Below are positions 1-64,000 of a stretch of 64,000 nucleotides of DNA, one piece after another. This stretch comes from Thermoanaerobaculaceae bacterium (GTDB lineage: Bacteria; Acidobacteriota; Thermoanaerobaculia; Multivoradales; UBA5704), in contig CAWAUI010000004.1 of the NCBI GenBank assembly GCA_963785165.1, forward strand, positions 3,712,074 through 3,776,073, given 5' to 3'. The notes below the pieces were generated by a model. That model worked only from the letters and a program-made list of their open reading frames with translations. It did no database searches and was not told the DNA's origin. Numbering within the stretch: position 1 is the stretch's first letter; every line of letters begins with the position of its first letter. The position numbers and the translations under genes are program-made.

Positions 1-2376
1 AGGAATCCCGGCTTCACCGCCGTGGCCGTGCTGACCCTCGGCCTCGGCATCGGCGCCAACACGGCCATCTTCAGCGTCTTCAACGCCGTGCTCCTGCGCC
101 CACTGCCCTACCCTGAATCCGGAGACCTGGTCCTGGTCTGGGCCACCAACGCGGAGAACGGCGACCGGGAAGACGTCACCTCCTATCCCAATTTCGAAGA
201 CTGGCAGGCGCGGAGCCGGAGCTTCGAGCGCCTGGCGGCCTTCACCACCCGCGGCAGGACCCTCTCCGGCAGCGAGCAGGCGGAGAGGGTCAACGCGATC
301 CAAGCCACCCCCGGATTCTTCGAGACGCTGGGGGTCTCCCCCTCGCTCGGGCGCACCTTCCGGCCCGGCGAAGAAGCCGAGGGGGCACCCCGGGTCGCCG
401 TGCTGAGCGACGGCCTCTGGAGGCGATCGTTCGGAGGCCGGGCGGACGTGCTGGGACGGACGCTGCGAATGAACGAGGAGACGTGCACGATCGTCGGCGT
501 CATGCCGCCGGGATTCCGGTTCGCCCTTGGAGATCCGGAGCAGCTCTATACACCGCTGGTGCGCGACCCCAGCCGCAACCATGGCTTCGTGCGGGTGCTG
601 GGCCGCCTGCGGCCGGGTGTGCCCCTGCGGACCGCCCAGGCGGAGATGGACGTCCTCGCGGCCGGCCTCGCGCAGCAGTACCCGGACACCAACGAGGGTA
701 CCGGCGCCCGAGTGGTGCCGCTCGTGCACGCCATGGTGGGTCCCGCCCGTGGCGGCCTGGCCGTTCTCCTGGGCGTCGTGACGCTGGTGTTGCTGATCGC
801 CTGCGCCAACGTGGCCAACCTCATGCTGGCCCGCAGCGCCGCGCGCCAGCGGGAGCTGGCTTTGCGGGCAGCGCTGGGCGCCGGCCGGACACGGCTTCTG
901 CAACAACTGCTCACCGAGAGCACGGCCCTGGCCTTGGCGGGCGGCGTGCTCGGTCTGCTCCTCGCGAGCTGGACGGCGCGGCTTCTGGTACGGCTGCTGG
1001 CGCGGGATTTCCACATCCCCCGCATCGAGAGCACGGGCGTGGACGGCTGGGTTCTGGGCTTCGCCCTTCTGCTTTCGGTGGCCACCGGGCTTTTCTTCGG
1101 AGCCCTGTTCGCCCCGGCCGCCGCGTCCCGAAACCTGAACGAGACCCTGCGCGACACCGGCCGGGCAACGGCCGGAGGCCCGCGCGGCCGGCGCCTGCGC
1201 AGCCTGCTCGTGGTCACCGAGATCGCGCTGGCCCTGGTGCTGCTGGCCGGCGCCGGGCTGCTGCTCAAGAACCTCTGGGTGATGCGGGGCACGGCGCCGG
1301 GATTCGAGAGCCGGAACGTGCTGGCCGCGAGCTTCTGGCTGCCACCCGACCGCTACTCCAGCGCCTCCGCTCGGTGGCAGCTCTGCGAGGAGCTCGTGGC
1401 ACGCTCCGAAGCCTTGCCCAGCGTCCACTCCGCCGCCCTGGTGGCCAACCTTCCCATGGATGGCGGATCGGATTCGCTGCTCTTCCACGTCACGGGACGG
1501 CCCGATCCGCCGAACGAAGGCGGATTCTCGTCGAATTTCAACATCGCGAGCCCCGGATACTTCCGCACCCTGGGCATCCCCGTGCGCTCGGGGCGCGAAT
1601 TCACGAATCAGGACTCGGCGGGCGCGCCGGGCGTGATCGTGATCAACGAGACGGCGGCGCACCGTTTCTGGCCAGGCCAGAACCCGCTCGGCAAAACCAT
1701 CGTGCTGCCCGCGGGAGAAGGCGATGCCGGCGTGTCTCTCACCGTGGCCGGCGTCACCGCGGACGTTCGGCAGCAGGGGCTGGGAACCGCGCCAGAGCCC
1801 GAGATCTTCCTCAACTTCCTGCAACCCTCTCCCCCATGGTCCGTGGTCCTGGTCGTTCGCACCACGGGAGAGCCGGCCGCAATGGCCGCGGAGATCCGGC
1901 GGCTTGCGCGTGACGTCGATCCCGGCGTGGCGGTGCCCGAGGTGCGCACGCTCGACGAGATCCTCGCCGCCTCCCTTGCGCAGCCCCAGGTCTACACGCT
2001 GCTGCTCGGTGTTTTCGCGGCCCTGGCCCTGACGCTGGCGGCGGTGGGACTGTACGGTCTCGTCGCCTACACAGTGGCGCAGCGGACACCGGAGTTGGGC
2101 GTGCGGCTCGCTCTCGGCGCGGAGCGCGGCAAGGTTCTGCGGCTGGTGCTGTGGCAAGGCCTGGGACTGGCGCTCGCCGGAACGGCTCTCGGCCTCCTGC
2201 CGGCCCTGGCGGTGGCCCGGCTCCTCCCCCGCCTGATGCCGGGGGCCGCCGCCGGCGACCTCTGGACGCTGGCGGCCGTTTCGGCCCTGCTGATCGGAGT
2301 GGCGCTGGCTGCGAGCTATCTGCCCGCGCGGCGCGCTTCGCGGGTGGACCCCACGGAGGCGCTGCGGTACGGCTGA
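1..2376 (+). CDS. MacB/FtsX-type ABC transporter permease with duplicated FtsX modules (ADOP-like); 5' end outside window
   Basis: Frame 1 open from nt 1 (RNPGFTAVAVLTLGLGIGANTAIFS...). Two FtsX-type TM modules (...LIACANVANLMLARSAARQRELALRAALGA... and ...AQRTPELGVRLALGAERGKVL...), each after a large extracytoplasmic domain. Stop 2374-2376. Confidence 0.85.
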   Translation, partial: RNPGFTAVAVLTLGLGIGANTAIFSVFNAVLLRPLPYPESGDLVLVWATNAENGDREDVTSYPNFEDWQARSRSFERLAAFTTRGRTLSGSEQAERVNAIQATPGFFETLGVSPSLGRTFRPGEEAEGAPRVAVLSDGLWRRSFGGRADVLGRTLRMNEETCTIVGVMPPGFRFALGDPEQLYTPLVRDPSRNHGFVRVLGRLRPGVPLRTAQAEMDVLAAGLAQQYPDTNEGTGARVVPLVHAMVGPARGGLAVLLGVVTLVLLIACANVANLMLARSAARQRELALRAALGAGRTRLLQQLLTESTALALAGGVLGLLLASWTARLLVRLLARDFHIPRIESTGVDGWVLGFALLLSVATGLFFGALFAPAAASRNLNETLRDTGRATAGGPRGRRLRSLLVVTEIALALVLLAGAGLLLKNLWVMRGTAPGFESRNVLAASFWLPPDRYSSASARWQLCEELVARSEALPSVHSAALVANLPMDGGSDSLLFHVTGRPDPPNEGGFSSNFNIASPGYFRTLGIPVRSGREFTNQDSAGAPGVIVINETAAHRFWPGQNPLGKTIVLPAGEGDAGVSLTVAGVTADVRQQGLGTAPEPEIFLNFLQPSPPWSVVLVVRTTGEPAAMAAEIRRLARDVDPGVAVPEVRTLDEILAASLAQPQVYTLLLGVFAALALTLAAVGLYGLVAYTVAQRTPELGVRLALGAERGKVLRLVLWQGLGLALAGTALGLLPALAVARLLPRLMPGAAAGDLWTLAAVSALLIGVALAASYLPARRASRVDPTEALRYG

Positions 2377-2399
2377 TCCAGGTTTGTCAGGCTAAAAAC

Positions 2400-4427
2400 C
2401 TACGGCGCCGAGCCGCTCCAGGCGCCCAGGTTGCCGCTCTCGAAGCCGTCGCTGAAGATGGCGGACGGCACGCCTGTCGCCGTGACCTGGACGCAGGCCG
2501 AGGGGCCGGATTCACAGTTGCCGGTGGCGTCCAGGCCATGGACCCGGTAGGCATAGGTGATCGTGCCGAAAACCGAGGTGTCCGTGTACGGCGAGCCGGC
2601 GACGCCGGTGGCGATGCGGGTGAACGGACCCGGCGAGGCGCAGGTGCCGATCGCCTGGTAGACGTTGAACGTGGATGAAGGGGGCGAGCCGTTCCCCCAG
2701 GTAATCTGCACCTGGTTCGGGGCGGTCGCGGTGGCCGTGCCGATGGCCGGCGCGCCCGGAGGGGTGCAGGGGGTGTCGGCGATCCGGGCCGTCCAGATCT
2801 CCTCCCGCGCGTTGTCGCGCCGGTCCGTCCAGGAGGGGAAGAAGACGCCGCCGATGCCGGAGAGGCCGTTGGCGTCGCCGTACTGGTTGCCGAAATCCGC
2901 CCCGGCGACGGTCTCGTCCGTCTGGGCGGTGGTCACCTTGAACGGCGGCGTCCAGGTGACGCCGTCGTTGTAGGAGGACTGGTACCAGAGGTCGGTCTTC
3001 TGGCGGCCCGGGTCGCCCACCGTGTCCTGGTAGATGATGCCCAGGGCGCCGGTGGTCTCGTCCACCACCATCCAGGGGCCGAACTGGTCGTTGAGCGAGG
3101 CTTGATTGTTGATCATCACCGGCGCCGGCCAGGTGGTGCCGCCGTTGGTGGAGCGTGAGAACCAGATGCGCGACTTGCACGCCGAGGCCACGTTGGACCC
3201 CGGCTCGTCGGCGGCGGAGGTGCAGCCCGCGGCCCCGGTGAGGTCCGTCCAGGTGGCGTAGACCAGGTCCTTCCCCGCCGTGCGGTACGCGCCGCCGGAG
3301 ACGTAGACGAGCGCCCGCCGGCTGTTGAAGGAGGGGACGCCGACGTCGAAGCTGGTGAACGTGGTGGCCACCGCGACCGGCGTGCCATAGGAGACGCCGC
3401 CGTTGGTGGACTTCACGGCGAAGATCTTGTGGTTGCCGGTGGTGGGCCAGAAGCCGAAAACGTCGCCGAAGGCGTTGGTCTTGACGTCGCCGCCGATCGC
3501 CACGCCCGCCGACTCCGCGCCGCTCACCTGCACCGGCGTCTGCCAGGAGCCGGCCGGCCCCGTGCGCCGGTTCATGAACGCCGGGGCGCCGTTGTACCAG
3601 ATGGCGTAGACGGTGTCCTTGAACGGCGAAGCCGCGGCGTGGTCGACCCAGATCTTCGGCCGGTCGGCCGCCGTCTGGGCGCCGGAGAAGGTGGCGTCGA
3701 AGGTCCAGGTGGCGCCGTTGTCCACCGACTTGTAGGCCCGCAGCCGAAATTCCGTGGCGGCGGCGTTGATGCCGATGGTGGACGCCCAGGCGGTGCCGTC
3801 CGAGGTCCAGTCCACGGCCGGATCGGAATGGAAGGCGTCGCCCGCGACGAGCGGCAGGCTCGCCTGCCCCCAGCTCGCGCCGCCGTCGGTCGAATAGAGC
3901 TGGGCCTGGGTGCCGCTCCCCGTGATGTTGTTGGCGCCGGCGATGACCTTCATCGGATCCCCGTAGTTGACGCGGATGTCCGATTCGCTCCGCGGCGCCG
4001 TCTGCAGGCCCGAGATCCGCTGCTCGCCCGACGCCGAGGCACTCGCCTCGGGGAACCCTTCCCGCTCCCCCGGTCCGGGAACGAGATCCTGGTGGCTCTC
4101 CATCCAGGCTTGTACGTTGCGGAGCAGGCGTGGATAGCCGCCCGTGGGATCGGACGCCGAAAACGCCATCTCCGGATGCGCCTTGCGCCAGAGCACCCGC
4201 AGCCACAACGGGATGCCAAGGGCGTCCTCGGCCTCCTCGGGGCGCAACAGGGAAAAGTCCTGGTTGGCGGTGATCAGGGCCTCGAGAGCGCTGCGCGGGA
4301 TCACCGCGCCGGCCCGGAGCTGATCGGCGAGCGGCGGCCAGGCGGGAGCCGCTTGGGCGCCCGCGCCCATCGCGTTCAGGAGGAAGACGCCAAGAGTTAG
4401 AAACAGGACCGGCATTCGCTTTTTCAA
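2400..4427 (-). CDS. secreted BNR/Asp-box beta-propeller (sialidase-fold) protein with C-terminal FN3-like module
   Basis: 675-aa ORF, TTG start after GGAGGA. Signal peptide MKKRMPVLFLTLGVFLLNAMGAGAQA. Asp-boxes STDGGASW, SVDNGATW, STNGGTTW, YNDGVTW. FN3-like module PCTPPGAPAIGTATATAPNQVQITW. Tail IFSDGFESGNLGAWSGSAP. Confidence 0.8.
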   Translation of the reverse strand: MKKRMPVLFLTLGVFLLNAMGAGAQAAPAWPPLADQLRAGAVIPRSALEALITANQDFSLLRPEEAEDALGIPLWLRVLWRKAHPEMAFSASDPTGGYPRLLRNVQAWMESHQDLVPGPGEREGFPEASASASGEQRISGLQTAPRSESDIRVNYGDPMKVIAGANNITGSGTQAQLYSTDGGASWGQASLPLVAGDAFHSDPAVDWTSDGTAWASTIGINAAATEFRLRAYKSVDNGATWTFDATFSGAQTAADRPKIWVDHAAASPFKDTVYAIWYNGAPAFMNRRTGPAGSWQTPVQVSGAESAGVAIGGDVKTNAFGDVFGFWPTTGNHKIFAVKSTNGGVSYGTPVAVATTFTSFDVGVPSFNSRRALVYVSGGAYRTAGKDLVYATWTDLTGAAGCTSAADEPGSNVASACKSRIWFSRSTNGGTTWPAPVMINNQASLNDQFGPWMVVDETTGALGIIYQDTVGDPGRQKTDLWYQSSYNDGVTWTPPFKVTTAQTDETVAGADFGNQYGDANGLSGIGGVFFPSWTDRRDNAREEIWTARIADTPCTPPGAPAIGTATATAPNQVQITWGNGSPPSSTFNVYQAIGTCASPGPFTRIATGVAGSPYTDTSVFGTITYAYRVHGLDATGNCESGPSACVQVTATGVPSAIFSDGFESGNLGAWSGSAP

Positions 4428-4440
4428 AGGCGTCCTCCAG

Positions 4441-4480
4441 ACACGAAATCGGGCCGCGCCTCGAGAAAGAGACGCGGCCC
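4441..4480 (-). terminator. intrinsic-terminator-like hairpin downstream of the S1 protease gene
   Basis: 8-bp GC stem GGGCCGCG (4451-4458) / CGCGGCCC (4473-4480), 14-nt loop. On the minus strand it is followed by GAUUUCGUGU. Confidence 0.4.
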
Positions 4481-4504
4481 GGAGACTTTAGGGGGCAAGG
4501 ACTC

Positions 4505-7165
4505 TTACGGGTTCGAACCGCTCCAGGCGCTGGTGTTGCCGCTCTCGAAGCCGTCGTTGAAGATGCCGCCCGCCGTGCAGACGTCCGCGCTGGAGACGTT
4601 GACGGAGTCGACGAACCAGCCGGTGGACGCGATGCTGCTGTCGTCGCCCTCGTGCCAGCGCAGCTGGATGCTCGAACCCGCGAAGGCCCCGAGGCTGGCG
4701 GTGACCTTGGTCATCGCACCGATCGTACCGTTGCACCAGGCCCGCTTGCCGCCGATCGGGTTCATGTGGCTGGTGGACACGGTGCCGTTGAACCCGCCCG
4801 CCGTGAAGGCCGCGTCCGGCAACACCGTCCAGGGGCCGCCGCCGACCGAAACCTCCAGCGTGCCGCCGTCGAAGCACGTGGTCGTGTTCTCGAACGCGAA
4901 GGTGTGCCAGAAGTTGAGCACGGAGGCAGCCGAAGGCACCATGGCGGGGGTGACCAGGACCCGGTCGGAGACGATGGTCTGGCTGGCCGAGGACCAGGAG
5001 TGCGTGGGCGTCTGCGACTGCGAGGTCGACCATGCCCAGTCGGTGGCCCCCGCCACCGGCGCGTGCGTCCAGCCCGGATTGTCGAAACCGCCGGGACCCT
5101 CGAAGGTCTCGTCGAGCAGGGTGGAGACCGGGCCGGTGACCGTGGCGCTGCGCTGCACGGTGTTGGGGTCGGCGACGCTGTTCCCGCCGTCGACCGCGCG
5201 CACGACGTAGAAGTAGGCCGTGCCGCTGACGAGCATCGAGGTGTCGGTGTAGCCCGTGCCGGTGACTCCCGAGGCGATCAGGTTGGCCGGACCCGGCACG
5301 AAGCCGGTGGTGGTGGAACGGTAGACGTTATAGGTGACCGGACCGCCGCAGTTGGCGGTGGCCGCCGCCCAGGCGAGGGTGATGCCGCAGGAGGTGGCCC
5401 CGTTGTTGGTGGCGCCGGCCAGCCCCGCGAAGGCCGGCGGCAGCGTGCAGGCGCCGGTGGCCGTGGCCTGGACGCAGCTCGACGGGGTGGATTCGCAGAA
5501 GCCGGTGGCATCGCGGCCGGTGACGCGGAACGCGTAGGTCGTGCCGCCCGAAACCGTGGTGTCGTTGAACGGCGAGCCGGCGACGGCGGGGCCGACCACG
5601 GAGAAGGTTCCGGGGGAGGCGCAGGTCCCCGAGGCGCGGTAGACGTTGAACGACGTCGAGGAGGGCGCGCCGTCGCTCCAGGTGACCTGGATGGTGTTGG
5701 GCGCGGTCGCCGTGGCGGTGCCGATGGCGGGCTGGCCCGGAGGGGTGCAGGGGCCGATGCCGTCGATGGCCATGGCGCCGGTGTTGCCGGCGTCGAGCCA
5801 GTTGGAGAGGCGGGTGCTGTTGGTGCCGCCGCCGGTCCAGGAGACGCCGAAGCGGCCGTAGATGTCCGACAGGTTGTCGCCGGTGGCGCCACAGGCGGAG
5901 GGGCCGCCATGGAGCTGGCCGATGAAGCGGCCGGCGGCGTCGTAGAGCGGCGAGCCCGAGGAGCCCGGCTCGGTCACGCCCGGCACGGTGAACGGTCCGG
6001 GAGGATCGGTCGCCCAATGCACCCAGATATGAGTGCCGTCGCCCGGGGTGGGCGGCGGAGCGCTGGCCCAACTGCTGGGCACCATGGTGGCCACCGAGTA
6101 GGTGATGCGCTTCTCGTCCGTGCTCGGGTGGTGGATGGAGGTGCAGGGAGCCCCGGGGGTGCAGGTGACGTTGCCGGTCGAGCGGTCCCAGCCTGCCCAA
6201 AAGTGGTTGAACGCCGGAACCGGCGGATCGTCGAGCTCGACCAGGGTGAAGTCGGAGGCCGCGGAAGCGGCGCGGAAGAAGGAGCCGGTATGGAACTGGG
6301 TGAGCGTTCCGTCGCCCGGCTGGCCGCTCTGGGCACTGCCCGGCGTCCGGCAGAACGAATTCTGGAAGTTCCAGAAAGCCACCAGCGAGCCGGAGTTGCC
6401 GGAGTTGATGCTGCAGTGGTTGGCGGTGATGAAGTACATCTTGTGGTCACCGGCCGTGTCGTTGATCAGCGATCCGGTGCAGAAGGTCGAGCCGCCGGTC
6501 GAGATCACCGCCACCGCCTGCATCTGCACCCGCCAGGGGTCGCCGGCGTCGAGGCACTCGACGTCGAGGTTGCAGCTTCCCGACTTGACCAAGGGGGTCG
6601 TGCCGAAGCCCCGGTAGCCCTGGTTGATGGACCCCAGCTCGAGCACCACCTCGTCCTTCTCGTTCGCCTGCACCGTGAGCTCGACGACGACGTCGTCGCT
6701 CAGCACCGGCGGCGTCCACAGCTGGCCGTGCTCTTCGTTGTCGGCGGCGGTGAAAGCCCGCAGCTTCTCCTTGCCGTCCGTCGAGTAGAGGAGCAGGCTG
6801 GCGTGCTCCGGCAGCTTGTAGCCCGTGAAGCCGAGGTTGATCGAAGTCGTCCCCTCGCGGCCGAGGATGCGCAGGCGCCAGAGCATCCTGCCATCCGGCA
6901 GGGTCTCCCAGGTGCCGCGGGCGGCGGGCGTGATCGAGACCGCCTCCGGGATGGCGTAGCGCGGCGGCAGCCCCTGGCTGTCGCGCGCCTCGTCTTCCCT
7001 GGCGATCGCCAGAAGGTCCAGGGGCGATCCCAGCACGGAGTCGATCCGGCTGACGTCCATCACCGGAAACTGGCTGGCGGTGGGATTGACGGCCTGGGCC
7101 ACCAGTCCAGCGGCGTTGCCCAGCAGCGTCAAGGCGAAAACGATCCCCAGCGCACGCATCTTCAT
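4505..7165 (-). CDS. secreted trypsin-fold (S1, lysyl-endopeptidase-like) serine protease with FN3-like modules and C-terminal beta-sandwich
   Basis: 886-aa ORF with AAGGAGG upstream of ATG and a signal peptide. Motifs ITANHC (His) and EPGSSGSPLYD (Ser). Two FN3-like modules. Tail IFNDGFESGNTSAWSGSNP. Confidence 0.8.
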   Translation of the reverse strand: MKMRALGIVFALTLLGNAAGLVAQAVNPTASQFPVMDVSRIDSVLGSPLDLLAIAREDEARDSQGLPPRYAIPEAVSITPAARGTWETLPDGRMLWRLRILGREGTTSINLGFTGYKLPEHASLLLYSTDGKEKLRAFTAADNEEHGQLWTPPVLSDDVVVELTVQANEKDEVVLELGSINQGYRGFGTTPLVKSGSCNLDVECLDAGDPWRVQMQAVAVISTGGSTFCTGSLINDTAGDHKMYFITANHCSINSGNSGSLVAFWNFQNSFCRTPGSAQSGQPGDGTLTQFHTGSFFRAASAASDFTLVELDDPPVPAFNHFWAGWDRSTGNVTCTPGAPCTSIHHPSTDEKRITYSVATMVPSSWASAPPPTPGDGTHIWVHWATDPPGPFTVPGVTEPGSSGSPLYDAAGRFIGQLHGGPSACGATGDNLSDIYGRFGVSWTGGGTNSTRLSNWLDAGNTGAMAIDGIGPCTPPGQPAIGTATATAPNTIQVTWSDGAPSSTSFNVYRASGTCASPGTFSVVGPAVAGSPFNDTTVSGGTTYAFRVTGRDATGFCESTPSSCVQATATGACTLPPAFAGLAGATNNGATSCGITLAWAAATANCGGPVTYNVYRSTTTGFVPGPANLIASGVTGTGYTDTSMLVSGTAYFYVVRAVDGGNSVADPNTVQRSATVTGPVSTLLDETFEGPGGFDNPGWTHAPVAGATDWAWSTSQSQTPTHSWSSASQTIVSDRVLVTPAMVPSAASVLNFWHTFAFENTTTCFDGGTLEVSVGGGPWTVLPDAAFTAGGFNGTVSTSHMNPIGGKRAWCNGTIGAMTKVTASLGAFAGSSIQLRWHEGDDSSIASTGWFVDSVNVSSADVCTAGGIFNDGFESGNTSAWSGSNP

Positions 7166-7260
7166 AGTTGAGGCCTCCTTGTCGGATTCCGCACGCCGGC
7201 CGGCTTCAGGGGGCCTATTTTTAGACGCCCACGAGGCTGCGGGGGCAGAAAAGAGGTATC

Positions 7261-7290
7261 ACTATAAGCTCTCTCCTCTTTAAGCCGCAA
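7261..7290 (-). promoter_or_regulatory. sigma70-like promoter candidate for the S1 protease gene
   Basis: Minus strand: TTGCGG (7285-7290), 18 nt, TATAGT (7261-7266), about 95 nt upstream of the ATG at 7165. Confidence 0.35.
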
Positions 7291-7311
7291 CCAAAAATCG
7301 CTCCCGCGGGC

Positions 7312-8631
7312 TCAAGCCCCCAGAACCCTCCGCACGGCCTCCGCCAGCACGCCCGGCTCCAGCTCCTCGAGCTCGTAGGTGACGTTCGCGATGGGCTTGT
7401 TCACCTGGAGGATGCGCCGGAGGTCGATGGGCGTCCCCTCCACCACCACGTCGGCCGGGGTGGCGTTGATGGTCGCCTCCAGGTCCCGGATCTGGTGCTC
7501 GCCGTAGCCCATGGCCGGGAGGATCTTGCGGGAGTTGGGATACTTCTCGTAGGTCGCGCGGATGGAGCCCACGGCGTAGGGGGTGGCGTCCACGATCTCG
7601 GCCGCGCCCGCCTGCTTCGCCGCGAACCAGCCGGCGCCGTAGGTCATGCCGCCGTGGGTGAGGGTGGGGCCGTCCTCGATCACCAGGGCCCGCTTGCCGC
7701 GGATCAGCTCGGGGTCTTCCACGTGGATGGCCGAGCGGCACTGGATCACCCGCGCCTTGGGATTGTTCCGGCGGCAGCTTTCGAGCACCTGCTCGACGTT
7801 CTTCGGGTCCGCCGTGTCGACCTTGTTGACGATCAGGAGGTCGGACATCCGCAGGTTCGTCTCGCCCGGATAGTAGCTCGTCTCGTGGCCGGGCCGGTGG
7901 GGGTCGAGCAGGGTGATGTGGAGGTCGGGCTTGTAGAACGGCGTGTCGTTGTTGCCGCCATCCCAGAGGATGACCTCGGCCTCCTCTTCGGCCTGGCGCA
8001 GGATCTTCTCGTAATCCACCCCGGCGTAGACCACGAAGCCGTTGTCGATGTGGGGCTCGTACTCCTCGCGCTCCTCGATGGTGGTCTCGTGGCGGTCGAG
8101 ATCCTCGTAGGTGGCGAAGCGCTGGACAGCCTGCCTGGCGAGGTCGCCATAGGGCATGGGGTGGCGCACGGCCACCACCTTCTTGCCGAGGCCGCGGAGG
8201 ATGCGGGAGAGGTAGCGCGTCGTCTGCGACTTGCCCACCCCCGTGCGCACGGCCGTGACGGCGATCACCGGCTTCGAGGAGGGGAGCATGGTGCGGGTGG
8301 CCGAGCAGATGCCGAAGCTCGGCCCCCAGCCCACCACGGCGCTCCCCTTGTGCAGGAGGTCCATGTAGGAGACGTCCGAGTAGGAGAACCAGACCTCGTC
8401 CACCTCATGCTCGCGGACGATCGTCTCCAGCTCCTCCTCGGCCCGGATGGGGATGCCGGACGGGTAGAGCGCCCCGGCCAGCTCGGGCGGGTACGTCCGC
8501 CCCGCGATATCGGGAATCTGGGCCGCCGTGAAGGCCACGACCTCATAGCCCTCGGCGCCCCGGAACAAGGTGTTGAAGTTGTGAAAATCCCGCCCCGCCG
8601 CTCCCATGATCACGACTTTTCTCCGGCCCAT
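7312..8631 (-). CDS. P-loop protein of the COG2403 predicted-GTPase / cyclic 2,3-diphosphoglycerate-synthetase-like family
   Basis: 439-aa ORF with GGGAGG upstream of ATG. P-loop AVRTGVGKSQTT. Family assignment from memory of overall sequence pattern. Confidence 0.7.
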   Translation of the reverse strand: MGRRKVVIMGAAGRDFHNFNTLFRGAEGYEVVAFTAAQIPDIAGRTYPPELAGALYPSGIPIRAEEELETIVREHEVDEVWFSYSDVSYMDLLHKGSAVVGWGPSFGICSATRTMLPSSKPVIAVTAVRTGVGKSQTTRYLSRILRGLGKKVVAVRHPMPYGDLARQAVQRFATYEDLDRHETTIEEREEYEPHIDNGFVVYAGVDYEKILRQAEEEAEVILWDGGNNDTPFYKPDLHITLLDPHRPGHETSYYPGETNLRMSDLLIVNKVDTADPKNVEQVLESCRRNNPKARVIQCRSAIHVEDPELIRGKRALVIEDGPTLTHGGMTYGAGWFAAKQAGAAEIVDATPYAVGSIRATYEKYPNSRKILPAMGYGEHQIRDLEATINATPADVVVEGTPIDLRRILQVNKPIANVTYELEELEPGVLAEAVRRVLGA

Positions 8632-8862
8632 GAGCGACCTCCCGTCGGTTGAGCACAGGCCCAGAATACGAAGGGAAACCGCGCAATGGCGCCGCCCCGC
8701 GGGGTGGGGGGCTCAATCGCCGGGACCCAGGCCCCCCCTGTCTCCCCCCGCCCGCCGAAACCTTACAGCCGCCACCCCGTGTATGCTCCGCCATACACCT
8801 TCCGTGCGGCAGAGCACACGCTGCGGGCTCGCCGGAGGAGCTGCGCCCCAGGAGGAGAGGGA

Positions 8863-8878
8863 CGGCACCGGCTTTGCC
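8863..8878 (+). promoter_or_regulatory. sigma54 (-24/-12) promoter candidate for the Omp85-like/DUF4390-like/HK/bEBP operon
   Basis: cGGCACcggctTTGCc: GG at 8864-8865, GC at 8876-8877, canonical GGCAC-N5-TTGC spacing. A GTGTATG-N6-CATACAC dyad (8779-8798) lies about 75 nt upstream of it. Confidence 0.5.
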
Positions 8879-8943
8879 TTGAGAGTCAGGCTTTGCAGTC
8901 ACGCGCCATGGCGGCCCGTGCCCGTCGTTGGAGGTTTTCGCAC

Positions 8944-10320
8944 GTGAAGACCCGCATGTTCTGGAGTCTTGCCTTCCTTCTCCTGGCCTCGCCCCCGGCG
9001 TGGAGCCTGGAGGAGCCGGCGCGTTTTCTGATCGAGAGGATCACGGTCGAGGGGCCCGGCGAGGCCGCGGCCAACATCGTGCGGGCGGAGACCCTGCTGC
9101 GCGCGGGCGGCACCTACACGGAGGAGGAGCTCCGGCAGGCGATCTACCGCGTGCACCGGCTGCCGTTCGTGCTCGACGCCAGCTTCTCCCTGAAGAAAGG
9201 GAGCCGGCGGGGCGCCTACGAGCTGGCCGTCGACGTCGAGTCCAACCGCTGGTTCTTCTTCGACCACTACGTCCGCGCCTTCGGGTTCGACCAGCCGCTG
9301 GATCTGGAGGATGAAACCGTGCGGGGGGACCGCTCCAGCCTGACGCTGGGCGGCCTCGTGGGAGCCCGGCGTTTCGTGGGGCGCTCGGGCGTGGTGTTCG
9401 CGGCCCTGGACAGCCACGAGGGAGTCCAGGCGGGGTTCGCGCAGTACGACCTGTTCCACCGGGGGATCCTCGCCACGGCCGGCGTCTCCCTGAGCGAGTG
9501 CTGCGTCACCGAGGTGCTCCCCCTGGCGCTCGATCCCACCTTCTCTTCCTGGTCCTTCGGCACGTCGCTCAAGACCTCGCTGGGCCTCTCCATCCCCCTG
9601 GGCGGCCCGCGGTCGGTGCAGATCAGCCTGAGCGAGCGCCAGGGCGACGAGGGGACACGAAACGAGGTCTTCCTGGTCCCGGGCCAGCGGTTCAGCCACG
9701 TCACGGGCGAAGGGAGCGAGCTGACCTACCGCCGCGCCGAGGCCAAGTGGGTGTGGGACTCGACGGACGACCCCGCCCTGCCCACCCGGGGCACCAGCGT
9801 CTCGGCCGGGATGGAGGCCTCCCGCTTCGCCGCACGGGACCTGACGCTGTTCCAGTTCGGCCAGGCGCCCGGCGAGGTCACCACCACCTCCTACCCCTCG
9901 CTCCACTCCGAGCAGGTGGTGGCCGCGGTGGCCGCCCTCCGGTACTGGCCGGTGACGCCCCGCCAGACGGTATCCGTGCAGGCCCGGGTGGCGGCAGGGC
10001 AGTCCCGGCTGGACAATCTGGCCACGGGCGACATCGTCCTGCGCCACGTGGACGCGGACTATTACAGCGGCCTGGTGGGTCTCGCCCACGCCTTCACCCT
10101 ACGCCGCGCCCGGCAATCGGGCGAATCGGGCGAATCGGGCGTGCTCACGGACGTGCGCATCGAAAGCGGCGTCGAAATCGGCGCCGAGAAGACCTCTCCC
10201 GACCTCGGCCCCAGCCCCCTGGAGCGCCTCTCGGTCCACACCGGCCTGGTGTTCCGCAATCCCTGGGGACGGGTCGAGATCGTCTTCACCTACCTGGACC
10301 TGGGGGAAATCCGGCGATGA
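8944..10320 (+). CDS. outer-membrane Omp85-superfamily protein (POTRA domain plus beta-barrel)
   Basis: ORF is open from 8686, but the signal peptide (MFWSLAFLLLASPPAWS) starts only at GTG 8944 / ATG 8956. POTRA-like FLIERITVEGPGEAAANIV...EELRQAIYRVHRLPFV. DDPALPTRG motif and barrel-like alternating strands. Confidence 0.7.
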   Translation: MKTRMFWSLAFLLLASPPAWSLEEPARFLIERITVEGPGEAAANIVRAETLLRAGGTYTEEELRQAIYRVHRLPFVLDASFSLKKGSRRGAYELAVDVESNRWFFFDHYVRAFGFDQPLDLEDETVRGDRSSLTLGGLVGARRFVGRSGVVFAALDSHEGVQAGFAQYDLFHRGILATAGVSLSECCVTEVLPLALDPTFSSWSFGTSLKTSLGLSIPLGGPRSVQISLSERQGDEGTRNEVFLVPGQRFSHVTGEGSELTYRRAEAKWVWDSTDDPALPTRGTSVSAGMEASRFAARDLTLFQFGQAPGEVTTTSYPSLHSEQVVAAVAALRYWPVTPRQTVSVQARVAAGQSRLDNLATGDIVLRHVDADYYSGLVGLAHAFTLRRARQSGESGESGVLTDVRIESGVEIGAEKTSPDLGPSPLERLSVHTGLVFRNPWGRVEIVFTYLDLGEIRR

Positions 10321-10982
10321 GGCGTGCCTCGATGGGCTGGGCGCTCGTGCTGCTGTTCCTGGCCACCCGGCTGGGAGCGGTGCAGGCTCCTGCCATCGAG
10401 ACGGCCCGCGAAGGGCTGGTCCTGTCGCGCCTGCCGGCGATTTTCAACGACGCGAGGATTCAGGAGCAGCTCAAAACCGGCCTCACCACCAGCTTCGTCT
10501 TCGAGGCCACGGCCCGCGACGCGAGGGGCACCAAGACCAAGGGCGGCGCCCGCATCGACGTGCGCTACGACCTTTGGGACGAGGTCTATGTCGTGACTCG
10601 CATCGACGTCTTCGGGCGCGCCGTACGGACTCCTCCGCTTTCCGCCGAGAAGCTCGGGGAGTGGTGGCGCGAGGCCCGGCTCGTGGTGATCCGCCCGGCC
10701 ACCGCGGGGCAGGCGGCCGGGGTCCAGGTGCGCCTGCGGGTCATCCCGTTCTCCCAGGCCGAGCAGCTCGATGCTCAGCGCTGGTTCTCCCGGTCGCTCT
10801 CGAACGAGAAGTCGGGAAGCGCCGGCGCCGTCGCCGACGCCGTGGAAGACCAGCCGGAATCGCTCAATCAGGTGCTCGGCCTGCTGATGGCGACCTCCAT
10901 CGGCCGGCCCGCCCTGCTCGAATACAAATGGAACCTCCCGGTCTCCGCGGGCAACGCGGGCAACGCAGGAAGGGTGAAATGA
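10317..10982 (+). CDS. secreted protein, tentatively DUF4390-like
   Basis: ATG 10317 overlaps the upstream stop (ATGA). Signal peptide MRRASMGWALVLLFLATRLGAVQA. About 220 aa, directly upstream of an HK/sigma54-activator pair, the usual DUF4390 context. Motifs IQEQLKTGLTTSFVFE and VRYDLWDEVYVV. Confidence 0.55.
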   Translation: MRRASMGWALVLLFLATRLGAVQAPAIETAREGLVLSRLPAIFNDARIQEQLKTGLTTSFVFEATARDARGTKTKGGARIDVRYDLWDEVYVVTRIDVFGRAVRTPPLSAEKLGEWWREARLVVIRPATAGQAAGVQVRLRVIPFSQAEQLDAQRWFSRSLSNEKSGSAGAVADAVEDQPESLNQVLGLLMATSIGRPALLEYKWNLPVSAGNAGNAGRVK

Positions 10983-12214
10983 GCTTCCGCTCCGCCGCCG
11001 TGACGCTCTGCGGCATGCTGCTCGCCGCCGGGGCGATCCTCTGGCTCTTCAACCGCCAGATCTCCGGCACCTGGCGGCTGGGCCTGCAACCGGAGATCAC
11101 CACGGCCCTGGAGCAGTCGCTCACGGACCAGAAGGCCCTGGCCAAGCTCGATCCCGGGCGCAAGGCCGAGTACCGCGCACGCTTCGAAGCCAACCAGAAA
11201 GTCCTCCAGCGGCTGTTGATCCTCCACAGCAACGAGAAAGACATCACCCGGCGCTGGGAGCTGATCCTGCTGGCCGCCGTCCTGGCCGTGCTCGGCGTGG
11301 CGGGCGGCGCCCAGATGATCCGCCAGGGGCGCCTCGACGCGCGCATCGAGCGCCTGCGGCTGGCCCTCGTGGCCCTCTCGGCCGGCGAGGAGGAGCTGGA
11401 GATCGGCGACCGTGGGCGGGACACGCTGGGCAGGATCGCCGGCATGATCGAGGAGACCTCCCGGGCCATGGCGCGGGACAGGAAGCGCCTCGCCTACCTC
11501 AAGAACCTCTCCGTCTGGCAGGAGACGGCCCGGCGGCACGCCCACGAGATGCGCACACCCCTGACCGCCGCCCGCCTGGAGCTTTCCCGCCTCCAGAGGC
11601 TCCTCGAAGGGGCGGAGCAGGACGACGCGCGCCAGGTGGCGGTCAGCGTGGGCGAGGAGCTGGAGCGGCTGGGCCGCTTCACCCAGCAGTTCACCTCCTT
11701 CGCCCGCCTCCCCCAGCCCCGTACGGCGGTGCACGACCTCGGCACCGTCGTGGAGGAGTTCGTGGGCACCTTCGCGAACGCCTGGCCGAATCTCACCCTG
11801 CGCTTCGAACCGGCAAGCAAGCCCTTGCCCGCGGCGCTCGACCGCGACATGCTCCGCCAGGTGTTGGTGAACCTCTGCGACAACAGCTCGCTCGCCCTCA
11901 AGAGCCAGGGGGAAGGGGCTCAGGGAGAAGGGGACAACCGAGGCACGGTGACCCTGCGGCCGGGCGAGGCGGGGCGGAGCGTTTTTCTCGACGTGGCGGA
12001 CGACGGCCCCGGGATCTCGCCCGAGATCCGCTCCCGGGTCTTCGAGCCCTACGTCACCACCCGGCAGGTGGGCGAGGGGATGGGCCTGGGGCTCGCCATC
12101 TGCAAGAAGATCCTCCTCGATCACGGCGGTGACCTGGAAGTCGCGGGCAGCTCCGGAGCGGGCACGACCTTCCGGCTCACCTTTCCCCGGCGCGTGGAGG
12201 ACGTTGCGGCATGA
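10979..12214 (+). CDS. membrane sensor histidine kinase
   Basis: ATG 10979 overlaps the upstream stop (ATGA). Two TM helices. H-box [14 protein letters not shown]. ATPase boxes [24 protein letters not shown]. Confidence 0.85.
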
Positions 12215-13636
12215 CCCGGCTCCTGATCGTGGAAGACGACGAAAAGATTCGCGGCAGCCTCCTCCTCCAGCTCCGCGAGGAGGGGTACGCGCCCCAGGCC
12301 CTGGCCTCGGCGGAAGAGGCCCTGGCCTTTCTCGAAGAGCCCCGCACGGCTCTCCCCGACCTGATCCTGCTCGACGTGCGCATGCGCGGCATGAGCGGCG
12401 TCGACCTCGTGCGCAAGCTCTCCGGCACGAACGGCGAGAGGCGCTTGCCGCCCATCATCATCATCTCGGGCGAGGCCTCGATCAGCGAGACGGTCGAGGC
12501 CCTGCGGCTGGGCGTTCACGACTTCATCGAGAAGCCGTTCAGCCGCGAGCGGCTCCTCCGGTCGATCCGCAACGCCCTGGAGCACCATGCCCTGAAGCGC
12601 GAGGTGGCCACCCTCAAGGCCGGCCTGCGGGGCGAGCCCGCCATTCTCGGCGCCTCGCCCGCCATCGAGGCCATGCGCAAGAGAATCGCCCGCGCCGCCG
12701 CCACCGACGCCCGCGTGCTCATCGTGGGCGAGAGCGGCACGGGCAAGGAGCTGGTGGCGAGCGCCCTCCACGAGCAGAGCGCCCGCGGCCAGAAGTCCTT
12801 CATCAAGATCAACTGCGCGGCCATTCCCCACCATCTCGTCGAGGACGAGCTGTTCGGCCACGCCAAGGGGCGCCTTCACGGACGCCAAGATGGCCAAGCC
12901 CGGCCTCTTCGAGGAGGCGGACGGCGGCACCCTGTTCCTGGACGAGATCGGGGACATGGACTTGACCATGCAGTCCCGCCTGCTGCGCGTGCTGGAAGAC
13001 GGCCGCGTGCGCCGCGTGGGCGAGACGCGCGACCGGCAGGTGGACGTGCGCGTGCTCGCCGCCACCCACCGCCACCTGGAGGAGGAGGTCAAGGCCGGGC
13101 GCTTCCGCGAGGATCTCTACTTCCGCCTCGCCCACCTGCCGCTCTCCGTGCCCTCCCTGCGCGAGCGGCGGGAGGACATCGCCCTCCTCTTCCGCCACTT
13201 CCTCGAGCACTTCGCACGGCAGCACCGCACGCGCCCCCGCCAGCCGGCCCCGGAGCTGATGCCCTATCTGGAGCGCTACGCCTGGCCGGGCAACGTCCGC
13301 GAGCTGCGGAACCTCTGCGAGCGCCTGGTCGTCTTCGGCGCCGATCCCCTGACGCCGGACGACCTCCCCTCGGCCTTCTTCGAGACGGAGAGCGTGGCCA
13401 CCCCCGAAACGGGCTTGCTGCTATCCCCCGCGACCCTGCCGATCGTCCCCCTCAAGGACTTCAAGGCCCAATGCGAGCGCGAGTACATCGAAAGCGTCCT
13501 CCGCCGCACCCGCTGGAACTTCACCGCCGCCGCCAAGGTGCTGGACGTGCAGCGGACGTACCTGCATCAGAAGGTGAAGGTGCTGGGGATCCGGCGGCCC
13601 GGGGCGGAGGGGGAGGACGAGGGGGAGGTGAGCTAG
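12211..13636 (+). pseudogene. sigma54-dependent response regulator (NtrC family bEBP), one frameshift in this sequence
   Basis: REC domain plus AAA+ (GESGTGKE ... ELFGHAKG) in the frame of 12211. It continues in ORF 12890..13636 ([34 protein letters not shown] tail). One extra base near 12868-12872 falls inside the GAFTGA-type loop (GAFTDA after repair). Confidence 0.85.
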
Positions 13637-13652
13637 CTTTGCTTGCCGGAAA

Positions 13653-13750
13653 AAGGACATCCAGGACGAAAAGGACGTCAGGGACACAAGAAAAACCGGG
13701 GGACCACAGCTCTGCCGTCCTTGAACGTCCTTGGGGTCCTTGATGTCCTT
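13653..13750. repeat. inverted pair of phased AAGGAC/GTCCTT x4 arrays between convergent genes
   Basis: Left arm aaggacatccaggacgaaaaggacgtcagggac (13653-13685). Right arm gtccttgaacgtccttggggtccttgatgtcctt (13717-13750). The arms are near reverse complements; hexamers recur every 9-10 nt. Confidence 0.8.
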
Positions 13751-13760
13751 GCGTTCTGAC

Positions 13761-15806
13761 TCACTGCTTCTGTGAAACCCGCGCGGCCCGGATTTCCTGC
13801 GCCGCCCGGGCCAGGGCCGCCTTCAGCTTGTCGATGTCCACCGGCTTGACCAGGTGCTCCAGGAAGCCGCACTCGCTGCTGCGGCGAAGGTCTTCTTCCA
13901 TGCCGAAACCGCTGACGGCGATCCCCTTGAGGCCGTAGCGGTCCCGCAGCTCGCTCATCAGCTCGAAGCCGGTGCCGTCCGGCAGGCCCAGGTCGCTCAC
14001 CACGAGGTCGAATTCATGGCTCTCGGCGAGCCGGCGGGCGGTGCGCACGTCGGGCGCAGGCTTGACGTCGTGGCCGGCCAGCTCCAGGAGCGTGGTCATG
14101 ACGTCGAGCGTGGGCTCGTTGTCTTCCACCAGGAGAAGGCGGAGGGACAGCGGCGGCGCCTCGGCGGGTCCGGGCGCGGCCTCGGCCGGAATGGTCGCCC
14201 GGGGCGGCGCCACCGTCGCGAGGGTGACGGTGAACGTGGCTCCCTGGCCCCGGCCGGGGCTCAGGCCCGACAGCTCGCCCCCGTGCTGGTCGACCAGGGC
14301 CTTGCAGATGGCGAGGCCCAGCCCGAGACCGCCGAAGGTGCGGGGGATCGCGGCGTTCCCCTGCTCGAAGGCGTCGAACAGGCGCGGCAGCTCGCCGGGG
14401 TCGATACCGATGCCCGGATCGATGACCGAGACTTCGACCCGGCCCGGCTCGGGGTTGCGGGTGCGGACCGTGATCCGCCCCCCTTCGGGCGTGAACTTGA
14501 CGGCGTTCTTGACCAGGTTCCAGTAGACCTGCTGGAGCCGTGCCGAGTCGGCCCAGACGTGGTGACCGGTGGCGCCGGGCTCGAGGTGGATGCGCAGGCG
14601 GGCGTTCTCCACCCCTTCCGAGCAGATGGCCACGACGTGCTCGAGCAGGGAGTGCACGTCCGTGACCTCGCAGTGGAGGGCGAGCTTGCCGCGCGAGACG
14701 CGGGTCAGGTCGAGCAGGTCGTCGATCAGCTTCGCCTCCAGCTCGACGTTCCGGCGGATCATCTGCAGGTCGGCGCGGAGCGACTCCGGCAGGTCGGGCG
14801 ACTGGGCGAGCGCGGACACCTTCATGAGAACCGGGGTGAGCGGCGTGCGCAGCTCGTGGCTCAAGGCGGCCAGGAAGTGGTCCTTGGCCTTGCTCGCGGC
14901 CTCGGCCCGGCCATACAGGCGGGCGTTGTCGATGGCGAGCGAAGCACGCGAGGCCAGCCCCTCGGCCAGCTCCAGATCCTGGGGTCCGAAGACTCGCCCG
15001 GAGCCGGAGGTGGCGAGTTGCATGACGCCCAGAATGTCTCCCCGCGCGGCCAAGGGGACGAAGAGGGACGAGCAGCCCGGCGGCTCGCACCCCTCCTCCG
15101 GCACGAGCTCGCTCTGGCCGGTCTGAACGACTCGCCATAGACAACTTTCGGGGGAGTCCTGAAGACCCTGGCCCAGCCGCCGGAGGGCGTCTTCCTGGGC
15201 AGGATCGGCGTGGCGGAGCGCCACCAGCCGCAGCTTCGGCCCCTCCTGGAGCTCGAAGATCAGCCCGTAGTCCGCCAGCCGGGGCACCGTGAGGTGCACG
15301 AGGCTCTGGAGGGTTTCCTCGTGGTCGAGGGACTCGGAGAGCACGCTCCCCGCCTCGGCGAGCAGCGCGGCGCGGATCTCCGCCCGCTTGCGGTCCGTCA
15401 AGTCCAGCACGAAGCCAACCGCCTCCTGGCTGTCGGGCTGCAAGGCGGCGCCGGTCAGGATGGGCACCCGGCTGCCGTCGCCGCGCCGGTATTCCTTTTC
15501 ATAGGGAAGGCAGGTGCCGGAGGTCATCAGCTCGACCATGGCCCGCGCATCCGCTTCCTCCCACCCGGGAGCCGTGAGGTCGATCCAGCTCAGCTCCCCG
15601 CGTTCCAGCTCCTCGCGGCTGCGGCCCACCGCCGAGAGAAAGGCGTCGTTGGCGGCCAGGATCCGGGTGTCCGGCCCGGCATGGAAGATGCCGAGGACGT
15701 TCGATTCGAACAGGCGCTCCGCCGGCGGAAGCGACCGCTCGGCGTAGAGGCGGAAAGCCGGATCGCTTTCCTGCCGGAGCATCCGTGGGCGCGGGAACGT
15801 TGACAA
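13761..15806 (-). CDS. hybrid sensor histidine kinase (PAS-GAF-HisKA-HATPase-REC)
   Basis: 681-aa ORF. H-box SHELRTPLTP, G-box [15 protein letters not shown]-terminal receiver LLLVEDNEPTLDV...SDLGLPDGTG. PAS-like N-terminus and a GAF-like middle region. Confidence 0.85.
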   Translation of the reverse strand: MSTFPRPRMLRQESDPAFRLYAERSLPPAERLFESNVLGIFHAGPDTRILAANDAFLSAVGRSREELERGELSWIDLTAPGWEEADARAMVELMTSGTCLPYEKEYRRGDGSRVPILTGAALQPDSQEAVGFVLDLTDRKRAEIRAALLAEAGSVLSESLDHEETLQSLVHLTVPRLADYGLIFELQEGPKLRLVALRHADPAQEDALRRLGQGLQDSPESCLWRVVQTGQSELVPEEGCEPPGCSSLFVPLAARGDILGVMQLATSGSGRVFGPQDLELAEGLASRASLAIDNARLYGRAEAASKAKDHFLAALSHELRTPLTPVLMKVSALAQSPDLPESLRADLQMIRRNVELEAKLIDDLLDLTRVSRGKLALHCEVTDVHSLLEHVVAICSEGVENARLRIHLEPGATGHHVWADSARLQQVYWNLVKNAVKFTPEGGRITVRTRNPEPGRVEVSVIDPGIGIDPGELPRLFDAFEQGNAAIPRTFGGLGLGLAICKALVDQHGGELSGLSPGRGQGATFTVTLATVAPPRATIPAEAAPGPAEAPPLSLRLLLVEDNEPTLDVMTTLLELAGHDVKPAPDVRTARRLAESHEFDLVVSDLGLPDGTGFELMSELRDRYGLKGIAVSGFGMEEDLRRSSECGFLEHLVKPVDIDKLKAALARAAQEIRAARVSQKQ

Positions 15807-15882
15807 CGGCGCGGACCCTCTCCAGGACGGGACGATTGGGTCTCAATAGATTGAGTCTCAATATAGCAGACGCGAAGTGAAT

Positions 15883-18379
15883 TCAATCCCGTGCCAGCAC
15901 CTCGCCGTGAGCGTTCAAGAAGACCCGGCGGGCCTTCTTGGGGAGCTTCAGCTTGACGTCCACCGGCACGCTCGTCTCCCCCGCCAGGGGGAGCATCCCT
16001 ACCCGCACCGATTCGTTCTTGCCGAATTCGACGTAGATGGGGACCAGGGCCCGGAAGTCCTTGGAGACCCCTTCCTGGCGGATGGTGCCGTGGATGCGGG
16101 TCTCCTCGCCGGCCGCCTCGGCCTTCAAGTCCGCGGTGTAGCGGGGCACCTCCGTGCCATGGACCCACTGGTTGAAGAACCAGTCCATCTTGCCGTCGCC
16201 CGTGGCGTTCATGGCCGGCACCATGTGGCGCTCGACGACCTTCTGGAAGTCGGCCGTGGAGGCGAACTTGCCGCCGTAGGTGGCGGTGTAGTCCTTCATC
16301 ATCTCGATGAACCGGGCGTCCGGGTCCTTCGAGCTTCCAGTCGTACAGCAGCATGCGCAGCATGTGGAGCACGTAGCCCCCCTTGGGGTAGACCAACAGG
16401 CGGTAGGCGGCGGGAGTCCGCGCCGTGGCAAGGCGCCAGCCCTGGGTGATCGGTCCGGCTTCGTACGCGGGCATGGCGTTGCCGGGGAACTTGTCGAGGA
16501 TCTCCTTGCGCCGTTCCTTCCAGAACCGGTCGTATTCGTTCCATCCCCGGAGGCGATGGACGACGAGCGCGGACGAAAGCTCCGAGAAACCCTCCTCCAG
16601 CCACTGGTCGCGGTACGTCTCCGCGCCGACGAGGTGCCCCCACCACTGGTGCGCGAACTCGTGATAGCCCACCTGGTCGACGAAGTCCTTGGCCTGCGCC
16701 ATGCCGAGCCGCTGCCGTTGCGTGCCGTCCAGGAAGGAGATGTAGGGCATGAAGATCAGCGACGGCCAGGACTGGCCGAAGCTGGGGTCCGACTGCTGGG
16801 TGATGGCGACGTGGGCCTGGGGCAGCGGCCCGAAGTAAGCCGTGAAGAGCCGGGCCGAGTTGAGCCCGTCGGCCAGGGAGGATTCCGCCAGTTTCTCCGT
16901 ATTGATCGTGCCCAGGCTGGCTCCCGGAGCGCCGCCGATGGCGTAGTACTCCCCCTCCGGCAGATCCTCATAGCCGCCGAAGCTGCTGAGGAAGTTGTTG
17001 ATCTGGCGGATGACGTCCGGCGTGCCAGGGTTGGTGTAGACCTGGACGTCGATCTTGCTCAGCTCGTCCTGCTTCTCGGTCTTCTTGAACTTGCCGTAGT
17101 TGAAGCCGGCGACCTGGACGGGCTGCTCGGTCTTCCACCGCGACACGCTCTGCTTGCCCTCGGTCTTCTCCTCCAGGCGCGTGCCCACCGAGATGATCTC
17201 GTTGCCCGCCGGCATACGGTACGTCAGGTCGAACTGGGCGCGGTCGGAAAAGCTCCCAAGGTTGGGATACCAGCTATCCCGCGCCCGCACATAATAGTTC
17301 TTGTCGCCGCCGTCGCGCAGCACCTTGTCGCCCTTGTAGGAGAGGCGCAGCAGCACCGTGGCGTTCTTGGCCAGCGGCTCGGGGAAGACCACCGCGGCGT
17401 CGGCGTCTTCCTTCTCCTCTTCCTGGATGAAGGCGACGGGCTTCCAGGCGGGCTCCGCTCCAGCCGTTTCCAGGGCGAAGGAGCCCTCCTGGATGCGGAG
17501 CGGCGCGGCCAGGAAGACCGGCACGACCCTCAGATTGGGCACCAGCGCCTTGAACCGCACCGTGGTCGTGCCGGCCAAGTCCTCATCTTTCTCGACCACC
17601 GTATCGACCGTGTAGTCGAGGGCATCCGTGAGCCGCTTCTCGGGGCTCTTGCGCTTGCGGTCCACCTCCGCCTTGCGGTCACAGTGGTACCAGATCCCGC
17701 CACGGTTGGCATCGGCCACGAAGAAGACCGTGTCCTCGCCGCCGAGCCGGCCACCGATCCCCAAGGCCTCGGCGCCGTCGGGGTCCACGGCCGCCAGGGC
17801 AGGAGGGTACTTCTTGCCATCCACCAGGGCCAGGAACACGCCGCTCATCAGCCCGGGGTTGTTCAGCACGTCGCGCAGCACGCGGATCTGGAAGTTGGTC
17901 TTGAAATCATGCCGCTGCCGCTTGAGGTAGCGCTCGTAGACCGCCGTGGCATGGGCGTCCGGCGGCCCCTTGCGGGCCGGCGCATGGAGCTCGATCTCCT
18001 GGGCCGTGTCGTCGGCGAAGAGGAAGACCAGGTCGTCGAAGTCATCCGTGAGCGTTTCAAAGCCGTTCCTGTCCGCTCCGGACGAGAGGGCCAGTTGGCG
18101 CCGCTCGTTCTCCGTAGCCGGGCTCAGCCGGTAGCTGCCGTGGCCTACGAACACCGCGCCCACCGTCCGCCCCTCGGCCGGGGCCAGGAAGTGAAAAGCC
18201 CCCGAGTCGAGCTGGAACCGGAACGAGTCCCGCTCCAGCACCAGCCCGCTGACCGGCACCGTCCGGCCATCCGGCCGGGCACCCCGGAGGGCGGTGTAGG
18301 AAGGGTCCGCGACGGCAGATCCCGCACCGGAGAAGCCAAACGCGATCAGCAGGAACGCGAGCAGAACAAAACGGCCCAT
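15883..18379 (-). pseudogene. secreted M1-family (gluzincin) aminopeptidase, one frameshift in this sequence
   Basis: ATG 18379 with AAGGAG 6 nt upstream, signal peptide MGRFVLLAFLLIAFGFSGAGSAVA. HEFAHQWWGH...WLEEGFSE motif. Frame breaks near 16331-16337 (MLLYDWK / SKDPDARFIEMMKDY); the C-terminal 180 aa lie in ORF 15883..16431. Confidence 0.85.
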
Positions 18380-18562
18380 GGTGATCTCCTTCAAGCGGGG
18401 ATGTCGGAGTGTATTTCCGAAGTTTCTTATCTCTGCCGACTTATGTCAATTCGGGCAGGAACCTTTCAGGAGGCTTGGCCCCCCGGCTGGCGAACCCCGG
18501 CCGGAGAACAAGATGCGGCACAGGCCGCCATGATCAGGCAGACGAGGCAGGGAAAATTGAGT

Positions 18563-18610
18563 CCCCTTCAGGGGGCTTCTTCAACTTAGCCCGAGCATTT
18601 ATGCCCGGGC
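18563..18610 (-). repeat. two-hairpin REP-like / terminator module (copy 1)
   Basis: cccc-ttca-gggg (18563-18574) plus gcccgagcat-tt-atgcccgggc (18589-18610), downstream of the S9 peptidase stop. A U-rich run follows on the minus strand. Homologous to 49988-50037. Confidence 0.6.
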
Positions 18611-18657
18611 GGGGGCGCGGCCAGGGTCAACAGATCAACAGATTTGACAAAGTAGAG

Positions 18658-20851
18658 TCAGGGCACGTCGTAGGTGTCGATCTTCTTGCCCTGGAGATAT
18701 TTGTCGAACCAGGCCGTGATGTGGCGCAGCCGCTCGACGCGGTGCCAGGGCTGGCCCGAGCGCGAGAGGTCGTGGCTCTCGCCGGGGAAGCGCACCATGA
18801 CGACCGGCTTCTTCAGGTACTTCAAGGCACGGAACATCATCTCGCCGCCCGCGGCGGGGGGCGTGCGGTAGTCCTCCTCGCCCTCGATCAGCATGAGCGG
18901 CGTGGTGATCTTGGCCGCGTAGGTGATGGGCGAGCGCCGGGCGTAGTCCTCGGGGTCTTCCCACGGGGCGCCCTTGAACCAGGTCGGCTGGAAGAGCGTG
19001 AAGTCCGCCGTGTACCAGAAGGCCGACCAGTCGGCGATCGAGCGCTGGGCGGCGGCGGCCTTGAAGCGGCCGGTCTGGGTGACGATCCAGTTGGTGAGGA
19101 TGCCGCCGCCGCTGCCGCCGGTCACCCCCAGGCGCTCGGCATCGATCGAGCCGCGCTTCACCATCTCGTCCACGCCCGCCAGCAGGTCCTTGGCGTCGTC
19201 GCCCGGGAACTCGTACTGAATGACGTTGCCGAAGTCCTGCCCGTAGGTCGAGCTTCCCCGCGGGTTCGGGTAGAGCACCACGTACCCCTGGGCGGCCATC
19301 CACTGCATCTCGTGGAAGAAGGCGTAGCCGTAGGCCGAGTGGGGGCCACCGTGGATGTTCAGGATGAGCGGGTACTTCTTTTTTTCCTTGGAATTGAACT
19401 CCGTGGGGCGCTGGACGAAGGCGTGGATCTCCTTGCCGTCGAAGCTCTTGTAGGTGATCTCCTCGGGTGCCGTGAGATCGAGACCGGAGAACAGCTCCTG
19501 GTTGGGCTCGGGCGATCGCCGTCATCTTCCCCGTCGCGCCCGTCGCACCTGGAGCGATATCGAGGGCGAAGAGGTCGCTGATCACCAGCGGGTTCGAGAT
19601 CACCACGGCCATGCGCGAGGCGTCCGGCGTCGCGGTGTAGGAGACGACCTCCTGGTCGCCCTTGGTGACGGGCGAGACGGCACCCGTCTCGGCGTCGAAG
19701 CGCTGGAGGTTGACCCGGCCGCGCTCGCCCACCGCCACGTAGATGGAACGGCCGTCCCGGCTCCAGACCATCGGCTGCGGGCGTCCGCCCCGGGGCGCGT
19801 GCTGGTCGCTGGCCAAGCCCTCGGCGATGTCCCAGTCGTAAGACTCCGTCAGGTTGCGCGCCTGGGATCCGGGCTTCAGGTCCGCCACGAACAGGTCGCC
19901 CTGGTTGTGCGAGCGGGCGGGCTTGGGGTTCACGTTACCCTGGAAGGCCACGCGCCGGCCGTCCGGAGACACCGAGAAGTCGCCGATCGGGCCGTCGATG
20001 CTGACGACCTTGCGGATCTCGCCACCCTTCACGGGCACGGCGTACACGTCGCCGTCCGGGTTCTCGTAGTAAGGCTCCTTGACGCGGTTGGCGGCGAAGT
20101 AGATCTGCTGGCCGTCCGGCGACCAGACCGGCTCGCCCGTGCCCAGGTCGCCCGAGGTGAGCCGCTTGGGCTCCGGGGCCTTGGCGCCGAAGGCGGGAAC
20201 CTCGACGGTCCAGATCTGCTCCGGATGGGTCGAGTCCAGGTAGCCGCCGCCATTGAAGCGGTAGACCGCCCGGGTGATGACGCGGACGTCGCTCTCGCGG
20301 TCGTCCTCCTTGTCTTTGTCCTTCTTGTCCTTCTCGTCCTTGGCCTTCTTCTTCTCCAGCTCCTCATCGTTCGTGCCGCTCGCGAAGGCGATGGTCTTGC
20401 CGTCCGGAGACCAGGCCGGAGAGCCTGCCCCACCCGGAAGGTCGGTCAGCGCCACGGCCTCGCCGCCCTGGGTCGAGATGAGCGAGAGCTGCGGGGCCTT
20501 CTTCCCTTCCCCTTTCGGAGCCGCCCGGACGAAGACGACCCGCGTGCCGTCCGGCGACCAGCGCGGCGAGTTGTCCCCGGGGCCGCTGGTGAACGGGCGC
20601 GGCGCGTCTTTGCCGTCCGTGGGCGCGATCCAGAGGGCGGTCTCGTAGCCATCCTTCTTCTCGTTGACGTTCACGCGGACGTAGACGGCCTGCTTGCCGT
20701 CCGGCGAGATCCGCGGGTCCGCGATCCAGACGAACTGGAAGAGATCCGTCTCGGTGATGGGCCGCTTCGCGGCGAAGGAGACTCCGGGAAGGCTCAGGAG
20801 AACGAGGGAGAAGAGGGCCGCCAGGACGGCTCGGCGAGGGGCGAAATTCAT
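18658..20851 (-). pseudogene. S9 prolyl-oligopeptidase/acylaminoacyl-peptidase with N-terminal beta-propeller, one frameshift in this sequence
   Basis: GGAGGTG upstream of ATG 20851, signal peptide present. Propeller repeats (SPDGKQAVY, SPDGTRVVF, SPDGKTIAF...). Catalytic domain in ORF 18658..19308 (GGSGGG nucleophile elbow). Extra C near 19507-19514 (gcc-c-gagccc). Confidence 0.85.
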
Positions 20852-20917
20852 CAGGGACACCTCCAGAATCAAGACATCCCTCTCCGTACGGAAAGGGAGA
20901 TGAAGAGTTGCGCGGGC

Positions 20918-21145
20918 TCAGCCCCTTCGGCCACTTGCCTGAGGCATGGCCTCGATGAACGCGCGAAGGGCCTTGTTCACCGACTCAGGCGTCGTGAACA
21001 CCTTCGCGACATCCTCGTCCAGCACCACCGCGACTCTTCTCTTCTGTCCGGAGGCCGCAAATCGGTTGGGTTTGGCCTTGCTGTAGTCGAAATCGTACTC
21101 AGGGAGCATCTCATCCGAGCTTTCAGCGGCTGCTGTTCTTTTCAT
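20918..21145 (-). CDS. brnA: BrnA-like (RHH) antitoxin
   Basis: 75 aa. EYDFDYSKAKPNRFA...RVAVVLDEDVAKVF pattern typical of BrnA-type antitoxins. Overlaps the upstream toxin-like ORF by 23 nt. Confidence 0.55.
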   Translation of the reverse strand: MKRTAAAESSDEMLPEYDFDYSKAKPNRFAASGQKRRVAVVLDEDVAKVFTTPESVNKALRAFIEAMPQASGRRG

Positions 21146-21344
21146 ATCCCAGTCTTTCCTTTTTTGTAGCCGAGCGTGCGCTGATGATTCTCACTCGGGC
21201 GGAGCGCTCGACGAAACAGGCAAGCACAAGCCGACCCTGGTCAGAGTAGCCGATGATGACCTCTCGCGGCTCTTCTTCAGAGTGAAGCTCGTCGTCAAAG
21301 ATCGCGGCCAAAGGATCGTCGAAGACGGTCAAAGCTGACGCCAT
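21123..21344 (-). CDS. brnT: BrnT-like (DUF497) toxin, apparently N-terminally truncated
   Basis: 73 aa from ATG 21344. VFDDPLAAIFDDELHSEEEPREVIIGY...VRIISARSATKKERLGY matches the C-terminal two-thirds of DUF497. The usual N-terminal WD..K...N..KHG segment is absent, and only 38 nt separate it from the next gene. Confidence 0.5.
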   Translation of the reverse strand: MASALTVFDDPLAAIFDDELHSEEEPREVIIGYSDQGRLVLACFVERSARVRIISARSATKKERLGYEKNSSR

Positions 21345-21382
21345 GCGAGACGCCTGGACGAAAAAACTAGAAGCCAACGGAT

Positions 21383-22333
21383 CTACGTCTTGAGCCCGAT
21401 CTCCCGCAACCGCTCCTCCAGGAAACGGCCGGCCGTGATGGGCGGAAACTTCGGGGGACGATCGGCCGATACGAAGTGCTCGTGGACGGTCAGGTCGCAC
21501 GACGGGTAGGGATGGACGAAGAACGGCATCGAGAAGCGGTCGCGCCCGGCGTCTTCCAGGGGGTTGACCACCCGGTGGGTGGTGGCGGGAATGACCTCGT
21601 TGGTGTACCGCGAGAGCATGTCTCCGGCGTCCACCACGATCTGCCCGGGGCCGCTCTCGACCGGCATCCACTCGCCGGCGCGGGTGAGGATCTCCAGCCC
21701 CGAATCCGTGGCCTCGCAGAGCAGGGTGATGAGGTTGATGTCCTCGTGGGCCGCGGCGCGCACGGCCGGGGCGTGGTCCGGTTGCACCGGTGGGTAGTGG
21801 ATGATGCGCAGGATGCTGTTGCCCACGTCCATCATCGAGGAGAACGTGTCGCGCGGGAGGTCGAAGGATTCCGCCAGGGCCCGCAGCAGGGTCTCGGCCA
21901 CCCGCTCCAGGCTCTTGTAGAGCCGCAGCGTCGGCTCCGCGATTCCGGAGATTTCCTGGGGCCAGACGTTCGCCGGATACTCCTGGCGCAGCGGATGCCC
22001 CGCCGGCGGCTCCTGCCCCACGTGCCAGAACTCCTTCAAGTCCGGCAGGGGATGGTTCTTGGCATGCTCGACCCCGAACGGCGTATATCCCCGGGAGCCG
22101 TCCCCCACGCCCGCGTACGTCTCCTTGATCTTTTCCGGCAAGGCGAAGAACCGCTTCCAGAGATCGTAGGTGCCGCGGATCAGGGACGAATCGATCCCGT
22201 GCCCCTCGACGTTCAGGAAGCCAGTCTCCTGGAGACCCTGCCCCAGAGTGTCGATGAGGCGCTTGCGGGACCCGGCGGTGCCGGAGGTGTAGTCGTTCAG
22301 GTCAACGGTCTGGATGGTTTTGGCGAGGTTCAT
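21383..22333 (-). CDS. 2-oxoglutarate/Fe(II)-dependent oxygenase (isopenicillin-N-synthase family)
   Basis: 316-aa ORF. HEDINLITLL (H-x-D) and ATTHRV motifs. Confidence 0.85.
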   Translation of the reverse strand: MNLAKTIQTVDLNDYTSGTAGSRKRLIDTLGQGLQETGFLNVEGHGIDSSLIRGTYDLWKRFFALPEKIKETYAGVGDGSRGYTPFGVEHAKNHPLPDLKEFWHVGQEPPAGHPLRQEYPANVWPQEISGIAEPTLRLYKSLERVAETLLRALAESFDLPRDTFSSMMDVGNSILRIIHYPPVQPDHAPAVRAAAHEDINLITLLCEATDSGLEILTRAGEWMPVESGPGQIVVDAGDMLSRYTNEVIPATTHRVVNPLEDAGRDRFSMPFFVHPYPSCDLTVHEHFVSADRPPKFPPITAGRFLEERLREIGLKT

Positions 22334-22342
22334 CGGGGGCGG

Positions 22343-22348
22343 AGTTTA
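22343..22348 (-). promoter_or_regulatory. -10 hexamer TAAACT, 9 nt before ATG 22333 (leaderless-type)
   Basis: Minus strand gcTAAACTccgcccccgATG; no SD. Confidence 0.45.
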
Positions 22349-22351
22349 GCA

Positions 22352-22385
22352 GTCCGTGCCCGTCCGTGCCTGTCCATGTCCGTCC
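22352..22385. repeat. phased GTCC(G/A)T array in a divergent control region
   Basis: gtccgtgcccgtccgtgcctgtccatgtccgtcc; diverged relative of the GTCCTT arrays at 13.7 and 31.6 kb. Confidence 0.55.
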
Positions 22386-22408
22386 AGGAGAGGCGGCCCC
22401 CATCCCCC

Positions 22409-22429
22409 TGGCACACCCCGTGCTATCGT
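22409..22429 (+). promoter_or_regulatory. promoter candidate for the dynamin-like gene (sigma54-like TGGCAC-N5-GTGC overlapping an extended -10-like TGCTATCGT)
   Basis: TGGCAC 22409-22414 and GTGC 22420-22423 with correct spacing. TGCTATCGT 22421-22429 is identical to the motif at 31654-31662. GGAGG lies before ATG 22452. Confidence 0.4.
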
Positions 22430-22451
22430 CCCCCTCGGAGGCGAAAACCCC

Positions 22452-24199
22452 ATGCTGCGGCGCATTCTCAACCCGAATCAGGACGAGCTGCTGGCGGAAA
22501 ACCGCCGCCTGCTCGCGGACCTCCAGCAGGCGCTCGCCCGGTTCGACGCCTCGGCGGAGGACCAGGCGACCGTCAAGCGCTCGGCGTCGCCAGCTCGACG
22601 AGCTGTTCCTCCTCGTGGTGGCCGGCGAGTTCAACGCCGGCAAGAGCGCCTTCATCAACGCCCTCCTCGGCGAGCAAGATCCTGGAAGAGGGGGTCACCC
22701 CCACCACCACCCACGTCCACCTCATCCAGCACGGCGCCGCGGTCACCGCGACGCCGCTCGAGACGGCGCTCGACGTCCTCACCGCGCCGGTCGAGCTGCT
22801 CCAGGACATCAACATCGTCGACACGCCCGGCACCAACGCCATCCACCGCGAGCACGAGGCGATCACCCGCGAGTTCGTGCCGCGGTCGGACATGGTGCTC
22901 TTCGTCACCTCGGCCGACCGCCCGTTCACCGAGAGCGAGCGCGCCTTCCTCCAGGGCATCCGCGACTGGGGCAAGAAGATCGTCGATCGTGCTCAACAAG
23001 ATCGACATCCTCGAGACCCCGGAGGACGTCGAGCGCGTGCTCGCCTTCATCGCGGAGAACGCCAAGGCCCTGCTCGGCTTCACGCCCGAGATCTTCCCGG
23101 TGGCGGCCCGGCTCGCCCTGCGCGGCAAGACGGCCGGCGACGCGGCGCTCCTCGCCCAGAGCCGCTTCGAGGCGCTGGAGCGCTACATCGTCCGAGACGC
23201 TCGACGAGAAGGAGCGGGTCCGCCTCAAGCTCCTCAATCCCCTGGGCGTCGGCCGAGCACCTGGCGGGCAAATACCTGGACGTCGCCGAGCGGCCGCCTC
23301 GAGCCTGCTCAAGGAAGACTTCGCCGACCCTCGAGGACATCGAGCGCCAGCTCGCCCTCTACAAGGAGGACATGCAGCGCGAGTTCCGCTTCCGCCTGGC
23401 CGGACGTGGACAACGTCCTGCGCGAGTTCGAGAACCGCGGCATGAGCTTCTTCGACGACACCATGCGCCTCGCCCGCGTCATGGACCTGCTCAACAAGTC
23501 GAAGATGAAGGCGGACTTCGAGCGCAAGGTGGTGGCCGACCTCGCCGCAGCTCATCGAGCGGCGGGTGAGCGAGGTCATCGACTGGCTGGTCAACTCCGA
23601 CCTGCGCCAGTGGCAGGCGGTCATGGAGCACCTGGCGCTGCGCCGCCAGAAGCACGCGGACCGCATCGTCGGCCAGGTGGGCGGCAGCTTCGACATCGAC
23701 CGCACGCGCCTGCTCGACAGCGTCGGCCGCGAGGCCCAGCGCTCGGTCGAGACGTACGACCGCGAGGCCGAGGCGAACCGGCTGGCCGACTCGGTGCAGA
23801 TGGCCGTGGCCGGCACGGCGCTCGCCGAGGTCGGAGCGCCATCGGCCTCGGCGCCGTCCTCACCCACCTCGCGGTCACGGCGGCGGCGGACTTCACCGGC
23901 ATCCTCGCCGCCGGCACGGTCGCCGTCCTCGGCTTCTTCATCATCCCCAACCGCCGGCAGCGACGGCCAAGAAGGAGCTGCGCGAGAAGATCGAAGCCAT
24001 GCGCGATCAGCTCATGACCTCCCTCACCAGCCAGTTCGACCGCGAGATCGAAGGGAGCCTGCGGCGCATCGACGAGGCGATCGGCCCCTACACCCGCTTC
24101 GTCCGCGCCGAGCGCGACCTGCTCTCCAAGGCCGGCGAGGAGATCACCGCGGTCAATCAGGGGCTGGTGCAGCTGCGGGCTCGGGTGGAATCGCTGTAA
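22452..24199 (+). pseudogene. bacterial dynamin-like GTPase, about 11 frameshifts in this sequence
   Basis: Conserved segments hop between all three frames. They include GEFNAGKSAFINALLGE (P-loop), ILEEGVTPTTTHV, DTPGTNAI, IVLNKIDIL and two TM helices (AIGLGAVLTHL..., GTVAVLGFFIIP). Ends ...LRARVESL at 24199. Confidence 0.8.
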
Positions 24200-24202
24200 G
24201 CT
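24197..24202 (+). promoter_or_regulatory. -10 hexamer TAAGCT, 10 nt before ATG 24213 (leaderless-type)
   Basis: cTGTAAGCTcccccaccgcATG; no SD. Confidence 0.4.
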
Positions 24203-24212
24203 CCCCCACCGC

Positions 24213-25823
24213 ATGAGCACCGCTCCGATTCCCGCCACGAAAAAGCCCGGTACCCTCCGCAGCCTTCGGGACGCCTTCACCTCCTGGCGCACGGCCTCCG
24301 TGACGCTGATGTCCTTCGCCTCCGGCATGCCGCTCGGGCTGGTGTGGATCGCCATGCCCGACTGGATGCGCAAAGCCGGGATGGACATCCGCGTCGTCGG
24401 CCTGATCACCCTGGCCCAGGCGCCGTGGACGTTCAAGTTCCTCTGGTCGCCGCTCATGGACCGCTTCGTGCCGCCCGCTCGGCCGGCGCCGGGGGTGGAC
24501 GGCCATCGCCCAGGTCGGGCTCTTCGTTCGCGACTCTCGTCTCTGGCCGGGGCTCGGCGACCATCCGGACACCCCCTGGGTGATCGGCGCCCTGCGCTCT
24601 GGCCATCGCCTTCGCCGGCGCCACCCAGGACATCGCCGTCGACGCCTACGCGGTCGACGTCCTGCGGCCGGACGAGCAGGCGGTCGCGGTGGGCGCCCGC
24701 AACGCCCTCTACCGCACCGGCATGCAGCTCGCGGGGAGCTTCTCCATCACCATGGCGGGCTGGTGGGGCTGGCCGGCGGTCAACGTCCTCCTGGCCTGCC
24801 TCTACCTGCCGATGCTGCTGGTCACCCTCAAGGCTCCGGAGCCCGCCGGCGTGGCCGTGGCCGCCCCGCACGACCTCAAGGAAGCGGTCTGGTATCCGTT
24901 CCTCGGCTTCCTCTCCCGGCACCGGGCGCTGGAGATCCTCGCCTTCGTCCTTCTCTACAAGCTGGCGGACAACCTCGTGCCAGGCGCTCCAGCGGCCGTT
25001 CCTGGTCGACAAGGGGTACAGCGATTTCGACCGCGGCGTTCGTGCTGTTCTGGATCGGCCTCGTCGGCAACATCGTGGGCACCCTGATCGGCGGGCTGAT
25101 GACCAAGCCCCTCGGCCTCGGCCGCTCGCTCTGGATCTTCGGCTTCTTCCAGATCTTCTCGAACGTCGGGTACGCCCTGGTGGCCCATGAGCCGGGGATC
25201 AACCGGCCGCTGATGTGGGGCGCCTTCGGCTTCGAGTCCTTCGCCAGCGGCCTGGGAAGCGGCGCCTTCCTGGTGCTGCTGATGCGGATGACGCAGAAGC
25301 GCTTCTCGGCCACCCAGTACGCCCTCTTCTCCAGCCTCTTCGGCCTGCCGCGCATCATCTCCGGCCCGCTCGTGCGGCTTCGCGGTCTATGCCATCGGCT
25401 GGGAGACCGTTCTTCTGGGTCACCCTGGCCTTCGGCATCCCCGGCATGGTGATGCTCGCCCGCTTCGTCCCCTGGGGCGCCCGCGAGCCCGAGTTCCGGG
25501 TGGAGCCGCCCACGATCGGCACGCCTTTGACCGGCACCGAGCTTGCCACGCGCGGTTTGGCCGGCGGCGTCATCGGCACGGGCTTCGGCGCTCTCGTCGT
25601 GGCGCTCATGGATGCCCTCCGGGGAGCCAAGGAGAATCCGGGCACCTTCGACCTCGTGACGCCGTTCACCTCCCTGTTCCGGCCCACGGATACTCCGGGC
25701 TGGCTGGGACTGGTGGGGCTGGTCGTCTTCGGCGCCACCTGCGGCCTGCTGACCGCCGCCATCGTGGCGGCGCGGCATGGGGCCGGCCAGGGGATCGCGG
25801 AGGATCTGGCTCCGGAGGTGTGA
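24213..25823 (+). pseudogene. ampG: AmpG-family MFS muropeptide permease, at least 6 frameshifts in this sequence
   Basis: SGMPLGLVWIAMPDWMRKAGMD, FLWSPLMDRFVPP, AFAGATQDIAVDAY, LYKLADNL and LFSSLFGLPRIISGP lie in successive different frames. One example is an extra C at about 24476 (ccgccCgctcggc). Confidence 0.8.
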
Positions 25824-25824
25824 C

Positions 25825-25910
25825 CTCACCCTCCGGCTCCCTCTCCTGAAAAAAAGGAGAGGGAGAGGAAGGCAAGCCCCCTCTCCTCGAGGGCGAGGGG
25901 GCGGGGTGAG
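25825..25910. terminator. nested-hairpin bidirectional terminator candidate between convergent genes
   Basis: ctccctctcc (25838-25847) / ggagagggag (25857-25866) with an A-rich loop. gccccctc (25876-25883) / gagggggc (25895-25902). Outer ctcaccc (25825-25831) / gggtgag (25904-25910). Confidence 0.5.
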
Positions 25911-25913
25911 TCC

Positions 25914-28900
25914 TCAGAAGAGCGGCAGCTCGAAGGTTCTCACCAGGAACGTGGCGATCTGGGCACGGCTGACCGCGTCTCCCGGACAGTAGTTTCCGCC
26001 GCCGCAGCCCGAGGTGAGGCCGCGCAGGGCCAGCTCCCGAATCCACGGACAGAAGAAGCTTCCCACCGGCACGTCGGGGAACGGTGACTCCGTGCAGCCG
26101 GGGAGCGAATACGTGGGGCCTTCCAGGGTCTTCAGGAGGAAGAAGGCCATCTGCTCGCGCGTCACCGGTGACGACGGGCAGAAGTTTCCATTGCCGCAGC
26201 CGCTGGTGATGCCGCGGCTGGCGATCTCCCGAATCCAGGGGCAGAAGGGATCACCGGCCGGCACGTCGTTGAACGGCGCCACCGGGCAGGGCGGCGGAAC
26301 ATAGGCGCTCCCCTCCTTCGCCCGTAGGAGGAAGACGGACATCTGGCCCCGGCTCACCGGGTTTTCAGGGCAGAACAGCCGGGGGATCAGGCCGCACCCC
26401 TGGGTGACGCCGTTGCGGTAGAGAGCCTCGATCCACTTCTTGGCCCAGTAGCCTCTCGGTACGTCTTGGAAAACGGTGCCGAGGAAGTCGAGGGACTCGC
26501 TCATCACCGCGGTCCGGGCCTCGGGCGTGGACAGGCCCTCGAACTGGAAGCTGAGGAAGAGGGTGCGGTAACCAGGCCCCACCCTGCTGACCCCCGCGTT
26601 TCCGGTGCCATAGTCTTCATCGTCGAAACGGAAGGCCGCCTCCGCGCCCGGGGCTGGCAAGAGAACACCACGGCCCGCATTGAAGAGCTGGTAGGGACCC
26701 AGGCTCCCGAAGACCGGTCCCAGGCCCGTGACGCTGTAGTAGTAGGCGTAGTCGTTGGAGTATCCCACCCCCAGGTACTTCTGGAGGAAAGGAACGGGGC
26801 TGTAATAGGAATACTCCGTGGCGCTCAGGAACAGGCTCCCGCCGCCGTCGAGATACGTGGCGAGAACCTCCTCCTGGGCGGAGCTCAGGATGCCGTAGGT
26901 TCCCGGGAACCACACCACTCGGGGATAGGCCGCCAGCGCGGAGGCGTCGGGTTGGCCGGCGGTCGCCACGTCCCACACGTCATAGATCCTGCCGGCGGCC
27001 TGGACCGCCTGGAGATAGGCGGAGACATCGAAATCCCCGAAGCTCGCGTCGACCAGGAGGACTCCCGGCAGGCCCTGCTCGTACGCCACGGACACGGTGA
27101 GCGCGGTCGCCGGCATCCTCAACGAATTCACCAGGGTCCGCCGGCCGTCCGCGTTCGTGTGGCTCCAACCGGTCACCCGCCAGTTGCGCGCCGGGGAAGC
27201 CGTCAGCTCGACCGGCTCGGCGTAGTGGTACGTGCCTGCCGGGCAGCCCGGCGAGCCGGCGGGCGCGGCCACGGGATCGGCTCCGGAACCCGTGTGGGTC
27301 CGCGTGAGCGGGTAGCACAGGGCTTGGTAGGAAGCCGCGGCGGTCCGCGGACCCGCGGTCATGGTCACCGAATTCGCCAGGGCGGTGGAGCCGTCGTTGT
27401 CCGTGCCGCTCCAGGCGACGAAACCCGCTCCCGTGGCCGGATGCGCCACCAGCGGTACGATCTGGCCGGCGTGGTATTGGCCGGCGGGACATCCCGGCGA
27501 GCTTCCCAGGCCCGGCACCGGGTTGCCGCCGGGGCCGGCGTGGGTGCGGGTCAGCGGATAACAGGGCTGCTTGTCGACCACGATCAGGACGGCACCCGGA
27601 TAGGGGCTCTCGTCCGCGTCGTTGGAGACCACCAGCAGCCGGTTCATGCTGGACCCGGCGGGAGCGCCGCCGAAGTCCACCGTGACCCGGATCGTCTTCG
27701 CGCCGCCGGGAGGAACGTCGAAAGGAGCCTCCGGAGACCAGCGGACCCAGGGTACGGACGTCTGAAGCTGCATGGACAGGACGGACAGCACCGAGCTTCC
27801 CGTCGTTGTGAATGGTGAACGACTCGGCCTCCAGCGGCTCGCCGACGGCACGGCCCAGGTTGATCCGGCGCAGGTCGTGGCCGTATCTCCTCACCGGGAC
27901 CGCGGTACTACGCAGGAGCTCCAGCAGACCCGAGACCGATGCCGTGGGGTTCGCCTGCTTGAGCACGGCCCAGGCGCCCGCCACGTGCGGAGCCGCCATG
28001 GAGGTGCCGGCACGCGTTTCCGTCCCGCCGCCCGGTATCGAGGATTCGATGGAAACGCCCGGCGCCATCAGGTTCAGGTAGGACGAGACGTTGGAAAAGT
28101 AAGCCACTTCGTCCGCGTCGTCCGTCGCGCCCACGCTGACCGCGGACGAGATGCAGGCGGGAGCGGAGATGTAACCGTCATATCCCCCATTCCCCGCGGG
28201 GGCGATGGTGGGGATGTCGATGGAGCGCAGGTTGTCGATGGCCGCCTTGCGGGACGCGTTGTCCGCGTCGCAGCTCGCCGGGCTGAAATAGAGGTTCCCC
28301 TCCAGGCTCAGGTTGACCGCGGCGACGTCGAGCTCCCCGGCCAGCTCATACACCCTTTCGAGGCCCTTGATCTGATCGCTGACCCAGGATTCCAGGCAAA
28401 ATCCGGCGCTGCCGCAATAGGAGGAATAGACCTGGATCGAGAGGAGGTCCGCCCCTCGCGCCACCCCGAAGCCGGGTCCCGCACCGTCGTCGCCTGCCGC
28501 GATACCGGCCACGTGGGTGCCGTGGCGGCAGTCGTTCAAGCCGTTACTGCACGGAGCCCCCGATCCCGGAGCCGTGGACTCCTCCACCCCGCCCGGGCAG
28601 ACGCTCGTCGTGTCGTTGGTCACGTTGGACGAGTAGCAGGCTTCCGAGACCACCTTGTTCTGGGCTCCGGAAGAGAAAAACGGGTGGGTCTTGTCGACGC
28701 CGGAGTCGAGCACGGCGATCACCTTGCCGTCCCCCGTCCACCCGCTCGTCCACGCCACGCCGGCGCCGATCACCGCCGTGCTGCTGGCAAGCGCCGGCTT
28801 TTCGCGGACGTCCTCTTCCAGCCCGAGGACCTCCGGCAGCGCGGCCAGCCGTTCGAGCGCGGCGGCGTCCACCTCCAGCGCCAGGAAAGGAATGTAGGCA

Positions 28901-29310
28901 TACCGGGCGTGCAGCGTGGCCCGGTCCTTCTCCAGCTTCTTGAGGACGGCACCCTGGACCTCGTGGATGGCCAGGCGCTGCCCCTGCACCGCCTGGAAAT
29001 CGCGGTAGCTTCCCTCCGGCCTGAAGGGCCCGGCCAGCCGGACCAGCACCCGCACCGTCCGCCGTTCCAGGGTCTTTTCCCGCAGGGAGCGCAGAACCTC
29101 CGGCCGGACGCCCGGGGCGGGCAGGCCCTGCTGGAAGCCCCCTTCGGAGGATGAAACGGGGCTTTCCGCCGGGCGGGCCGAAAGCGCGGCGGCACCAAAA
29201 TTGAGGGTCGTGGGCTCGATCCGGATTTCCGCGGCGGCGTGGGCGGTTCCCGTCAAGCCCAGGGACGCGGCGAAGCCCAGGGCCCAGAAGAGGCTCGGAC
29301 GACTTGTCAT
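25914..29310 (-). pseudogene. secreted S8 subtilisin-like protease with repeated Cys-bracketed modules and three C-terminal SLH-like domains, one frameshift in this sequence
   Basis: GAGGAG upstream of ATG 29310, signal peptide present. Catalytic motifs VLDSGVDKTHPFF, HGTHVAG, GTSMAAPHVAG. Two CYPLTRTH...W(S/T)G modules. Three SLH-like repeats (FQDVPRGYWAKKWIEAL, FNDVPAGDPFCPWIREI, FPDVPVGSFFCPWIREL). Frame break near 27790. Confidence 0.85.
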
Positions 29311-29474
29311 ATGGATCTCCTCTTGAAGTAAGTTGTCGTTCGGTCTTTCCTTACGTACTTCCGAATGACTCCCGAGAAGAAACCGTTTCATGCAGATCTC
29401 GTAATATGGAGAGAGACCGGCCAGCAACGGCCGGTCCGGGTCGGGCCGCTGTCAGCGGCCGGGAGGAAACGACA

Positions 29475-29666
29475 ATGCCGCTCTACCGCTCTCGCAGGCA
29501 CAAGGTCATCGCCGGGGTTTGCGGCGGCATCGCCGATTGGTTGGGTTGGGACCCTACGGTGGTGCGCATCGCCTACGTCATCCTATCGATCGCTTCCGTG
29601 GGCTTCCCCGGGACGATCGCCTACTTCGTCCTCTGGGTCGTGATGCCCAAGGAGACTGGGGTCTAG
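29475..29666 (+). CDS. PspC-domain small membrane protein
   Basis: 63 aa with GGGAGGA upstream of ATG. RSRRHKVIAGVCGGIADWLGWDPTVVRIAYVIL is the classical PspC domain. Confidence 0.75.
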   Translation: MPLYRSRRHKVIAGVCGGIADWLGWDPTVVRIAYVILSIASVGFPGTIAYFVLWVVMPKETGV

Positions 29667-29817
29667 GCCCTCACCCCTGGCCCCTCTCCCGGCCCTCCAT
29701 CCACCCGGCCGGGGAGAGGGGAAAGAAAGGAAAAGATCGATTCTTTACCGTCTTTCTCCCTCCTCTCCCCGGTGGGCGGTCGGAGGGCTGGGAGAGGAGG
29801 GCCGGGGAGGTGAGGGC
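29667..29817. repeat. 151-nt imperfect palindrome filling the whole spacer between two convergent stop codons
   Basis: The arms start gccctcacc... (29667) and end ...ggtgagggc (29817). Centre atcgat (29736-29741). The arms align over about 70 nt with a few indels. Confidence 0.75.
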
Positions 29818-31557
29818 TCACTCGAGCGCCTTCCGGAGCTGGAGGGCCCGGTCCACTTCCGGATCCTCCCGCAGGCGGCGCTCGACTTCTTCCCGGACGG
29901 CGGTGCGGAAAAAGGGATCGGTTTCCGCTTTGGCCAGCGTGGCCCGCCAGTCTTCGGGGTGGAGGAAGCGGTACTCCTCCTTCTCCAGCAGAACCGCCCG
30001 CTGCGGGGTCCGCCGCAGGAAGATCATCGCCACGTCATCCCAGTAAACCAGGGCGAAACGCTCGCGGGGGAAGAACAGGGCGTTGGTGGTGTGGTGCTCC
30101 ACCCGGGGCGGGCCGCCGGGACCCCCGCGGACACCAGGCGCGGAGAGCACGGGCCGGGGCCGGTCGTCGTAGCGCACCAGCGCCCCGTCGATCCCGTAGC
30201 GGGCGAGGAGCGCCGTCCACCCCTCGTCGCTGCCGCGGGCGGCGGCCAGCTCGTGAAACAGCCCCGGATTCACCTCGTTGCGGGCGTCGATGAACACCTG
30301 CCGGGGCGGATACAGGCGCCAGAGCAGATACCCGCCGAAGGCCACGTCGTTGTACAGGTTCCCCACACCCTGGCGCTTGGCCAGATCGTCCACCGCCTTT
30401 TCCGGAAAGCGCCCGGGCTCGATGCCGAAACCGGGCCGGAACGCGCCCTGGCGCGGACGCAGGGGACCCCGTGACGGTGGCAGCACGCACCAGAACGCGG
30501 CCAGAAGGCAGGCCAGGGGGACCAGGAGCTTAGCGAAGGGCCGGCTTTCCTGGTCGGGATTCCGGACACGTGTGAGATCCGCCAGGGCCTCGCCCGCGAA
30601 GAACGCCGCGCTCACGAAGAAGAGCCCCTGGTGGCGCAAGCCGGTCGAGGCGAGCCCGGCCAGGAGAAGCGCCACGAGCCCCGTGGCAGGATCGAGCCGC
30701 CGGGCCTTCGCCGCCGCCACCGCGGCCAGCGCGAGGAGCGCCGCCACTCCGCAGAAGAAGAAGAGGAACGGCGCCGGTTCTTTCCAGACCGGCAGCCACT
30801 CCGGATTCGTCCCCGGCAATCCCCGCAGGGCCTCGGCAATGCCGAAAGGAACCGTGAACAGCCCTGCCCCATAGGGGTTCGCCATCAAGGCCAGAACCAT
30901 GAGCGCCGGCAGCCCCACGATCCATCCCCAGGAGATGGGACTTTTCCCGCGGGCTCCTCCGGGCAGCCGCGTCCCCACCAGGTATGCCGCCGTCACGATG
31001 GGCGCGAGCAGCGCTCCGGGATGAAAATTGACCCAAAGAACCACAAGGGGCGGCAGAATCAGGGCCGGAACGCGGCTCCCCGTCCGCCGGAACGATTGAA
31101 GCAACACGATCGAAAGGGGCAACAGGAACAGGCTCGCCAGCTCCGGCCGCAGGAAGAACCGCCCGCGCGCCCCCACGATCGCGATCAGGACGACCAGAGC
31201 CGCCCCCACGGCCGGCGCGCCCGCCCGGCGGAGCGCGGTAAACAACAGAGCCGCCAGGGCCACGACGAGAACCGCCAGCCCCAGGACGAGCGACGGCAAG
31301 CCGAAAAACCTTTCCAACCCGGCGATGACCACCTGGAAAAGCCATTCGTGATCCACCCAAGGGACGCCTTGAGAAGTGAACCGGAACGGGTCGGTCCGTG
31401 GCAGAGCCCCGTGCTCCAGAATCCACCGCCCGCTCGCCAGATGCCAGAAGAGGTCGTACGCCTTCAGCCGCACGGTACCGGCCACAGCCGCGAACAGCAG
31501 CAGGCAGACGCCGGGCGTGAGGGCGGAGCGGGGCTCCGCTGGGGATGGGGGTTCCAT
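29818..31557 (-). CDS. polytopic membrane protein of unknown function (glycosyltransferase-like topology)
   Basis: 579-aa ORF with many hydrophobic helices. N-terminal DLFWHLASGRWILEHGALPRTDPFRFTSQGVPWVDHEWLFQ, soluble C-terminal domain. Confidence 0.7.
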   Translation of the reverse strand: MEPPSPAEPRSALTPGVCLLLFAAVAGTVRLKAYDLFWHLASGRWILEHGALPRTDPFRFTSQGVPWVDHEWLFQVVIAGLERFFGLPSLVLGLAVLVVALAALLFTALRRAGAPAVGAALVVLIAIVGARGRFFLRPELASLFLLPLSIVLLQSFRRTGSRVPALILPPLVVLWVNFHPGALLAPIVTAAYLVGTRLPGGARGKSPISWGWIVGLPALMVLALMANPYGAGLFTVPFGIAEALRGLPGTNPEWLPVWKEPAPFLFFFCGVAALLALAAVAAAKARRLDPATGLVALLLAGLASTGLRHQGLFFVSAAFFAGEALADLTRVRNPDQESRPFAKLLVPLACLLAAFWCVLPPSRGPLRPRQGAFRPGFGIEPGRFPEKAVDDLAKRQGVGNLYNDVAFGGYLLWRLYPPRQVFIDARNEVNPGLFHELAAARGSDEGWTALLARYGIDGALVRYDDRPRPVLSAPGVRGGPGGPPRVEHHTTNALFFPRERFALVYWDDVAMIFLRRTPQRAVLLEKEEYRFLHPEDWRATLAKAETDPFFRTAVREEVERRLREDPEVDRALQLRKALE

Positions 31558-31566
31558 GGCTGGGAG

Positions 31567-31572
31567 AGTGTA
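31567..31572 (-). promoter_or_regulatory. -10 hexamer TACACT, 9 nt before ATG 31557 (leaderless-type)
   Basis: Minus strand aagTACACTctcccagccATG; no SD. Confidence 0.45.
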
Positions 31573-31597
31573 CTTGGAGTGTGGGGCTGTGGAACGC

Positions 31598-31631
31598 GTC
31601 CTTGAGCGTCCTTACTGTCCTTCTTGTCCTT
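31598..31631. repeat. phased GTCCTT x4 array in a divergent control region
   Basis: gtccttgagcgtccttactgtccttcttgtcctt; near-identical layout to 13717-13750. Confidence 0.75.
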
Positions 31632-31653
31632 GATTTCACCGCCGCCCCCACCA

Positions 31654-31662
31654 TGCTATCGT
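31654..31662 (+). promoter_or_regulatory. extended -10 promoter candidate (TGCTATCGT) for the aldehyde dehydrogenase gene
   Basis: TGn + TATCGT followed by ctccct. AGGAGG SD before ATG 31699. Confidence 0.4.
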
Positions 31663-31698
31663 CTCCCTGTGCCGCACCGCGGCGCAGGAGGCCCACGC

Positions 31699-33438
31699 AT
31701 GACCACCGCCGCAGTCATCCCGCAGATCATCACCCCCTCTGCCCGCAGCTCTTCCCGCGCGGAGATGGACGCCGCCATCGCCGTGCTCCAGGAGAACAAG
31801 GGCGCCTGGACGGAGGTCTCGCCCAAGGAGCGGATCGCTCTTCTCAACGATCTCACCAAGCGCTTTCTGGCCGTGGCCGAGCGCTGGGCGGCTCTCGGCA
31901 TGGAGGCCGAGGGGCTCGATCCAGCGCATCCCGGCTCCGGCGAGGAAGCGCTCGTGGGGCCCTACTTCATCCTGCGCAACCTGCGGCTGCTGCGTGAGGC
32001 CTTGCTGGACGTCGACACCCACGGCCGGCCGCGCATCCCCGGCGGCGTGCGCACCCGGCCGGACGGCCAGGTGGTCGCCCGGGTCTTCCCCATCGACCTC
32101 TACGACCGCGTCTTCTACGCCGGCGTCACCGCCGACGTCTGGATGGAGCCCGGCGTCACCGTCGAGAGCCTCCCCGAAACCCAGGCCGTGGCCTATCACG
32201 CGCCCGTGCGCCAGGGGAAAGTCGCCCTCGTCCTGGGCGCCGGCAACGTCTCCTCCATCGGCCCCATGGACGCCCTCTACAAGCTGTTCGTGGAAGACCA
32301 GGTGGTGATCTTCAAGACCCACCCCGTCAACGTCTACCTGGGTCCGCTGATGGAAGAGGCGTTCCAGCCGCTCATCCAGCGCGGCTTCTTCCGGATGGTC
32401 GACGGCGGCGCCGAGGAGGGGGCCTATCTCGTCCGCCATCCCGGCGTCGACGAGATCCACATCACCGGCTCGGACCGCACCTACGAGGCCATCGTCTTCG
32501 GCCCCGGCGAAGAAGGGCGGCGGCGCAAGGAGGCCAACGAGCCCTTGCTGACCAAGCGCTTCACGGCCGAGCTCGGCAACGTCAGCCCGGTCATCGTGGT
32601 GCCCGGCCCGTGGGACGAGGGGGACGTCGCCTACCACGCCGACAACCTCGCGACCATGCTCACCAACAACGCCGGCTTCAACTGCAACGCCGGCCGCGTG
32701 GTCCTTCAGCACGCCTCGTGGAACAAGCGGCAGACCCTGCTCGCCGCCGTGCGCGAAACCTTGAAGGAGATCCCCCTCCGCCGCGCCTACTACCCCGGGG
32801 CGGCGGACCGTTTCGACGCCTTCCAGAACGCCCACAAGGACACCGCCGAGACCTTCGGAACCCGGTCCGGTGACCGCCTCCCCTGGATGCTCATTCCGGG
32901 GCTCGACCCCGCGAAGCGGGACGACATCGCCTTCACCACCGAGGCCTTCTGCGGCGTCTTCGGCGAAGTGGGCCTCGAGGCGAGCACCGTCCCCGAATAC
33001 ATCGACAAGGCCGTGGCCTTCTGCAACGGCACCCTCTGGGGCACGCTCAACGTCACGCTGATCGTCCACCCCCGTTCCCTGGACGATCCCGACACCGCCC
33101 GCGCCATCGAGCGGGCCCTCGCCAACCTCCACTACGGCACCATCTCCGTGAACCACTGGGCGGCCGTGGGCTACGGCCTCGTGGTGACTCCCTGGGGCGC
33201 CTACCCGGGGCACACGCCGGACGACATCCGCTCCGGCACCGGCGTGGTCCACAACACCCTCATGTTCTCGCGCGTCCAGAAGACCGTCGTGCGGGCACCC
33301 TTCTACGTCTGGCCCAAGCCCGTCTGGTTCTCCACCCACAAGACGGCCCACAAGCTGGCGCCCAGGCTCTCGGATTTCGAAGCCGCGCCCTCCATGGCAA
33401 AGCTGGCGAGAATCCTGCCGCTGGCGATGCGGGGGTAG
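31699..33438 (+). CDS. aldehyde dehydrogenase family protein
   Basis: 579 aa from ATG 31699 (AGGAGG upstream). LVLGAGNVSSIGP, ELGNVSPVIV (catalytic Glu region), NAGFNCNAGRV (Cys region). Confidence 0.85.
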   Translation: MTTAAVIPQIITPSARSSSRAEMDAAIAVLQENKGAWTEVSPKERIALLNDLTKRFLAVAERWAALGMEAEGLDPAHPGSGEEALVGPYFILRNLRLLREALLDVDTHGRPRIPGGVRTRPDGQVVARVFPIDLYDRVFYAGVTADVWMEPGVTVESLPETQAVAYHAPVRQGKVALVLGAGNVSSIGPMDALYKLFVEDQVVIFKTHPVNVYLGPLMEEAFQPLIQRGFFRMVDGGAEEGAYLVRHPGVDEIHITGSDRTYEAIVFGPGEEGRRRKEANEPLLTKRFTAELGNVSPVIVVPGPWDEGDVAYHADNLATMLTNNAGFNCNAGRVVLQHASWNKRQTLLAAVRETLKEIPLRRAYYPGAADRFDAFQNAHKDTAETFGTRSGDRLPWMLIPGLDPAKRDDIAFTTEAFCGVFGEVGLEASTVPEYIDKAVAFCNGTLWGTLNVTLIVHPRSLDDPDTARAIERALANLHYGTISVNHWAAVGYGLVVTPWGAYPGHTPDDIRSGTGVVHNTLMFSRVQKTVVRAPFYVWPKPVWFSTHKTAHKLAPRLSDFEAAPSMAKLARILPLAMRG

Positions 33439-33486
33439 GCCCTCACCTCCCCGGCCCAAGGCCGCTCGCGCTCCACGGATCTCTAG

Positions 33487-33495
33487 TGCTACGCT
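33487..33495 (+). promoter_or_regulatory. extended -10 promoter candidate (TGCTACGCT) for the SIR2-STAND gene
   Basis: TGn + TACGCT followed by ctcc. A ctccagc/gctggag hairpin overlaps the GGAG SD before TTG 33532. Confidence 0.35.
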
Positions 33496-33531
33496 CTCCA
33501 GCGTTTCGCTCTTCATTGCTGGAGATGTGAT

Positions 33532-36500
33532 TTGACCAGTCTGCATGACGACCTGAGGTCCGAGATTGCCAAGGGACGTGTCATAGCCATTATCGGGGCC
33601 GGCGTATCGATCGCCGCGACGAAAGGCGATCCGCTGGCCTCCTGGACAGGGCTTCTCGAGAACGGTGTAGACCGGTGTGTGGAACGCTGCGAGCTACCGG
33701 ACGGGTGGAAGGAGCGGCGCAAGGGTGAGATCGCTTCCGGAGACATCGATGAGCTTCTCTCAGCGGCAGAGAACATCTCAAGGAAGCTCGGCGCCCCCAG
33801 CGGCGGTGAGTATGGGGGCTGGCTTCGAGAGACGGTGGGGAGCCTCGAGGCAAAAGACGAATCTGTGCTCGAGGCCCTGAGGGAGCTCGGAGTCATCCTC
33901 GCGACTACGAACTATGACGGTCTACTCGATAGGCCCCCACACCTTCCTGCCGTGACTTGGCGGGATGGCGCCAGGATGGAGCGGGTGGCTCGCGGAGATG
34001 ATCGCGGTGTTCTCCACCTCCACGGCTATTGGGAAGAACCGGAGTCGGTGATCCTCGGAATCCGATCGTACGAGCAGATCTTGAGGGATGGCCATGCCCA
34101 GGCCCTGCAGCAGGCTCTCCGTACGACCGGCACCCTGCTCTTCGTAGGTTGCGGCGAGGGCCTTGGCGATCCGAACTTCCATGCGCTCCGCGACTGGTCC
34201 CGAAAAGTGTTCAAAGGCTCCGAGTACCGCCACTTCCGGCTCTGCCGGGATTCCGAGGCCTCGACAGTCTCAGGCAGGAGCACCCGCAAGAGGAACGAAT
34301 CTTCCCCCTCTCGTATGGGGCGGAATTCGGCGATCTGGCCCCATTCCTCCGTGGTCTCAGATCCGCGACTCCTTCGCGTCCGCTCCCGGTCGTGGTGAAC
34401 GTGAGCGAAACACCGCGGCTCCCGGGCTTGGGATACTGCTTCGGCAGGGATAGTGAAATTCGCGAGCTGGCTGACAGCCTTTGCGCCGATCCGCCGCCAC
34501 CGGTCCCGGTCCTCGGCCAAGCGGGCATCGGCAAGTCGACCGTGGTAATCGCGGCGCTGTATGACGCTCGCGTGAAGTCCCGGTACGGGGAGCGCAGGTT
34601 CTTCGTGAGGTGCGATGGCGCGACGGACCGGGAGAGCCTGGAGAGAGAAATCGCCCGAGGTTTGGGATTGAAAGAGGGCCCCGAGAGCAAGGCCAGCCTT
34701 TTTGACATGCTGGAGAAGAGCGCCCTGGTCCTGGCCATCGACGACGCGGAGACCCCCTACTGGGCGGAGCCTACGGCGGTCGAGGCGCTGCTGGCACAGC
34801 TCGCCACCGTGTCCGGGCTCGCCCTGGTGATCTCCCTCCGGGGTGAGCAGCGCCCCCTTGGACCTCGTTGGCGGGAAGCGATCCGGCTTCAGCCTCTCCT
34901 CCCCACTCCAGCCCGAGACGCTTTCCTGGCAGTGGCAGGCACGAAGTTCAAGAATGATCCGAACCTGGGCCGGCTCCTCCAGGCGGTGGATGGCTGGCCG
35001 CTCGCCTTGACCCTCCTCGCCCACCGGGCGGAGATCGAGACCGACCTGTCCAACCTCTGGGATCTTTGGATGGCCAAGCGGACCGAGTTGCTGCGATCCG
35101 ACGACGACAAGAGCCGGCTGAACATCGACGTTTCCCTGAACCTGTCGATCCACAGCCCACGCATGACGGAGGATTCCAAACGGCTGCTCTCCCTGCTGAG
35201 CGTCCTGCCGGAAGGCATCGCGCAGAACCGGCTGAAGGACTTTTTCCCCCAGGCACCGGAGGCCACCCCGATCCTGCTGAAGGTAGGCTTGGTGCTGATT
35301 GACGGAGGAAGAGTCCGCGCGTTGGCGCCCGTGCGCGAATACGTTCTGGAGAAGCATCCCGTGCCTCGCGAAGACCTGCAACACGCGGTGACGGACTACC
35401 TGAAGTGGGCACAGGAGATTCAGCAATCCCTGGAGGCCAACGCTCTCGAGCTCACACAGCACATGGCGCAGGAGCTCGGCAACCTCGAGGCACTCGTCAT
35501 CGCGAGCCTGACGCCTCCGGTCGCCGATTCGGATTCGACCGACGACACCAGCGAGAAGATCCGCTCCATTCTGAGCCTCGGATCTCTGCTGTCCTCCACG
35601 GGCTTGAGCCCGCGCGCGTCATCCATCGTCGGCAAAGCCCTCCAACGGGCCGAGGATCTCGGAGACACGCGCCTCACGATCGACTGCCTGATCCTGCTCG
35701 GAGACATCGCGCGTATCCATGCCAACTGGGAGGAGGCCCGACGCTACTTTACGCGCAGCGTCGAGCTGAGCCAGCAGATCGGCAACGAATTCCTAGAGGC
35801 AGTGGGCATCTCAAAGCTCGGAGCCGTGGAGCACGGCCTACTCCAAGCTCTCTTCGGCACGCTCCTACTACGAAGAGGCGAACGGTCTCTTTGCCCGGCT
35901 GGGGATGATCGACGAGCAGGGGAGATGTCTCCTGGATCTTGCAAAAGTCCACTTCGACAGCCGGGAGCTTGCCGTCGCGGAGGTTACAGCCCAGGAGGCC
36001 ATGGACTTCTTCCGCCGTACGGAAAACGAGCTGGGAATGGCGAACTGCCTCAACTTCCTGGGCGAGATCGCTTTGGAAGCGGAGAACCCTCCCTTGGCCA
36101 GGGAGCATATCGAAGCCGCTCTGAAAACCTACGAAAAGCTCGCTTCGTCTCTGGGGAGGGCAAACTGCCTCAAGAACCTCGGCAGAGCCGCGCTGAAATC
36201 GAACGCCCCCTCGTCCGCCGCTGCTTCCTTCTCAGAGGCGCTCGACCTGTACAAGCTGATCAACAACCGGCAAGGAGAAGCCGACGGCCTCCTGGGTCTG
36301 GGCGACCTAAAGCAGAGATCGGATCCTGAGGCCGCCAGAGCCAAATACAGAGAGGCCCTGGAGATCTACAAGCGCATTGGGGACCCTTTCCTCATCGCGC
36401 GAGCCCATGTCCGGCTCAGCTACACCGCCCCTCAGGAAAGCGAGCGCAACGAGTCCATGGATGCCGCTCGCGCTGCCTGGACGCGCATAGGTCGAGCTGA

Positions 36501-36558
36501 TTTTGCAGAAGAGCTTCGGCGAGAGCTCGCCTCTTTCCTCCCTGCTCCCCCGGGGTGA
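33532..36558 (+). pseudogene. SIR2-like / NB-ARC (STAND NTPase) / TPR fusion protein (Avs5-type architecture), two frameshifts in this sequence
   Basis: SIR2_2 motifs IIGAGVS, ATTNYDGLL, LHLHGYW, LLFVGCG. NB-ARC motifs GQAGIGKST, LVLAIDDAE, DGWPLALTLLA. TPR array in ORF 35905..36558. Frame breaks near 34255-34265 and 35833. Confidence 0.8.
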
Positions 36559-36580
36559 GGTCAGGGACGCGCGAGAAGTC

Positions 36581-36727
36581 TCAACAGGATGGGCCGCCCC
36601 AGGGATCGATCGAGGTGCCTCCGTCGGCCTCGGCTTCCGCATGGAGGGTGAACGGGCTCGGTAGACACCAGCCTGCGACCAAGACTGCGAGAAGGAGAAG
36701 AGCCAGTCTTATGGTTCGAGAGCGCAT
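36581..36727 (-). CDS. 48-codon small ORF encoding a putative secreted peptide
   Basis: GGAGGTG 8 nt upstream of ATG 36727. MRSRTIRLALLLLAVLVAGWCLPSPFTLHAEAEADGGTSIDPWGGPSC. Last gene of the minus-strand PHA-like/hypothetical/VOC string. Below the ORF-track size cutoff. Confidence 0.35.
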   Translation of the reverse strand: MRSRTIRLALLLLAVLVAGWCLPSPFTLHAEAEADGGTSIDPWGGPSC

Positions 36728-36779
36728 CGTGGTATCACCTCCAGCCTGATTTTAGCACGCGGGGACCGGAGCTGCCTCC

Positions 36780-37301
36780 CTAACTCTCTTCCGCCTCCCC
36801 CAGCAAATCCTCCAGATCCAGCCGGTGCGTGTACATCACCGGCTCTCCTTCCGGACCCCGGGGCCACTCCTCGCGCGGGCGGTCCCAGTACAGCTCGATG
36901 CCGTTCTGGTCCGGGTCCGCGAGATAGATCGCTTCGCTCACTCCGTGGTCCGCGGCGCCTTGCAGCTCCACCCCCGACTCCACGACCCTCCGGAGGGCCA
37001 CCGCCAGATCCCGCCGCGTGGGGTAGCGGATGGCCACGTGGTACAGCCCGGAATGCCCCGGCGGGGGCGGCGTGCCTCCGCGGCTCTCCCAGGTGTTGAG
37101 GCCGATGTGATGGTGGTACCCCCCGGCCGAGATGAACGCCGCCTGCGGGCCGTAGCGGGAGGTCAGCTCGAAGCCCAGCACGTCCTGGTAGAACTTGAGG
37201 GCCCGTTCGAGGTCCGCGACCTTGAGATGGACGTGGCCGATGTCCGTGCCGGCAGGGATGGTGTAGGGCAGAACCGTGAGAGGAGCCGTGGGAGTGGTCA
37301 T
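36780..37301 (-). CDS. VOC-family (glyoxalase/extradiol-dioxygenase-like) protein
   Basis: 173 aa from ATG 37301, which overlaps the upstream stop (ATGA). IGHVHLKVADLERALKFYQDVLGFE and HVAIRYP...AIYLADPDQNGIELY motifs. Confidence 0.85.
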   Translation of the reverse strand: MTTPTAPLTVLPYTIPAGTDIGHVHLKVADLERALKFYQDVLGFELTSRYGPQAAFISAGGYHHHIGLNTWESRGGTPPPPGHSGLYHVAIRYPTRRDLAVALRRVVESGVELQGAADHGVSEAIYLADPDQNGIELYWDRPREEWPRGPEGEPVMYTHRLDLEDLLGEAEES

Positions 37302-38068
37302 GCCCCCGATTCTATGACGCCCACCTTCACCCCTAGCTCCTCCCAGAACCGCGCCTCTTCCCCGCTCATCCGCTTCCCTGTCACCAGGATCCGCCGCAGC
37401 CGCCCGAACGGCAACCGCGCCCGCCGCCGGAGCCACCCCTTCCCCTCCTTCTCCACCCACGTCCGCAACGCGGCCATCTCCTCCGCCGTGCCATGGAACA
37501 CCGTCGGCCTCACCCAGCCGGCGGTTGCCACCCGCAAGGCTGCGTTCGGCTCCAGCACCACCGCGGCTCCCGTCCACGTGGCCCAGGAGAGCATCGCCCG
37601 CTCCTCCGGCCGTTCCAGAGGGCCGCTCAGCACCACGATGTCCCGCGCTCCCTCTTTAGGGGGTGCATCGAGGTCCGCCGCGACGCGCGCCACTGCTTCC
37701 GCAAAGTCCCCCCTCTCCCGGCCGGCGGGAGGGCGATGGGAGAGGGGGCCAGGGGGTGAGGGGTCGAGCGGAATCCGCTCGCCCCATCCTTCCGCCACCG
37801 GACCGGAAACCGGCACCGGTACCATCCCCGCCGCCTGGATGGCCAGATCGAGAACGACAAGATCCGGTAAAGCTGTATAGGAAAAGGATAGGAGAGAACC
37901 CGCCGGCAGGCCGTCCAGCTGCTCCGCCCAGGCGGACATCCTCCGCGCGGCCTCACCCCAGGACCACCAGCGCCAGTCCCACCCCTCGGGACGGAAGAGC
38001 CAGGGCTCCTCGGGGCCGCGCTCGGCGTAGCGGAGCACCGCGGCAGGCAGGGTTGGCGGCTCGGCCAT
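37298..38068 (-). CDS. hypothetical protein with weak resemblance to AMP-dependent synthetase/ligase N-terminal regions (no P-loop motif)
   Basis: 256 aa from ATG 38068 (AAGGGGG upstream). The ORF-track N-terminal extension has no support. Confidence 0.5.
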   Translation of the reverse strand: MAEPPTLPAAVLRYAERGPEEPWLFRPEGWDWRWWSWGEAARRMSAWAEQLDGLPAGSLLSFSYTALPDLVVLDLAIQAAGMVPVPVSGPVAEGWGERIPLDPSPPGPLSHRPPAGRERGDFAEAVARVAADLDAPPKEGARDIVVLSGPLERPEERAMLSWATWTGAAVVLEPNAALRVATAGWVRPTVFHGTAEEMAALRTWVEKEGKGWLRRRARLPFGRLRRILVTGKRMSGEEARFWEELGVKVGVIESGA

Positions 38069-38115
38069 GCAGGCCCCCTTGTTTTCCCCTCTGGGGACGA
38101 TCGGGGACGACGGGG

Positions 38116-38394
38116 TCAGACGGCGATTTTCTTCATGACGGCGGCGATTTTCTGCTCGATGACCGGCTTCATCAGGCTCGCGGGCGGCTTCAGGTGCGCC
38201 CGCCCGATCAGCCAGCCGCCTTCCAGGACGATGGTGGCCTTCGCTCCGGGACCGGAAAGGTGCATCACGTCCCCCTCCCAGTGCCACTTCAACATGCCGC
38301 CCGGAAAAGCTTCCTTCAGGCTGGCGTCGAGCGCGGGCCGGATCTCCTCGATGGATGATTTCGTCGTCGCCACCTCGATGGTCAGGTCACTCAT
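38116..38394 (-). CDS. small protein resembling the putative polyhydroxyalkanoate-system protein family
   Basis: 92 aa from ATG 38394. W.WEGD..H..GPG..G.I.L........A.L pattern. Family call from memory, tentative. Confidence 0.45.
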   Translation of the reverse strand: MSDLTIEVATTKSSIEEIRPALDASLKEAFPGGMLKWHWEGDVMHLSGPGAKATIVLEGGWLIGRAHLKPPASLMKPVIEQKIAAVMKKIAV

Positions 38395-38402
38395 GGGCGC
38401 GA

Positions 38403-38408
38403 AACCTA
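38403..38408 (-). promoter_or_regulatory. -10 hexamer TAGGTT, 8 nt before ATG 38394 (leaderless-type)
   Basis: Minus strand gtggTAGGTTtcgcgcccATG; no SD. Confidence 0.4.
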
Positions 38409-38502
38409 CCACAGGTCCCCGGGACTTTTTCCCCGCCCTCTCCCTGTTCTCATCCCTGGACCTTCATACGATGCGGTACTCTTGAGACATTGATTCAAGG
38501 GG

Positions 38503-40263
38503 ATGGCCATGAACCTACGAAGCACCCTCGCCTCCACCCTGGTATTCCTCCTGCTCTTCGCCGCCGTGGCTCCCGTGGCGGCGCAGGTTCCCCAGCCCGC
38601 CTATCCTGGCATCGCCAATCCCGATCTCTTTGAGAAAAGCCTCAAGGTCGCGGTCGAGGCGGCGGCCCAGTACGGCACCTCCGCCGACTCCGAGCAGCTC
38701 GCCCGCGTCAACCGCATCGGCTATGAGCTCGCCCAGCAGGCGGAATTCCAGAAGTTCCCCTTCACCTTCGCCGTGGCCGACATGCCCGTGCCCAACGCCT
38801 TCGCGCTCCCCGCCGGCCAGATCTTCATCACCACCGGCATGCTCGACCTCGGGCTCGACGACGACATGCTCGCCAACGTCCTCGGCCACGAAATCGCCCA
38901 CGTCACCCAGGAGCACTACCTCAAGATGAGCCGCAAGGCCACCCTCATGAGCGTGCTCGGCAACCTCCTCGTGGCGGGCGTGCTCATCGGCGAGGCCAAC
39001 GGCAGCCGCAAACAGGGCACCCAGGCCCCCTACGACCCGCGCGTCGGCTACGACTCGGGCGGCGACCTCATTCAGGGCGCCGCCGCCGCGAGCCTCGTCA
39101 TCTCCGAGCTTCTCCTGCGCAGCTACAGCCGCGACAATGAAGACGAGGCCGACAAGGTCGGCCAGGGCTTCGCGGCGGCTGCCGGCTACGATCCCGACGG
39201 CGCCCGCCGGCTGTGGAACAAGATGAACAGCAACAGCCCCCAGCTCAAGGAATACGGCTACTGGCACACCCATCCCTTCGGGGACGAGCGCTCCCGCGCG
39301 GCCGAGGCCCGCAAATCCACCTGGGCCATCGCCACCAAGAAGTCCGCGGACGACTACCGCAAGCGCACCCAGGCCACCCTGAGCAGCTACCTCGACCGCA
39401 AGAAGCCCGAGGAAGACGTCACCGCCTTCCTCAAGACCTCCCTGCTCTCCGCCTGGCCGGAAGGCAAGGTCGCCGATGGGCTGCGCCTCGAAAAGCTCCA
39501 CAAGCGGCGCGACGACGAGCTGACCCGCCCCGTCCTCTCCCGCGACTACGGCGCCGTCCTCAAGCTCTACCGCCAGGAGGTTTCCGAGCTGCGCGCCGTG
39601 GACGCCAAGAGCGACCTCATCACCGCTCTCGACGGCGAGATCTCGGACCTGGAAGCCAAGCGCAAGGAGCTCTACCCGCGCGCCGTCGAAATCCTGGGCG
39701 GCGGCATCTACGAGACCTCCTTCCTCGTGAGCTTCGTGAGCAACTTCCCCGAAGCGCCGCAGGTGCCCGAGGTCGCGCTCGCCCTGGGCGACGCCTACAG
39801 CCGCCTCGGCAACCGCACCGAGGCCGTGACCCAATACCTGAAGGCCTGGGAGAACGCGCCCGACAGCACCGAGGGGAAGCGCGCCAGGACCGGCCTGCGC
39901 GTCCTCGCCCCCAACCTCCAGGAGCTGGCCGCCCTCCAGCAGATGGCCGACCAGACCAAGGACACGGACTTGAAGCGCGTGGCCCAGGACCGCTTAGGCT
40001 CCGTCGTCCGGAGCTACGCCGAGCTCGCCAACGGCGCCGAATACCTCCGCCGCTTCCCCGAGGGACCCTACGTCGTCCCCGTCATCGAGCGCCTGAACGT
40101 CCTCGCCGAAAACCTCTACGGCGAGATCGTCCTCTACCAAAGCGTCGGAGACTCCGCGAAAGCCATGGAGCGCATCAACAAGATCTTCACCCACGCGCCC
40201 CTCTCCCCCGCCGCCGAAAAACTGCGCGACCAGGCGATTTTGACGGCGACGAAGGCAGGGTAG
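38503..40263 (+). CDS. secreted M48-family zinc metallopeptidase with TPR-like C-terminal domain
   Basis: 586 aa with signal peptide. LANVLGHEIAHVTQEHY (HExxH) plus a downstream NEDEADKVG Glu ligand region. Confidence 0.85.
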   Translation: MAMNLRSTLASTLVFLLLFAAVAPVAAQVPQPAYPGIANPDLFEKSLKVAVEAAAQYGTSADSEQLARVNRIGYELAQQAEFQKFPFTFAVADMPVPNAFALPAGQIFITTGMLDLGLDDDMLANVLGHEIAHVTQEHYLKMSRKATLMSVLGNLLVAGVLIGEANGSRKQGTQAPYDPRVGYDSGGDLIQGAAAASLVISELLLRSYSRDNEDEADKVGQGFAAAAGYDPDGARRLWNKMNSNSPQLKEYGYWHTHPFGDERSRAAEARKSTWAIATKKSADDYRKRTQATLSSYLDRKKPEEDVTAFLKTSLLSAWPEGKVADGLRLEKLHKRRDDELTRPVLSRDYGAVLKLYRQEVSELRAVDAKSDLITALDGEISDLEAKRKELYPRAVEILGGGIYETSFLVSFVSNFPEAPQVPEVALALGDAYSRLGNRTEAVTQYLKAWENAPDSTEGKRARTGLRVLAPNLQELAALQQMADQTKDTDLKRVAQDRLGSVVRSYAELANGAEYLRRFPEGPYVVPVIERLNVLAENLYGEIVLYQSVGDSAKAMERINKIFTHAPLSPAAEKLRDQAILTATKAG

Positions 40264-40334
40264 GGGCGGGAGGGCAACAAGGTGGATGAGAAGCTTGACC
40301 GGAATCCGAACGTTCTGGAGGCGGTCAAGCCTAT

Positions 40335-40641
40335 GGCGTAGCGCCCCTGGGAGCGCCGGCATCCCTGCCGGCCCTGTCTTTGCGGCCCGAAGGGTCGCGA
40401 GATTTCAGCCCAGGGCTTCGGCCGGTAGGCCGATGCCCTGGGAAGAAAACCTATAAAAAGGCTACGCGGCCTGAAAGGTCGCCAGAGAGTTTTGAGTTGG
40501 ACTCGACTCGGTCCGCCAGTGTTCTCGCGGCCCTTCAGGCCGCAGGACTGGGGGGGACTGTTAACCCAGGGCATCGGCCTACCGGCCGAAGCCCTGGGCT
40601 GAAATCTCGCGACCCTTCGGGCCGCAAAGAGCGCTACGCCA
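40335..40641. repeat. REP/BIME-like cluster: 64-nt perfect inverted repeat enclosing further copies of a 17-nt hairpin motif
   Basis: Arm 40378-40442 is the exact reverse complement of 40566-40629. The motif GCGGCC(C/T)GAA(G/A)GGTCGC occurs at about 40382 and 40466 (+) and about 40536 and 40609 (inverted). Outer ggcgtagcgc (40335) / gcgctacgcc (40632). Confidence 0.85.
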
Positions 40642-40849
40642 ACAGGTCAATCCTGCCTTGACAAAGCACCAGGGCGACACGCCACCGTTCTGGGAGCCCC
40701 AGCGGGGCGAAATCTGAACAGCCCGGTGCGTTAGCGCCGGGTCCGGAACCCACCCGCCTCCTCCGCCCTGGAGGGCCGGTCCCGTCTTCTCCTGATAGAA
40801 TTCCTTCAACCCCGGCGTCGGCCAGCCGTCGACAAGGAAGGAAAGATCG

Positions 40850-43219
40850 GTGAAAACACGCGATAGGGAAGATCTCTATGAGATCGCAGGCCAATTCGTC
40901 GGCTCCGCCCTGCGGCGAGACGACTCCTTATTCACTCCCGGAGAACCCGTCTGGTCCCCTCCCACCCTGGAGGATCTCCATCGCCGTTTCGTAGGCCAGC
41001 CGGACGAGTCCGCGGACAGCTTTGAGAACAAGCTGCAACGCCAACTCGCCGGGGCTCCGACCCGCACCGTCCAACTCATGGGTGAGGTTCTCTACGTTTA
41101 CCTTCTGATGCCGGTGGCGGAGAGCTTTCGGGGAGATAAAAAACGACGGTTGATTGAAACCGTCCTTCAATGGGCGCCGGAGCGCGTCGCCATGCCTCCG
41201 CATTTGGCGAAAGCTCTCGACGGAGGGCTCGTCCGAGTGGGAACGGCCTACAACACCTACCGCCCGTTCCAGCTCCAGTTCGTCATCGAGCAGGTGATGG
41301 CCTGGAAACGGCTGTCCGCCGAGGAACGTGCACGGGCTCTCGAAGATCCCTGGTTGTTCAAGGAAATTGTCTGGAGACTACCCATCTCCAAAGCCTACAT
41401 GGCACGCGAGGCGTTGATCCATCTCGTGTTTCCCGACGTCTTCGAAAACGTCATCGCCCGTGAAGCCAAGAAGCAAATCGCCTTGCGGCTGGCGGCCCTC
41501 TCCACCGAGCCGACGGAAGACGTCGACCGCAAGCTCCTCCAGATCCGGCAACATCTTGCTCAGGACTATGGCGCAACCTTCAGCTTCTATGACAAGGCGG
41601 TCCTCGGACGCTGGCAGGACGACACCAGCCGCTGGGGGCAATTCGTCCACTGGGCTAGGCGTTTCTACGAGCGCCCCGATTTCGACCAGCACGAGAGGGA
41701 TTACAAGCTCGCGGTCTCTCAAAATCTCGCCATGGCCCGGCAAGCTTTGGCGGACGGCGGACCCTGGCTCGCCGCTCTTCGAAAAGCTTTCGATTCGCCG
41801 AACAACCTGACGGGTTGGAGAACGAACGCCAGCTTCCTGAAATGGTGCGAAGTCAATCCACAAGAGGCGTCCCGGGCGCTGGCAACCTTGTGGACCGATC
41901 AAGGCTCCGTGACGCAGCGCATCCGGGAATTCCTGCGGCTGCTGCCGGACGAAGCTCTCCGTGGAGCGGGATCTCGCCTGACGTTGGCTTCTTTTCTCAA
42001 TATGGCATCGGAGCCTCATGACTATCCGGTCTATAGAGAAACCCCCATTCGCAAAGGCTGCGATCTCACGGGCTACCCCCGGCCCGAGCAGGCGGCGGAT
42101 GAAGGAGCCCTTTACGAGCACGCTCTGGGCTTCTTCGACCGCTTATCCGAGGAAGCCTCGGCTCGCGGCCTTGATTTGCGGGATCGGCTCGACGCACAGG
42201 GCGTCCTCTGGTCCGTCGTGAAGTCGACCGACGGCAACGTGGATTTTTCCAAGAAGGAGCAATCGGCATTTCTCCGTTACTTAGCGGGACTCCCCGCCGA
42301 TCCTCCTCCCATCGAGCCGAACGGAGAAGGCACTGCAGAAGTCATAGAGCTACCGAAGACCGGATCCGCCAAGACTCTCGAAGACCTTGCCCACGATCTC
42401 CTTCTGGACGCCGCCTATCTGCGGAAGATCGAGCGGCTACTGAAGGACAAGGGACAGGTGATCTTCCACGGTCCACCGGGTACCGGCAAGACCTTCGTAG
42501 CTCGGGAAATCGCCCGCTTCTTTGCCAGTGACGACGCAATCGAGTTGGTGCAGTTTCACCCCTCCTATTCCTACGAAGACTTTTTCGAGGGCTACCGCCC
42601 AAGCCGGTATGGTGGCGGCTTCAGCCTTCACAAAGGTCCTCTGAGGCGGCTGGCCGAGAAAGCGGCTGCCAAGACTAAGGACGACCTGCACTTTCTGATC
42701 ATCGACGAGATCAACCGCGGCAACCTGGCGAAGATCTTCGGCGAGCTCTACTTCCTCCTCGAATACCGCGATGAGAAGGTCTCCCTCCAGTATTCCGAGG
42801 AGCCGTTCTCGCTGCCTCCGAACCTGAGAGTGATCGGCACCATGAACACCACCGACCGCTCCATCGCCCTCGTGGATCTGGCGCTGCGGCGGCGCTTCCA
42901 TTTCGTACCGTTCACCCCGGCCGCACCTCCCGTCCAGGGACTTCTGCGGCGTTGGCTGGAACAGCACAAACCGAATCTTGTCTGGCTGGCCGAGGTCGTT
43001 GACCGGGCCAACGACCGCCTGGACAACCTGCACGGTGCCATCGGTCCCAGCTACTTCATGCAGAAGAACCTGGACGAGGAGAGTATCGAGCTGATCTGGG
43101 AGCACTCAGTCCTGCCCTATGTTGCGGAACTACTCTTCGGCGAAGAGGGCCGCCTCGAGGAGCTGCAATTGAGCCGCCTCCGCCCGGAGAATCCCGTTGG
43201 AACCCCTGACGCTTCATGA
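40850..43219 (+). CDS. mcrB: McrB-like AAA+ GTPase with a long uncharacterised N-terminal domain
   Basis: 789 aa, GTG start after AAGGAAGGAAAG. GPPGTGKT, LVQFHPSYSYEDFFEGYRP, IIDEINRGNLAKIFGEL, MNTTDRS (McrB signature MNxxDRS), LRRRFHF. Confidence 0.85.
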   Translation: MKTRDREDLYEIAGQFVGSALRRDDSLFTPGEPVWSPPTLEDLHRRFVGQPDESADSFENKLQRQLAGAPTRTVQLMGEVLYVYLLMPVAESFRGDKKRRLIETVLQWAPERVAMPPHLAKALDGGLVRVGTAYNTYRPFQLQFVIEQVMAWKRLSAEERARALEDPWLFKEIVWRLPISKAYMAREALIHLVFPDVFENVIAREAKKQIALRLAALSTEPTEDVDRKLLQIRQHLAQDYGATFSFYDKAVLGRWQDDTSRWGQFVHWARRFYERPDFDQHERDYKLAVSQNLAMARQALADGGPWLAALRKAFDSPNNLTGWRTNASFLKWCEVNPQEASRALATLWTDQGSVTQRIREFLRLLPDEALRGAGSRLTLASFLNMASEPHDYPVYRETPIRKGCDLTGYPRPEQAADEGALYEHALGFFDRLSEEASARGLDLRDRLDAQGVLWSVVKSTDGNVDFSKKEQSAFLRYLAGLPADPPPIEPNGEGTAEVIELPKTGSAKTLEDLAHDLLLDAAYLRKIERLLKDKGQVIFHGPPGTGKTFVAREIARFFASDDAIELVQFHPSYSYEDFFEGYRPSRYGGGFSLHKGPLRRLAEKAAAKTKDDLHFLIIDEINRGNLAKIFGELYFLLEYRDEKVSLQYSEEPFSLPPNLRVIGTMNTTDRSIALVDLALRRRFHFVPFTPAAPPVQGLLRRWLEQHKPNLVWLAEVVDRANDRLDNLHGAIGPSYFMQKNLDEESIELIWEHSVLPYVAELLFGEEGRLEELQLSRLRPENPVGTPDAS

Positions 43220-44447
43220 GCACGCCAAGACCCAGGGGATACGCCTTACGGCTGAGCAGCGGAACGCCATGTACGCTCTCGCTCCTTCCGTAACGCTCTC
43301 TCCCAGTCCCGGTCGCGAGGGTTGCTGGGATCTGACTCCCGGTTCGATCATTGGAGCGATGACTCTACCGGGCCTGGCGGTGATGATCCGCCCCAAGATC
43401 CTCATGGATCGAGTCCTATTCCTCTTGTCCTATGCCCTCGATCCCCGAAGTTGGAAGAACGGCCTCTTCCACTTCGAGGCTCGGAGCAATCTTCTGGAAG
43501 CCATCGTGCCGGGCTTCGTGCGCCAAGTAGGGAAAGCCTTCCGGCGAGGCCTGCTCCAGGGCTACAGGGTTGAAGAAGACGCCTTGATGGGCCTACGCGG
43601 CCGGCTCCGCTTTGATGACCAGCTTCGCCGTCGATTCGGCCGCCTGCCCCCTGTCGAAGTGCGTTTTGACGAATTCACGGTGGACATCGAGCCCAACCGC
43701 CTGATCCTGGCCGCGGTCGACCGTCTGGAGAAAATGCGGTTGCGCTCTCAGGATTCGCGGCGGTCCCTCGCCGGCCTCCATGCCGCCCTGGAGCGGGTCA
43801 GCCTGCGCGAGTACCCGGCGGCCCAGGTTCCGGAAATTGCGTACGACCGCCTGAACGAACACTATCGGGGAGCCGTGGAGCTGGCGCGGTTGATCCTGCG
43901 GTCGGTGTCCTTCGATCTCCGTCATGGCGGCGTCCAGTCGTCCGCTTTCCTCCTCGACATGAACGTGGTTTTTGAGACCTTCGTCGTTACCGCTCTCCGA
44001 GAGGCTCTGGGCGTCTCTCACCGGCAGTTCCCTCAGGGCGCGAGCGACCGGAACCTCTGGCTGGACCAAAAGCGAGCCGTCTCGCTCAAACCTGATCTCT
44101 CCTGGTGGGAAGGAAACACCTGCCACTTCGTGGGGGACGTCAAATACAAGCGAACGGCGGCCTCGGGCGGCCCCAATGCCGACATCTATCAGCTTCTCGC
44201 CTATACCATCGCCACCCGGCTCCCCGGCGGTCTCCTGATCTACGCCGCGGGAGAGGGCGAGCCCGCAATCCACGAAGTCCACGAGATCGGCAAACGGCTG
44301 GAGGTCTGCTCGCTCGACTTGAGCGGAGTTCCCACGGCGATTCTCATGCAGGTCGGAGAATTGGCGGAGAGGATCCGGGCGTCAGTCGTTGCCGCCAAGG
44401 CGGGGGCTGCCAGCCCCGGCTCCATAGGAGCCATAGGCTCCAATTAA
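43197..44447 (+). CDS. mcrC: McrC-like PD-(D/E)xK nuclease subunit
   Basis: 416 aa, TTG start after GGAGA, overlapping mcrB by 23 nt. LKPDLSWW...FVGDVKYK nuclease core. Confidence 0.8.
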   Translation: MEPLTLHEHAKTQGIRLTAEQRNAMYALAPSVTLSPSPGREGCWDLTPGSIIGAMTLPGLAVMIRPKILMDRVLFLLSYALDPRSWKNGLFHFEARSNLLEAIVPGFVRQVGKAFRRGLLQGYRVEEDALMGLRGRLRFDDQLRRRFGRLPPVEVRFDEFTVDIEPNRLILAAVDRLEKMRLRSQDSRRSLAGLHAALERVSLREYPAAQVPEIAYDRLNEHYRGAVELARLILRSVSFDLRHGGVQSSAFLLDMNVVFETFVVTALREALGVSHRQFPQGASDRNLWLDQKRAVSLKPDLSWWEGNTCHFVGDVKYKRTAASGGPNADIYQLLAYTIATRLPGGLLIYAAGEGEPAIHEVHEIGKRLEVCSLDLSGVPTAILMQVGELAERIRASVVAAKAGAASPGSIGAIGSN

Positions 44448-45908
44448 ATCGGAAACCACCTCACGGGACGATAGTAGACCGGCGTTCCAGCACTGCCAGG
44501 CGGCCGTCTGGGCGCCCACTTGATAATCCTCCATCAGCCCTTCAAACACCGAAGGCTCTGCCGCCGCATCCAACACGCCTCCGCTCCGTTCCCGTATGGC
44601 GGACTGAGGCAACAGCATCTCGGCGGCAAAGGCTCCGGAGCGCCGTCTGCGGGGACCGATGGCCCTGTTGGACGAGCCCGCTCCAACGGCCGGGCTCTCA
44701 GGTCCGCCGTCCAGCAGGAGATGCCCAACCCCTCGGAAGATCTCCATGTTTCTTGCCCAGGGTTTCCTCGTCTGGGGAGAAGAAAACAACAGAACCTTCC
44801 CGAACCCGTCCAGATGCCCGCCGATCGCCGCATGATTGTGCGTCGATTCAGGGCCGGAAAGATCATCAATTTCGATGTCGAAATGATCCATCAAGAAATC
44901 ATCAAGATTCTTCAAGGGTTGGCCGTTGAGCCCCAGGTCTCCGCGGATCAACTCGGCAGCCTGGTAGCCTTCTCTCTCAGGTCTTCCTCCAGACGCGACC
45001 TCGAGCGCTCTCAACCTCCGCCTCCGGAATTGGCCCTTCTTCTGCGAACGCGTTGTGCAATCACAGTCAACGACGACTCTGACTACGCCCTCCTCCAGAT
45101 CGAGATCGCGGATTGCCTGCACGGCGGCGCTGTCTTTGGACGTAGCCTGTTGAGGGAGCAGGAGGCGCGTCCGCAGGCCGGACTCTGAAGTCACTCCGAA
45201 TAGCGTTTCAACACCGGACCGAGAGAGGTCGAGCTCCAGTGCCAGTTGATCGAGCAAGCCAATTTCGAGTTGGTTCTCGAAAGCTCCTCGACCACGGCTC
45301 CAGGGGAAGGAGTCCGCGAGGCCGGATTCGAGCAGGCTGCTGCCGACAGAGTCCACGAAATCAGAAAGTGCCTGTTTTGCTTCTCTCCAGGGCACCGCAA
45401 AAATTCCGGCCTGAAAGAGGAACTCCGGCGCGCCGGGGCTGGCAAACCGAGCAGGGGCTGCGCTGATCCAAAGATTCTCGTCTGATCGCACGAAGGCAAG
45501 ATTGGGAAGCCAGGAGCCCTCGGCACCAGCGTGCAGAAAGTGGCCATTGCTCCATTCGAACCGCCGATCGTCCCAGGAATCTCCGTCGAACGACGCGGCC
45601 GGCGCGGAGTCTTTCCAGCTCTGTAACGCCACCATCAAATCGACGTCGGTGGGAAAGGCGCGCGCGGATTCTTCATACGCGATATATCGGGCATACCGCA
45701 CAAGCCAGTCCGCGATGGGAGCCAGTGGTACGTAGACGCCTTCATTCACACTTCGGGTGGCGGGAAACCAGTTGCGGCAGAAATTCTGGTCCGCGGCCCA
45801 AATGGCAAGCTGCGCCCAAGGTCCAAGCTCTCCCGGAGAACGGCGATCCCAACTCGGCGAAACCGGCTCGATATCAAAAGCAAGCCGGCGAACATCCCCG
45901 ATACGCAT
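44382..45908 (-). CDS. uncharacterised 508-aa protein with C-terminal ImmA/IrrE (COG2856)-like domain lacking the HExxH catalytic residues
   Basis: ATG 45908 overlaps the upstream stop (TGATG). GYQAAELIRGDLGLNGQPLKNLDDFL..., then FRGVGHLLLD where HELGH is expected, then RRSGAFAAEMLLPQ (the E.AN.FA..LLMP region). The N-terminal 320 aa have no recognisable motif. A/T-ending codons are frequent. Confidence 0.7.
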   Translation of the reverse strand: MRIGDVRRLAFDIEPVSPSWDRRSPGELGPWAQLAIWAADQNFCRNWFPATRSVNEGVYVPLAPIADWLVRYARYIAYEESARAFPTDVDLMVALQSWKDSAPAASFDGDSWDDRRFEWSNGHFLHAGAEGSWLPNLAFVRSDENLWISAAPARFASPGAPEFLFQAGIFAVPWREAKQALSDFVDSVGSSLLESGLADSFPWSRGRGAFENQLEIGLLDQLALELDLSRSGVETLFGVTSESGLRTRLLLPQQATSKDSAAVQAIRDLDLEEGVVRVVVDCDCTTRSQKKGQFRRRRLRALEVASGGRPEREGYQAAELIRGDLGLNGQPLKNLDDFLMDHFDIEIDDLSGPESTHNHAAIGGHLDGFGKVLLFSSPQTRKPWARNMEIFRGVGHLLLDGGPESPAVGAGSSNRAIGPRRRRSGAFAAEMLLPQSAIRERSGGVLDAAAEPSVFEGLMEDYQVGAQTAAWQCWNAGLLSSREVVSDLIGAYGSYGAGAGSPRLGGND

Positions 45909-46288
45909 CAGTTCAACTCCTTGACAAATTGCCTGTACTCCGCTGCGGTGATGAGACCGCCATCCCGCATTCTACGCAAAACAGGAGGTGGAACACGCCT
46001 GGTAGGATGACCGTGTACCACGATCGTTCCGTCCGGCATCTCGCGCGTAAGCTTGCACTCATAGAATTCCGGCCCCTCCGAAACCCGGCGAATTGCATAG
46101 CGTCGCGGTGTTTCAGGTTGGCCATCGGCAGATACACTTTGCCGGAGCAGTTCCTCTCTCTCCTGAATCGTCATATCAGGAGGACATTTCTCCTTGAAAG
46201 GGATCCACCTCGGAGGTCCTGCCTCCGACGTATGGACTTTGTGAGCCGGCGAAGGCTCATATTCGAAGCGAGGCCCCGGGGTGGTCAT
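45908..46288 (-). CDS. uncharacterised 126-aa protein co-transcribed with the pseudo-ImmA/IrrE gene
   Basis: ATG 46288 with AGGTGA SD. MTTPGPRFEYEPSPAHKVH...FYECKLTREMPDGTIVVHGHPTRRVPPPVLRRMRDGGLITAAEYRQFVKELN. The longer ORF-track version (to 46729) runs through a non-coding repeat. Confidence 0.6.
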   Translation of the reverse strand: MTTPGPRFEYEPSPAHKVHTSEAGPPRWIPFKEKCPPDMTIQEREELLRQSVSADGQPETPRRYAIRRVSEGPEFYECKLTREMPDGTIVVHGHPTRRVPPPVLRRMRDGGLITAAEYRQFVKELN

Positions 46289-46308
46289 CGTATTCACCTG
46301 ACACCGGC

Positions 46309-46314
46309 ATTCTA
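46309..46314 (-). promoter_or_regulatory. -10 hexamer TAGAAT for the 126-aa/508-aa operon
   Basis: Minus strand gggTAGAATgccggtgtcAGGTGAatacgATG. Confidence 0.4.
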
Positions 46315-46398
46315 CCCCACTGCCGTCGGCGACCGCCGGGAGCCGCCTTGACACACCAAGCGCCGCTTCCCAGCCCTCCGGGAGCCGGGGCGCAACAT

Positions 46399-46692
46399 TC
46401 GCCCCGGCCCCTCGGCCGGTTTCCCCTCGGGGCCAACGATGCGGCCCGAGTCCGCGGCCTTGCGGCCCTCGGGGTAAAGGACCGCGGAGGCGGGGAAAGC
46501 GGCGTTCCCCGAGGGGCCAACGGCTTTCCCCTCTGGCCTGATGAGTTTCCCCTTCTCCTCGATGGCGCGGCCCGAGGGGCCAATGATGCGGCCCGAGGGG
46601 CGAACGTTGCGGCCCTCTTCCCGAATGGGGCGGCCCTCGGGGAAACTGGCCGGCCCCTGGGGGAAACTCGGTTTCCCCGCGGGGTAAGCCGC
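46399..46692. repeat. degenerate 21-bp tandem repeat, 14 units
   Basis: Exact 21-nt register from 46399 to 46692. Example units: gcggcccgaggggccaatgat, gcggcccgaggggcgaacgtt, gcggccctcggggaaactggc, tttcccctcggggccaacgat, tttccccgcggggtaagccgc. Core is CCC-N2-GGGG. Confidence 0.85.
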
Positions 46693-46709
46693 CTACCCCG
46701 GTTCCGCGA

Positions 46710-46715
46710 TAGGCT
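46710..46715 (+). promoter_or_regulatory. -10 hexamer TAGGCT, 7 nt before ATG 46723 (leaderless-type)
   Basis: cgcGATAGGCTgaaggccATG; no SD. Same GCGATAGNCT-N7-ATG layout as at 50401. Confidence 0.45.
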
Positions 46716-46722
46716 GAAGGCC

Positions 46723-47355
46723 ATGCCAAACCCTCGAGGCCGCTCCCCCAGGGAGCCGCTCATCCTCCTCGCCCTCACGGCCGTGGCCCTGGTCGTCTCG
46801 GGCGTCCACCCTGAAGACCGCACGACGTGGATCCTCGAAGTGGCCCCGATCTTCCTCGGCGTGCCCCTGCTGATCGCCACGTACCGGCGTTTTCCGTTGA
46901 CGCCGCTGCTCTACCGCCTGATCTTCCTCCACTCGCTGATCCTGATCCTCGGCGGCCACTACACCTACGCCAAGGTGCCGCTTGGATTCTGGGTGCAGGA
47001 CTTGATGGGCTTCGCGCGCAATCATTACGACCGGCTCGGCCATTTCGCCCAGGGCTTCGTGCCGGCCCTCCTGGCGCGCGAGATCCTGATCCGGAAGTCT
47101 CCGCTGCGGCCCGGCGGCTGGCTTTTCTTCCTCGTCACCTGCGTTTGCCTGGCCTTCAGCGCCACCTACGAATTCATCGAATGGTGGTCCGCCGTGCTCG
47201 GAGGCTCGGCCGCCGATGCCTTCCTCGGCACGCAGGGCGACGTGTGGGATACGCAGTGGGACATGTTCCTCGCTCTCATTGGAGCGCTCACCGCGCAGGT
47301 GACTCTGGCGCGGGTTCAGGACCGGCAGATGGCCGAGCTCAGCGCAGGAAAGTGA
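46723..47355 (+). CDS. yjdF: YjdF/DUF2238-family inner membrane protein
   Basis: 210 aa. GGHYTYAKVP, RNHYDRLGHFAQGFVPA, YEFIEWW, GTQGDVWDTQWDMFLALIGA. Confidence 0.8.
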   Translation: MPNPRGRSPREPLILLALTAVALVVSGVHPEDRTTWILEVAPIFLGVPLLIATYRRFPLTPLLYRLIFLHSLILILGGHYTYAKVPLGFWVQDLMGFARNHYDRLGHFAQGFVPALLAREILIRKSPLRPGGWLFFLVTCVCLAFSATYEFIEWWSAVLGGSAADAFLGTQGDVWDTQWDMFLALIGALTAQVTLARVQDRQMAELSAGK

Positions 47356-47388
47356 GCCCGCGCGCAGCTCCAGGACCACCACCGTACG

Positions 47389-47394
47389 TATACT
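47389..47394 (+). promoter_or_regulatory. -10 hexamer TATACT, 9 nt before ATG 47404 (leaderless-type)
   Basis: cgTATACTtgcccgcccATG; no SD. Confidence 0.45.
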
Positions 47395-47403
47395 TGCCCG
47401 CCC

Positions 47404-48330
47404 ATGGACAGGGAAAAGGCGCTCCACGTCGTCGGCCTCGGTGCCGCCCTGTGCTTCGTCCCCTTCCTGGTGATCCTCTTCCAGGGCGATCCCCTTCATC
47501 TCTGGCTCTATGATTTCGACATCTTCTGGGAAGGCGGCCGGAGCCTCCTGGCGGGCCGTTCTCCCTATGAGGTCTCCGGGTACTTCAGCCCGCTGCCGCT
47601 GGCCGTCCTGTTCGCCCCGCTGGCGCTGTTGCCTCAGCCCGTGGCCTACAGCCTCTTCATCCTGCTCTCTCTCGGAATGTTGTGGAAGGCCGCCGGAGCG
47701 CGCGCGGGCTGGGCCCTGGTCTCCTTCCCCGTCCTCTTCACTCTCTTCGTGGGACAGGTGGACCTGATCCTCGCTTTGTCCACCTCGCTCCTCGGCCCCT
47801 GGGCTCTACCCTTTCTCCTCGCCAAGCCCCAGATCGCCTTCGTGGCGGCGCCGTGGCTCCTGCTCAACTCGGACCGCCGAAAGCTGGCCTGGGGAATCGG
47901 AGCGGCGCTCGCCATGCTCCTGCTCTGCTTTGCCCTGCGTCCCCACTGGGTTTCGGAATGGCTGGCGGCCACGCCGCCGATCGATGATTATTCGAAGCAC
48001 GACTCGAATTTCTATCGCCTGGTGCCGGCCGGCGCGAGGACGGCCCTGGTCTGGATTCTTTCGCCGGTCGCGCTGGGCTTGGGAATCTGGCTGCGCGAGC
48101 GGCGCCAGTCCTGGGCCGTCCTCCACCTGTTTACGCCGGTCACCAACCTTTACTCCGCCGCCGTGCTGGCGGAATGGATTGGGCCTCTCGAAATGATCCT
48201 TTCCTGGCTGGCGCTCCTGGCGGTCGGAAACGAAGTCCACCATGGAGCGCCGATGTTCGTGGTGGCGTTGGCGATTCTCCTGCGCAGGTGGCGGGAACCT
48301 CAGTCGTCCCAGCAGGTCGCATTGGGCTGA
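47404..48330 (+). CDS. polytopic membrane protein, DUF2029/GT87-like glycosyltransferase candidate
   Basis: 308 aa with about 8 TM helices. DFDIFWEGGRSLLAGRSPYEVSGYFSPLPLAVLFAPL pattern. Confidence 0.55.
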   Translation: MDREKALHVVGLGAALCFVPFLVILFQGDPLHLWLYDFDIFWEGGRSLLAGRSPYEVSGYFSPLPLAVLFAPLALLPQPVAYSLFILLSLGMLWKAAGARAGWALVSFPVLFTLFVGQVDLILALSTSLLGPWALPFLLAKPQIAFVAAPWLLLNSDRRKLAWGIGAALAMLLLCFALRPHWVSEWLAATPPIDDYSKHDSNFYRLVPAGARTALVWILSPVALGLGIWLRERRQSWAVLHLFTPVTNLYSAAVLAEWIGPLEMILSWLALLAVGNEVHHGAPMFVVALAILLRRWREPQSSQQVALG

Positions 48331-49115
48331 TCATCGATGTCGACCCAAAAACGGCTGGAAGGATTGCCCACACCGCCAAAGGCCTGGAAGTACCAACCCC
48401 AGCCGTCATGGAATTCCGCAACGCGCCAATCCGCGCCGAACTCCAGGAAGCACAGGTCATCCGCTTCAGCCAGCGTTGAGGGCGGCACCGTGGCGCTCGT
48501 GGTTCCGACCACACCACCCGCCCATTGGTGATAAATACTGGAGACGTCTACGCTGGCGGGTTTTGCCAGGGGAAATCCCGCACCCGTCTTCTTGATGCAG
48601 AGAAGAGGGAGCGCCGTCCCGCACGGAGTGTCGCCGTCGTAGGGGTCGCATTCGGGCCCACAACCGACGTCAACCGTACCGGCCGTCGGATTCGTCGCGA
48701 CCAACTTCCAGGTCAAACCACTACCTTTAGCCGGCGGACCACAGATGGATACGGTAAACGGGTAGCTCGCCGATGCGCTTCCACCCGTCGAGGCGCTCGT
48801 CGTCGTGATCTGCACGAAATGAGAAGTGCCCGGGGCGAAAGAGGAAGGAATCTTCATGGTGACGGGGTTGCCGCTCCATCCCGACTGCGTACCGGGTGAC
48901 GGCGAATCAAAATGATAATAAAGGCTGTCGCCGTAATAATTGTAGGTCACCGGGTCCAGCGTAACGGTCAGGACGGCCAAGTCACTGTCACATTCCGGGT
49001 CGACGTGGGTCGCGAGGATGTTGGGCGCGGCTTGGACAGCGCACGGCAGGGCAAACGAAAGAACGGCGGCGGCAACCAAGGATCGGGGAGAGAACAGAGT
49101 GTGCTTTTGAGACAT
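48300..49115 (-). CDS. secreted Cys-rich hypothetical protein
   Basis: 271 aa with AAAGGAG SD. Signal peptide ...AAVLSFALPCAVQA. Conserved-looking C-terminus WRVAEFHDGWGWYFQAFG...RFWVDIDDQPNATCW. Its 3' end overlaps the convergent gene by 31 nt. Confidence 0.7.
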   Translation of the reverse strand: MSQKHTLFSPRSLVAAAVLSFALPCAVQAAPNILATHVDPECDSDLAVLTVTLDPVTYNYYGDSLYYHFDSPSPGTQSGWSGNPVTMKIPSSFAPGTSHFVQITTTSASTGGSASASYPFTVSICGPPAKGSGLTWKLVATNPTAGTVDVGCGPECDPYDGDTPCGTALPLLCIKKTGAGFPLAKPASVDVSSIYHQWAGGVVGTTSATVPPSTLAEADDLCFLEFGADWRVAEFHDGWGWYFQAFGGVGNPSSRFWVDIDDQPNATCWDD

Positions 49116-49328
49116 CGCGGTGTACTCCTTTTAGATTGTCTGGCACTCTTAAGCGCAATCCAAGTGCCAGCCGGAGGGGACCGCTGAAAAAACACCGTAA
49201 GCCCCAGCTCTACAGTACCTTTGAGGGAAATCTCCGCCCCCTTCGCGGGCGAAGCGTGAGGTCCCAGAGCTGGGGTGCCTTCGCCATAGCTATGGCAATA
49301 GCACCTCCAACGAAATCCGCCGAACCTG

Positions 49329-49334
49329 TACAAT
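49329..49334 (+). promoter_or_regulatory. -10 hexamer TACAAT, 9 nt before ATG 49344 (leaderless-type)
   Basis: cTGTACAATcccactccgATG; no SD. Confidence 0.45.
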
Positions 49335-49343
49335 CCCACTCCG

Positions 49344-50030
49344 ATGACAGACACCTTCGAGGCCATCCTTTTCGACTGCGACGGCGTCGTGCTCGACAGC
49401 GAGATCCTCTGGGACCGGTGCGAGGCGGAGTTCCTCCGCCGGCGGGGGATCGAATTCGATGCCGGCCGGACCAAGCCCCTCATCACGGGCCTGGGGCAGA
49501 CCGCGAGCGTTCTCCTGCTTCAGGAGCAGTACGGCGTTCCCGGAGATCCGGAGGCGCTGGTGGCGGAGCGCCTCGGCATCATCCGCGGACTGTTCGAGGA
49601 GGCCGTACGGTTCACTCCAGGTTTCGAGAACTTTTTCGAAGAGAAGGTCCGAGGGCGATTCAAGACCTGCATCGCGACCTCCATGCCCGAGGAGCTGTTC
49701 GACGTGGCCGGCCGGCGGCTCGGGTTGCGGCGCTTCTTCGGCGAGCACGTCTATTTTCCCTCCCACGTGGGCGGACGCGCCAAGCCGGCGCCGGACCTCT
49801 TCCTCTACGCCGCCGCCCAACTGGCCACGCCGCCCGAGCGCTGCCTGGTGATCGAGGACTCGCCGCGCGGCATCGAGGCCGGAAAACGCGCGGGGATGAC
49901 GGTGATCGGCCTCGCCACCACGCACGAGCGGGCGCTCCTGGCGGAGGCGGACTGGGTGGTAGCCGGGTTTGGGGAGGTCGATCTGCTGCCCGGGCATGAA
50001 TGCCCGGGCTACAAGGAAGAAGCCGGCTGA
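49344..50030 (+). CDS. HAD-superfamily hydrolase (beta-phosphoglucomutase-like subfamily)
   Basis: 228 aa. ILFDCDGVVLDSE (DxDG motif I), IATS, VIEDSPRGIEAGKRAGM. Confidence 0.85.
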   Translation: MTDTFEAILFDCDGVVLDSEILWDRCEAEFLRRRGIEFDAGRTKPLITGLGQTASVLLLQEQYGVPGDPEALVAERLGIIRGLFEEAVRFTPGFENFFEEKVRGRFKTCIATSMPEELFDVAGRRLGLRRFFGEHVYFPSHVGGRAKPAPDLFLYAAAQLATPPERCLVIEDSPRGIEAGKRAGMTVIGLATTHERALLAEADWVVAGFGEVDLLPGHECPGYKEEAG

Positions 50031-50037
50031 AGCCGGC
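49988..50037 (+). repeat. two-hairpin REP-like / terminator module (copy 2)
   Basis: gcccgggcat-gaa-tgcccgggc (49988-50009) plus gccggc-tgaa-gccggc (50022-50037). Same order relative to the upstream gene as copy 1. Overlaps the last 14 codons of the HAD gene. Confidence 0.6.
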
Positions 50038-50133
50038 TCCATCTTTGTGAAGGAGGTCCAAGAGGTTGCCTTGGCTCGTTCCGATGTCCCCTCCGAGAGA
50101 GACGCCCCGCCGTTTGTGGACCCGGAAAGTTCC

Positions 50134-50275
50134 CGGTTGAGGACTGGGGACGTCTCTACGGACCCATTGTGCCGAGGCCAACGTAGAGATTACGGGGGCG
50201 CTTTCTCAACATCCCCGGAACCCTACCGTTTGCAACGGCAACACCGTTCCGTAGAGACGGCCCAGTCCTCAACCG
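50134..50275. other. 142-nt element closed by a 27-bp (15+12) stem; possible structured RNA or MITE-like element
   Basis: cggttgaggactggg-ga-cgtctctacgga (50134-50162) pairs with tccgtagagacg-g-cccagtcctcaaccg (50248-50275). An internal second copy of cgtagaga (50181-50188) offers an alternative partner for tctctacg. Inner hairpin ccgtt-tgc-aacgg (50226-50238). Confidence 0.6.
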
Positions 50276-50404
50276 ACGCCCTTTCCGAGTGCACCGCCGG
50301 CGGGCCGTCTCCTCGAAGGGCAAATCGCAACGATCCTCCTCACCCTCATGAAGACTCCGAGATGTGTGTATTGACATGGCGTGAACGCCCGGGCGGGGAC
50401 GCGA

Positions 50405-50410
50405 TAGACT
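50405..50410 (+). promoter_or_regulatory. -10 hexamer TAGACT, 7 nt before ATG 50418 (leaderless-type)
   Basis: gcGATAGACTccccctcATG; no SD. Confidence 0.45.
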
Positions 50411-50417
50411 CCCCCTC

Positions 50418-51634
<1,217 letters not shown>

Positions 51635-51638
<4 letters not shown>

Positions 51639-52732
51639 CCTCCGTTCCCGTCGGCGACACCCGCCCCGTCCGCCCCGGCGAGGAAATCGATGCCGAGAGG
51701 CTGACCGCGTGGCTCGCGGAAAACCTTTCGGAAGCGGCCGCCGCCGAAGCACCGGTCGAAATCGAGCAGTTCCCCGGTGGCCATTCGAATCTAACGTATT
51801 TACTTCGCACCGGAGGCCGCGAGCTCGTGCTCCGCCGCCCGCCGTTCGGCTCCAAGGTGAAGACGGCGCACGACATGGGGCGCGAGTTCCGGGTGCTGTC
51901 GCGGCTCCATGCCGTCTATCCCAAGGCCCCGCGGGCGCTCGCCCACTGTGACGACGCGGAGGTGATCGGCGCGCCGTTCTACGTGATGGAGCGGGTGCGC
52001 GGCACCGTGCTCCGCCACCAGCGGCCGCCCGCCGGGCTCGATCTTCCCCCAGAGCGGATGCGGGCCGTCAGCGAGGCTGCCGTGGACGGGCTGGCCGATC
52101 TTCATGCCGTGGACTTCCGCGCCGCCGGGCTCGGCGACCTGGGACGGCCGGAAGGGTATGTGACGCGCCAGGTGGAAGGTTGGTCGGCCCGCTGGCAGGG
52201 CTCCCGGACGGACGACGTGCCGGACCTCGACCGCGCCGCCGCCTGGCTCGCCGGGAACCGCCCGCCGGAGCGCGGCGCGGCCCTGATCCACAACGACTAC
52301 AAGTACGACAACCTCGTGCTCCACCCGGAAGACCCTTCGCGGATCGTGGCCGTGCTGGACTGGGAGATGGCGACGGTCGGCGATCCCTTGATGGATCTCG
52401 GCACCAGCCTCGGCTACTGGATGGATCCGGACGACGCGCCGGAACAACTCCAACTGCCCGCGGGCCCCACCACCCTGCCGGGCAACCTGAGCCGCGTCCA
52501 GATCGTGGAGAGCTACGCCGAACGGACCGGCCTGGACGTTTCGAACGCCGTTTTCTATTACGTCTTCGGCGTGTTCAAGATCGCGGTGATCGCTCAACAA
52601 ATCTATTATCGATTCAAGCAGGGGCTGACGAAGGACCCGCGGTTCGCCGCCATGATCGGAGCGGTGCGGATTCTCGGCCGCTCCGCCGCCCAGGCGATTG
52701 ATAAAAACCGTATCGACCGCCTCGCCGGTTGA
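51635..52732 (+). CDS. APH-family phosphotransferase (kinase-like fold), as commonly paired with acyl-CoA dehydrogenases
   Basis: 365 aa with a 4-nt overlap onto the ACAD gene. FPGGHSNLTYLL, LIHNDYKYDNLVL (HxDxxxxN), VLDWEMATVGDPLMDL. Confidence 0.85.
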
Positions 52733-52793
52733 CATCCTCCCCCAATTCGTATCTAATCGCGCTCCCCTTCCAGGGGCCTATTCGTCACCAACC

Positions 52794-52895
52794 GGTGGGG
52801 AGTAGCCACCCGGGACCACCCGGGTCGGGGCGGCCGTCAACACGGGAGAGATCCCCGGCCCCCCGAGAGCGCGCCAGCGCTTCGGCGAGACCACC
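52794..52895 (+). promoter_or_regulatory. yybP-ykoY (manganese) riboswitch candidate
   Basis: 5' GGUGGGGAGUAGCC ... 3' GGCGAGACCACC: the conserved GGGGAGUAG and (A/G)AGACC blocks with P1 pairing GGUGG/CCACC. Internal hairpins CCCGGG-acca-CCCGGG, GGGA-GAGA-UCCC, CGC-UUCG-GCG. Followed by hairpin GCCGTGGG/CCCACGGC (52909-52946) and the terC SD. Confidence 0.65.
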
Positions 52896-52971
52896 ACGAC
52901 ACAGCATCTGTGCCGTGGGGGTTTGCGCTCAGCCCATCCCACGGCCCGTCTTCTGAAAGGAGATGGGTCTC

Positions 52972-53952
52972 ATGCCTGAAACGTCCATCGCGCTCTGGGT
53001 CGGGTTCAACCTGTTCGTCCTGGCCATGCTGGCGCTCGACCTGGGAGTTTTCCACCGCAAGGCGCACGAGGTGTCGCTCAAGGAAGCGACGACCTGGAGC
53101 GCCGTGTGGGTGGGGCTCGCACTCCTCTTCAACGCCGGAATCTACTGGCTGCGGGGCCCCGATCCGGCCCTCCAGTTTTTCACCGGCTACCTGATCGAAA
53201 AGTCGCTCAGCGTCGACAACATCTTCGTCTTCGCCCTGCTCTTCGGCTACTTCGCGGTGCCGGCGGCCTACCAGCACCGGGTGCTCTTCTGGGGCATCCT
53301 GGGAGCGCTGGTGATGCGGGCGGCCTTCATCCTGGCCGGCTCGGCTCTCCTCGCGCAGTTCCACTGGATCATCTACGTCTTCGGCGCCTTCCTCATCGTC
53401 ACCGGCGTCAAGATGGCGCTTTTCCGAAACGCCGAGCTCCACCCGGAGAGCAACCCGGTGCTCAAGCTGGTGCGGCGCCTGGTGCCGGTGACGAAGGAGT
53501 ACCGGGAAGACCGCTTCTTCGTGCGGGAGGCCGGCCGCTGGACGGCCACGCCGCTGTTCCTGGTGCTCGTGCTGGTGGAGAGCACGGACGTGGTCTTCGC
53601 CGTGGACTCGATCCCGGCCATCTTCGCGGTGACCAAGGACCCGTTCATCGTCTACACCTCGAACGTCTTCGCCATTCTGGGGCTGCGGTCGCTCTACTTC
53701 CTCCTGGCCGGGGTGATGGGCAAGTTCGCCTACCTCAAGCTGGGGCTCTCGGCCGTGCTGGTCTTCGTGGGCGTCAAGATGACCCTCACCGACCTCTACA
53801 AGATCCCCTCGCCGGTCTCGCTCGGCGTGATCGCCACGATGCTGGCGGTGGCCATCGGGGCCTCCCTCGTAAAGAGCCGCCGGGAGGAGCGCCTGGCCGC
53901 CTCGGCGGCCCAGGCTCGCAAGGCCGTCCCCGTCGCGAAGGTGGGCCAATGA
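52972..53952 (+). CDS. terC: TerC-family integral membrane protein (paralog 1)
   Basis: ATG 52972 sits 9 nt after AGGAG (the ORF-track ATG 52963 abuts the SD). The N-terminus MPETSIALWVGF parallels paralog 2. EKSLSVDNIFVF, ESTDVVFAVDSIPAIFAVT. Confidence 0.88.
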   Translation: MPETSIALWVGFNLFVLAMLALDLGVFHRKAHEVSLKEATTWSAVWVGLALLFNAGIYWLRGPDPALQFFTGYLIEKSLSVDNIFVFALLFGYFAVPAAYQHRVLFWGILGALVMRAAFILAGSALLAQFHWIIYVFGAFLIVTGVKMALFRNAELHPESNPVLKLVRRLVPVTKEYREDRFFVREAGRWTATPLFLVLVLVESTDVVFAVDSIPAIFAVTKDPFIVYTSNVFAILGLRSLYFLLAGVMGKFAYLKLGLSAVLVFVGVKMTLTDLYKIPSPVSLGVIATMLAVAIGASLVKSRREERLAASAAQARKAVPVAKVGQ

Positions 53953-55073
53953 AAGGCTCCCTGCGCGTTCTCACGGTGGCGGGGATCGACATCAAGATCC
54001 ACTTCACCTTCCCCTTGATCCTCCTCTGGGGCGCCCTCCAATGGGTGAGCCCCCACGGCGCGCGGGGGGCGCTGTTCGGGGCCCTGCTCATGGCGGCCCT
54101 CTTCATCTGCGTCGCCCTGCACGAGTTGGGGCACGCCTGGATGGCCCGGCGCCTGGGCCTTCCCGTGCGGGAGATCGTGCTGCTGCCCATCGGCGGCGTG
54201 GCCCTGCTGGGCCGCTCGCCCCGCCGGCCCCTGCACGAGCTGTTGATTGCGATCGCCGGGCCGCTCGTCAACGTGGCTCTCGCAGTCGCCCTGGCCATCG
54301 TGCTGGGGTTCCGGGGCGGCGCCGCGCCCAGCCTGGAAGTGTTCGCCAAGGGCGACCCGTCGATCGAGACGGCCCTCGTCTGGCTGCTGGCCAGCAACGT
54401 GGCCCTGGCGCTCTTCAATCTGGTACCCGCCTTTCCCATGGACGGCGGCCGCATCCTGCGGGCGCTGCTCGCCATGGGCCTGGGCTTTCCGCGGGCCACG
54501 CGCGTGGCCGCCACCGTGGGCCAGATCCTGGCGCTCGGCTTCGGCCTATGGGCCATCTTCAGCGGCAACTTCATGCTTGCCATCGTGGCCCTGTTCGTCT
54601 TCCTCGGCGCGAGCGGCGAGCGGGTGTCCGAGGAGGCCCGCGGCCTGCTCTCGACCCTCCGCCTGAAGGACGCCTACAACAAGCACGCCCTGGTGCTGGA
54701 GCCGGGGGACCGGGCGAGCCGCGTGGTGGGCTACCTGCTGACCAGCTACCAGCCGGACTTCGCCGTGGTCCACGGCGGCCATCTGGTGGGGATCGTCACG
54801 CGGGACGCGGTCCTCAAGGCGCTGGCCTCCTCGGGTGAAGACCTCTACGTGGCCGGAGTCATGGACCGTGCCTTCCTGCGGCTCGACGCCGGGCTTTCCC
54901 TCGACGAAGCGCAGGACGCCATGACCGAGCACGGTGCCACCGTGGCCGCCGTTTTTGACGGCGAGCGCTACCTCGGGCTTGTCGGCCTGGAGGACCTGCG
55001 CGAGGCTCTCCAAATCGCCGCTTTTTTGCGCATGACCGAGGCCGTCCACGGGCGGCGCCTCGAAGCAGCCTAA
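53949..55073 (+). CDS. M50-family (site-2-protease-like) metalloprotease with tandem CBS domains
   Basis: ATG 53949 overlaps the terC stop (ATGA). HELGHAWMAR, NLVPAFPMDGGRILRA, C-terminal CBS pair. Confidence 0.85.
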   Translation: MKGSLRVLTVAGIDIKIHFTFPLILLWGALQWVSPHGARGALFGALLMAALFICVALHELGHAWMARRLGLPVREIVLLPIGGVALLGRSPRRPLHELLIAIAGPLVNVALAVALAIVLGFRGGAAPSLEVFAKGDPSIETALVWLLASNVALALFNLVPAFPMDGGRILRALLAMGLGFPRATRVAATVGQILALGFGLWAIFSGNFMLAIVALFVFLGASGERVSEEARGLLSTLRLKDAYNKHALVLEPGDRASRVVGYLLTSYQPDFAVVHGGHLVGIVTRDAVLKALASSGEDLYVAGVMDRAFLRLDAGLSLDEAQDAMTEHGATVAAVFDGERYLGLVGLEDLREALQIAAFLRMTEAVHGRRLEAA

Positions 55074-55132
55074 AGCTCCACCGGGGCCGAATACTCCGGC
55101 CCCCGCCCTTTATCTCGCGGAAGGAGACCGAC

Positions 55133-56083
55133 TTGCCAGCAACCTCCCTCTTGCCGTGGATCGGCTTCACGGCCTTCGTCCTGGTCATGCTCGCGCTGGA
55201 CCTCGGAGTGTTCCACCGCAAGGCGCACGCGGTGTCCATCCGGGAGGCCACCATCTGGAGCGCCGTCTGGGTGACGCTCTCCATGATCTTCAACCTGGGG
55301 CTCTACTGGTTCCAGGGGCCGGAGCCGGCGCTCCAGTTCTTCACCGGATACCTGATCGAGAAATCGCTCAGCGTGGACAACATTTTCGTCTTCGCGCTGA
55401 TTTTCGGCTACTTCTCCGTGCCGGCCATGGATCAGCACCGGGTGCTCTTCTGGGGGATCCTGGGCGCGCTGGTCATGCGGGCCGCCTTCATCCTCGCGGG
55501 CTCGGCTCTGCTCGCGCAGTTCCACTGGATCATCTACGTCTTCGGCGCCTTCCTGATCGTCACCGGCATCCGGATGGCCCGCCACCAGGAGATGGAGATC
55601 CACCCCGAGAACAACCCCCTGCTCAAGCTGGTGCGGCGGATCATCCCCGTGACCCGCGATTATCACGGCCACCATTTCTTCGTGCGCGAAGCCGGCCGCT
55701 GGATGGCGACGCCGCTCTTCCTGGTGCTCGTTCTTCTCGAAAGCACGGACCTGGTGTTCGCCGTGGACTCGATCCCCGCCATTTTTGCCGTGACCGGGGA
55801 TCCGTTCATCGTCTACACGTCGAACATCTTCGCCATCCTGGGCCTGCGCTCGCTCTATTTCCTGCTCGCCGGGGTGATGGGCAAGTTCGTCTATCTGAAG
55901 CTGGGGCTCTCGGCGGTGCTGGTTTTCGTGGGTGTCAAAATGACGATCACGGAGCTTTACAAGATCCCCTCGCTTCTCTCGCTCGCCGTCATCGCGGCGA
56001 TTCTCACGACCGCCGTCCTCGCGTCGCTACGGAAGGCCCGCCGCGACGAACGAGAGTCCGCCCTGGCGGAAACGAAAGCGTGA
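55133..56083 (+). CDS. terC: TerC-family integral membrane protein (paralog 2)
   Basis: TTG start after GGAAGGAG. About 80 percent aa identity to paralog 1 by eye. Confidence 0.88.
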   Translation: MPATSLLPWIGFTAFVLVMLALDLGVFHRKAHAVSIREATIWSAVWVTLSMIFNLGLYWFQGPEPALQFFTGYLIEKSLSVDNIFVFALIFGYFSVPAMDQHRVLFWGILGALVMRAAFILAGSALLAQFHWIIYVFGAFLIVTGIRMARHQEMEIHPENNPLLKLVRRIIPVTRDYHGHHFFVREAGRWMATPLFLVLVLLESTDLVFAVDSIPAIFAVTGDPFIVYTSNIFAILGLRSLYFLLAGVMGKFVYLKLGLSAVLVFVGVKMTITELYKIPSLLSLAVIAAILTTAVLASLRKARRDERESALAETKA

Positions 56084-56251
56084 GCCCGCGCCGAAAGGAG
56101 CGCATTCCTCCCCGGCCGGCACTCCAAGGATGAGGGGAGCCGCGCTCTTCAGGCACGGCCGATATTTCGTGCAAACGAAGCGTATACTAAGAGAAACAGG
56201 AGGCTTTCTATCGATTGATGGAAATACATTGCGTTTGCCATCTTTTTTTCT

Positions 56252-56267
56252 TGGCTTGCAAGATGCA
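56252..56267 (+). promoter_or_regulatory. weak sigma54-like -24/-12 candidate upstream of the BNR-repeat gene
   Basis: TGGCttgcaagaTGCA: GG 56253-56254 and GC 56265-56266 at canonical spacing, in an A/T-rich spacer. GGGAGG SD before TTG 56300. Confidence 0.3.
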
Positions 56268-56299
56268 GCTGAGGGTAAACCCTGTCAGGGAGGTGACTT

Positions 56300-58700
56300 T
56301 TGAAAACTGTGTCTGTTGTCCGGCTGTTCCCCGTCTTCGGCCTCGCGGCCCTGTTGTGCGCCGCGCCGGGTGCCGAAGCCTCTGACCGCTGGGTCGCCCA
56401 GGGGCCCGGCCCCAATACCGACGGCCAGGTGGAGGGCATTGAAAATGGCGAGGTCGTGGGCGCCGTCCACACCGTGGCCGCCCACCCGACCGCCGCCGGC
56501 ACGCTCTACGTGGGCGGCGTCAACGGCGGCATCTGGAAGACCACGAACGCGACGTCCAAGAACCCCAAGTGGAAGCGCCTGACGGATGAAAAGGGCTCCA
56601 ACTCGATCGGCGCCCTGGAATTCGATCCCACGGACCCGTCGAAAAAGACGCTGGTGGCCGGCATCGGCCGGTACAGCAGCTTCGGCTCGACCGGCGGCGC
56701 ACGCATCGGGCTGCTGCGCACCACCAACGGCGGCGATTCCTGGACGACCCTCAACGGCGGCGGCGTGCTGGTGGACAAGAACATCTCCGGCGTGGCCGCC
56801 CGCGGCAACGTCCTGGTGGTGTCGGTCAACACGGCGCTCTCTTTCACCTTCGCGAACATCGGCATCTGGCGCAGCGCCGACGGCGGCGCCACCTTCCAGC
56901 AGATCGCCGTGGGCAACGGCGCGGCCACGGGCCTGCCGGGCGGCGTCACCCACGACCTCGCGGGTGATCCCAACAACCCCAACCGGCTGTTCACGAGCGT
57001 CATCTTCGCCAACGTGGTGGGCGGCTTGAACGGCATCTACCGCAGCGACGACAAGGGCGCCACCTGGACCAAGGTGAGCACCCCGGCGGTGGACGCCTTC
57101 CTGATCAGCGGCACCACCGCCAACGTCGAATTCTCCGTGGGCCGCCACAACAACGTCTACGCGGCGATCGTCAACGGCGGCCGGCTCGCGGCCCTGTTCC
57201 GCTCCGGCGACGGCGGCACCACCTGGACCGCGATGAGCCTGCCCACCACCAACGAGGGCGCCCCGGTGGGCATCCACCCCGGCAACCAGGGCTCGATCCA
57301 CCTGTCGATGGTGGCCGATCCGACCAACGCCAACATCGTCTACGTCGGCGGCGACCGCCAGCCGCTCGCCAACGAGCCCATCGGCGGGCCGTTCTCCTTC
57401 CCCAACTCGCTGGGCGCCAACGACTTTTCCGGCCGCCTCTTCCGGGGTGACGCCTCCCTGCCTCTGGCCGGCCAGTGGGTGCACCTCACCCACTCCTCCG
57501 CGCTGGGCGCGCCCGGCGGCGGCACGGCCTCCGGCTCCGCCCCGCACGCCGACTCGCGGGAGATGACCTTCAACGCCCAGGGCGAGCTCATCGAGACAGA
57601 CGACGGCGGCATCTACAAGCGCACGAGCCCGCGCACCAACACCGGCGACTGGTTCTCGCTCAACGGCGACCTCCAGACCACCGAGCTTCACGACGTGGCC
57701 TACGACACCCTTTCCAACGTCGCCTTCGGCGGCGCCCAGGACACCGGCGTGCCCGTGCAGCTCCTGCCTTCCAAGGTGACCTGGTCGAGCCTGCTCACCG
57801 CCGACGGCGGCGACGCCGCGGTCGACACCCTTTCGATTCCCGGCATCTCGGTGCGCTATACGAGCAACCAGAACCTGGGCAATTTCAACCGCACGTTCTG
57901 GGACGCGGACAACAACTTCCTCGACTTCGCCTTCCCGGCCCTCACGCTGCTCGGCGGCGGGCCCAATCCCACCCGCCAGTTCGTGACCCCCCTCGCCGTC
58001 AACGGCGTCGACGGCGCCCGGATCATGTTCGGCGCCGCCAATGGCGCCTATGAATCGCTGGACCGGGGCGACACCATCACCCGCGTCCTGCCCGCCGTGG
58101 CGGTCAACGGCAGCGGTATCGACCCCCTGGCCTACGGCGCGGACGGCAACCCGGACGTCCTGTACGCCGGCTCGACCGACCGTGTCTTCATCCGCACCGC
58201 CGCCGCGCCCGCTCCTCTGGTGCAGTCCGTCACCTTCCCGGCCACCGGCACGGGAGCCACGGTGACCGACGTCGTCATCGATCCGGACGACTACAACACC
58301 GCCTTCGTCTCCACCATCAACGCGGTCTACATGACGGCCAACGCGGGAGCGACCTGGACCAACCTGACCGGCAACCTGCAGCTCCTGCTCCCCTCGACCG
58401 TCCGCTCGATCGCCTTCGTGTCCCGCGATGACGACGGGCGACGACCTTGCCGCCAAGAAGGGCCACGGGGACGACGACGAGATCGCCGTGGTCGTGGGCA
58501 CCCAGAACGGCGTCTACTCCGCCACCAAGGAAAGCGGCTACACCCAGTGGCACCGCCTGGGTGAAGATCTGCCCACCGTCCCCGTCTACGACCTTTTCTA
58601 CGACCGCGACGACGACGTCCTGATCGCCGGCACCATGGGCCGCGGCGCCTGGAAGCTCCGCAAAGCCTCCGGCGCCGTGGAAGATGGAGGTGGCGAATGA
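56300..58700 (+). pseudogene. secreted BNR/Asp-box repeat beta-propeller protein (GH74/sortilin-like repeats), one frameshift in this sequence
   Basis: Signal peptide present. Repeats LLRTTNGGDSWTTL, IWRSADGGATFQQI, IYRSDDKGATWTKV, LFRSGDGGTTWTAM. Frame breaks near 58425-58440; the C-terminus (...GTMGRGAWKLRK...) lies in ORF 58428..58700. Confidence 0.8.
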
Positions 58701-58744
58701 ACCCCGCCGAGCCCGCACCGAAGACCGTCTCGAGAGGATCCGAC

Positions 58745-59785
58745 ATGCTGAAAACCATTCTTCGCTCCGGCTGGACCCTGGCCCTCGCGGCCGGCCTGCT
58801 CGCCCCGGGGACCGCCGGCGCTCAAGCCGCCGGGAAGGCCCGGCCGGCCGGCATCCCGGCGCTCCATGACGGCGTGGTCGTCGACGCCACCCGGGGAATC
58901 GCCTACGTCATGGGCCGGGAGGGTCTCGAAGCCCTCGATCTCACCTCGGGCAACGTCCTGTGGCAGAGCCGCGACGCCGCCAAGCCGCTGGCCCTGGCGG
59001 ACGGCACCCTGGTGGCCCAGGCCCGCCCCGACCGCAACGGCGTTCTCGCCCTCGTGACTCTCGACGCCGCGAAGGGCCGGGCCACGGGGCGGACGGAAGT
59101 CCAGATTCCCGGGAGCCTGCGGGCGAACCTGGTCGACGGGCCGTCCCAGACCTTCCAGGTCAAAGCCTTCGCGGCCACCGGCGACAGCGTGACCGTCACC
59201 TGGACGGGTGCGGACGTGATTCCCCAGGGCTACCTGCCCACCGTTCCCGAAACGCCCCAGACGGCCGACACCGCCACCGTCAAGCGGGCCGCCGAAGCAC
59301 GGGAGACCGCCGAAGCCGCCCGCAACGCCTTCCAGGGCGCGGCCCGGCTCGACCTCGAGGCCGGCCGCGCCGTGGCCATCCCCTTCGAAGAGGCCGATCA
59401 GGCTCGCCCGGCCCTTGTCGTCGAGTCCAAAACGGCCGGCGAGGCCAAGGCGGCCGGCGGAGCGCGCCAGCTCACCTCGCTCGACGGACGCCACGTCCTC
59501 CGCAGCGAGCCTTCTTCCACGGGCGGCCTCCGCACTCCGTACCGCTGGACCGTGACCACGGCGTCCGGAGCGCAGGTCGGCACGCTCGACGCCCCGGTCT
59601 CCATGGCCCCCTTCGTCGTCTCGGGCTCCCAGATCTTCTTCGTCGCCCAGCCCTCCGCGCGCCGGGAGGAAGGCAAGATCCTCGAGCAGCCGCTCCGCCT
59701 CGTCGCCTTTGACCTGCGCACCGGCGTCGAAATCTGGAACAAGTCCTTCATCGATTCCATCTATCGCGGGCCGTTCCCGCCCTGA
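58745..59785 (+). CDS. secreted hypothetical protein
   Basis: Signal peptide MLKTILRSGWTLALAAGLLAPGTAGAQA from ATG 58745 (GAGAGGA upstream). The alternative ATG 58697 overlaps the upstream stop (ATGA) but would add 16 aa before the signal peptide. Confidence 0.65.
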   Translation: MLKTILRSGWTLALAAGLLAPGTAGAQAAGKARPAGIPALHDGVVVDATRGIAYVMGREGLEALDLTSGNVLWQSRDAAKPLALADGTLVAQARPDRNGVLALVTLDAAKGRATGRTEVQIPGSLRANLVDGPSQTFQVKAFAATGDSVTVTWTGADVIPQGYLPTVPETPQTADTATVKRAAEARETAEAARNAFQGAARLDLEAGRAVAIPFEEADQARPALVVESKTAGEAKAAGGARQLTSLDGRHVLRSEPSSTGGLRTPYRWTVTTASGAQVGTLDAPVSMAPFVVSGSQIFFVAQPSARREEGKILEQPLRLVAFDLRTGVEIWNKSFIDSIYRGPFPP

Positions 59786-59812
59786 GCTGGAAACCCGCCA
59801 AGGAATGAGGAA

Positions 59813-59847
59813 AGGGGAGAGCCTGCATGGGCTCTCCCCTTTTTCTT
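59813..59847 (+). terminator. rho-independent terminator
   Basis: 11-bp stem aggggagagcc / ggctctcccct with a 6-nt loop, followed by ttttctt. Confidence 0.7.
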
Positions 59848-60108
59848 CGCTTCAGCTCGCGTTTTGCAAAACGAACAAGGATCTCCTTACCGAATCACGT
59901 CTCGTCGCCAAAACCGGAACTGGCCTCTCACGGACTGGAACGAACGGCTCGCGGGAGTCAAAAGTTGTCCCGCTATCCGAAGCGGGCCTCCCATCATGCG
60001 TCTCGAGGAGCGTAGAGGCGAGAGTCGTATACTGCCTCGGCATCGCCCGATTACCATGCCAACTGGCCCGATGAGTTGTAACCAACGGTAAGGCTTGGCT
60101 GAAGCAGA

Positions 60109-60137
60109 GTGCCCCCGCCTCACCGTGGCAGGGGCAC
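60109..60137 (-). terminator. terminator-like hairpin just downstream of the small peptide gene
   Basis: gtgcccc (60109-60115) / ggggcac (60131-60137) plus an inner gcc/ggc pair. UCUGCUUC follows on the minus strand. Confidence 0.4.
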
Positions 60138-60145
60138 CCGGAGTA

Positions 60146-60298
60146 TCAGTTGCAACGGTTCGAAGTCACCGTTACCGTGGGGCAGACACTGTCATCCGAC
60201 CACGCGCCCCCGGCCACCTTGTCCAGCTCCAACCCGTTGAGCTGACGGAGGGTTTCCTTCGAGATCTCGAGCTTGTTGACGGCCTTTGCCTTTTTCAT
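60146..60298 (-). CDS. 50-aa double-glycine-leader peptide precursor (bacteriocin/RiPP-type), not in the ORF track
   Basis: Hand-translated: MKKAKAVNKLEISKETLRQLNGLELDKVAGG | AWSDDSVCPTVTVTSNRCN. AGGAAAGGAAG SD 5 nt upstream. Leader positions L-12, E-8, L-7, V-4, G-2, G-1 match the double-glycine consensus. The 19-aa core is Ser/Thr-rich with 2 Cys. Confidence 0.65.
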   Translation of the reverse strand: MKKAKAVNKLEISKETLRQLNGLELDKVAGGAWSDDSVCPTVTVTSNRCN

Positions 60299-60468
60299 GA
60301 TTTCTTCCTTTCCTCAGACGTCATGGTTCGATCACTGCTTCCGGAACGGGACTGCAGAGGTATACGCGGCAGCACCGATATTGTTTTGGAAATCCAGGCC
60401 AGAAAAATACTTCGAAACTCAGCAAGATTTGACAAGAAACCGCGGCGCGGCAGTGGTATCCTGTGGGT

Positions 60469-61647
60469 TCAAGGCTTCAGCGCCTCGACGTTGCGGCAGG
60501 AAGCTTCGTGCCCGCCGTCGCACGCCTTGCGGAACAGGCTGAGAGCCCGCTTTTCGTCCTTGGGAACACCGTCGCCGAAGTAGAGGAGATCGGCGAGGTT
60601 GGCGCAGCCGAAGGCATTGCCTCCGTCGCAGCTCTGGGCGAAATAGGCGGCGGCTCCGGGCTTGTCGACGGGCGCTCCCTGGCCGTCGCGATAGAGCACT
60701 CCGAGGTTGAAACAGGCCGTGGGATCTCCGCGCTCGCACCGGCTCCCCGCGCAGGCTCGGCGGTAGAGCACCGTGGTGCGCGCCTGATTGGCTGCGGTTC
60801 CCAAACCCTTTTCGTAGAGGTACCCGAGATTGGTGCAGCCGAGAAAGCTTCCCAGGTCGCAGGCCCTCTCATAGGCGATCAGGGCGCGGTCGTAATCCTG
60901 AACGGTGCCTCGATGCGCCTCGAAATGCAGACCGACGTTGTAGCAACCCGGCCCGTCGCCGCTCGTGCAGGCTTGCTGATAGAGGGCAAAGGCCTCGTCA
61001 TCGTTCTTGACGCCTCCCCGGCCCGTGGCGAACAGGAACGCGAGGTGAGCGCACCCGGCGCCGCTCCCGCCGCCGCAGGCACGGCGGAAAAGGGTCCGGG
61101 CCTGAACCTCGTCGCCCGCCTGAAGAGTCAGGTAACCAAATTGGGCGCACCCCTTGGCGGATCCCGCTTCGCAGGCTTGCCGGAAGCGATCGAAAGAGCC
61201 CTCCAGCACGCCCAGGCGATAACAGGCGGCGGCATCGCCGTTCTCGCACGCGGGTCCGTCGAGATCCATGGCATTGGCCAGGGTGACCGTCTTCGCCATT
61301 CTCTCCGTCCCATGGAGAAAGACGAGCTTTACTTTCTGCCCCGGCTTCCGGTCGGCCACGGCGAGATCCAGATCACAGGGATGATCGATCCGTTTTCCAT
61401 CGATCGCCTGGACGAGATCCCCTTCCACCAGTCCGGCGTCCGCGGCCGGACCCCTGGGCCGCGAGATCCTGGAGAACCGCGCCGGAAACACCTTTCGCGG
61501 CCCAGCACGGCGGGCAGCTCCAGCGAGGCGCCCAGTGTGGCGGGGCCGTCGGGACGACGCCGGTCCGCGGAGGAGCGTCCTTCTCCTCGCGCAGCCGAGA
61601 GCAAGGAACAGACAGAGAACAGGTCCAGCGAAGATCCGAGCCCTCAC
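60469..61647 (-). CDS. lipoprotein with PDZ domain and Cys-rich Sel1-like repeats
   Basis: GTG 61647 overlaps the GH44 stop (GTGA). Lipobox LFLALGC. PDZ-like GPAADAGLVEGDLVQAIDGKRI. About 7 Sel1-type repeats (GCxxLGxLY...G...D...A...Y..AC). The N-terminal linker may hide further frame errors. Confidence 0.75.
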   Translation of the reverse strand: MRARIFAGPVLCLFLALGCARRRTLLRGPASSRRPRHTGRLAGAARRAGPRKVFPARFSRISRPRGPAADAGLVEGDLVQAIDGKRIDHPCDLDLAVADRKPGQKVKLVFLHGTERMAKTVTLANAMDLDGPACENGDAAACYRLGVLEGSFDRFRQACEAGSAKGCAQFGYLTLQAGDEVQARTLFRRACGGGSGAGCAHLAFLFATGRGGVKNDDEAFALYQQACTSGDGPGCYNVGLHFEAHRGTVQDYDRALIAYERACDLGSFLGCTNLGYLYEKGLGTAANQARTTVLYRRACAGSRCERGDPTACFNLGVLYRDGQGAPVDKPGAAAYFAQSCDGGNAFGCANLADLLYFGDGVPKDEKRALSLFRKACDGGHEASCRNVEALKP

Positions 61648-63908
61648 GGGTTCCAGGCGGCCACGCTGCCGCTTTCAAAGCCGTCCGCGAAAATCAGGCT
61701 CGAAACGGGAATCTGGACGCGGGCGAGCGTGACGCTTCGCCCGGGGATTGAGGCCGTAAAACCCGAGGGCGTAGCCGTGAGCGTGCCGGCGGCGGCGAGG
61801 CCCGTACCGTCCAGGCGCCAGAGGTCGGCGTTGCTGGTGACGCCTCCGGCCACGGCGACCGTTACGTCCCGCGATACGCTGTCCTTGTTGAACAGGAGCA
61901 CGAAAAGCTTTCCATCGGCGGAGCGCACGGCGTAGCTCGCCACCCCGTCCACCTCGCTCGACACCGCCCGCACCGAGTCGCCGCTCACCCGCGAGCCCAC
62001 GCCGTCGTAGTTGCGGTAGAGGCGGAACGCGTCCTCGGCCAGGCTGCCCGACTCCGGCGCCACCCAGCGCGTGGCCATGTCGAGCCCCTCGCGGCCGAAA
62101 ATGGCGAGCGCCTCGGCCTGGGCCAGCGCGCCGGAGGGCGTGTCGTCCTTCCCCCACTTGTACTCGGCCAGGGCGAGCTTCATCTCGGGGCAATAGGTGT
62201 CGCGCCAGGCGCGCATCCTGGGAATCAATTGCACGATTTTTATGGTGAGGTCGGAGATCCAGGATTCCGACTCCCAGGTGGGATCGTAAAGCTCCTTGAG
62301 CGATCGCAGGCGCGCTTCCACGGTGGCCTCATCGTCTTCCACCGACGGGTTGCCGGAGAGCCCCGCGACTCCGTTTCCCTGCGGATAAAAGTGGATGTCC
62401 AGCCAGTCCACCGGCAGATCACCGGCCGCCGGATGGCCCGCGGGCAGGCGGTGGGCGCACGACTGCTGCATGTACCACGCGGGCCACGCCAGGCCGCCGT
62501 GGGCGTTGCGGTCCGCGCCGGTGATGCAATCTCCGGCCGCGGCGTCCTGGGCCGAGGTCCAGAAATCGCACCACCCCCAGGTCTCGGGGCCGAGGATCTC
62601 GGCGCCCGGATCGCGGCTCTTGATCTTGGTGGCCGCCGCCAGCCCCTTGGCCCAGACCTCGTCGTAACCGGGCGGCGATGGATGGACGTCGCGGTGCGTG
62701 CTGTTCCAGAGCATGGGCTCGTTGTCGAGATTATAAAAACGGACCCCGGTGGTCGCGGCGGGCCAAAGGTATTGACCAGATGCGTCACGAAGTCACCCAC
62801 GTGGGCGTCGAGGCTCACCGCCACCGAGGTGTCCGAGGCGGTGTTGCCGGTGATGTACCGCAGCCCCGGCGAGCCCGGCACGGCGGGGCTCGAAGGGTTG
62901 CAGCAGCGCACGCCGCCCGCGCAGAGGGTGGTGTTCACAAGAGGATCGCAAATCCCGTTGCCATTGTTCGAGCAGCCCGGCACACCGGGATTGACGGCGC
63001 ACTCCGTGCCCGTCTGCGGGCCGTATTTCGTGGTCGAGAATCCGGGATTGCGCGCCGAGGATTTCGCCACCTGGTCGATCGGCATCGTCATCACCACCTC
63101 GGCGCCGGCCGCAAGGGTGGCAGTTGACGAAGCTGTCCGCCGCGGCTCCGTTCGAGCCGCCTTCGTTGATGTTGAGGAAGTAGTAGTCGAAAGCGCGGTT
63201 CGACGTATCGAAAATCCAGTTGTAGCGCGTGGTGCCGTTGCCGCCCCGCCGGTTGGCCGTGTAGAGGCCGGTGGCGAGCTGCGCCGTGCCGGCCCAGTTC
63301 ACGCCATAGATCAGGGGATTGATGGCCCGACGGTCGAGATTGGGATCCACCGTCACCGTGACCGGCCCCCCGGGCGGCGGCCCGCCGTCCACCTGAACCA
63401 GCTCGAGATCGTCCACGTACGCCGTCGCCTGGTTCGCGGGCGCGTTGGCCTGGAAGACGATGCCGTCGAACGAGGGCGCCGTGACGCCGAGCTCCGCCCA
63501 GGTCAGGGTCATCTGGGTCCAGGCGTCGGGCAACGGTGTGAGGTTCTTCGTTCCGATCTCCACGTTGTTCCGGTAGATCGCCAACCTCACAGCCTGCCGG
63601 CCGCCGGCGCCGTTGATCCAGAACCGCACCGAGGAGAACGCCGCCACGGCCGGGTCCGCGGCCCCGGGGTCGCTGTGGAAGTAGATCCCCTGCCAGTCGC
63701 CGCCCACGGCATCCGGCTCCCAGGAGATGGCATTGGGAGGGCTCTGGTGGATCAGGGTCTGGGAGAAGTTGCGGGTCGCCCACCCCCAGTCCTGCCAGCC
63801 ATTGCGGAGGGCGTTGTCGTAGATCGTCTGGACGGCCGCGCCGGCCGATCCCGAGAGGGTCAGGCCGATCCAGAGAACGGCCCAGGAAGAACGGCGGAGC
63901 GTGCGCAC
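61644..63908 (-). pseudogene. secreted GH44-like glycoside hydrolase with N-terminal carbohydrate-binding-like module, two frameshifts in this sequence
   Basis: GTG start after GGGAGG, signal peptide present. NRRGGNGTTRYNW and FYNLDNEPMLWNSTHRDVHP (GH44-type, from memory). Frame breaks near 63100-63123 and 62745-62760. Tail LIFADGFESGSVAAWNP. Confidence 0.7.
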
Positions 63909-64000
63909 GGCGATCGGACCTCCCTTATCTGGGTAACGCCTGATTCTTACATAGATAAGCTCCTATATTCTACCCAGGCCCAGCTCCGCCACGGCCCGGT

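Follow-up and report, generated by a model that had tools for sequence, protein, structure and literature searches.

Organisation of the Locus

The window, the whole 64,000-nucleotide stretch of Thermoanaerobaculaceae DNA that was analysed, encodes at 33532-36558 (+) one SIR2_2 / STAND NTPase / TPR protein of about 1,007 residues, spread across three frames. Three plus-strand ORF pieces span this interval (33532..34398 in frame 1, 34029..36329 in frame 3 and 35905..36558 in frame 1). The breaks between the frames were placed by alignment against two intact orthologues, L001 and L002; the DNA similarity to the orthologous loci starts at 33521-33531. The features of the locus were as follows:

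33454..36797: variable islet block, present in the window and missing between the same aldehyde dehydrogenase (ALDH) and VOC genes of related contigs (blastn, L009 and L010)
33521..33534 (+): ribosome-binding site GGAG (33521-33524) and TTG start codon (33532-33534); GGAG-N7-TTG is kept in the window, L001 and L002
33532..34257 (+): frame piece 1, residues 1-242, carrying the greater part of the SIR2 (SIR2_2/SIRim) domain (Pfam SIR2_2)
33595-33609, 33904-33918 and 34012-34026 (+): SIR2 motifs GAGVS (in IIGAGVS), TTNYD (in TTNYDGLL) and LHLHG (in LHLHGYW)
34258..34259 (+): frame break 1, a 2-nt insertion 'GC' (GAG[GC]CTCGAC), both bases missing in the intact orthologues L001 and L002
34260..35837 (+): frame piece 2, residues 243-768, with the end of SIR2, the linker, the NTPase module and the first TPRs
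34449-35363 (+): NTPase module (NBD-HD-WHD)
34515-34541, ~34725-34751 and 34992-35009 (+): NTPase motifs Walker A GQAGIGKST, Walker B LVLAIDDAE and GWPLAL (in GWPLALTLLA)
~35838 (+): frame break 2, a 1-nt insertion, the extra C in CACGGCCTAC (CACGG[C]CTAC), missing in L001 and L002; the exact base is ambiguous within 35836-35840
35839..36558 (+): frame piece 3, residues 769-1007 and the TGA stop, with the remaining TPR repeats (Pfam TPR_12)
35547-36537 (+): whole TPR array, ~17 helices, about 8 repeats of 40 aa
36581..36727 (-): small convergent ORF of 48 aa with a signal-peptide-like N-terminus and a conserved DGGTSIDPWGGP core, found at 7/7 close loci
36742-36738 and 36754-36749 (-): elements upstream of the small ORF, GGAGG and an AT-rich TAAAAT

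The original prediction of about 1000 codons after frame correction, in three parts, was borne out, with the SIR2_2 domain at the N-terminus, the STAND NTPase in the centre and the TPR array at the C-terminus of a single polypeptide. All of the motifs that it quoted were found, far beyond what chance would give.

Frame Breaks

Both frame breaks were present as originally described, but the pseudogene status that they imply is doubtful, as they resemble insertion-type errors elsewhere in the window. At break 1, the homologues were one residue shorter in the protein alignment than a '-1' repair would give. The removal of break 2 restored VEHGYSKL, matching VEQGFSQL and VEQGYSNL in the orthologues. 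The window contained at least 17 further non-3n indels (16 insertions and 1 deletion) in the genes for a dynamin-like GTPase and an MFS protein, each of which is one unbroken ORF in L009 and in L010, and an S8 protease gene switched frame too. The protein identity inside the frame pieces of these broken housekeeping genes stays high, reaching 94% in the best segments.

On the pseudogene reading, the SIR2-STAND-TPR gene was acquired horizontally and disabled in this lineage by insertions that are both real, and its largest possible product would be a SIR2-only protein of 288 aa whose tail is out of frame. The two breaks in the sequence as given favour this, abortive-infection genes are costly and often lost, and degraded family copies exist elsewhere: L007 lies over two frames and is without residues 278-483, and L008 is just a fragment. 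The frame breaks of the window are also unevenly spread (17 in 3.6 kb, 0 in the 1.7-kb ALDH gene), so that a uniform error rate does not explain them. Nevertheless, the same type of insertion riddles the conserved housekeeping genes of the window, and no relaxed constraint was seen. The frame pieces had no in-frame stops, all 52 invariant residues were retained, and the mismatches at columns conserved at 90% or more (19) were on a par with those in the intact relatives P0001 (20) and P0002 (24). Bacterial mutation is generally deletion-biased, and the ratio of 16 insertions to 1 deletion opposes this bias. We therefore consider inactivation possible but doubtful. Because similar insertions occur in housekeeping genes that are intact elsewhere, and the conserved positions show no decay, the two breaks are probably insertion errors of the assembly, which on this sequence evidence would leave the gene intact in the organism. 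The practical lesson is that frame breaks in this window should not be taken as biology without reads. Programmed frameshifting was rejected on the basis of the intact orthologues, which carry no break at either site.

Domain Composition and Family

The SIR2_2 domain (PF13289) was confirmed by Pfam at 52.4 bits (E 8e-14; gathering cut-off 24.5 bits), and the predicted TPR array by TPR_12 at 57.7 bits. The centre of the protein had been called an NB-ARC NTPase, and here the result was divided. In this copy NB-ARC (PF00931) scored 17.8-19.5 bits, under the 23.5-bit gathering cut-off, and nSTAND1 (PF20703) passed instead, at 35.1 bits on the piece and 33.1 bits at full length (gathering cut-off 27.1 bits). 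AAA_16 was also over its curated cut-off, at 33.5 bits. On the other side, NB-ARC was matched at E <= 0.01 by 22/40 family members and nSTAND1 by just 12/40, and relatives with the same NTPase module passed the NB-ARC cut-off (P0268 29.1, P0327 39 and P0243 78 bits). The GWPLAL motif is similar in sequence to the GLPL motif of NB-ARC. The other parts were nearly constant over the 40 members (SIR2_2 40/40, TPR_12 40/40, AAA_16 39/40).

Across 59 homologues, the SIR2 residues G22, G24, T125, N127, Y128, H162, H164 and G165 were invariant, as were the NTPase residues G328, G331, G333, K334 (the Walker A lysine), D403 (Walker B) and R436, which are retained here. The protein has the composition that defines a STAND protein: a P-loop NTPase with Walker A and B motifs, then helical and winged-helix domains and a repeat sensor.

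A homologue search with the repaired 1,008-aa protein returned 540 matches, hundreds of them full-length; the best had E = 0 and 74% identity over 99% of the length. Intact homologues of ~1,000 aa thus number in the hundreds. The NTPase module was matched by 878 clusters (50% identity) at E <= 1e-30. The same NTPase-TPR chassis (36-44% identity) bears an N-terminal TIR, DUF4365 or SIR2 domain, an exchange typical of conflict systems. DUF4365, in Pfam just a domain of unknown function, we take to be a nuclease-like effector. The chassis was also found joined to a DNA-binding Trans_reg_C domain or to FAD oxidoreductase domains, so that some relatives are not suicide effectors. The gene is a member of a large family of soil bacteria whose function is uncharacterised by experiment, and neither PADLOC nor NCBIfam flags the SIR2-STAND-TPR protein as a defence protein.

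Predicted Structure

The structure of the repaired ORF, proposed earlier as a check, was modelled with AF2 at a pLDDT of 87.6, and a STAND-TPR protein was its best fold match. The model comprised a beta-alpha NBD (residues 324-437), an HD (457-520) and a WHD (526-610), followed by ~17 helices at 672-1001 (DSSP) in about 8 TPR-like repeats. The best whole-chain match was PH0952 of Pyrococcus horikoshii (PDB 6mfv; E 1.7e-12, TM 0.63 over 741 columns, 15% identity), a STAND NTPase with a TPR sensor, which covers the NTPase-plus-TPR part. The TPR region also matched AfsR and the Pfam TPR_MalT family. Proteins of the PH0952 and MalT/AfsR type are without a SIR2 effector; their roles lie in signalling or transcription, and they are not suicide effectors.

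Among solved structures, human FAM118B was the closest relative of the SIR2 domain (E 3e-18 with the single sequence; 100 bits, E 8e-28 with the family profile), and the catalytic Asn and His are kept in both. The same profile scored 36 bits against ThsA and 28 bits against DSR2. The modelled domain superposed on FAM118B with a TM of 0.72-0.73 at 23% identity, and its fold also matches ThsA and DSR2. FAM118B itself is a stand-alone sirtuin that forms spontaneous filaments through vertebrate-specific surface patches. The whole tripartite SIR2 / NTPase / repeat architecture recurs in the eukaryotic 'clade A' SIRim-NACHT/NB-ARC-TPR proteins, which have fungal and animal members. The present family may be a bacterial sister group of the eukaryotic SIRanc/FAM118 lineage, a comparison with FAM118B and FAM118A (SIRanc, SIRal) that is drawn from pairwise and profile similarity.

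Comparison with Avs5 and Other SIR2 Defence Proteins

Avs5 (AVAST type 5; EfAvs5, PaAvs5) likewise begins with a SIR2 NADase, followed in the same polypeptide by a STAND NTPase that has Walker A and B motifs and, at the C-terminus, by a repeat sensor. The expected logic is also alike, in that ligand-induced assembly activates NAD+ hydrolysis (PMC11897194, PMC12931631). The catalytic Asn of the SIR2 effector is present here, as N127 in TTNYD, the counterpart of N141 in EfAvs5; at the position of the conserved His (H164), EfAvs5 has an Asn.

The 'Avs5-type' label of the original prediction did not survive. Avs5 is composed of Sir2, an nSTAND3 (SAMD9-related) NTPase and an unusually short sensor, with one TPR and one Sel1 motif in PaAvs5-1 (PMC11897194, PMC12931631), whereas this protein has an NB-ARC/AAA_16/nSTAND1-like NTPase and a sensor of about 8 TPRs over 330 aa (residues 672-1001). 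nSTAND3 was not among the 25 most frequent Pfam families listed for 40 family members. No PADLOC Avs/AVAST model matched the protein or three homologues at E <= 1, no Avs5 chain was among the best 60 PDB matches listed in the family profile search, and the Avs5 filament 9nc9 (9nc9_G) matched the model weakly (TMq 0.23). The protein is similar to Avs5 in design and lies outside the Avs5 family.

ThsA (Thoeris), DSR1/DSR2, SIR2-HerA and LmuA-type proteins have the SIR2_2-type NADase domain in common with it, but they sense and are regulated through other parts (SLOG/Macro, HEAT-like, HerA), and in none of them does a P-loop STAND switch precede TPRs. In PADLOC, generic SIR2 and TPR models matched and nothing beyond them, the ThsA, LmuA and Dsr1 models matching the N-terminal domain weakly (E 1e-7 to 6e-4).

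Genomic Context

The blastn alignments of L009 and L010 to the window were colinear up to 33453 and resumed at 36790/36798. The gap between ALDH and VOC was 550 nt in L009 and 2,150 nt, with a different gene, in L010. The block was found neither in these two related Thermoanaerobaculia contigs nor in any of 80 ALDH loci, and the named relatives of the window ALDH were all Thermoanaerobaculia. The G+C content was 0.61-0.64 in the islet and 0.68-0.70 in the flanks, and the GC3 was 0.72-0.80 against 0.92-0.93 in the neighbouring genes; the A/T-richer islet between housekeeping genes noted at the outset was thus upheld on both measures. The window neighbours included genes for an aldehyde dehydrogenase, a VOC/glyoxalase, an AMP-binding fragment, a PHA-granule protein and an M48 peptidase.

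The orthologues lay in unrelated genomic contexts (L001, L002, L092 and L093), and the DNA block common to the window and L001 (33531-36769) included the small ORF. No direct or inverted repeats, sought as the signature of a mobile element, flanked the block ends; plasmids and phages yielded no full-length relative, and Rfam had no match in the window. The neighbours of the homologues encoded NRPS, glycosyltransferase and metabolic functions and a RapA-like SNF2 helicase, and gave no specific PADLOC matches. The SNF2 helicase, beside the L003 copy, is a generic RapA by appearance. No defence island was recognisable in the ~7 genomic contexts inspected.

Proposed Function

The reading that we favour, with a probability of about 60%, is a single-chain NLR-like STAND protein with a SIR2 NADase head and an Avs-like trigger mechanism, acquired as a ~3.3-kb block with the small ORF, its two breaks being assembly errors. 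It builds on the domains, the preservation of the residues for catalysis and nucleotide binding, the predicted fold, the family size, the insertion into a slot and the exchange of effectors. The ligand, oligomerisation, NADase activity and defence role would be as in the characterised STAND/Avs proteins, PH0952, ThsA, Avs5 and FAM118B, on which the mechanism is modelled; by this analogy, we infer an antiviral, NAD-depleting role. At rest, the TPR array would hold the ADP-bound NTPase closed. The binding of a ligand, probably an invader protein, to the array would lead to nucleotide exchange and oligomerisation, which would bring the SIR2 domains together, switch on NAD+ hydrolysis and arrest the cell. 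The ~3.3-kb block, small ORF included, would have been acquired into a variable slot between the aldehyde dehydrogenase and VOC/glyoxalase genes of a Thermoanaerobaculia-like (Acidobacteriota) genome.

We think it unlikely that the protein is instead a non-antiviral STAND that signals as MalT, AfsR or PH0952 do, its SIR2 domain serving as an NAD-dependent regulatory or modifying enzyme in physiology or developmental cell death. Several results lean that way: the best whole-chain structural match is the non-defence PH0952, the TPR region matches the regulator AfsR, the Trans_reg_C and FAD oxidoreductase relatives share the NTPase module, the contexts inspected were without known defence neighbours, and the PADLOC matches were limited to generic SIR2 and TPR models. 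The nature of the head speaks against it. Bacterial SIR2_2/SIRim members, the kind of domain found here, reportedly occur near defence systems with a 12-fold enrichment (bioRxiv 10.1101/2024.09.18.613514), and the domain is without the zinc module of deacetylating sirtuins (PMC12700824). Furthermore, the chassis swaps SIR2 with TIR and with DUF4365, and the gene is patchy, unlike its host in composition and in a different place in each genome.

The Small Convergent ORF

The small ORF was found downstream of 7/7 close homologues examined (the window, L001, L002, L092, L093, L094 and L095), a subclade with at least 60% identity. It was always convergent, with a gap of tens of nucleotides or less where measured. 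The conserved elements were GGAGG, ATG and the core GG[TS]SIDPxG, and the third codon positions differed more than the first two, a coding-like substitution pattern. The predicted mature peptide is EAEADGGTSIDPWGGPSC. It had no Pfam or NCBIfam family match and, in a set of 5.8 billion proteins, just two called relatives.

The RRNPP family provides known examples of TPR receptors for small secreted peptides. The RRNPP receptors (Rap, NprR, PlcR, AimR) also have a TPR protein gene beside a small pro-peptide gene with a signal peptide and a conserved C-terminal core, and this arrangement of a TPR receptor with an adjacent secreted pro-peptide gene was found at 7/7 close loci. The two genes might accordingly be read as a functional pair, in which the TPR sensor takes the secreted peptide, or its unexported precursor, as its ligand or guarded signal, and a self-encoded exported peptide gates the NLR-like NADase. 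The gate would be either a re-imported signal, like in RRNPP or arbitrium systems, or an unexported precursor acting as a 'guarded' reporter of secretion disturbed during infection. The constancy, orientation and coding-type conservation of the small ORF at these loci are in keeping with such a pair, as is its inclusion in the block that entered the ALDH-VOC slot. RRNPP systems, however, are Gram-positive or phage-borne; they act through HTH or phosphatase outputs, and their peptide gene shares the strand of the receptor gene. The present candidate pair has a diderm host, a SIR2 output via a STAND switch and a convergent gene. A Cys-rich ORF in L090 hints at distinct peptide genes in other subclades. 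Moreover, the small ORF was missing in the more distant family members L003, L089 and L091, the peptide seems to be exported while no signal sequence is present in the receptor, the two genes are not arranged as an operon, and hitch-hiking in a recently spread cassette accounts for the linkage equally well. Peptide gating is, in our estimation, very improbable.

Implications for the Family

Should the gene be active, the SIR2-STAND-TPR protein would stand for a family of STANDs with SIR2 effectors beyond Avs5, one that numbers hundreds to thousands of members across little-studied soil phyla and that defence catalogues (PADLOC v2) currently miss. The sole unexpected element of the locus is the conserved small secreted-peptide gene. 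Of the bacterial-type relatives of human FAM118B, an innate immunity protein, the NADase head of this family is the closest found here. If the sister-group reading is true, bacteria would already have put together the SIR2 / NB-ARC / TPR architecture, and the intact orthologue P0001 is a reasonable subject for asking how far back the NLR-plus-sirtuin design goes in bacteria.

Gene structure and domain content

The original prediction was of a SIR2-like, NTPase and TPR fusion, and all the motifs quoted for it were found in the three-frame translation of 33532-36558. The region is covered by three overlapping pieces:

33532..34398 (+), ORF piece 1, frame 1
34029..36329 (+), ORF piece 2, frame 3
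35905..36558 (+), ORF piece 3, frame 1
33532 (+), start codon TTG with GGAG 7 nt upstream, both kept in two orthologous loci

Each of the three parts was backed by Pfam matches, to SIR2_2 (52 bits, E 8e-14), to nSTAND1 (35.1 bits) and AAA_16 (33.5 bits), both exceeding the curated cut-offs, and to TPR_12 (58 bits). On the basis of the motifs, the Pfam support and the conserved start, the SIR2/STAND/TPR gene is confirmed, far beyond chance.

An AlphaFold2 model of the repaired protein, built with a 59-sequence alignment (pLDDT 87.6, pTM 0.67), showed the following organisation:

residues 1-275, SIR2 domain, followed by a disordered linker
residues 306-610, P-loop NTPase with helical and winged-helix subdomains
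residues 672-1001, TPR array of 17 helices, about eight 40-residue TPRs

Residues invariant across the family include G22, G24, N127 and H164 of the NAD site, G328, G331, G333 and K334 of Walker A, and D403 of Walker B.

Frame breaks

The two predicted frame breaks were both located in a DNA alignment against two intact orthologues (loci L001 and L002), and both are insertions. The window copy carries four indels relative to these orthologues:

34258-34259 (+), frame break 1, 2-nt insertion, GAG[GC]CTCGAC
near 35838 (+), frame break 2, 1-nt insertion, CACGG[C]CTAC
within the gene, in-frame 3-nt deletion
within the gene, in-frame 6-nt insertion

A search with the repaired protein yielded 540 homologues, of which hundreds span the whole length of about 1,000 aa. 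The top matches are P0001, an intact 1,026-aa protein at 74% identity, P0003 at 73% and P0002 at 60%.

The stretch 21.9-29.7 kb of the window has colinear counterparts on two contigs from soil metagenomes, L009 and L010. The genes encoding a dynamin-like GTPase, an MFS transporter and an S8/SLH protease are one intact ORF each on these contigs, and are broken across many frames in the window. Three-way alignments identified 17 window-unique non-3n indels in the GTPase (11) and MFS (6) genes, and a single frame switch occurs in the protease gene, the affected positions being 22170-25820 and ~27800. All but one of the 17 indels are 1-2-nt insertions, mainly of G or C, outside homopolymer runs. 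The frame switches were independently reproduced by codon-phase segmentation based on G+C. The clustered indels look like local assembly error, but the breaks are unevenly distributed over the window, which a uniform error rate does not account for.

Pseudogene status for the target gene is doubtful. The gene keeps 52/52 invariant family positions and deviates at 19 of 199 columns conserved to 90% or more, with no excess over its intact relatives P0001 (20) and P0002 (24). The other broken genes carry 6 to 11 breaks each and still retain 75-94% protein identity to relatives in their best frame pieces, and their DNA identity (83-86%) equals that of the intact aldehyde dehydrogenase gene. As the insertions come without relaxed constraint, technical error is favoured, and both breaks in the target gene are probably assembly errors (roughly 70%).

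Elsewhere in the window, a 329-aa ORF at 37298-38287 (-), whose match to the AMP-binding domain is confined to the first ~77 positions, shows shifts of the codon-phase signal at ~37310 and ~37646 and may be another broken gene. Lower G+C (~0.60 at 41-43.5 kb) and little codon-phase signal in the segmentation also mark the long stretch 40362-46739, which may likewise be of foreign origin or rich in errors.

Genomic setting

The host is Thermoanaerobaculia-like, as the named relatives of the adjacent aldehyde dehydrogenase all fall in that class (75-82% identity). The target gene and a small convergent ORF form a block (33454-36797) between the aldehyde dehydrogenase and VOC/glyoxalase genes. 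Among the closest contigs, the slot between these two convergent genes is empty on L009, where they lie 550 nt apart, and is filled by a membrane-protein gene on L010 and on another contig, L096. The SIR2 gene was found in 0/80 aldehyde dehydrogenase loci. The block is thus an indel within a variable slot. The A/T-richer islet described originally is borne out by GC3 (0.72-0.80 in the block, 0.92-0.93 in the adjoining genes). Orthologues in L001, L002, L092 and L093 occupy unrelated contexts, with DNA similarity spanning 33521/33531 to about 36769. Neither repeats nor an integrase or RNA gene were found at the block ends.

The alternative occupant of the slot encodes a ~698-aa membrane protein (L010 9749-11845 (-); L096 8906-10975, seemingly called on the wrong strand). 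A second block missing from the colinear L009 and L010, 29655-31653, contains a gene (29818-31557 (-)) for a 579-aa multi-pass membrane protein with no match in Pfam, NCBIfam or PADLOC.

Small convergent ORF

The DNA common to the orthologous loci extends about 210 nt beyond the target-gene stop codon. A small convergent ORF (44-71 aa) was present in 7/7 close loci examined:

window 36581-36727 (-), 48 aa, MRSRTIRLALLLLAVLVAGWCLPSPFTLHAEAEADGGTSIDPWGGPSC
L001 3852-4001 (-), equivalent
L002 13027-13242 (-), equivalent
L092 5751-5918 (-), equivalent
L093 2557-2691 (-), equivalent
L094 556-723, equivalent
L095 297-464, equivalent

The ATG and a GGAGG 10 nt upstream are conserved, as is an AT-rich hexamer farther upstream. 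The equivalents share a signal-peptide-like N-terminus and the core GG[TS]SIDPxG, and their differences are concentrated at third codon positions. The start signals, the recurrence and the codon-position pattern suggest that this is a real gene. Its product had no family match in Pfam or NCBIfam and only two called relatives in a 5.8-billion-protein set, and the ORF was absent from the more distant family members examined. The peptide may act together with the TPR sensor, or its gene may simply have hitch-hiked.

In L002 (10001-14185), which comes from the Acidobacteriota MAG chromosome OY970373.1, the stop codon expected at the homologous position of the orthologue is missing, and the frame continues for ~400 codons through the antisense of the small ORF; either loss of the stop or a fault of the assembly could explain this. 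One of the distant loci that lack the small ORF, L090, encodes a family member of 46% identity and has an unrelated convergent small ORF in the equivalent downstream position (10996-11190 (-)); its N-terminus is leader-like and its C-terminus Cys-rich and RiPP-like (…GESICWCITHICISEGYTGCVACNS).

Relationship to Avs5 and other SIR2 and STAND proteins

The label "Avs5-type" did not hold. Avs5 combines Sir2 with nSTAND3, is rooted with SAMD9, and senses through an unusually short region with one TPR and one Sel1 motif (PMC11897194, PMC12931631), whereas the target protein has about eight TPRs and an NB-ARC/AAA_16/nSTAND1-like NTPase. Membership was rejected on two defining features. The PADLOC Avs models did not match the four family members searched, which returned weak ThsA, LmuA and Dsr1 SIR2 and generic TPR models alone. 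nSTAND3 was absent from the 25 Pfam families listed as matching most often among 40 family members, no Avs5 chain was among the 60 matches listed from a family-profile search of the PDB, and the Avs5 filament compared poorly with the model (TMq 0.23). The protein is therefore Avs5-like by design, and not a member of that family.

The top whole-chain PDB match of the model was the archaeal STAND-TPR protein PH0952 (6mfv, E 1.7e-12, TM 0.63). Among solved structures, human FAM118B was nearest to the SIR2 domain by sequence (single sequence, E 3e-18; family profile, 100 bits, E 8e-28), and ThsA and DSR2 reached 36 and 28 bits with the same profile; structurally, the domain aligned to FAM118B with a TM of 0.72-0.73 at 23% identity. 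SIRim-NACHT/NB-ARC-TPR proteins of the FAM118B lineage have been described in fungi and animals, and a bacterial origin proposed for the lineage (Bonhomme et al., bioRxiv 10.1101/2024.09.18.613514). The target family mirrors this architecture.

Searching with the NTPase module alone recovered 878 clusters (50% identity) when E was limited to 1e-30 or below, and 3,071 at a limit of 1e-3. Among relatives with 36-44% module identity, the SIR2 head is swapped for TIR in four cases; DUF4365, DNA-binding Trans_reg_C and FAD oxidoreductase heads also occur (proteins with these four heads: P0252, P0276, P0288, P0289, P0264, P0275, P0327, P0243). The NB-ARC name for the NTPase stands in part: the target gene itself scores 19.5 bits, under the 23.5 cut-off, but several of these alternative-head relatives exceed it. 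The chassis is thus an NB-ARC-like STAND whose heads can be swapped. Head exchange is a hallmark of conflict systems; some relatives nonetheless look regulatory. Degraded or partial family copies were seen on Streptosporangiaceae / Solirubrobacterales MAG contigs, L007 448-2389 (two frames, residues 278-483 missing) and L008 1361-1921 (SIR2 fragment only).

No defence island was seen around the target gene or the inspected homologues, the neighbours being ordinary genes, and the putative antiviral role thus rests on analogy. At least 90 defence-associated STAND families, mostly with TPR-like sensors, have been reported (2026 preprint, PMC12803255), and the present family would be another of this kind. 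The target protein itself is one of the SIR2-effector STAND/NLR-like proteins.

Follow-up and report, generated by a model that had tools for sequence, protein, structure and literature searches.

A two-gene locus beside mcrBC encodes a predicted toxin–antidote pair with a degenerate ImmA/IrrE-like domain in the antidote

Introduction

In a 64,000-nucleotide stretch of DNA of a Thermoanaerobaculaceae bacterium (hereafter the window), two overlapping genes lie beside mcrC. The question raised by this locus is what the pair encodes, and whether it belongs functionally to the neighbouring McrBC restriction genes. A sequence-only reading had proposed a sensor/effector or anti-defence-triggered module because of its position in a presumed defence islet, and had recognised nothing in the small protein or in the N-terminal 320 residues of the large one. 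In our study, both proteins were compared with sequence profiles and predicted structures, and the neighbourhoods of 62 related loci were examined.

Results

Both ORFs were found on the minus strand, joined by the TGATG overlap that had been described, at the positions given in Table 1. They were confirmed as real genes by homologous clusters (103 for the large protein of about 500 aa and 128 for the small protein) and by AF2 models with pLDDT 93.7 (pTM 0.91) and 82.3, respectively. The Shine-Dalgarno-like element of the small gene was a good match. Of the separate promoter proposed earlier, only the TAGAAT hexamer was found; it was without an acceptable -35 element, and a consensus scan of positions 44000-47000 returned 0 promoter-like sites. 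The use of A/T-ending codons was indeed atypical, as GC3 was 0.57 in the small gene and 0.65 in the large gene, whereas flanking housekeeping genes had 0.81-0.92 and mcrBC 0.72-0.75. The tail-to-tail arrangement with mcrC was convergent, as described, and the 3' ends in fact overlapped by 66 nt.

Table 1. Features of the two-gene locus (positions in the window)
Feature	Positions	Strand	Description or basis
Small gene, 126 aa + stop	45908..46288	(-)	ATG 46288, TGA 45910-45908; predicted free-standing toxin domain
Large gene, 508 aa + stop	44382..45908	(-)	ATG 45908, stop 44384-44382; predicted immunity/antitoxin + pseudo-ImmA/IrrE domain
TGATG stop/start overlap, 1 nt	45906..45910	(-)	translational coupling of small and large gene
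Shine-Dalgarno-like AGGTGA	46294..46299	(-)	5 nt 5' of ATG 46288; read from sequence
TAGAAT, -10-like hexamer	46309..46314	(-)	putative promoter element; seen in sequence
Small protein, residues 8-37	46178..46267	(-)	nearly invariant N-terminal segment FEYEPSPAHKVHTSEAGPPRWIPFKEKCPP; family alignments
Small protein, residues 38-97	45998..46177	(-)	alpha+beta core; AF2 pLDDT 89-94
Small protein, residues 98-126	45911..45997	(-)	two C-terminal helices (AF2: 101-109, 115-125), SHOCT-like
Large protein, residues 1-195	45324..45908	(-)	immunity domain, predicted CdiI-like sPC4L fold; Foldseek + hhalign
Large protein, residues 196-305	44994..45323	(-)	helical linker, conserved LRDL motif (R267, D268, L269); AF2 secondary structure, invariant alignment columns
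Large protein, residues 306-498	44415..44993	(-)	ImmA/IrrE (Peptidase_M78)-like pseudo-peptidase domain; PF06114 in homologues, Foldseek
R392-G-V-G-H396	44721..44735	(-)	in HExxH position; sequence
R420-RRRSGAFAAE430	44619..44651	(-)	conserved Arg run + FAAE motif, downstream of degenerate metal site

The N-terminal segment of the small protein contained conserved Y10, H16, K17, E22, G24-P25-P26, W28, K32, and C35-P36 residues. The candidate catalytic residues Y10, H16, and K17 fall inside this segment, which AF2 modelled at low confidence (pLDDT 54-71). The core was predicted to consist of a helix (41-49) and three strands (63-69, 72-83, 89-96), closed by an invariant H92-G93-x-P95 motif. Matches of the core fold to CdiA-CT EC3006 and 5T87 were weak and non-significant (best Foldseek E 0.06-0.3; 5T87 E 0.1). 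The Pfam SHOCT match fell under the cut-off (E 0.016) and was equally weak in the homologues and in the polymorphic-toxin versions of the domain.

A profile search of 1.84 billion representatives returned only 113 relatives of the small protein, among them C-terminal domains of longer proteins. One of these (P0330) carries a PT-HINT domain (E 1.8e-16) and another (P0299) is encoded after two WXG100 genes. Closer relatives of the long-protein versions were found at the tip of a protein that has at least 1426 aa, 19 RHS repeats, and an Rhs core, and at the tips of a Fil_haemagg_2 protein and a DUF637 protein. Between the stand-alone family and the polymorphic-toxin versions the hhalign probability was 99.7% (E 1.4e-25). 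Y10, H16/K17, and H92-G-x-P are common to both, the last as an HG[YH]P motif, whereas the stand-alone N-terminal segment contained a TTEAGPP-type insertion of 9 residues. The small partner is thus, as judged by profile comparison, a homologue of the domain found at the C-terminus of polymorphic toxins of the Rhs, filamentous-haemagglutinin, PT-HINT, and WXG100-linked types, and the earlier view that it matches nothing no longer holds. No model in Pfam, NCBIfam, or PADLOC matched the toxin or the immunity domain, and for this reason the label 'toxin' rests on domain-architecture logic.

The N-terminal region of the large protein, which had likewise been thought to match nothing, pointed to the same class of systems. 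The best Foldseek match of the model was the immunity protein CdiI (5ffp_A, E 3e-3, prob 1.0, TMt 0.59), a member of the sPC4L class (PMC9424270), followed by PURA and Whirly (E 0.15-0.6). Twelve ORFs located directly downstream of these polymorphic toxins were found to form one family of 160-220 aa proteins, to which residues 7-149 of the large protein aligned with an hhalign probability of 94.9 (E 4.3e-8), a homology at profile-profile level only, built on a 12-sequence alignment. The downstream partners of two distant stand-alone homologues of the small protein also matched the N-terminal domain (E 1e-17 and 6e-11). By these matches, the N-terminal region is homologous to the cognate immunity domain and is predicted to adopt a CdiI-like sPC4L fold. 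The linker that follows was the most divergent part of the large protein, with a mean pairwise distance of 0.71.

The C-terminal domain was ImmA/IrrE-like, as the sequence-only reading had recognised. The large protein of the window itself had no Pfam match, but 28 of 46 full-length homologues were matched by PF06114, with a best E of 3e-9 and several scores above the gathering threshold. Foldseek returned PrpR (6cyj, prob 0.98) and IrrE (3dti, prob 0.87); RmrA was matched weakly (E 0.016), as was the spr1629 antitoxin model (E 0.1, or 8e-7 when the homologue P0043 was compared). In the register of the Pfam profile, RFESVRALGH aligned to profile position 43 onward. HExxH was present in 0 of 100 full-length homologues, all 100 had Arg at the first His position, and R-[AG]-x-G-H was contained in essentially all of them. 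Since R-x-x-G-H is common to all 100, RGVGH characterises the family and cannot be put down to a sequencing error. The predicted loss of peptidase activity is family-wide. Judged from spacing only, the R420-FAAE430 region may correspond to the part of M78 peptidases that holds the third zinc ligand. The mean pairwise distance of the pseudo-peptidase domain was 0.54, compared with 0.56 for the immunity domain.

The pair was found to be conserved as a unit. In at least 50 of the 62 related loci, which come from many phyla, the large gene directly followed a gene for a homologue of the small protein. The commonest spacing lay between a 7-nt overlap and a 3-nt gap (-7 to +3 nt), and no third gene was conserved around the pair. 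The distance matrices of the two proteins were correlated (r ~0.86); the mirror-tree partial correlations (0.47 vs 0.39) did not discriminate the toxin-contacting domain. An Xre-type partner was absent, as noted earlier, with HTH_3 in only 2 of 150 neighbouring ORFs. The distribution of the pair was patchy and its neighbourhoods were heterogeneous. GC3 of the large gene was below that of the flanks in 27 of 47 loci and above it in none, and it was below the flanks in the window too. No member was found in phage or plasmid collections.

The argument from McrBC and a defence islet was not supported. The closest homologues had glycosyltransferase, fatty-acid, and other housekeeping genes around them. 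Some loci adjoin Cas1, PD-Lambda-5, ThsB, MADS, or McrB-like genes; these defence genes were scattered among the nearest neighbours, none was recurrent, and the link to defence islands was weak. One locus adjoins a transposase and VapBC-type TA genes, and LexA was adjacent in one locus.

Discussion

In our study, the locus is best explained, with fair confidence, as a toxin–antidote cassette that is complete in itself, moves horizontally, and descends from a polymorphic-toxin/immunity pair; its antidote would have a non-catalytic ImmA/IrrE sensor/regulatory domain. The 126-aa protein would be a cytoplasmic, free-standing copy of the C-terminal domain of a secreted toxin; it may be a metal-independent nuclease, perhaps most plausibly an RNase. 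The 508-aa antidote would be made by coupled translation from the same mRNA. Its sPC4L/CdiI-like domain (residues ~1-195) presumably binds and blocks the toxin one-to-one, as homology and gene order suggest. The helical linker joins it to an ImmA/IrrE-fold domain from which the first zinc histidine and the catalytic glutamate are missing in every member; by motif register and spacing, arginines R392 and R420-423 stand in those positions. The dead peptidase may then act as a non-catalytic sensor or regulatory module that binds a peptide or an anionic ligand and controls sequestration of the toxin; candidate peptides are the invariant N-terminal segment of the toxin itself or a protein of an invader. 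The cassette could act as a type II TA module, in Rosmer-like abortive infection or in addiction. The sensor/effector idea of the sequence-only reading fits such a toxin and antidote; its basis in McrBC and a defence islet is not supported.

The most serious alternative, which we consider clearly less probable, is a purely selfish addiction module of the classical type II TA kind without an immune role, whose pseudo-ImmA/IrrE domain serves dimerisation, stability, or autoregulation and not infection sensing. The mostly housekeeping or metabolic neighbourhoods without a recurrent defence neighbour, the patchy distribution, the foreign composition, and the locus beside a transposase and VapBC-type genes are consistent with it. 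However, the dead peptidase is about as conserved as the immunity domain, and its invariant Arg-rich motif suggests a specific binding function. The loci beside defence genes, including the window copy that abuts McrBC, and the enrichment of ImmA-type antitoxin systems in phage defence also argue against it.

Two further readings are both improbable. The pair could be an orphan or reserve cassette of an interbacterial polymorphic-toxin system, with the toxin exported or recombined onto rhs/cdiA and the large protein guarding against siblings. This would account for a domain family shared with Rhs, FilH, PT-HINT, and WXG100-linked toxins in the same toxin-to-immunity order, and one locus (L047) has an RHS gene ~7 kb upstream; however, no RHS/FilH-type gene was found within 10 kb in 61 of the 62 loci or in the window. 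The small gene starts at an ATG of its own behind a Shine-Dalgarno element and contains no region for trafficking, pre-toxin, or recombination homology; the stand-alone family is set apart by a conserved N-terminal insertion, and its partner always carries an extra 300 aa that the true immunity proteins of secreted toxins lack. An equally doubtful reading is that of a non-toxic regulatory pair, in which the ImmA/IrrE-like domain takes the small protein as ligand or pseudo-substrate in an anti-repressor-type switch and the sPC4L domain binds nucleic acid in place of an HTH. The sPC4L folds (PUR, Whirly, PC4) commonly bind ssDNA/RNA and were among the weak Foldseek matches, COG2856 proteins usually work on, or together with, DNA-binding partners, and LexA adjoins one locus. 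Against this, relatives of the small protein occupy the toxin position in four classes of secreted toxins, the closest relatives of the N-terminal domain occupy the immunity position, and the CdiI match was far stronger than that to PUR or Whirly.

That the module assists or regulates the adjacent McrBC system is highly improbable and already largely refuted by the neighbourhood data: the overlapping 3' ends and the low-GC islet common to module and mcrBC speak for it, as does an McrB-like ATPase gene within a few kb in 2 of the 62 related loci, but the other 60 are without one, McrC was a neighbour in 0 of 62, the neighbours of the closest homologues (74-75% identity) are unrelated, the GC3 difference from mcrBC suggests separate acquisitions, and the convergent orientation means that no transcript is common to both.

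The favoured toxin–antidote cassette shares features with several known systems. Like polymorphic toxin/immunity pairs (Zhang et al., 2012; PMC3482391), it combines a homologue of the C-terminal toxin tip with a domain homologous to the proteins encoded downstream, in the order toxin to immunity, and the sPC4L fold predicted here is that of CdiI 5FFP and 4NTQ. Unlike in those pairs, the toxin is free-standing, has a family-specific N-terminal insertion, is without trafficking, repeat, or pre-toxin domains, and has no secretion genes nearby, whereas the antidote adds a linker of ~110 aa and an ImmA/IrrE-like domain of ~190 aa. ImmA-domain antitoxins are known from RosmerTA (Millman et al., 2022) and NetFlax node D25 (PMC10440598); these are also two-gene, often toxin-first operons with a Zn-peptidase-type antitoxin and a toxin of uncharacterised function. 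In the present pair, however, the sPC4L immunity domain replaces the N-terminal HTH, the score against the PADLOC RmrA model did not come near significance, and none of the listed RmrT models is related to the toxin, which had no PADLOC match. The absence of HExxH from every member rules out a mechanism based on cleavage.

The C-terminal domain shares its fold and family-level sequence homology with B. subtilis ImmA and Deinococcus IrrE (COG2856, Peptidase_M78). Unlike in these metalloproteases, R-G/A-x-G-H replaces the catalytic Glu and the first zinc His, and, in contrast to the anti-repressor proteases, there is no cognate XRE repressor and the domain lies C-terminal to unrelated domains. 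A parallel for the lost site is found in MtPrpR/RamB-type regulators (PDB 6CYJ, 6CYY, 6CZ6), the second-best structural match: the IrrE-like domain of MtPrpR is without the HEXXH residues and binds its ligand non-proteolytically (PMC6765138). PrpR differs in having an HTH, a GAF-like domain, and a [4Fe-4S] cluster, none of which was seen here, and regulates the methylcitrate cycle.

A last resemblance, to Ntox24 (Zhang et al., 2012), is by description only and is offered as a lead. The published description of Ntox24 gives an all-beta fold and Imm50/Imm53 immunity, whereas an alpha+beta fold is predicted for the toxin here, and neither protein was matched by a Pfam toxin or Imm model. Ntox24 resembles the present pair in its listed 'Y, H, H' signature, in its HINT/RHS/FilH/WXG association, and in that versions of it were reported in novel type II TA systems with an uncharacterised antitoxin.

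Conservation and distribution of the gene pair

On the basis of sequence comparison, the module appeared to be a TA-like cassette derived from polymorphic toxins, in which the antidote would consist of an immunity domain and a pseudo-ImmA/IrrE domain. The architecture of the module and its family-wide dead protease are new. A scan with one genome per species yielded 62 loci, which spanned Acidobacteriota, Myxococcota, Binatia, Spirochaetia, Alpha- and Gammaproteobacteria, Actinomycetota, Cyanobium, and Thermodesulfobacteriota. The homologue of the small protein ended at the start of the large gene, or no more than a few nucleotides away, in at least 50 of the 62 loci. All-against-all clustering of the flanking ORFs in these loci found no third conserved gene. 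The small family contained 128 clusters of ~120 aa, nearly always free-standing, with 113 representatives found by a profile search among 1.84 billion proteins; the large family contained 103 clusters of ~500-aa proteins, which aligned end to end. The pairwise distances of the two proteins were correlated (r ~0.86), and a mirror-tree partial correlation did not discriminate which domain of the large protein co-evolves with the toxin.

The adjacent co-transcribed pair, its patchy phyletic distribution and the signs of horizontal transfer agree with the genomic features of type II TA systems. The GC3 of the large gene was more than 0.05 under that of its flanks in 27 of 47 loci and above it in none, in a comparison where the flanking-ORF filter mildly favours high GC3. 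No match to the large protein was found in plasmid and phage collections (tblastn). The picture is that of an autonomous, horizontally moving two-gene cassette, which sometimes lands in defence islands.

The closest homologue (L063) was found on the chromosome OY969112 of an uncultured Acidobacteriota. It contained a small toxin gene of 80% identity (positions of this and other features are listed in the table), which was skipped in the record, where no gene is called between 9501 and 10001. Public genomes probably under-annotate the toxin partner. In two other loci (L021 and L040), the large gene was cut by in-frame stops, leaving 234 and 344 readable aa, respectively, and the toxin gene looked intact. 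Both may be decaying copies, or the stops may be assembly errors; if they are real, the truncations would speak against strong toxicity in those hosts.

The small protein as a predicted toxin domain

Searches of Pfam, NCBIfam, PADLOC, and PHROGs with both proteins gave nothing significant, and the small protein was without any match in PADLOC. Its AF2 model (pLDDT 82) contained a poorly modelled N-terminal segment, followed by one helix, a three-stranded sheet and two C-terminal helices, which weakly resemble SHOCT. The N-terminal segment was nearly invariant and contained conserved Y10, H16, K17, E22, GPP24-26, W28, K32, and CP35-36 residues. A Foldseek search with this model gave nothing significant in PDB and only weak matches in the viral library; the best non-significant hints were the CdiA-CT of E. 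coli 3006 (prob 0.69 and 0.47), MqsR, and RNase 1. The sequence-profile search of PDB also had no significant match, 5T87 CdiA-CT reaching only E 0.1.

In the profile search of 1.84 billion proteins, weaker matches, still significant library-wide, were found to include the C-terminal domains of longer proteins. One of these (P0330) carried a pretoxin HINT domain (PF07591, E 1.8e-16), and another (P0299) was located after two WXG100 genes. A search of metagenome contigs with the secreted versions yielded 21 loci. In these loci, the domain formed the tip of three kinds of protein: one carrying 19 RHS repeats and an Rhs-associated core (at least 1426 aa), a Fil_haemagg_2 protein (at least 789 aa), and a DUF637 protein. 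The stand-alone family and the secreted versions were aligned by hhalign with a probability of 99.7% (E 1.4e-25), and Y10, H16, and the H92-G-x-P motif were common to both. Judged by domain architecture, the standard by which polymorphic toxins are recognised (Zhang et al. 2012, PMC3482391), the small protein is a predicted toxin domain. The position at the C-terminal tip of a multidomain secreted protein applies to the distant relatives; the window protein and its family of 113 clusters are free-standing. No model of the toxin domain was found in Pfam or NCBIfam.

Two further loci contained relatives of the toxin in other settings. The locus L073 contained two WXG100 genes, followed by the genes of a 209-aa protein, a 228-aa toxin with a related C-terminal domain and a 172-aa immunity protein, and is a candidate T7SS effector locus with this same uncatalogued toxin domain. 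In L090, an 82-aa toxin-related ORF was found to overlap the next gene, which encodes a 522-aa protein with CARF-like and Csm6-HEPN domains; here the toxin domain may have another kind of partner, with a link to cyclic-oligonucleotide signalling.

The putative immunity domain of the large protein

With the whole model of the large protein, the top Foldseek match was the CdiI of Burkholderia dolosa (5ffp_A, E 3e-3, prob 1.0, TMt 0.59), followed by PURA and Whirly. 5FFP belongs to the sPC4L (beta-beta-beta-beta-alpha x2) superfamily, a scaffold for toxin binding and nucleic-acid binding (PMC9424270). The AF2 secondary structure of residues 1–195 contained two beta-sheet/helix units, and the domain thus has both an sPC4L fold and a known CdiI as its structural match.

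In 12 polymorphic-toxin loci, the ORF directly downstream of the toxin (160–220 aa) belonged to one family. The profile of this immunity family matched residues 7–149 of the window large protein with an hhalign probability of 94.9% (E 4.3e-8); the same comparison with only two sequences gave 28% (E 6e-4), and the signal thus rose with sampling. The loci L078, L083–L085, L087, L089–L091, and L094 were excluded from the immunity alignment for their unrelated downstream ORFs (FGGY kinase, DUF4058, cytochrome c, Csm6-like CARF-HEPN protein, and AAA_21), as were L088 and L092, which had no downstream ORF. In two distant stand-alone toxin homologues, the visible N-terminus of the next gene matched the HMM of the large family (E 1e-17 and 6e-11). 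The position directly downstream of the toxin, expected of a cognate immunity gene, is also that of the large gene, which overlaps the toxin stop codon.

The structural match to CdiI and the homology to the proteins in the immunity position point to a large protein built of a cognate immunity domain, a helical linker (~196–305) and a dead ImmA/IrrE domain (~306–498). The module defines a predicted toxin family and a matching immunity family which are absent from the Pfam, NCBIfam, and PADLOC models. The same putative toxin/immunity pair has two lifestyles: in one, it belongs to the tip of secreted weapons (Rhs, CdiA, and HINT), and in the other it stands alone as an intracellular cassette.

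The pseudo-peptidase domain of the large protein

The window large protein itself had no Pfam match. Its matches to PADLOC RmrA (E 0.016, 12.4 bits, residues 423–483 only) and to the NCBIfam spr1629 antitoxin model (E 0.1) were faint, and all faint matches lay within residues ~386–483. Among 46 sampled full-length homologues, PF06114 Peptidase_M78 matched 28 (best E 3e-9), with scores of 26–32 bits against a cut-off of 22, several exceeding the gathering score. The AlphaFold2 model (pLDDT 93.7, pTM 0.91) was matched by Foldseek to PrpR of M. tuberculosis (6cyj, prob 0.98) and to IrrE (3dti, prob 0.87), and homology to the M78 domain was thus found by both routes. The sequence-profile searches of PDB with the full protein, N-domain partners, C-domain and toxin as queries had no significant match, and did not recover IrrE. 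PrpR contains a published IrrE-like domain without the HEXXH residues, which forms a CoA-binding cavity with the adjacent GAF-like domain (PMC6765138).

In the window protein, the HExxH motif was replaced by RGVGH. None of 100 full-length homologues contained HExxH; their motif was R-[AG]-x-G-H, with arginine at the position of the first histidine in all of them. The Pfam matches begin at RFExxRALGH, which places R-A-L-G-H in register with H-E-x-x-H. Downstream of this motif, RRRRSGAFAAE(L/M)LLP was nearly invariant. In active M78 peptidases the third zinc ligand is a glutamate, ~25–30 residues past the HExxH motif. R420-E430 (RRRRSGAFAAE) corresponds to this region by spacing only, and arginines stand where acidic residues are expected. 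The absence of HExxH from all the homologues, together with the Pfam register, bears out the pseudo-peptidase of the sequence-only reading, whose uncharacterised two-gene module also stood and proved to be conserved. The loss of the catalytic motif characterises the family as a whole, rather than being a defect of this one copy. With the ImmA/IrrE fold kept family-wide and the metal site swapped for arginines, the domain would be a clean pseudo-enzyme.

No HTH was found in the large protein with Pfam, and HTH_3 was present in only 2 of 150 neighbouring ORFs. A cognate XRE/HTH repressor, fused or adjacent, was absent, the conserved partner being the 126-aa non-HTH protein.

Comparison with known systems and proposed mechanism

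The module resembled RosmerTA and the NetFlax ImmA-antitoxin hub, in which a toxin is paired with an ImmA-domain antitoxin. The Rosmer-type layout of a two-gene operon with an ImmA-like domain was present; the domain is catalytically dead and the toxin putative. The module lacked a significant RmrA/RmrT match and an HTH, and was therefore not assigned to RosmerTA. It differed from active ImmA/IrrE peptidases in lacking both HExxH and an XRE partner. It shared ancestry with polymorphic toxin systems, whereas their defining multidomain secreted toxin was missing. According to Zhang et al. 2012 (PMC3482391), the RES, BECR RNase, and Ntox24 domains of polymorphic toxins are also found in TA systems, and the listing of Ntox24 includes a "novel type II TA with an uncharacterised antitoxin". 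The Ntox24 signature (Y, H, H; HINT/RHS/FilH/WXG contexts), compared by description only, was reminiscent of the small protein, but its described fold and immunity families differ from those of the module.

By analogy, we propose that the module acts in the manner of type II TA systems. The small protein would be toxic in the cytoplasm and would probably act as a metal-independent nuclease, a tentative assignment based on its Tyr/His/Lys/His signature and its weak resemblance to BECR-type CDI tRNases and to the CdiA-CT 5T87. The sPC4L domain of the large protein would sequester the toxin, and the dead peptidase domain would serve as a binding or sensor module governing its release. From the motif register and spacing, the former metal-ligand positions of this domain appear to be held by arginines. 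The invariant N-terminal segment of the toxin contained a 9-residue insertion. The secreted versions lack this insertion, and their immunity proteins are without the ImmA-like domain. Because the insertion is missing where the ImmA-like domain is missing, the N-terminal segment may, speculatively, be the ligand of the dead active site.

If the dead domain is a sensor, it would explain the conversion of immunity proteins into triggerable antitoxins, and the Rosmer/ImmA defence systems would gain a non-proteolytic branch. A more specific form of this idea, which we consider rather unlikely, is a novel abortive-infection switch, in which an interbacterial immunity protein is fused to a dead ImmA/IrrE decoy or receptor. 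Its arginine-lined site would hold the N-terminal peptide of the toxin or a nucleotide-like signal, and a product of the invader would displace it, freeing an uncatalogued two-histidine nuclease toxin. Such a switch, if true, would be the first pseudo-protease sensor in a TA or defence system, and in evolution would connect contact-dependent warfare directly with the intracellular immunity derived from it.

Genomic context of the module

Positions of the features in the window and in related loci
Feature	Sequence	Position	Strand	Description
Small gene	window	ATG 46288; TGA 45910–45908	minus	ORF, 126 aa
Large gene	window	ATG 45908; stop 44384–44382	minus	ORF, 508 aa
TAGAAT hexamer	window	46314–46309		proposed promoter element
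Large gene/mcrC overlap	window	44382–44447		overlapping 3' ends, 66 nt
Low-GC islet	window	~40800 to 46300
REP-like array	window	46400–46710		GC-rich ~21-nt palindromic units (GGGG...CCCC type), direct and inverted copies
Inverted repeat	window	40377–40442 and 40565–40630		66-nt arms, spacing 122 nt
Extended -10-like sequence	window	near 40793–40801		TGATAGAAT, 5' of the McrB homologue gene
McrB homologue	window	40850–42400		789 aa
Toxin and immunity genes	L073	381–2863		WXG100-linked locus
Toxin-related ORF and next gene	L090	3945–5755		82-aa ORF and 522-aa protein
LexA gene	L066	11508–12182		LexA_DNA_bind and Peptidase_S24
Small toxin gene	L063	9581–10000		closest homologue

The stop codon of the small gene overlapped the start codon of the large gene in the sequence TGATG, and AGGTGA was present 5 nt 5' of the small-gene ATG. 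The hexamer that had been read as the module's own promoter was present, but a usable -35 was absent, and a consensus scan found no promoter-like sites in 44000–47000. The GC3 was 0.57 in the small gene and 0.65 in the large gene, as against 0.72 and 0.75 in mcrB and mcrC, respectively, and 0.81–0.92 in the flanking housekeeping genes, which confirmed the atypical codon usage of both genes. No tRNA was found within the window as a boundary of the low-GC islet.

McrB (AAA_5) and McrC (PF10117, E 7e-53), adjoining the module, were confirmed by Pfam. The mcrC gene was convergent with the large gene. The tail of the large protein (residues 499–508) was unstructured in the AF2 model and as a whole not conserved, and the C-terminal tail of McrC lay outside its Pfam match (residues 48–350 of 416). 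The overlap of these tails and the difference in GC3 suggest that the module and mcrBC are separately acquired units, recently juxtaposed. McrC was never found near the related loci (0/62), and a McrB-like ATPase was nearby in only two of them; the McrBC linkage of the module that the sequence-only reading had suggested was thus not supported. The module is autonomous and not tied to McrBC, and its window copy lies in a defence island.

The neighbourhoods of the homologues varied by locus, with glycosyltransferases and formate dehydrogenase, thiolase and enoyl-CoA hydratases, LexA and a secretion ATPase, or a transposase accompanied by PIN-type TA genes. In 49 loci, the 150 nearest-neighbour ORFs were mostly metabolic, and no Pfam family was found in more than two of them and no PADLOC family in more than three (raw counts). 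Scattered strong defence matches were found to Cas1, PD-Lambda-5 A and B, ThsB, the MADS components mad3/mad8, AriA-like ATPases, and a type II methyltransferase (MTase_II). An RHS gene was present within 10 kb in only one of the 62 loci, which largely ruled out the idea of an orphan cassette; RHS/FilH genes were absent near the other 61 loci and near the window copy.

In one Acidobacteriota MAG (L066), a single case, a convergent LexA gene was found directly downstream of the module. This is of note, since ImmA/IrrE systems usually have a connection with DNA-damage signalling.

A start of the small ORF at TTG 46729, given by a mechanical ORF list, was rejected; the extension crosses a GC-rich repeat array and is not kept in the homologues. 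This REP-like array filled the ~430-bp intergenic region between the toxin gene and a divergent membrane-protein gene, and gave spurious long ORFs on both strands. The true start of the membrane-protein gene is likely near 46720.

In the McrB homologue, the AAA_5 GTPase module (537–683) was the sole recognised part, the N-terminal ~520 aa matching no Pfam family. A perfect inverted repeat was present in the intergenic region 5' of mcrB, with a second inverted repeat of 21 nt nested within it. It was found in a single copy in the window, at the edge of the low-GC islet, where it may represent either a long hairpin or an element of the MITE type.

What the first reader, a model, noticed from the sequence alone, without database searches (positions are those of the whole stretch)
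60146..60298. Hidden 50-codon gene for a double-glycine-leader peptide (orphan bacteriocin/RiPP precursor)
The ORF is absent from the ORF track (under 60 aa). It reads MKKAKAVNKLEISKETLRQLNGLELDKVAGG-AWSDDSVCPTVTVTSNRCN. A good SD sits 5 nt upstream and a hairpin follows 8 nt after the stop, in an A/T-rich spacer. The leader fits the canonical double-glycine consensus (L-12, E-8, L-7, V-4, GG). It also shows the K-L-x-[LI]-x-K-E-T-[LI]-x-x-L pattern of GG-type natural-product leaders. The 19-aa core has 7 Ser/Thr and 2 Cys, compatible with a disulfide-bridged or lanthionine-type product. No C39-peptidase ABC exporter or modifying enzyme lies within the window, so it would be processed in trans. 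Upstream on the same strand are the GH44-like gene and the Sel1/PDZ lipoprotein gene.
Basis: partly seen in the sequence, partly recalled or inferred. Interest (0 to 1): 0.7.

Follow-up and report, generated by a model that had tools for sequence, protein, structure and literature searches.

The report
Stand-alone lanthipeptide precursor gene, conserved core
A real, conserved 50-codon gene encodes the precursor of a probable lanthipeptide (a ribosomal peptide with sulfur cross-links); it is an ordinary kind of gene, but this family has an unusually conserved core and nearly always sits far from the enzymes that would mature it.

Summary
The ORF exists as described, on the minus strand (60146-60298). 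It has an SD-like tract 5 nt upstream and a 13-bp hairpin 6 nt after the stop.

It is a real gene. About 80 distinct homologues were found. dN/dS against the closest relatives is 0.13-0.20. The start, SD, upstream block and terminator hairpin are conserved.

The leader (residues 1-31) passes NCBIfam NF038153, "class I lanthipeptide leader L1a" (23 bits, cut-off 22). It carries the published LxLxKx5L…GG motif. Peptides with the same leader lie inside complete LanB/LanC/C39-ABC clusters (L021, L022, L076).

The core decapeptide [AG]WSD[DE]SxCPT is 89-90% conserved. It is kept even in Longimicrobium, where the leader is different. Five members lack a second Cys, so a disulfide cannot be the conserved feature.

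No LanB, LanC or C39 transporter lies in the 64-kb window. One of 66 family loci has a LanC nearby. The rest of the window's genome could not be searched.

It is a new member of a known kind, of moderate interest.

The parts
60146..60298 (-). Coding sequence of the 50-aa precursor peptide, including the TGA stop
   Evidence: ORF. About 80 unique homologues. dN/dS is 0.13-0.20 against L071 and L073. It is the only ORF in the window that matches the family leader HMM.
60206..60298 (-). Leader peptide, residues 1-31 (MKKAKAVNKLEISKETLRQLNGLELDKVAGG)
   Evidence: NF038153 lant_leader_L1a covers residues 1-31 at 23 bits against a cut-off of 22. It carries the LxLxKx5L motif and GG end described for class I LanAs (PMC7268733). 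L-12, E/D-8 and L-7 are conserved across the family.
60149..60205 (-). Core peptide, residues 32-50 (AWSDDSVCPTVTVTSNRCN), with the conserved decapeptide [AG]WSD[DE]SxCPT
   Evidence: W33, S34, D35, S37, C39 and P40 are invariant in 77 sequences. Mean pairwise identity is 0.89 for residues 32-41, 0.54 for the leader and 0.38 for the tail. The core invariance is partly by construction, because the loci were fetched with a core pattern.
60304..60315 (-). Shine-Dalgarno-like purine tract GAGGAAAGGAAG, ending 5 nt before the ATG
   Evidence: Sequence. Nearly all of the 69 family upstream regions printed show an equivalent GAAAGGAA, GAGAGGAG or GGAG tract 5-9 nt upstream.
60316..60437 (-). Conserved upstream non-coding block, the presumed promoter or regulatory region (TCTTGTCAAATCTTGCTGAG ... 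CAAAACAA ... GCGTATACC)
   Evidence: The blocks are nearly identical in the four close relatives L071-L074, although the synonymous distance of the CDS is 0.37-0.44. The sigma-70 consensus scan called no promoter here, so the function is inferred.
60107..60139 (-). 13-bp G+C-rich stem-loop 6 nt after the stop, a probable intrinsic terminator with no clear T-run
   Evidence: -34.3 kcal/mol, z = -2.75. In 69 of 73 family members the 70 nt after the stop fold below -20 kcal/mol, typically as a long G+C-rich hairpin of different sequence.
60439..60454 (-). Terminator-like hairpin plus T-run just after the upstream Sel1/PDZ gene, which separates it from the peptide's transcription unit
   Evidence: The only terminator-like site in the scan. 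The Sel1/PDZ gene ends at 60469.

Best explanation
The ORF is a stand-alone gene for a class I-type lanthipeptide precursor (LanA).

**Shown**
- It is a protein-coding gene under purifying selection.
- It has its own conserved upstream region, SD and terminator hairpin.
- Its first 31 residues are an L1a, LxLxKx5L…GG-type class I lanthipeptide leader.
- Its core carries an almost invariant [AG]WSD[DE]SxCPT decapeptide.

**Inferred mechanism**
1. The leader docks the peptide onto a LanB dehydratase and a LanC cyclase encoded elsewhere in the genome.
2. Ser34 (or Ser37) is dehydrated, and Cys39 adds to it to give the conserved N-terminal lanthionine ring.
3. Cys49, where present, closes a second, variable ring on one of Thr41 to Ser46.
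4. A C39-peptidase ABC exporter cuts after the G[GA]/AG doublet (Gly31 here) and secretes the 19-residue product.

The biological activity, antibiotic or signal, is unknown.
For: **Gene reality**
- 17 word-search homologues at 60-92% identity.
- 25 genome loci and 39 metagenome loci.
- dN/dS of 0.13-0.20.
- Synteny with L071: GH44-like, Sel1/PDZ, peptide, PQQ_2-like.
- Conserved SD, upstream block and downstream hairpins.

**Leader**
- NF038153 scores 23 bits against a cut-off of 22.
- 59 of 77 family members match it, best E = 6e-8.
- The motif fits the description in PMC7268733.
- Same-leader peptides sit in PCAT-LanA-LanC-LanB (L021), LanA-LanC-LanB_N-LanB_C-PCAT (L022) and LanC-LanA-LanC-LanB (L076). 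The L076 core starts AWTDSC.
- A profile search finds 284 50%-identity clusters of such peptides. The listed hits nearly all have Cys- and Ser/Thr-rich cores, and many begin [AG]-[WYF]-[ST]-[DE]…C.

**Link to LanC in relatives**
- L009 has two family peptides 3 kb from a LanC.
- That LanC keeps the G.AHG, WCYG and CHG motifs. Its own adjacent peptide has the same leader type.
- The genomes of L001 and L002 carry a homologous LanC on the same contig or chromosome as their orphan peptides.

**Thioether rather than disulfide**
- 5 of 77 members have Cys39 as their only Cys after the motif.
Against: - No LanB, LanC or C39-ABC gene lies in the 64-kb window.
- None lies in the flanks of 65 of 66 family loci, about 600 kb in all, 20 of them with at least 5 kb on both sides.
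- The single LanC near L009 is close to what chance allows. The estimate is mine: about one LanC per 6-Mb genome gives roughly 0.1 expected in 600 kb.
- No LanB was seen near any family member.
- Neither the LanC nor the LanB search showed a protein on the window's 5,893,072-bp contig among the 120 hits listed. This does not settle the question either way.
- The leader score is only 1 bit above the cut-off.
- No chemistry was observed.
Confidence: 0.6

Rival explanations
1. A double-glycine-leader peptide that is only cleaved and exported by a C39 ABC transporter. It would be linear or disulfide-bridged (Cys39-Cys49), and act as a class II-like bacteriocin or a signalling peptide without lanthionine.
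For: The leader has the canonical L-12, E-8, L-7, hydrophobic -4 and GG positions. No dehydratase or cyclase is linked in the window or in 65 of 66 loci. Most members have two Cys.
Against: The conserved part contains a single Cys, and 5 members have no second Cys. Invariant Ser34 and Ser37 next to Cys39 fit a thioether motif that recurs in peptides from LanBC clusters. The window peptide's only NCBIfam match is the class I lanthipeptide leader model; no bacteriocin-leader model matched it.
Confidence: 0.15
2. A RiPP precursor matured by other chemistry. One route is a stand-alone LanC acting without LanB, through an unrecognised dehydration route. Another is a radical SAM or other enzyme acting on the W-S-D-D-S-x-C motif, for example a Cys-Asp thioether of the ranthipeptide type.
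For: In five loci of relatives of the Holophagales type, LanC sits next to a conserved L1a-leader peptide and no LanB lies within 10 kb on either side: L009, L028, L030, L031 and L080. The core, not the leader, is the conserved element, and it is kept under a different leader in Longimicrobium. One member weakly matches the GG-type rSAM-target model TIGR04149, E = 0.007, below its cut-off.
Against: No radical SAM or other candidate maturase recurs next to the family. LanB could simply be elsewhere in those genomes, which was not testable. Closely similar leaders are served by ordinary LanB plus LanC in L021, L022 and L076.
Confidence: 0.15
3. A chance ORF in high-GC non-coding DNA, or part of the 162-aa antisense ORF at 60095-60583 on the plus strand.
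For: Short ORFs are abundant in this 67% GC window. The antisense ORF is longer.
Against: Purifying selection acts in the peptide frame. There are about 80 homologues across two phyla. The start and SD are conserved. The antisense frame is broken in relatives, with the longest open stretch falling from 163 aa to 59-86 aa.
Confidence: 0.02

Closest known systems
Class I lanthipeptide precursors with the LxLxKx5L…GG leader (NCBIfam NF038153 lant_leader_L1a; described for Bacteroidetes by Walker et al. 2020, PMC7268733)
   Same: The leader motif, its length and its GG-type end. The core is rich in Ser/Thr and Cys. Same-leader peptides are served by LanB, LanC and a C39-ABC exporter.
   Different: The host is Acidobacteriota-like rather than Bacteroidetes. 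The gene is a stand-alone unit far from any maturase. The family core is strongly conserved, and I found no description of it in the papers searched.
Prochlorosins (ProcA precursors and ProcM, class II lanthipeptides of marine cyanobacteria)
   Same: Precursor genes lie far from the synthetase and are matured in trans, as stated in PMC7268733. That the leaders end in a double glycine and are removed by a C39 transporter is from my own knowledge.
   Different: Prochlorosins use one LanM enzyme and Nif11-type leaders. From my own knowledge, they combine a conserved leader with hypervariable cores. Here the N-terminal core is the most conserved part, and the leader type can be swapped.
Pinensins (class I lanthipeptides of Chitinophaga pinensis; NCBIfam NF038180 leader_pinensin)
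   Same: Class I lanthipeptides of Gram-negative soil bacteria. The Longimicrobium members of this family have leaders (MKKLTLxLxELxVxSF) whose best NCBIfam match is the pinensin leader.
   Different: Those matches are below the cut-off: 12.8-17.8 bits against 24. The window peptide does not match the model at all. The cores were not compared.
Nisin and gallidermin type class I lantibiotics
   Same: The presumed LanB/LanC chemistry. A ring forms from a Ser close to the N-terminus of the core onto a Cys that lies next to a Pro.
   Different: Those peptides have an FNLD-type leader removed by a LanP subtilisin (own knowledge) and the lipid II motif SxxxCTP(G/S)C (PMC7268733). Here the sequence is S-x4-C-P-T, there is no lipid II motif, and the ring segment is acidic (DD).

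Membership tests
Class I lanthipeptide precursor, L1a leader type (NF038153) | The leader matches the curated HMM at or above its cut-off | tested here: met
   23.0 bits against a cut-off of 22, residues 1-31 on model positions 1-32. 59 of 77 family members match at E <= 0.01. The margin for the window peptide itself is narrow.
Class I lanthipeptide precursor, L1a leader type (NF038153) | LxLxKx5L motif and a Gly-Gly-type leader end (PMC7268733) | tested here: met
   L10-E-I12-S-K14-ETLRQ-L20 and G30-G31. Position 12 is Ile here and Leu in 48 of 77 members.
Class I lanthipeptide precursor, L1a leader type (NF038153) | The core contains Ser/Thr and Cys able to form (methyl)lanthionine | tested here: met
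   6 Ser/Thr and 2 Cys in 19 residues. S34, S37 and C39 are invariant.
Class I lanthipeptide precursor, L1a leader type (NF038153) | LanB dehydratase and LanC cyclase encoded next to the precursor (customary but not obligatory) | tested here: not met
   None in the 64-kb window. Of 66 family loci, only L009 has a LanC, and none has a LanB. Unlinked precursors are known for prochlorosins (PMC7268733).
Class I lanthipeptide precursor, L1a leader type (NF038153) | LanB and LanC present somewhere in the same genome | not testable with these tools
No protein on that contig appeared among the 120 listed LanC or LanB hits. The genomes of L001 and L002 do have a LanC.
Class I lanthipeptide precursor, L1a leader type (NF038153) | Thioether cross-links in the mature product | not testable with these tools
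   This needs mass spectrometry or NMR.
Double-glycine (C39/PCAT-processed) leader peptides | Consensus at L-12, E-8, L-7, a hydrophobic residue at -4, and G-2 G-1 | tested here: met
   L20, E24, L25, V28, G30 and G31. Across the family, L20 occurs in 64 of 77, E/D24 in 67, L25 in 68, A/V28 in 74 and G30 in 61. The final doublet varies among GG, GA and AG.
Double-glycine (C39/PCAT-processed) leader peptides | A C39-peptidase ABC exporter in the locus or genome | tested here: inconclusive
   Absent from the window and from all family loci. Present beside same-leader peptides in L021 and L022. The genome could not be searched.
TIGR04149 GG-type rSAM-modified RiPP precursors | HMM match and a neighbouring radical SAM maturase | tested here: not met
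   No match for the window peptide even at E <= 10. One of 77 members matches at E = 0.007, below the cut-off. No recurring radical SAM neighbour was found.
Unmodified disulfide-bridged (class II-like) bacteriocins | A conserved Cys pair | tested here: not met
   Only Cys39 is invariant. 5 of 77 members have no further Cys.

The most novel reading that the evidence does not exclude
The [AG]WSD[DE]SxCPT peptides would be a widespread soil family, in Acidobacteriota and Gemmatimonadota, of free-standing RiPP genes. The core, not the leader, would be the selected element. They would be matured in trans by the stand-alone LanC that in relatives of the Holophagales type is paired only with its own L1a-leader peptide and has no LanB nearby. 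That would mean a LanB-independent route to the thioether. It would also favour a conserved signalling or metal-binding role over an arms-race antibiotic.
Probability: 0.15. Interest if true: 0.7.

Novelty: new member of a known kind. Interest (0 to 1): 0.42.

Why it matters
The finding adds an apparently undescribed lanthipeptide family with a conserved core, from little-cultivated soil Acidobacteriota and Gemmatimonadota.

Genome miners that look only near LanB or LanC would miss it, because the precursor genes stand alone. The same core under two unrelated leader types, and LanC-peptide pairs without LanB, give testable leads on how leader and core evolve separately and on trans-maturation.

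If the mature peptide is bioactive, it is a short synthetic target of 17-19 residues.

Tried and rejected
**Neighbourhood analysis (guilt by association)**
- I clustered the ORFs of 70 loci. The recurring neighbours are housekeeping synteny: AhcY, serpin, GlnRS, and in Longimicrobium a CMAS methyltransferase, a patatin-like protein, a BlaR1-M56 protein and an amidohydrolase.
- The one exception is a DoxX-like membrane protein with no Pfam or PDB match, upstream in 7 loci of one subtype only. It is not present in the window.

**Finding the maturase in the window's own genome**
- The peptide look-up did not return the 5.89-Mb contig.
- I looked for contig length 5,893,072 among the LanC and LanB homologues. 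It was not among the 120 listed in either search, which is inconclusive.

**Other negatives**
- Rfam found nothing at the gathering thresholds, and only chance-level hits in the spacer.
- The sigma-70 scan called no promoter.
- The ATP-dependent ligase-like gene that lies after the peptide in L071 and L072 has left no remnant in the window's spacer.
- An alignment-based covariation test of the hairpin was uninformative because the hairpins do not align. The single-sequence folds were used instead.
- The antisense 162-aa ORF was rejected.
- Literature searches for lanthipeptides in Holophagae or Acidobacteria found nothing specific.

Full report
**1. The observation**

The ORF is present exactly as quoted, on the minus strand at 60146..60298. 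It begins at the first ATG after an in-frame stop.

- A purine tract GAGGAAAGGAAG (60304-60315) ends 5 nt before the ATG.
- A 13-bp G+C-rich stem-loop (60107-60139) begins 6 nt after the TGA. It folds at -34.3 kcal/mol, z = -2.75 against dinucleotide shuffles.
- The surrounding spacer has 52-61% GC against 67% for the window. "A/T-rich" is therefore only relative.
- The 19-residue core has 6 Ser/Thr, not 7, and 2 Cys.
- A terminator-like hairpin with a T-run (60439-60454) follows the upstream Sel1/PDZ gene. The peptide gene therefore looks like its own transcription unit.

**2. Is it a gene?**

A 50-codon ORF means little in this DNA. Conservation settles the question.

- A word-based protein search found 17 clusters at 60-92% identity.
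- A scan of one genome per species found 25 loci, and a metagenome scan found 39 more. Together they give about 80 distinct peptides.
- Against the closest relatives with DNA (L071, L073-L075), dS is 0.37-0.44 and dN is 0.06-0.07, so dN/dS is 0.13-0.20.
- L071 is syntenic with the window: GH44-like (86% identity), Sel1/PDZ (65%), peptide (90%), PQQ_2-like (74%).
- The SD-like tract recurs 5-9 nt upstream in nearly all of the 69 family upstream regions printed.
- About 140 nt upstream are almost invariant among the close relatives.
- In 69 of 73 members the 70 nt after the stop fold below -20 kcal/mol. The folds are typically long G+C-rich hairpins of unrelated sequence.
- The overlapping antisense 162-aa ORF is not kept open in relatives.
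- Rfam finds no RNA family here.

**3. What kind of peptide?**

- The only NCBIfam match is NF038153, lant_leader_L1a, "class I lanthipeptide". It covers residues 1-31 at 23 bits against a cut-off of 22. Pfam gives only sub-threshold type-A lantibiotic hits.
- 59 of 77 family members match NF038153, best E = 6e-8.
- The leader carries the LxLxKx5L motif followed by Gly-Gly. Walker et al. describe this for class I LanAs whose clusters often encode a C39 protease (PMC7268733).
- Three peptides share only the leader, and all three lie in textbook clusters:
  - L021 (Thermoanaerobaculia): C39-ABC, peptide, LanC, LanB.
  - L022 (Actinomycetota): peptide, LanC, LanB N-terminal protein, LanB C-terminal protein, C39-ABC.
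  - L076: LanC, peptide, LanC, LanB.
- The L021 and L022 peptides pass NF038153 at 29.8 and 28.8 bits.
- An exhaustive profile search finds 284 50%-identity clusters of such peptides. The listed hits nearly all have Cys- and Ser/Thr-rich cores. Many cores start [AG]-[WYF]-[ST]-[DE]…C, as here and in L076.

**4. The family's own features**

- Within the family the decapeptide [AG]WSD[DE]SxCPT is the most conserved part. Mean pairwise identity is 0.89 for it, 0.54 for the leader and 0.38 for the C-terminal tail. W33, S34, D35, S37, C39 and P40 are invariant.
- Caveat: both locus scans used a core pattern as bait, so this invariance is partly by construction. The unbiased profile search shows near variants such as WSCDGVCP, WSDGSICP and WSEQSVCP.
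- Longimicrobium (Gemmatimonadota) carries the same core under an unrelated leader, MKKLTLxLxELxVxSF…. Its best NCBIfam match is the pinensin lanthipeptide leader, below the cut-off.
- Five of 77 members have no Cys other than Cys39. A Cys39-Cys49 disulfide therefore cannot be the conserved feature. A thioether from Ser34 or Ser37 to Cys39 is the simplest reading.
- The literal GG is not conserved (AGG, AGR, AAG, GQA, KGA and others), but a G[GA] or AG doublet 1-3 residues before the Trp is kept in the L1a-type members.
- Several loci carry 2-3 tandem paralogues: L009, L024, L038, L045, L047, L051 and L059. L039 and L057 carry other L1a-leader peptides beside the family member.

**5. Where are the enzymes?**

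- The window has no LanB, LanC or C39-ABC gene. This was tested by phmmer with the L021 and L022 proteins and by Pfam scans of 23 large window ORFs.
- The window has no second L1a-leader ORF.
- Of 66 family loci (about 600 kb of flanks, 20 loci with at least 5 kb on both sides), only L009 has a LanC. It lies 3 kb upstream of two tandem family peptides. None has a LanB or a PCAT.
- The L009 LanC keeps the G.AHG, WCYG and CHG motifs. It is followed by its own conserved 63-aa L1a-leader peptide.
- The same LanC-plus-peptide pair recurs in L028, L030, L031 and L080, with no LanB within 10 kb on either side.
- L028 lies on the same 1.98-Mb contig as the orphan peptide of L001, about 1 Mb away. A LanC homologue (L029) lies on the same chromosome as the peptide of L002, about 3.2 Mb away.
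- Genomes that carry the family therefore do carry a cognate-looking LanC at a distance.
- For the window's own genome, a 5,893,072-bp contig, I could not test this.

**6. Most likely mechanism**

Shown: a translated, selected, free-standing gene with a class I L1a/GG leader and a conserved Ser-Cys core.

Inferred:
1. Leader-guided dehydration by LanB and cyclisation by LanC, both encoded elsewhere.
2. A conserved N-terminal ring onto Cys39 and a variable second ring onto Cys49.
3. Removal of the leader and export by a C39-ABC transporter.

Confidence is about 0.6. The rivals are:
- cleavage and export only, as a linear or disulfide peptide (0.15);
- other chemistry, including a LanC-only route or a radical SAM enzyme (0.15);
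- a spurious ORF (0.02).

**7. Comparison and novelty**

The peptide works like, and passes the sequence tests for, the known class I lanthipeptide precursors with LxLxKx5L…GG leaders. Co-localisation with LanBC is not met, but this is customary rather than defining; the prochlorosin precursors are a precedent. The product chemistry is untested.

It differs from the described cases in host phylum, in being a stand-alone unit, and in pairing a conserved core with an exchangeable leader. No paper on lanthipeptides of Holophagae turned up.

I rate it a new member of a known kind, of moderate interest (0.42). The more novel reading, trans-maturation by a LanB-less stand-alone LanC of a conserved, possibly signalling peptide, is not excluded (probability about 0.15).

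Noticed in passing
L009:5300-6561 and 6619-6810; L028:10001-11251 and 11309-11500; L030:10001-11251 and 11311-11511; L031:1323-2573 and 2633-2833; L080:10001-11281 and 11293-11484: A two-gene module conserved in relatives of the Holophagales type. It pairs a stand-alone LanC with a 63-66 aa L1a-leader peptide whose core reads …SQSIQSGET[YF]CWC..TC.CC… . No LanB lies within 10 kb on either side in any of the five loci. The dehydratase, if there is one, is unlinked or unrecognised.
   Followed up: partly
window 61644-63908 (-): The GH44-like gene is split over three reading frames, with breaks near 62714-62793 and near 63090. The L071 orthologue is continuous across the 62714-62793 break; the 63090 break lies beyond the end of the L071 fragment. 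This is either a pseudogene or indel errors in the assembly.
   Followed up: partly
window 59786-60145; L071:3027-3629; L072:276-844: The close relatives have a 200-aa ATP-dependent DNA/RNA-ligase-like gene between the peptide gene and the convergent PQQ_2-like gene. The window has about 360 nt of non-coding DNA there, and no remnant of the ligase is detectable.
   Followed up: yes
L015:7518-9749, L042:7755-9785, L051:806-2182, L060:8298-9767; truncated copies in L047, L052 and L059: A roughly 430-aa multi-pass membrane protein lies directly upstream on the same strand in seven loci whose peptides are of the …CPTT.PS..(K/R)PC or longer-tailed subtype. It resembles DoxX only weakly and has no significant Pfam or PDB match. 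It could be an immunity or partner protein, or simply clade synteny. It is absent from the window.
   Followed up: partly
window 60095-60583 (+): A 162-aa ORF runs antisense across the peptide gene and its promoter region. It is not kept open in relatives and is probably spurious.
   Followed up: yes
L039:1508-1690 and 5924-6120; L057:9654-9835 and 14680-14875; L063:8767-8930: Some family loci carry additional L1a-leader peptides with quite different Cys-rich cores, for example …GG-ATTTCPPTVTCADTCGPSC… . No maturase lies nearby. These are multi-precursor loci without enzymes.
   Followed up: no
L015:10050-12365; L080:1-2477: Other natural-product genes lie close to family members or to the LanC module. 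An NRPS (condensation plus AMP-binding domains) lies right after the peptide in L015. Lasso-peptide-like genes (Asn synthase homologue plus PqqD) lie about 7.5 kb or more upstream of the LanC in L080.
   Followed up: no
window 60316-60437 (-): The upstream non-coding block (TCTTGTCAAATCTTGCTGAG…CAAAACAA…GCGTATACC) is more conserved among close relatives than the synonymous sites of the CDS. This suggests a regulatory element beyond a simple promoter. No Rfam family or sigma-70 consensus matches it.
   Followed up: partly
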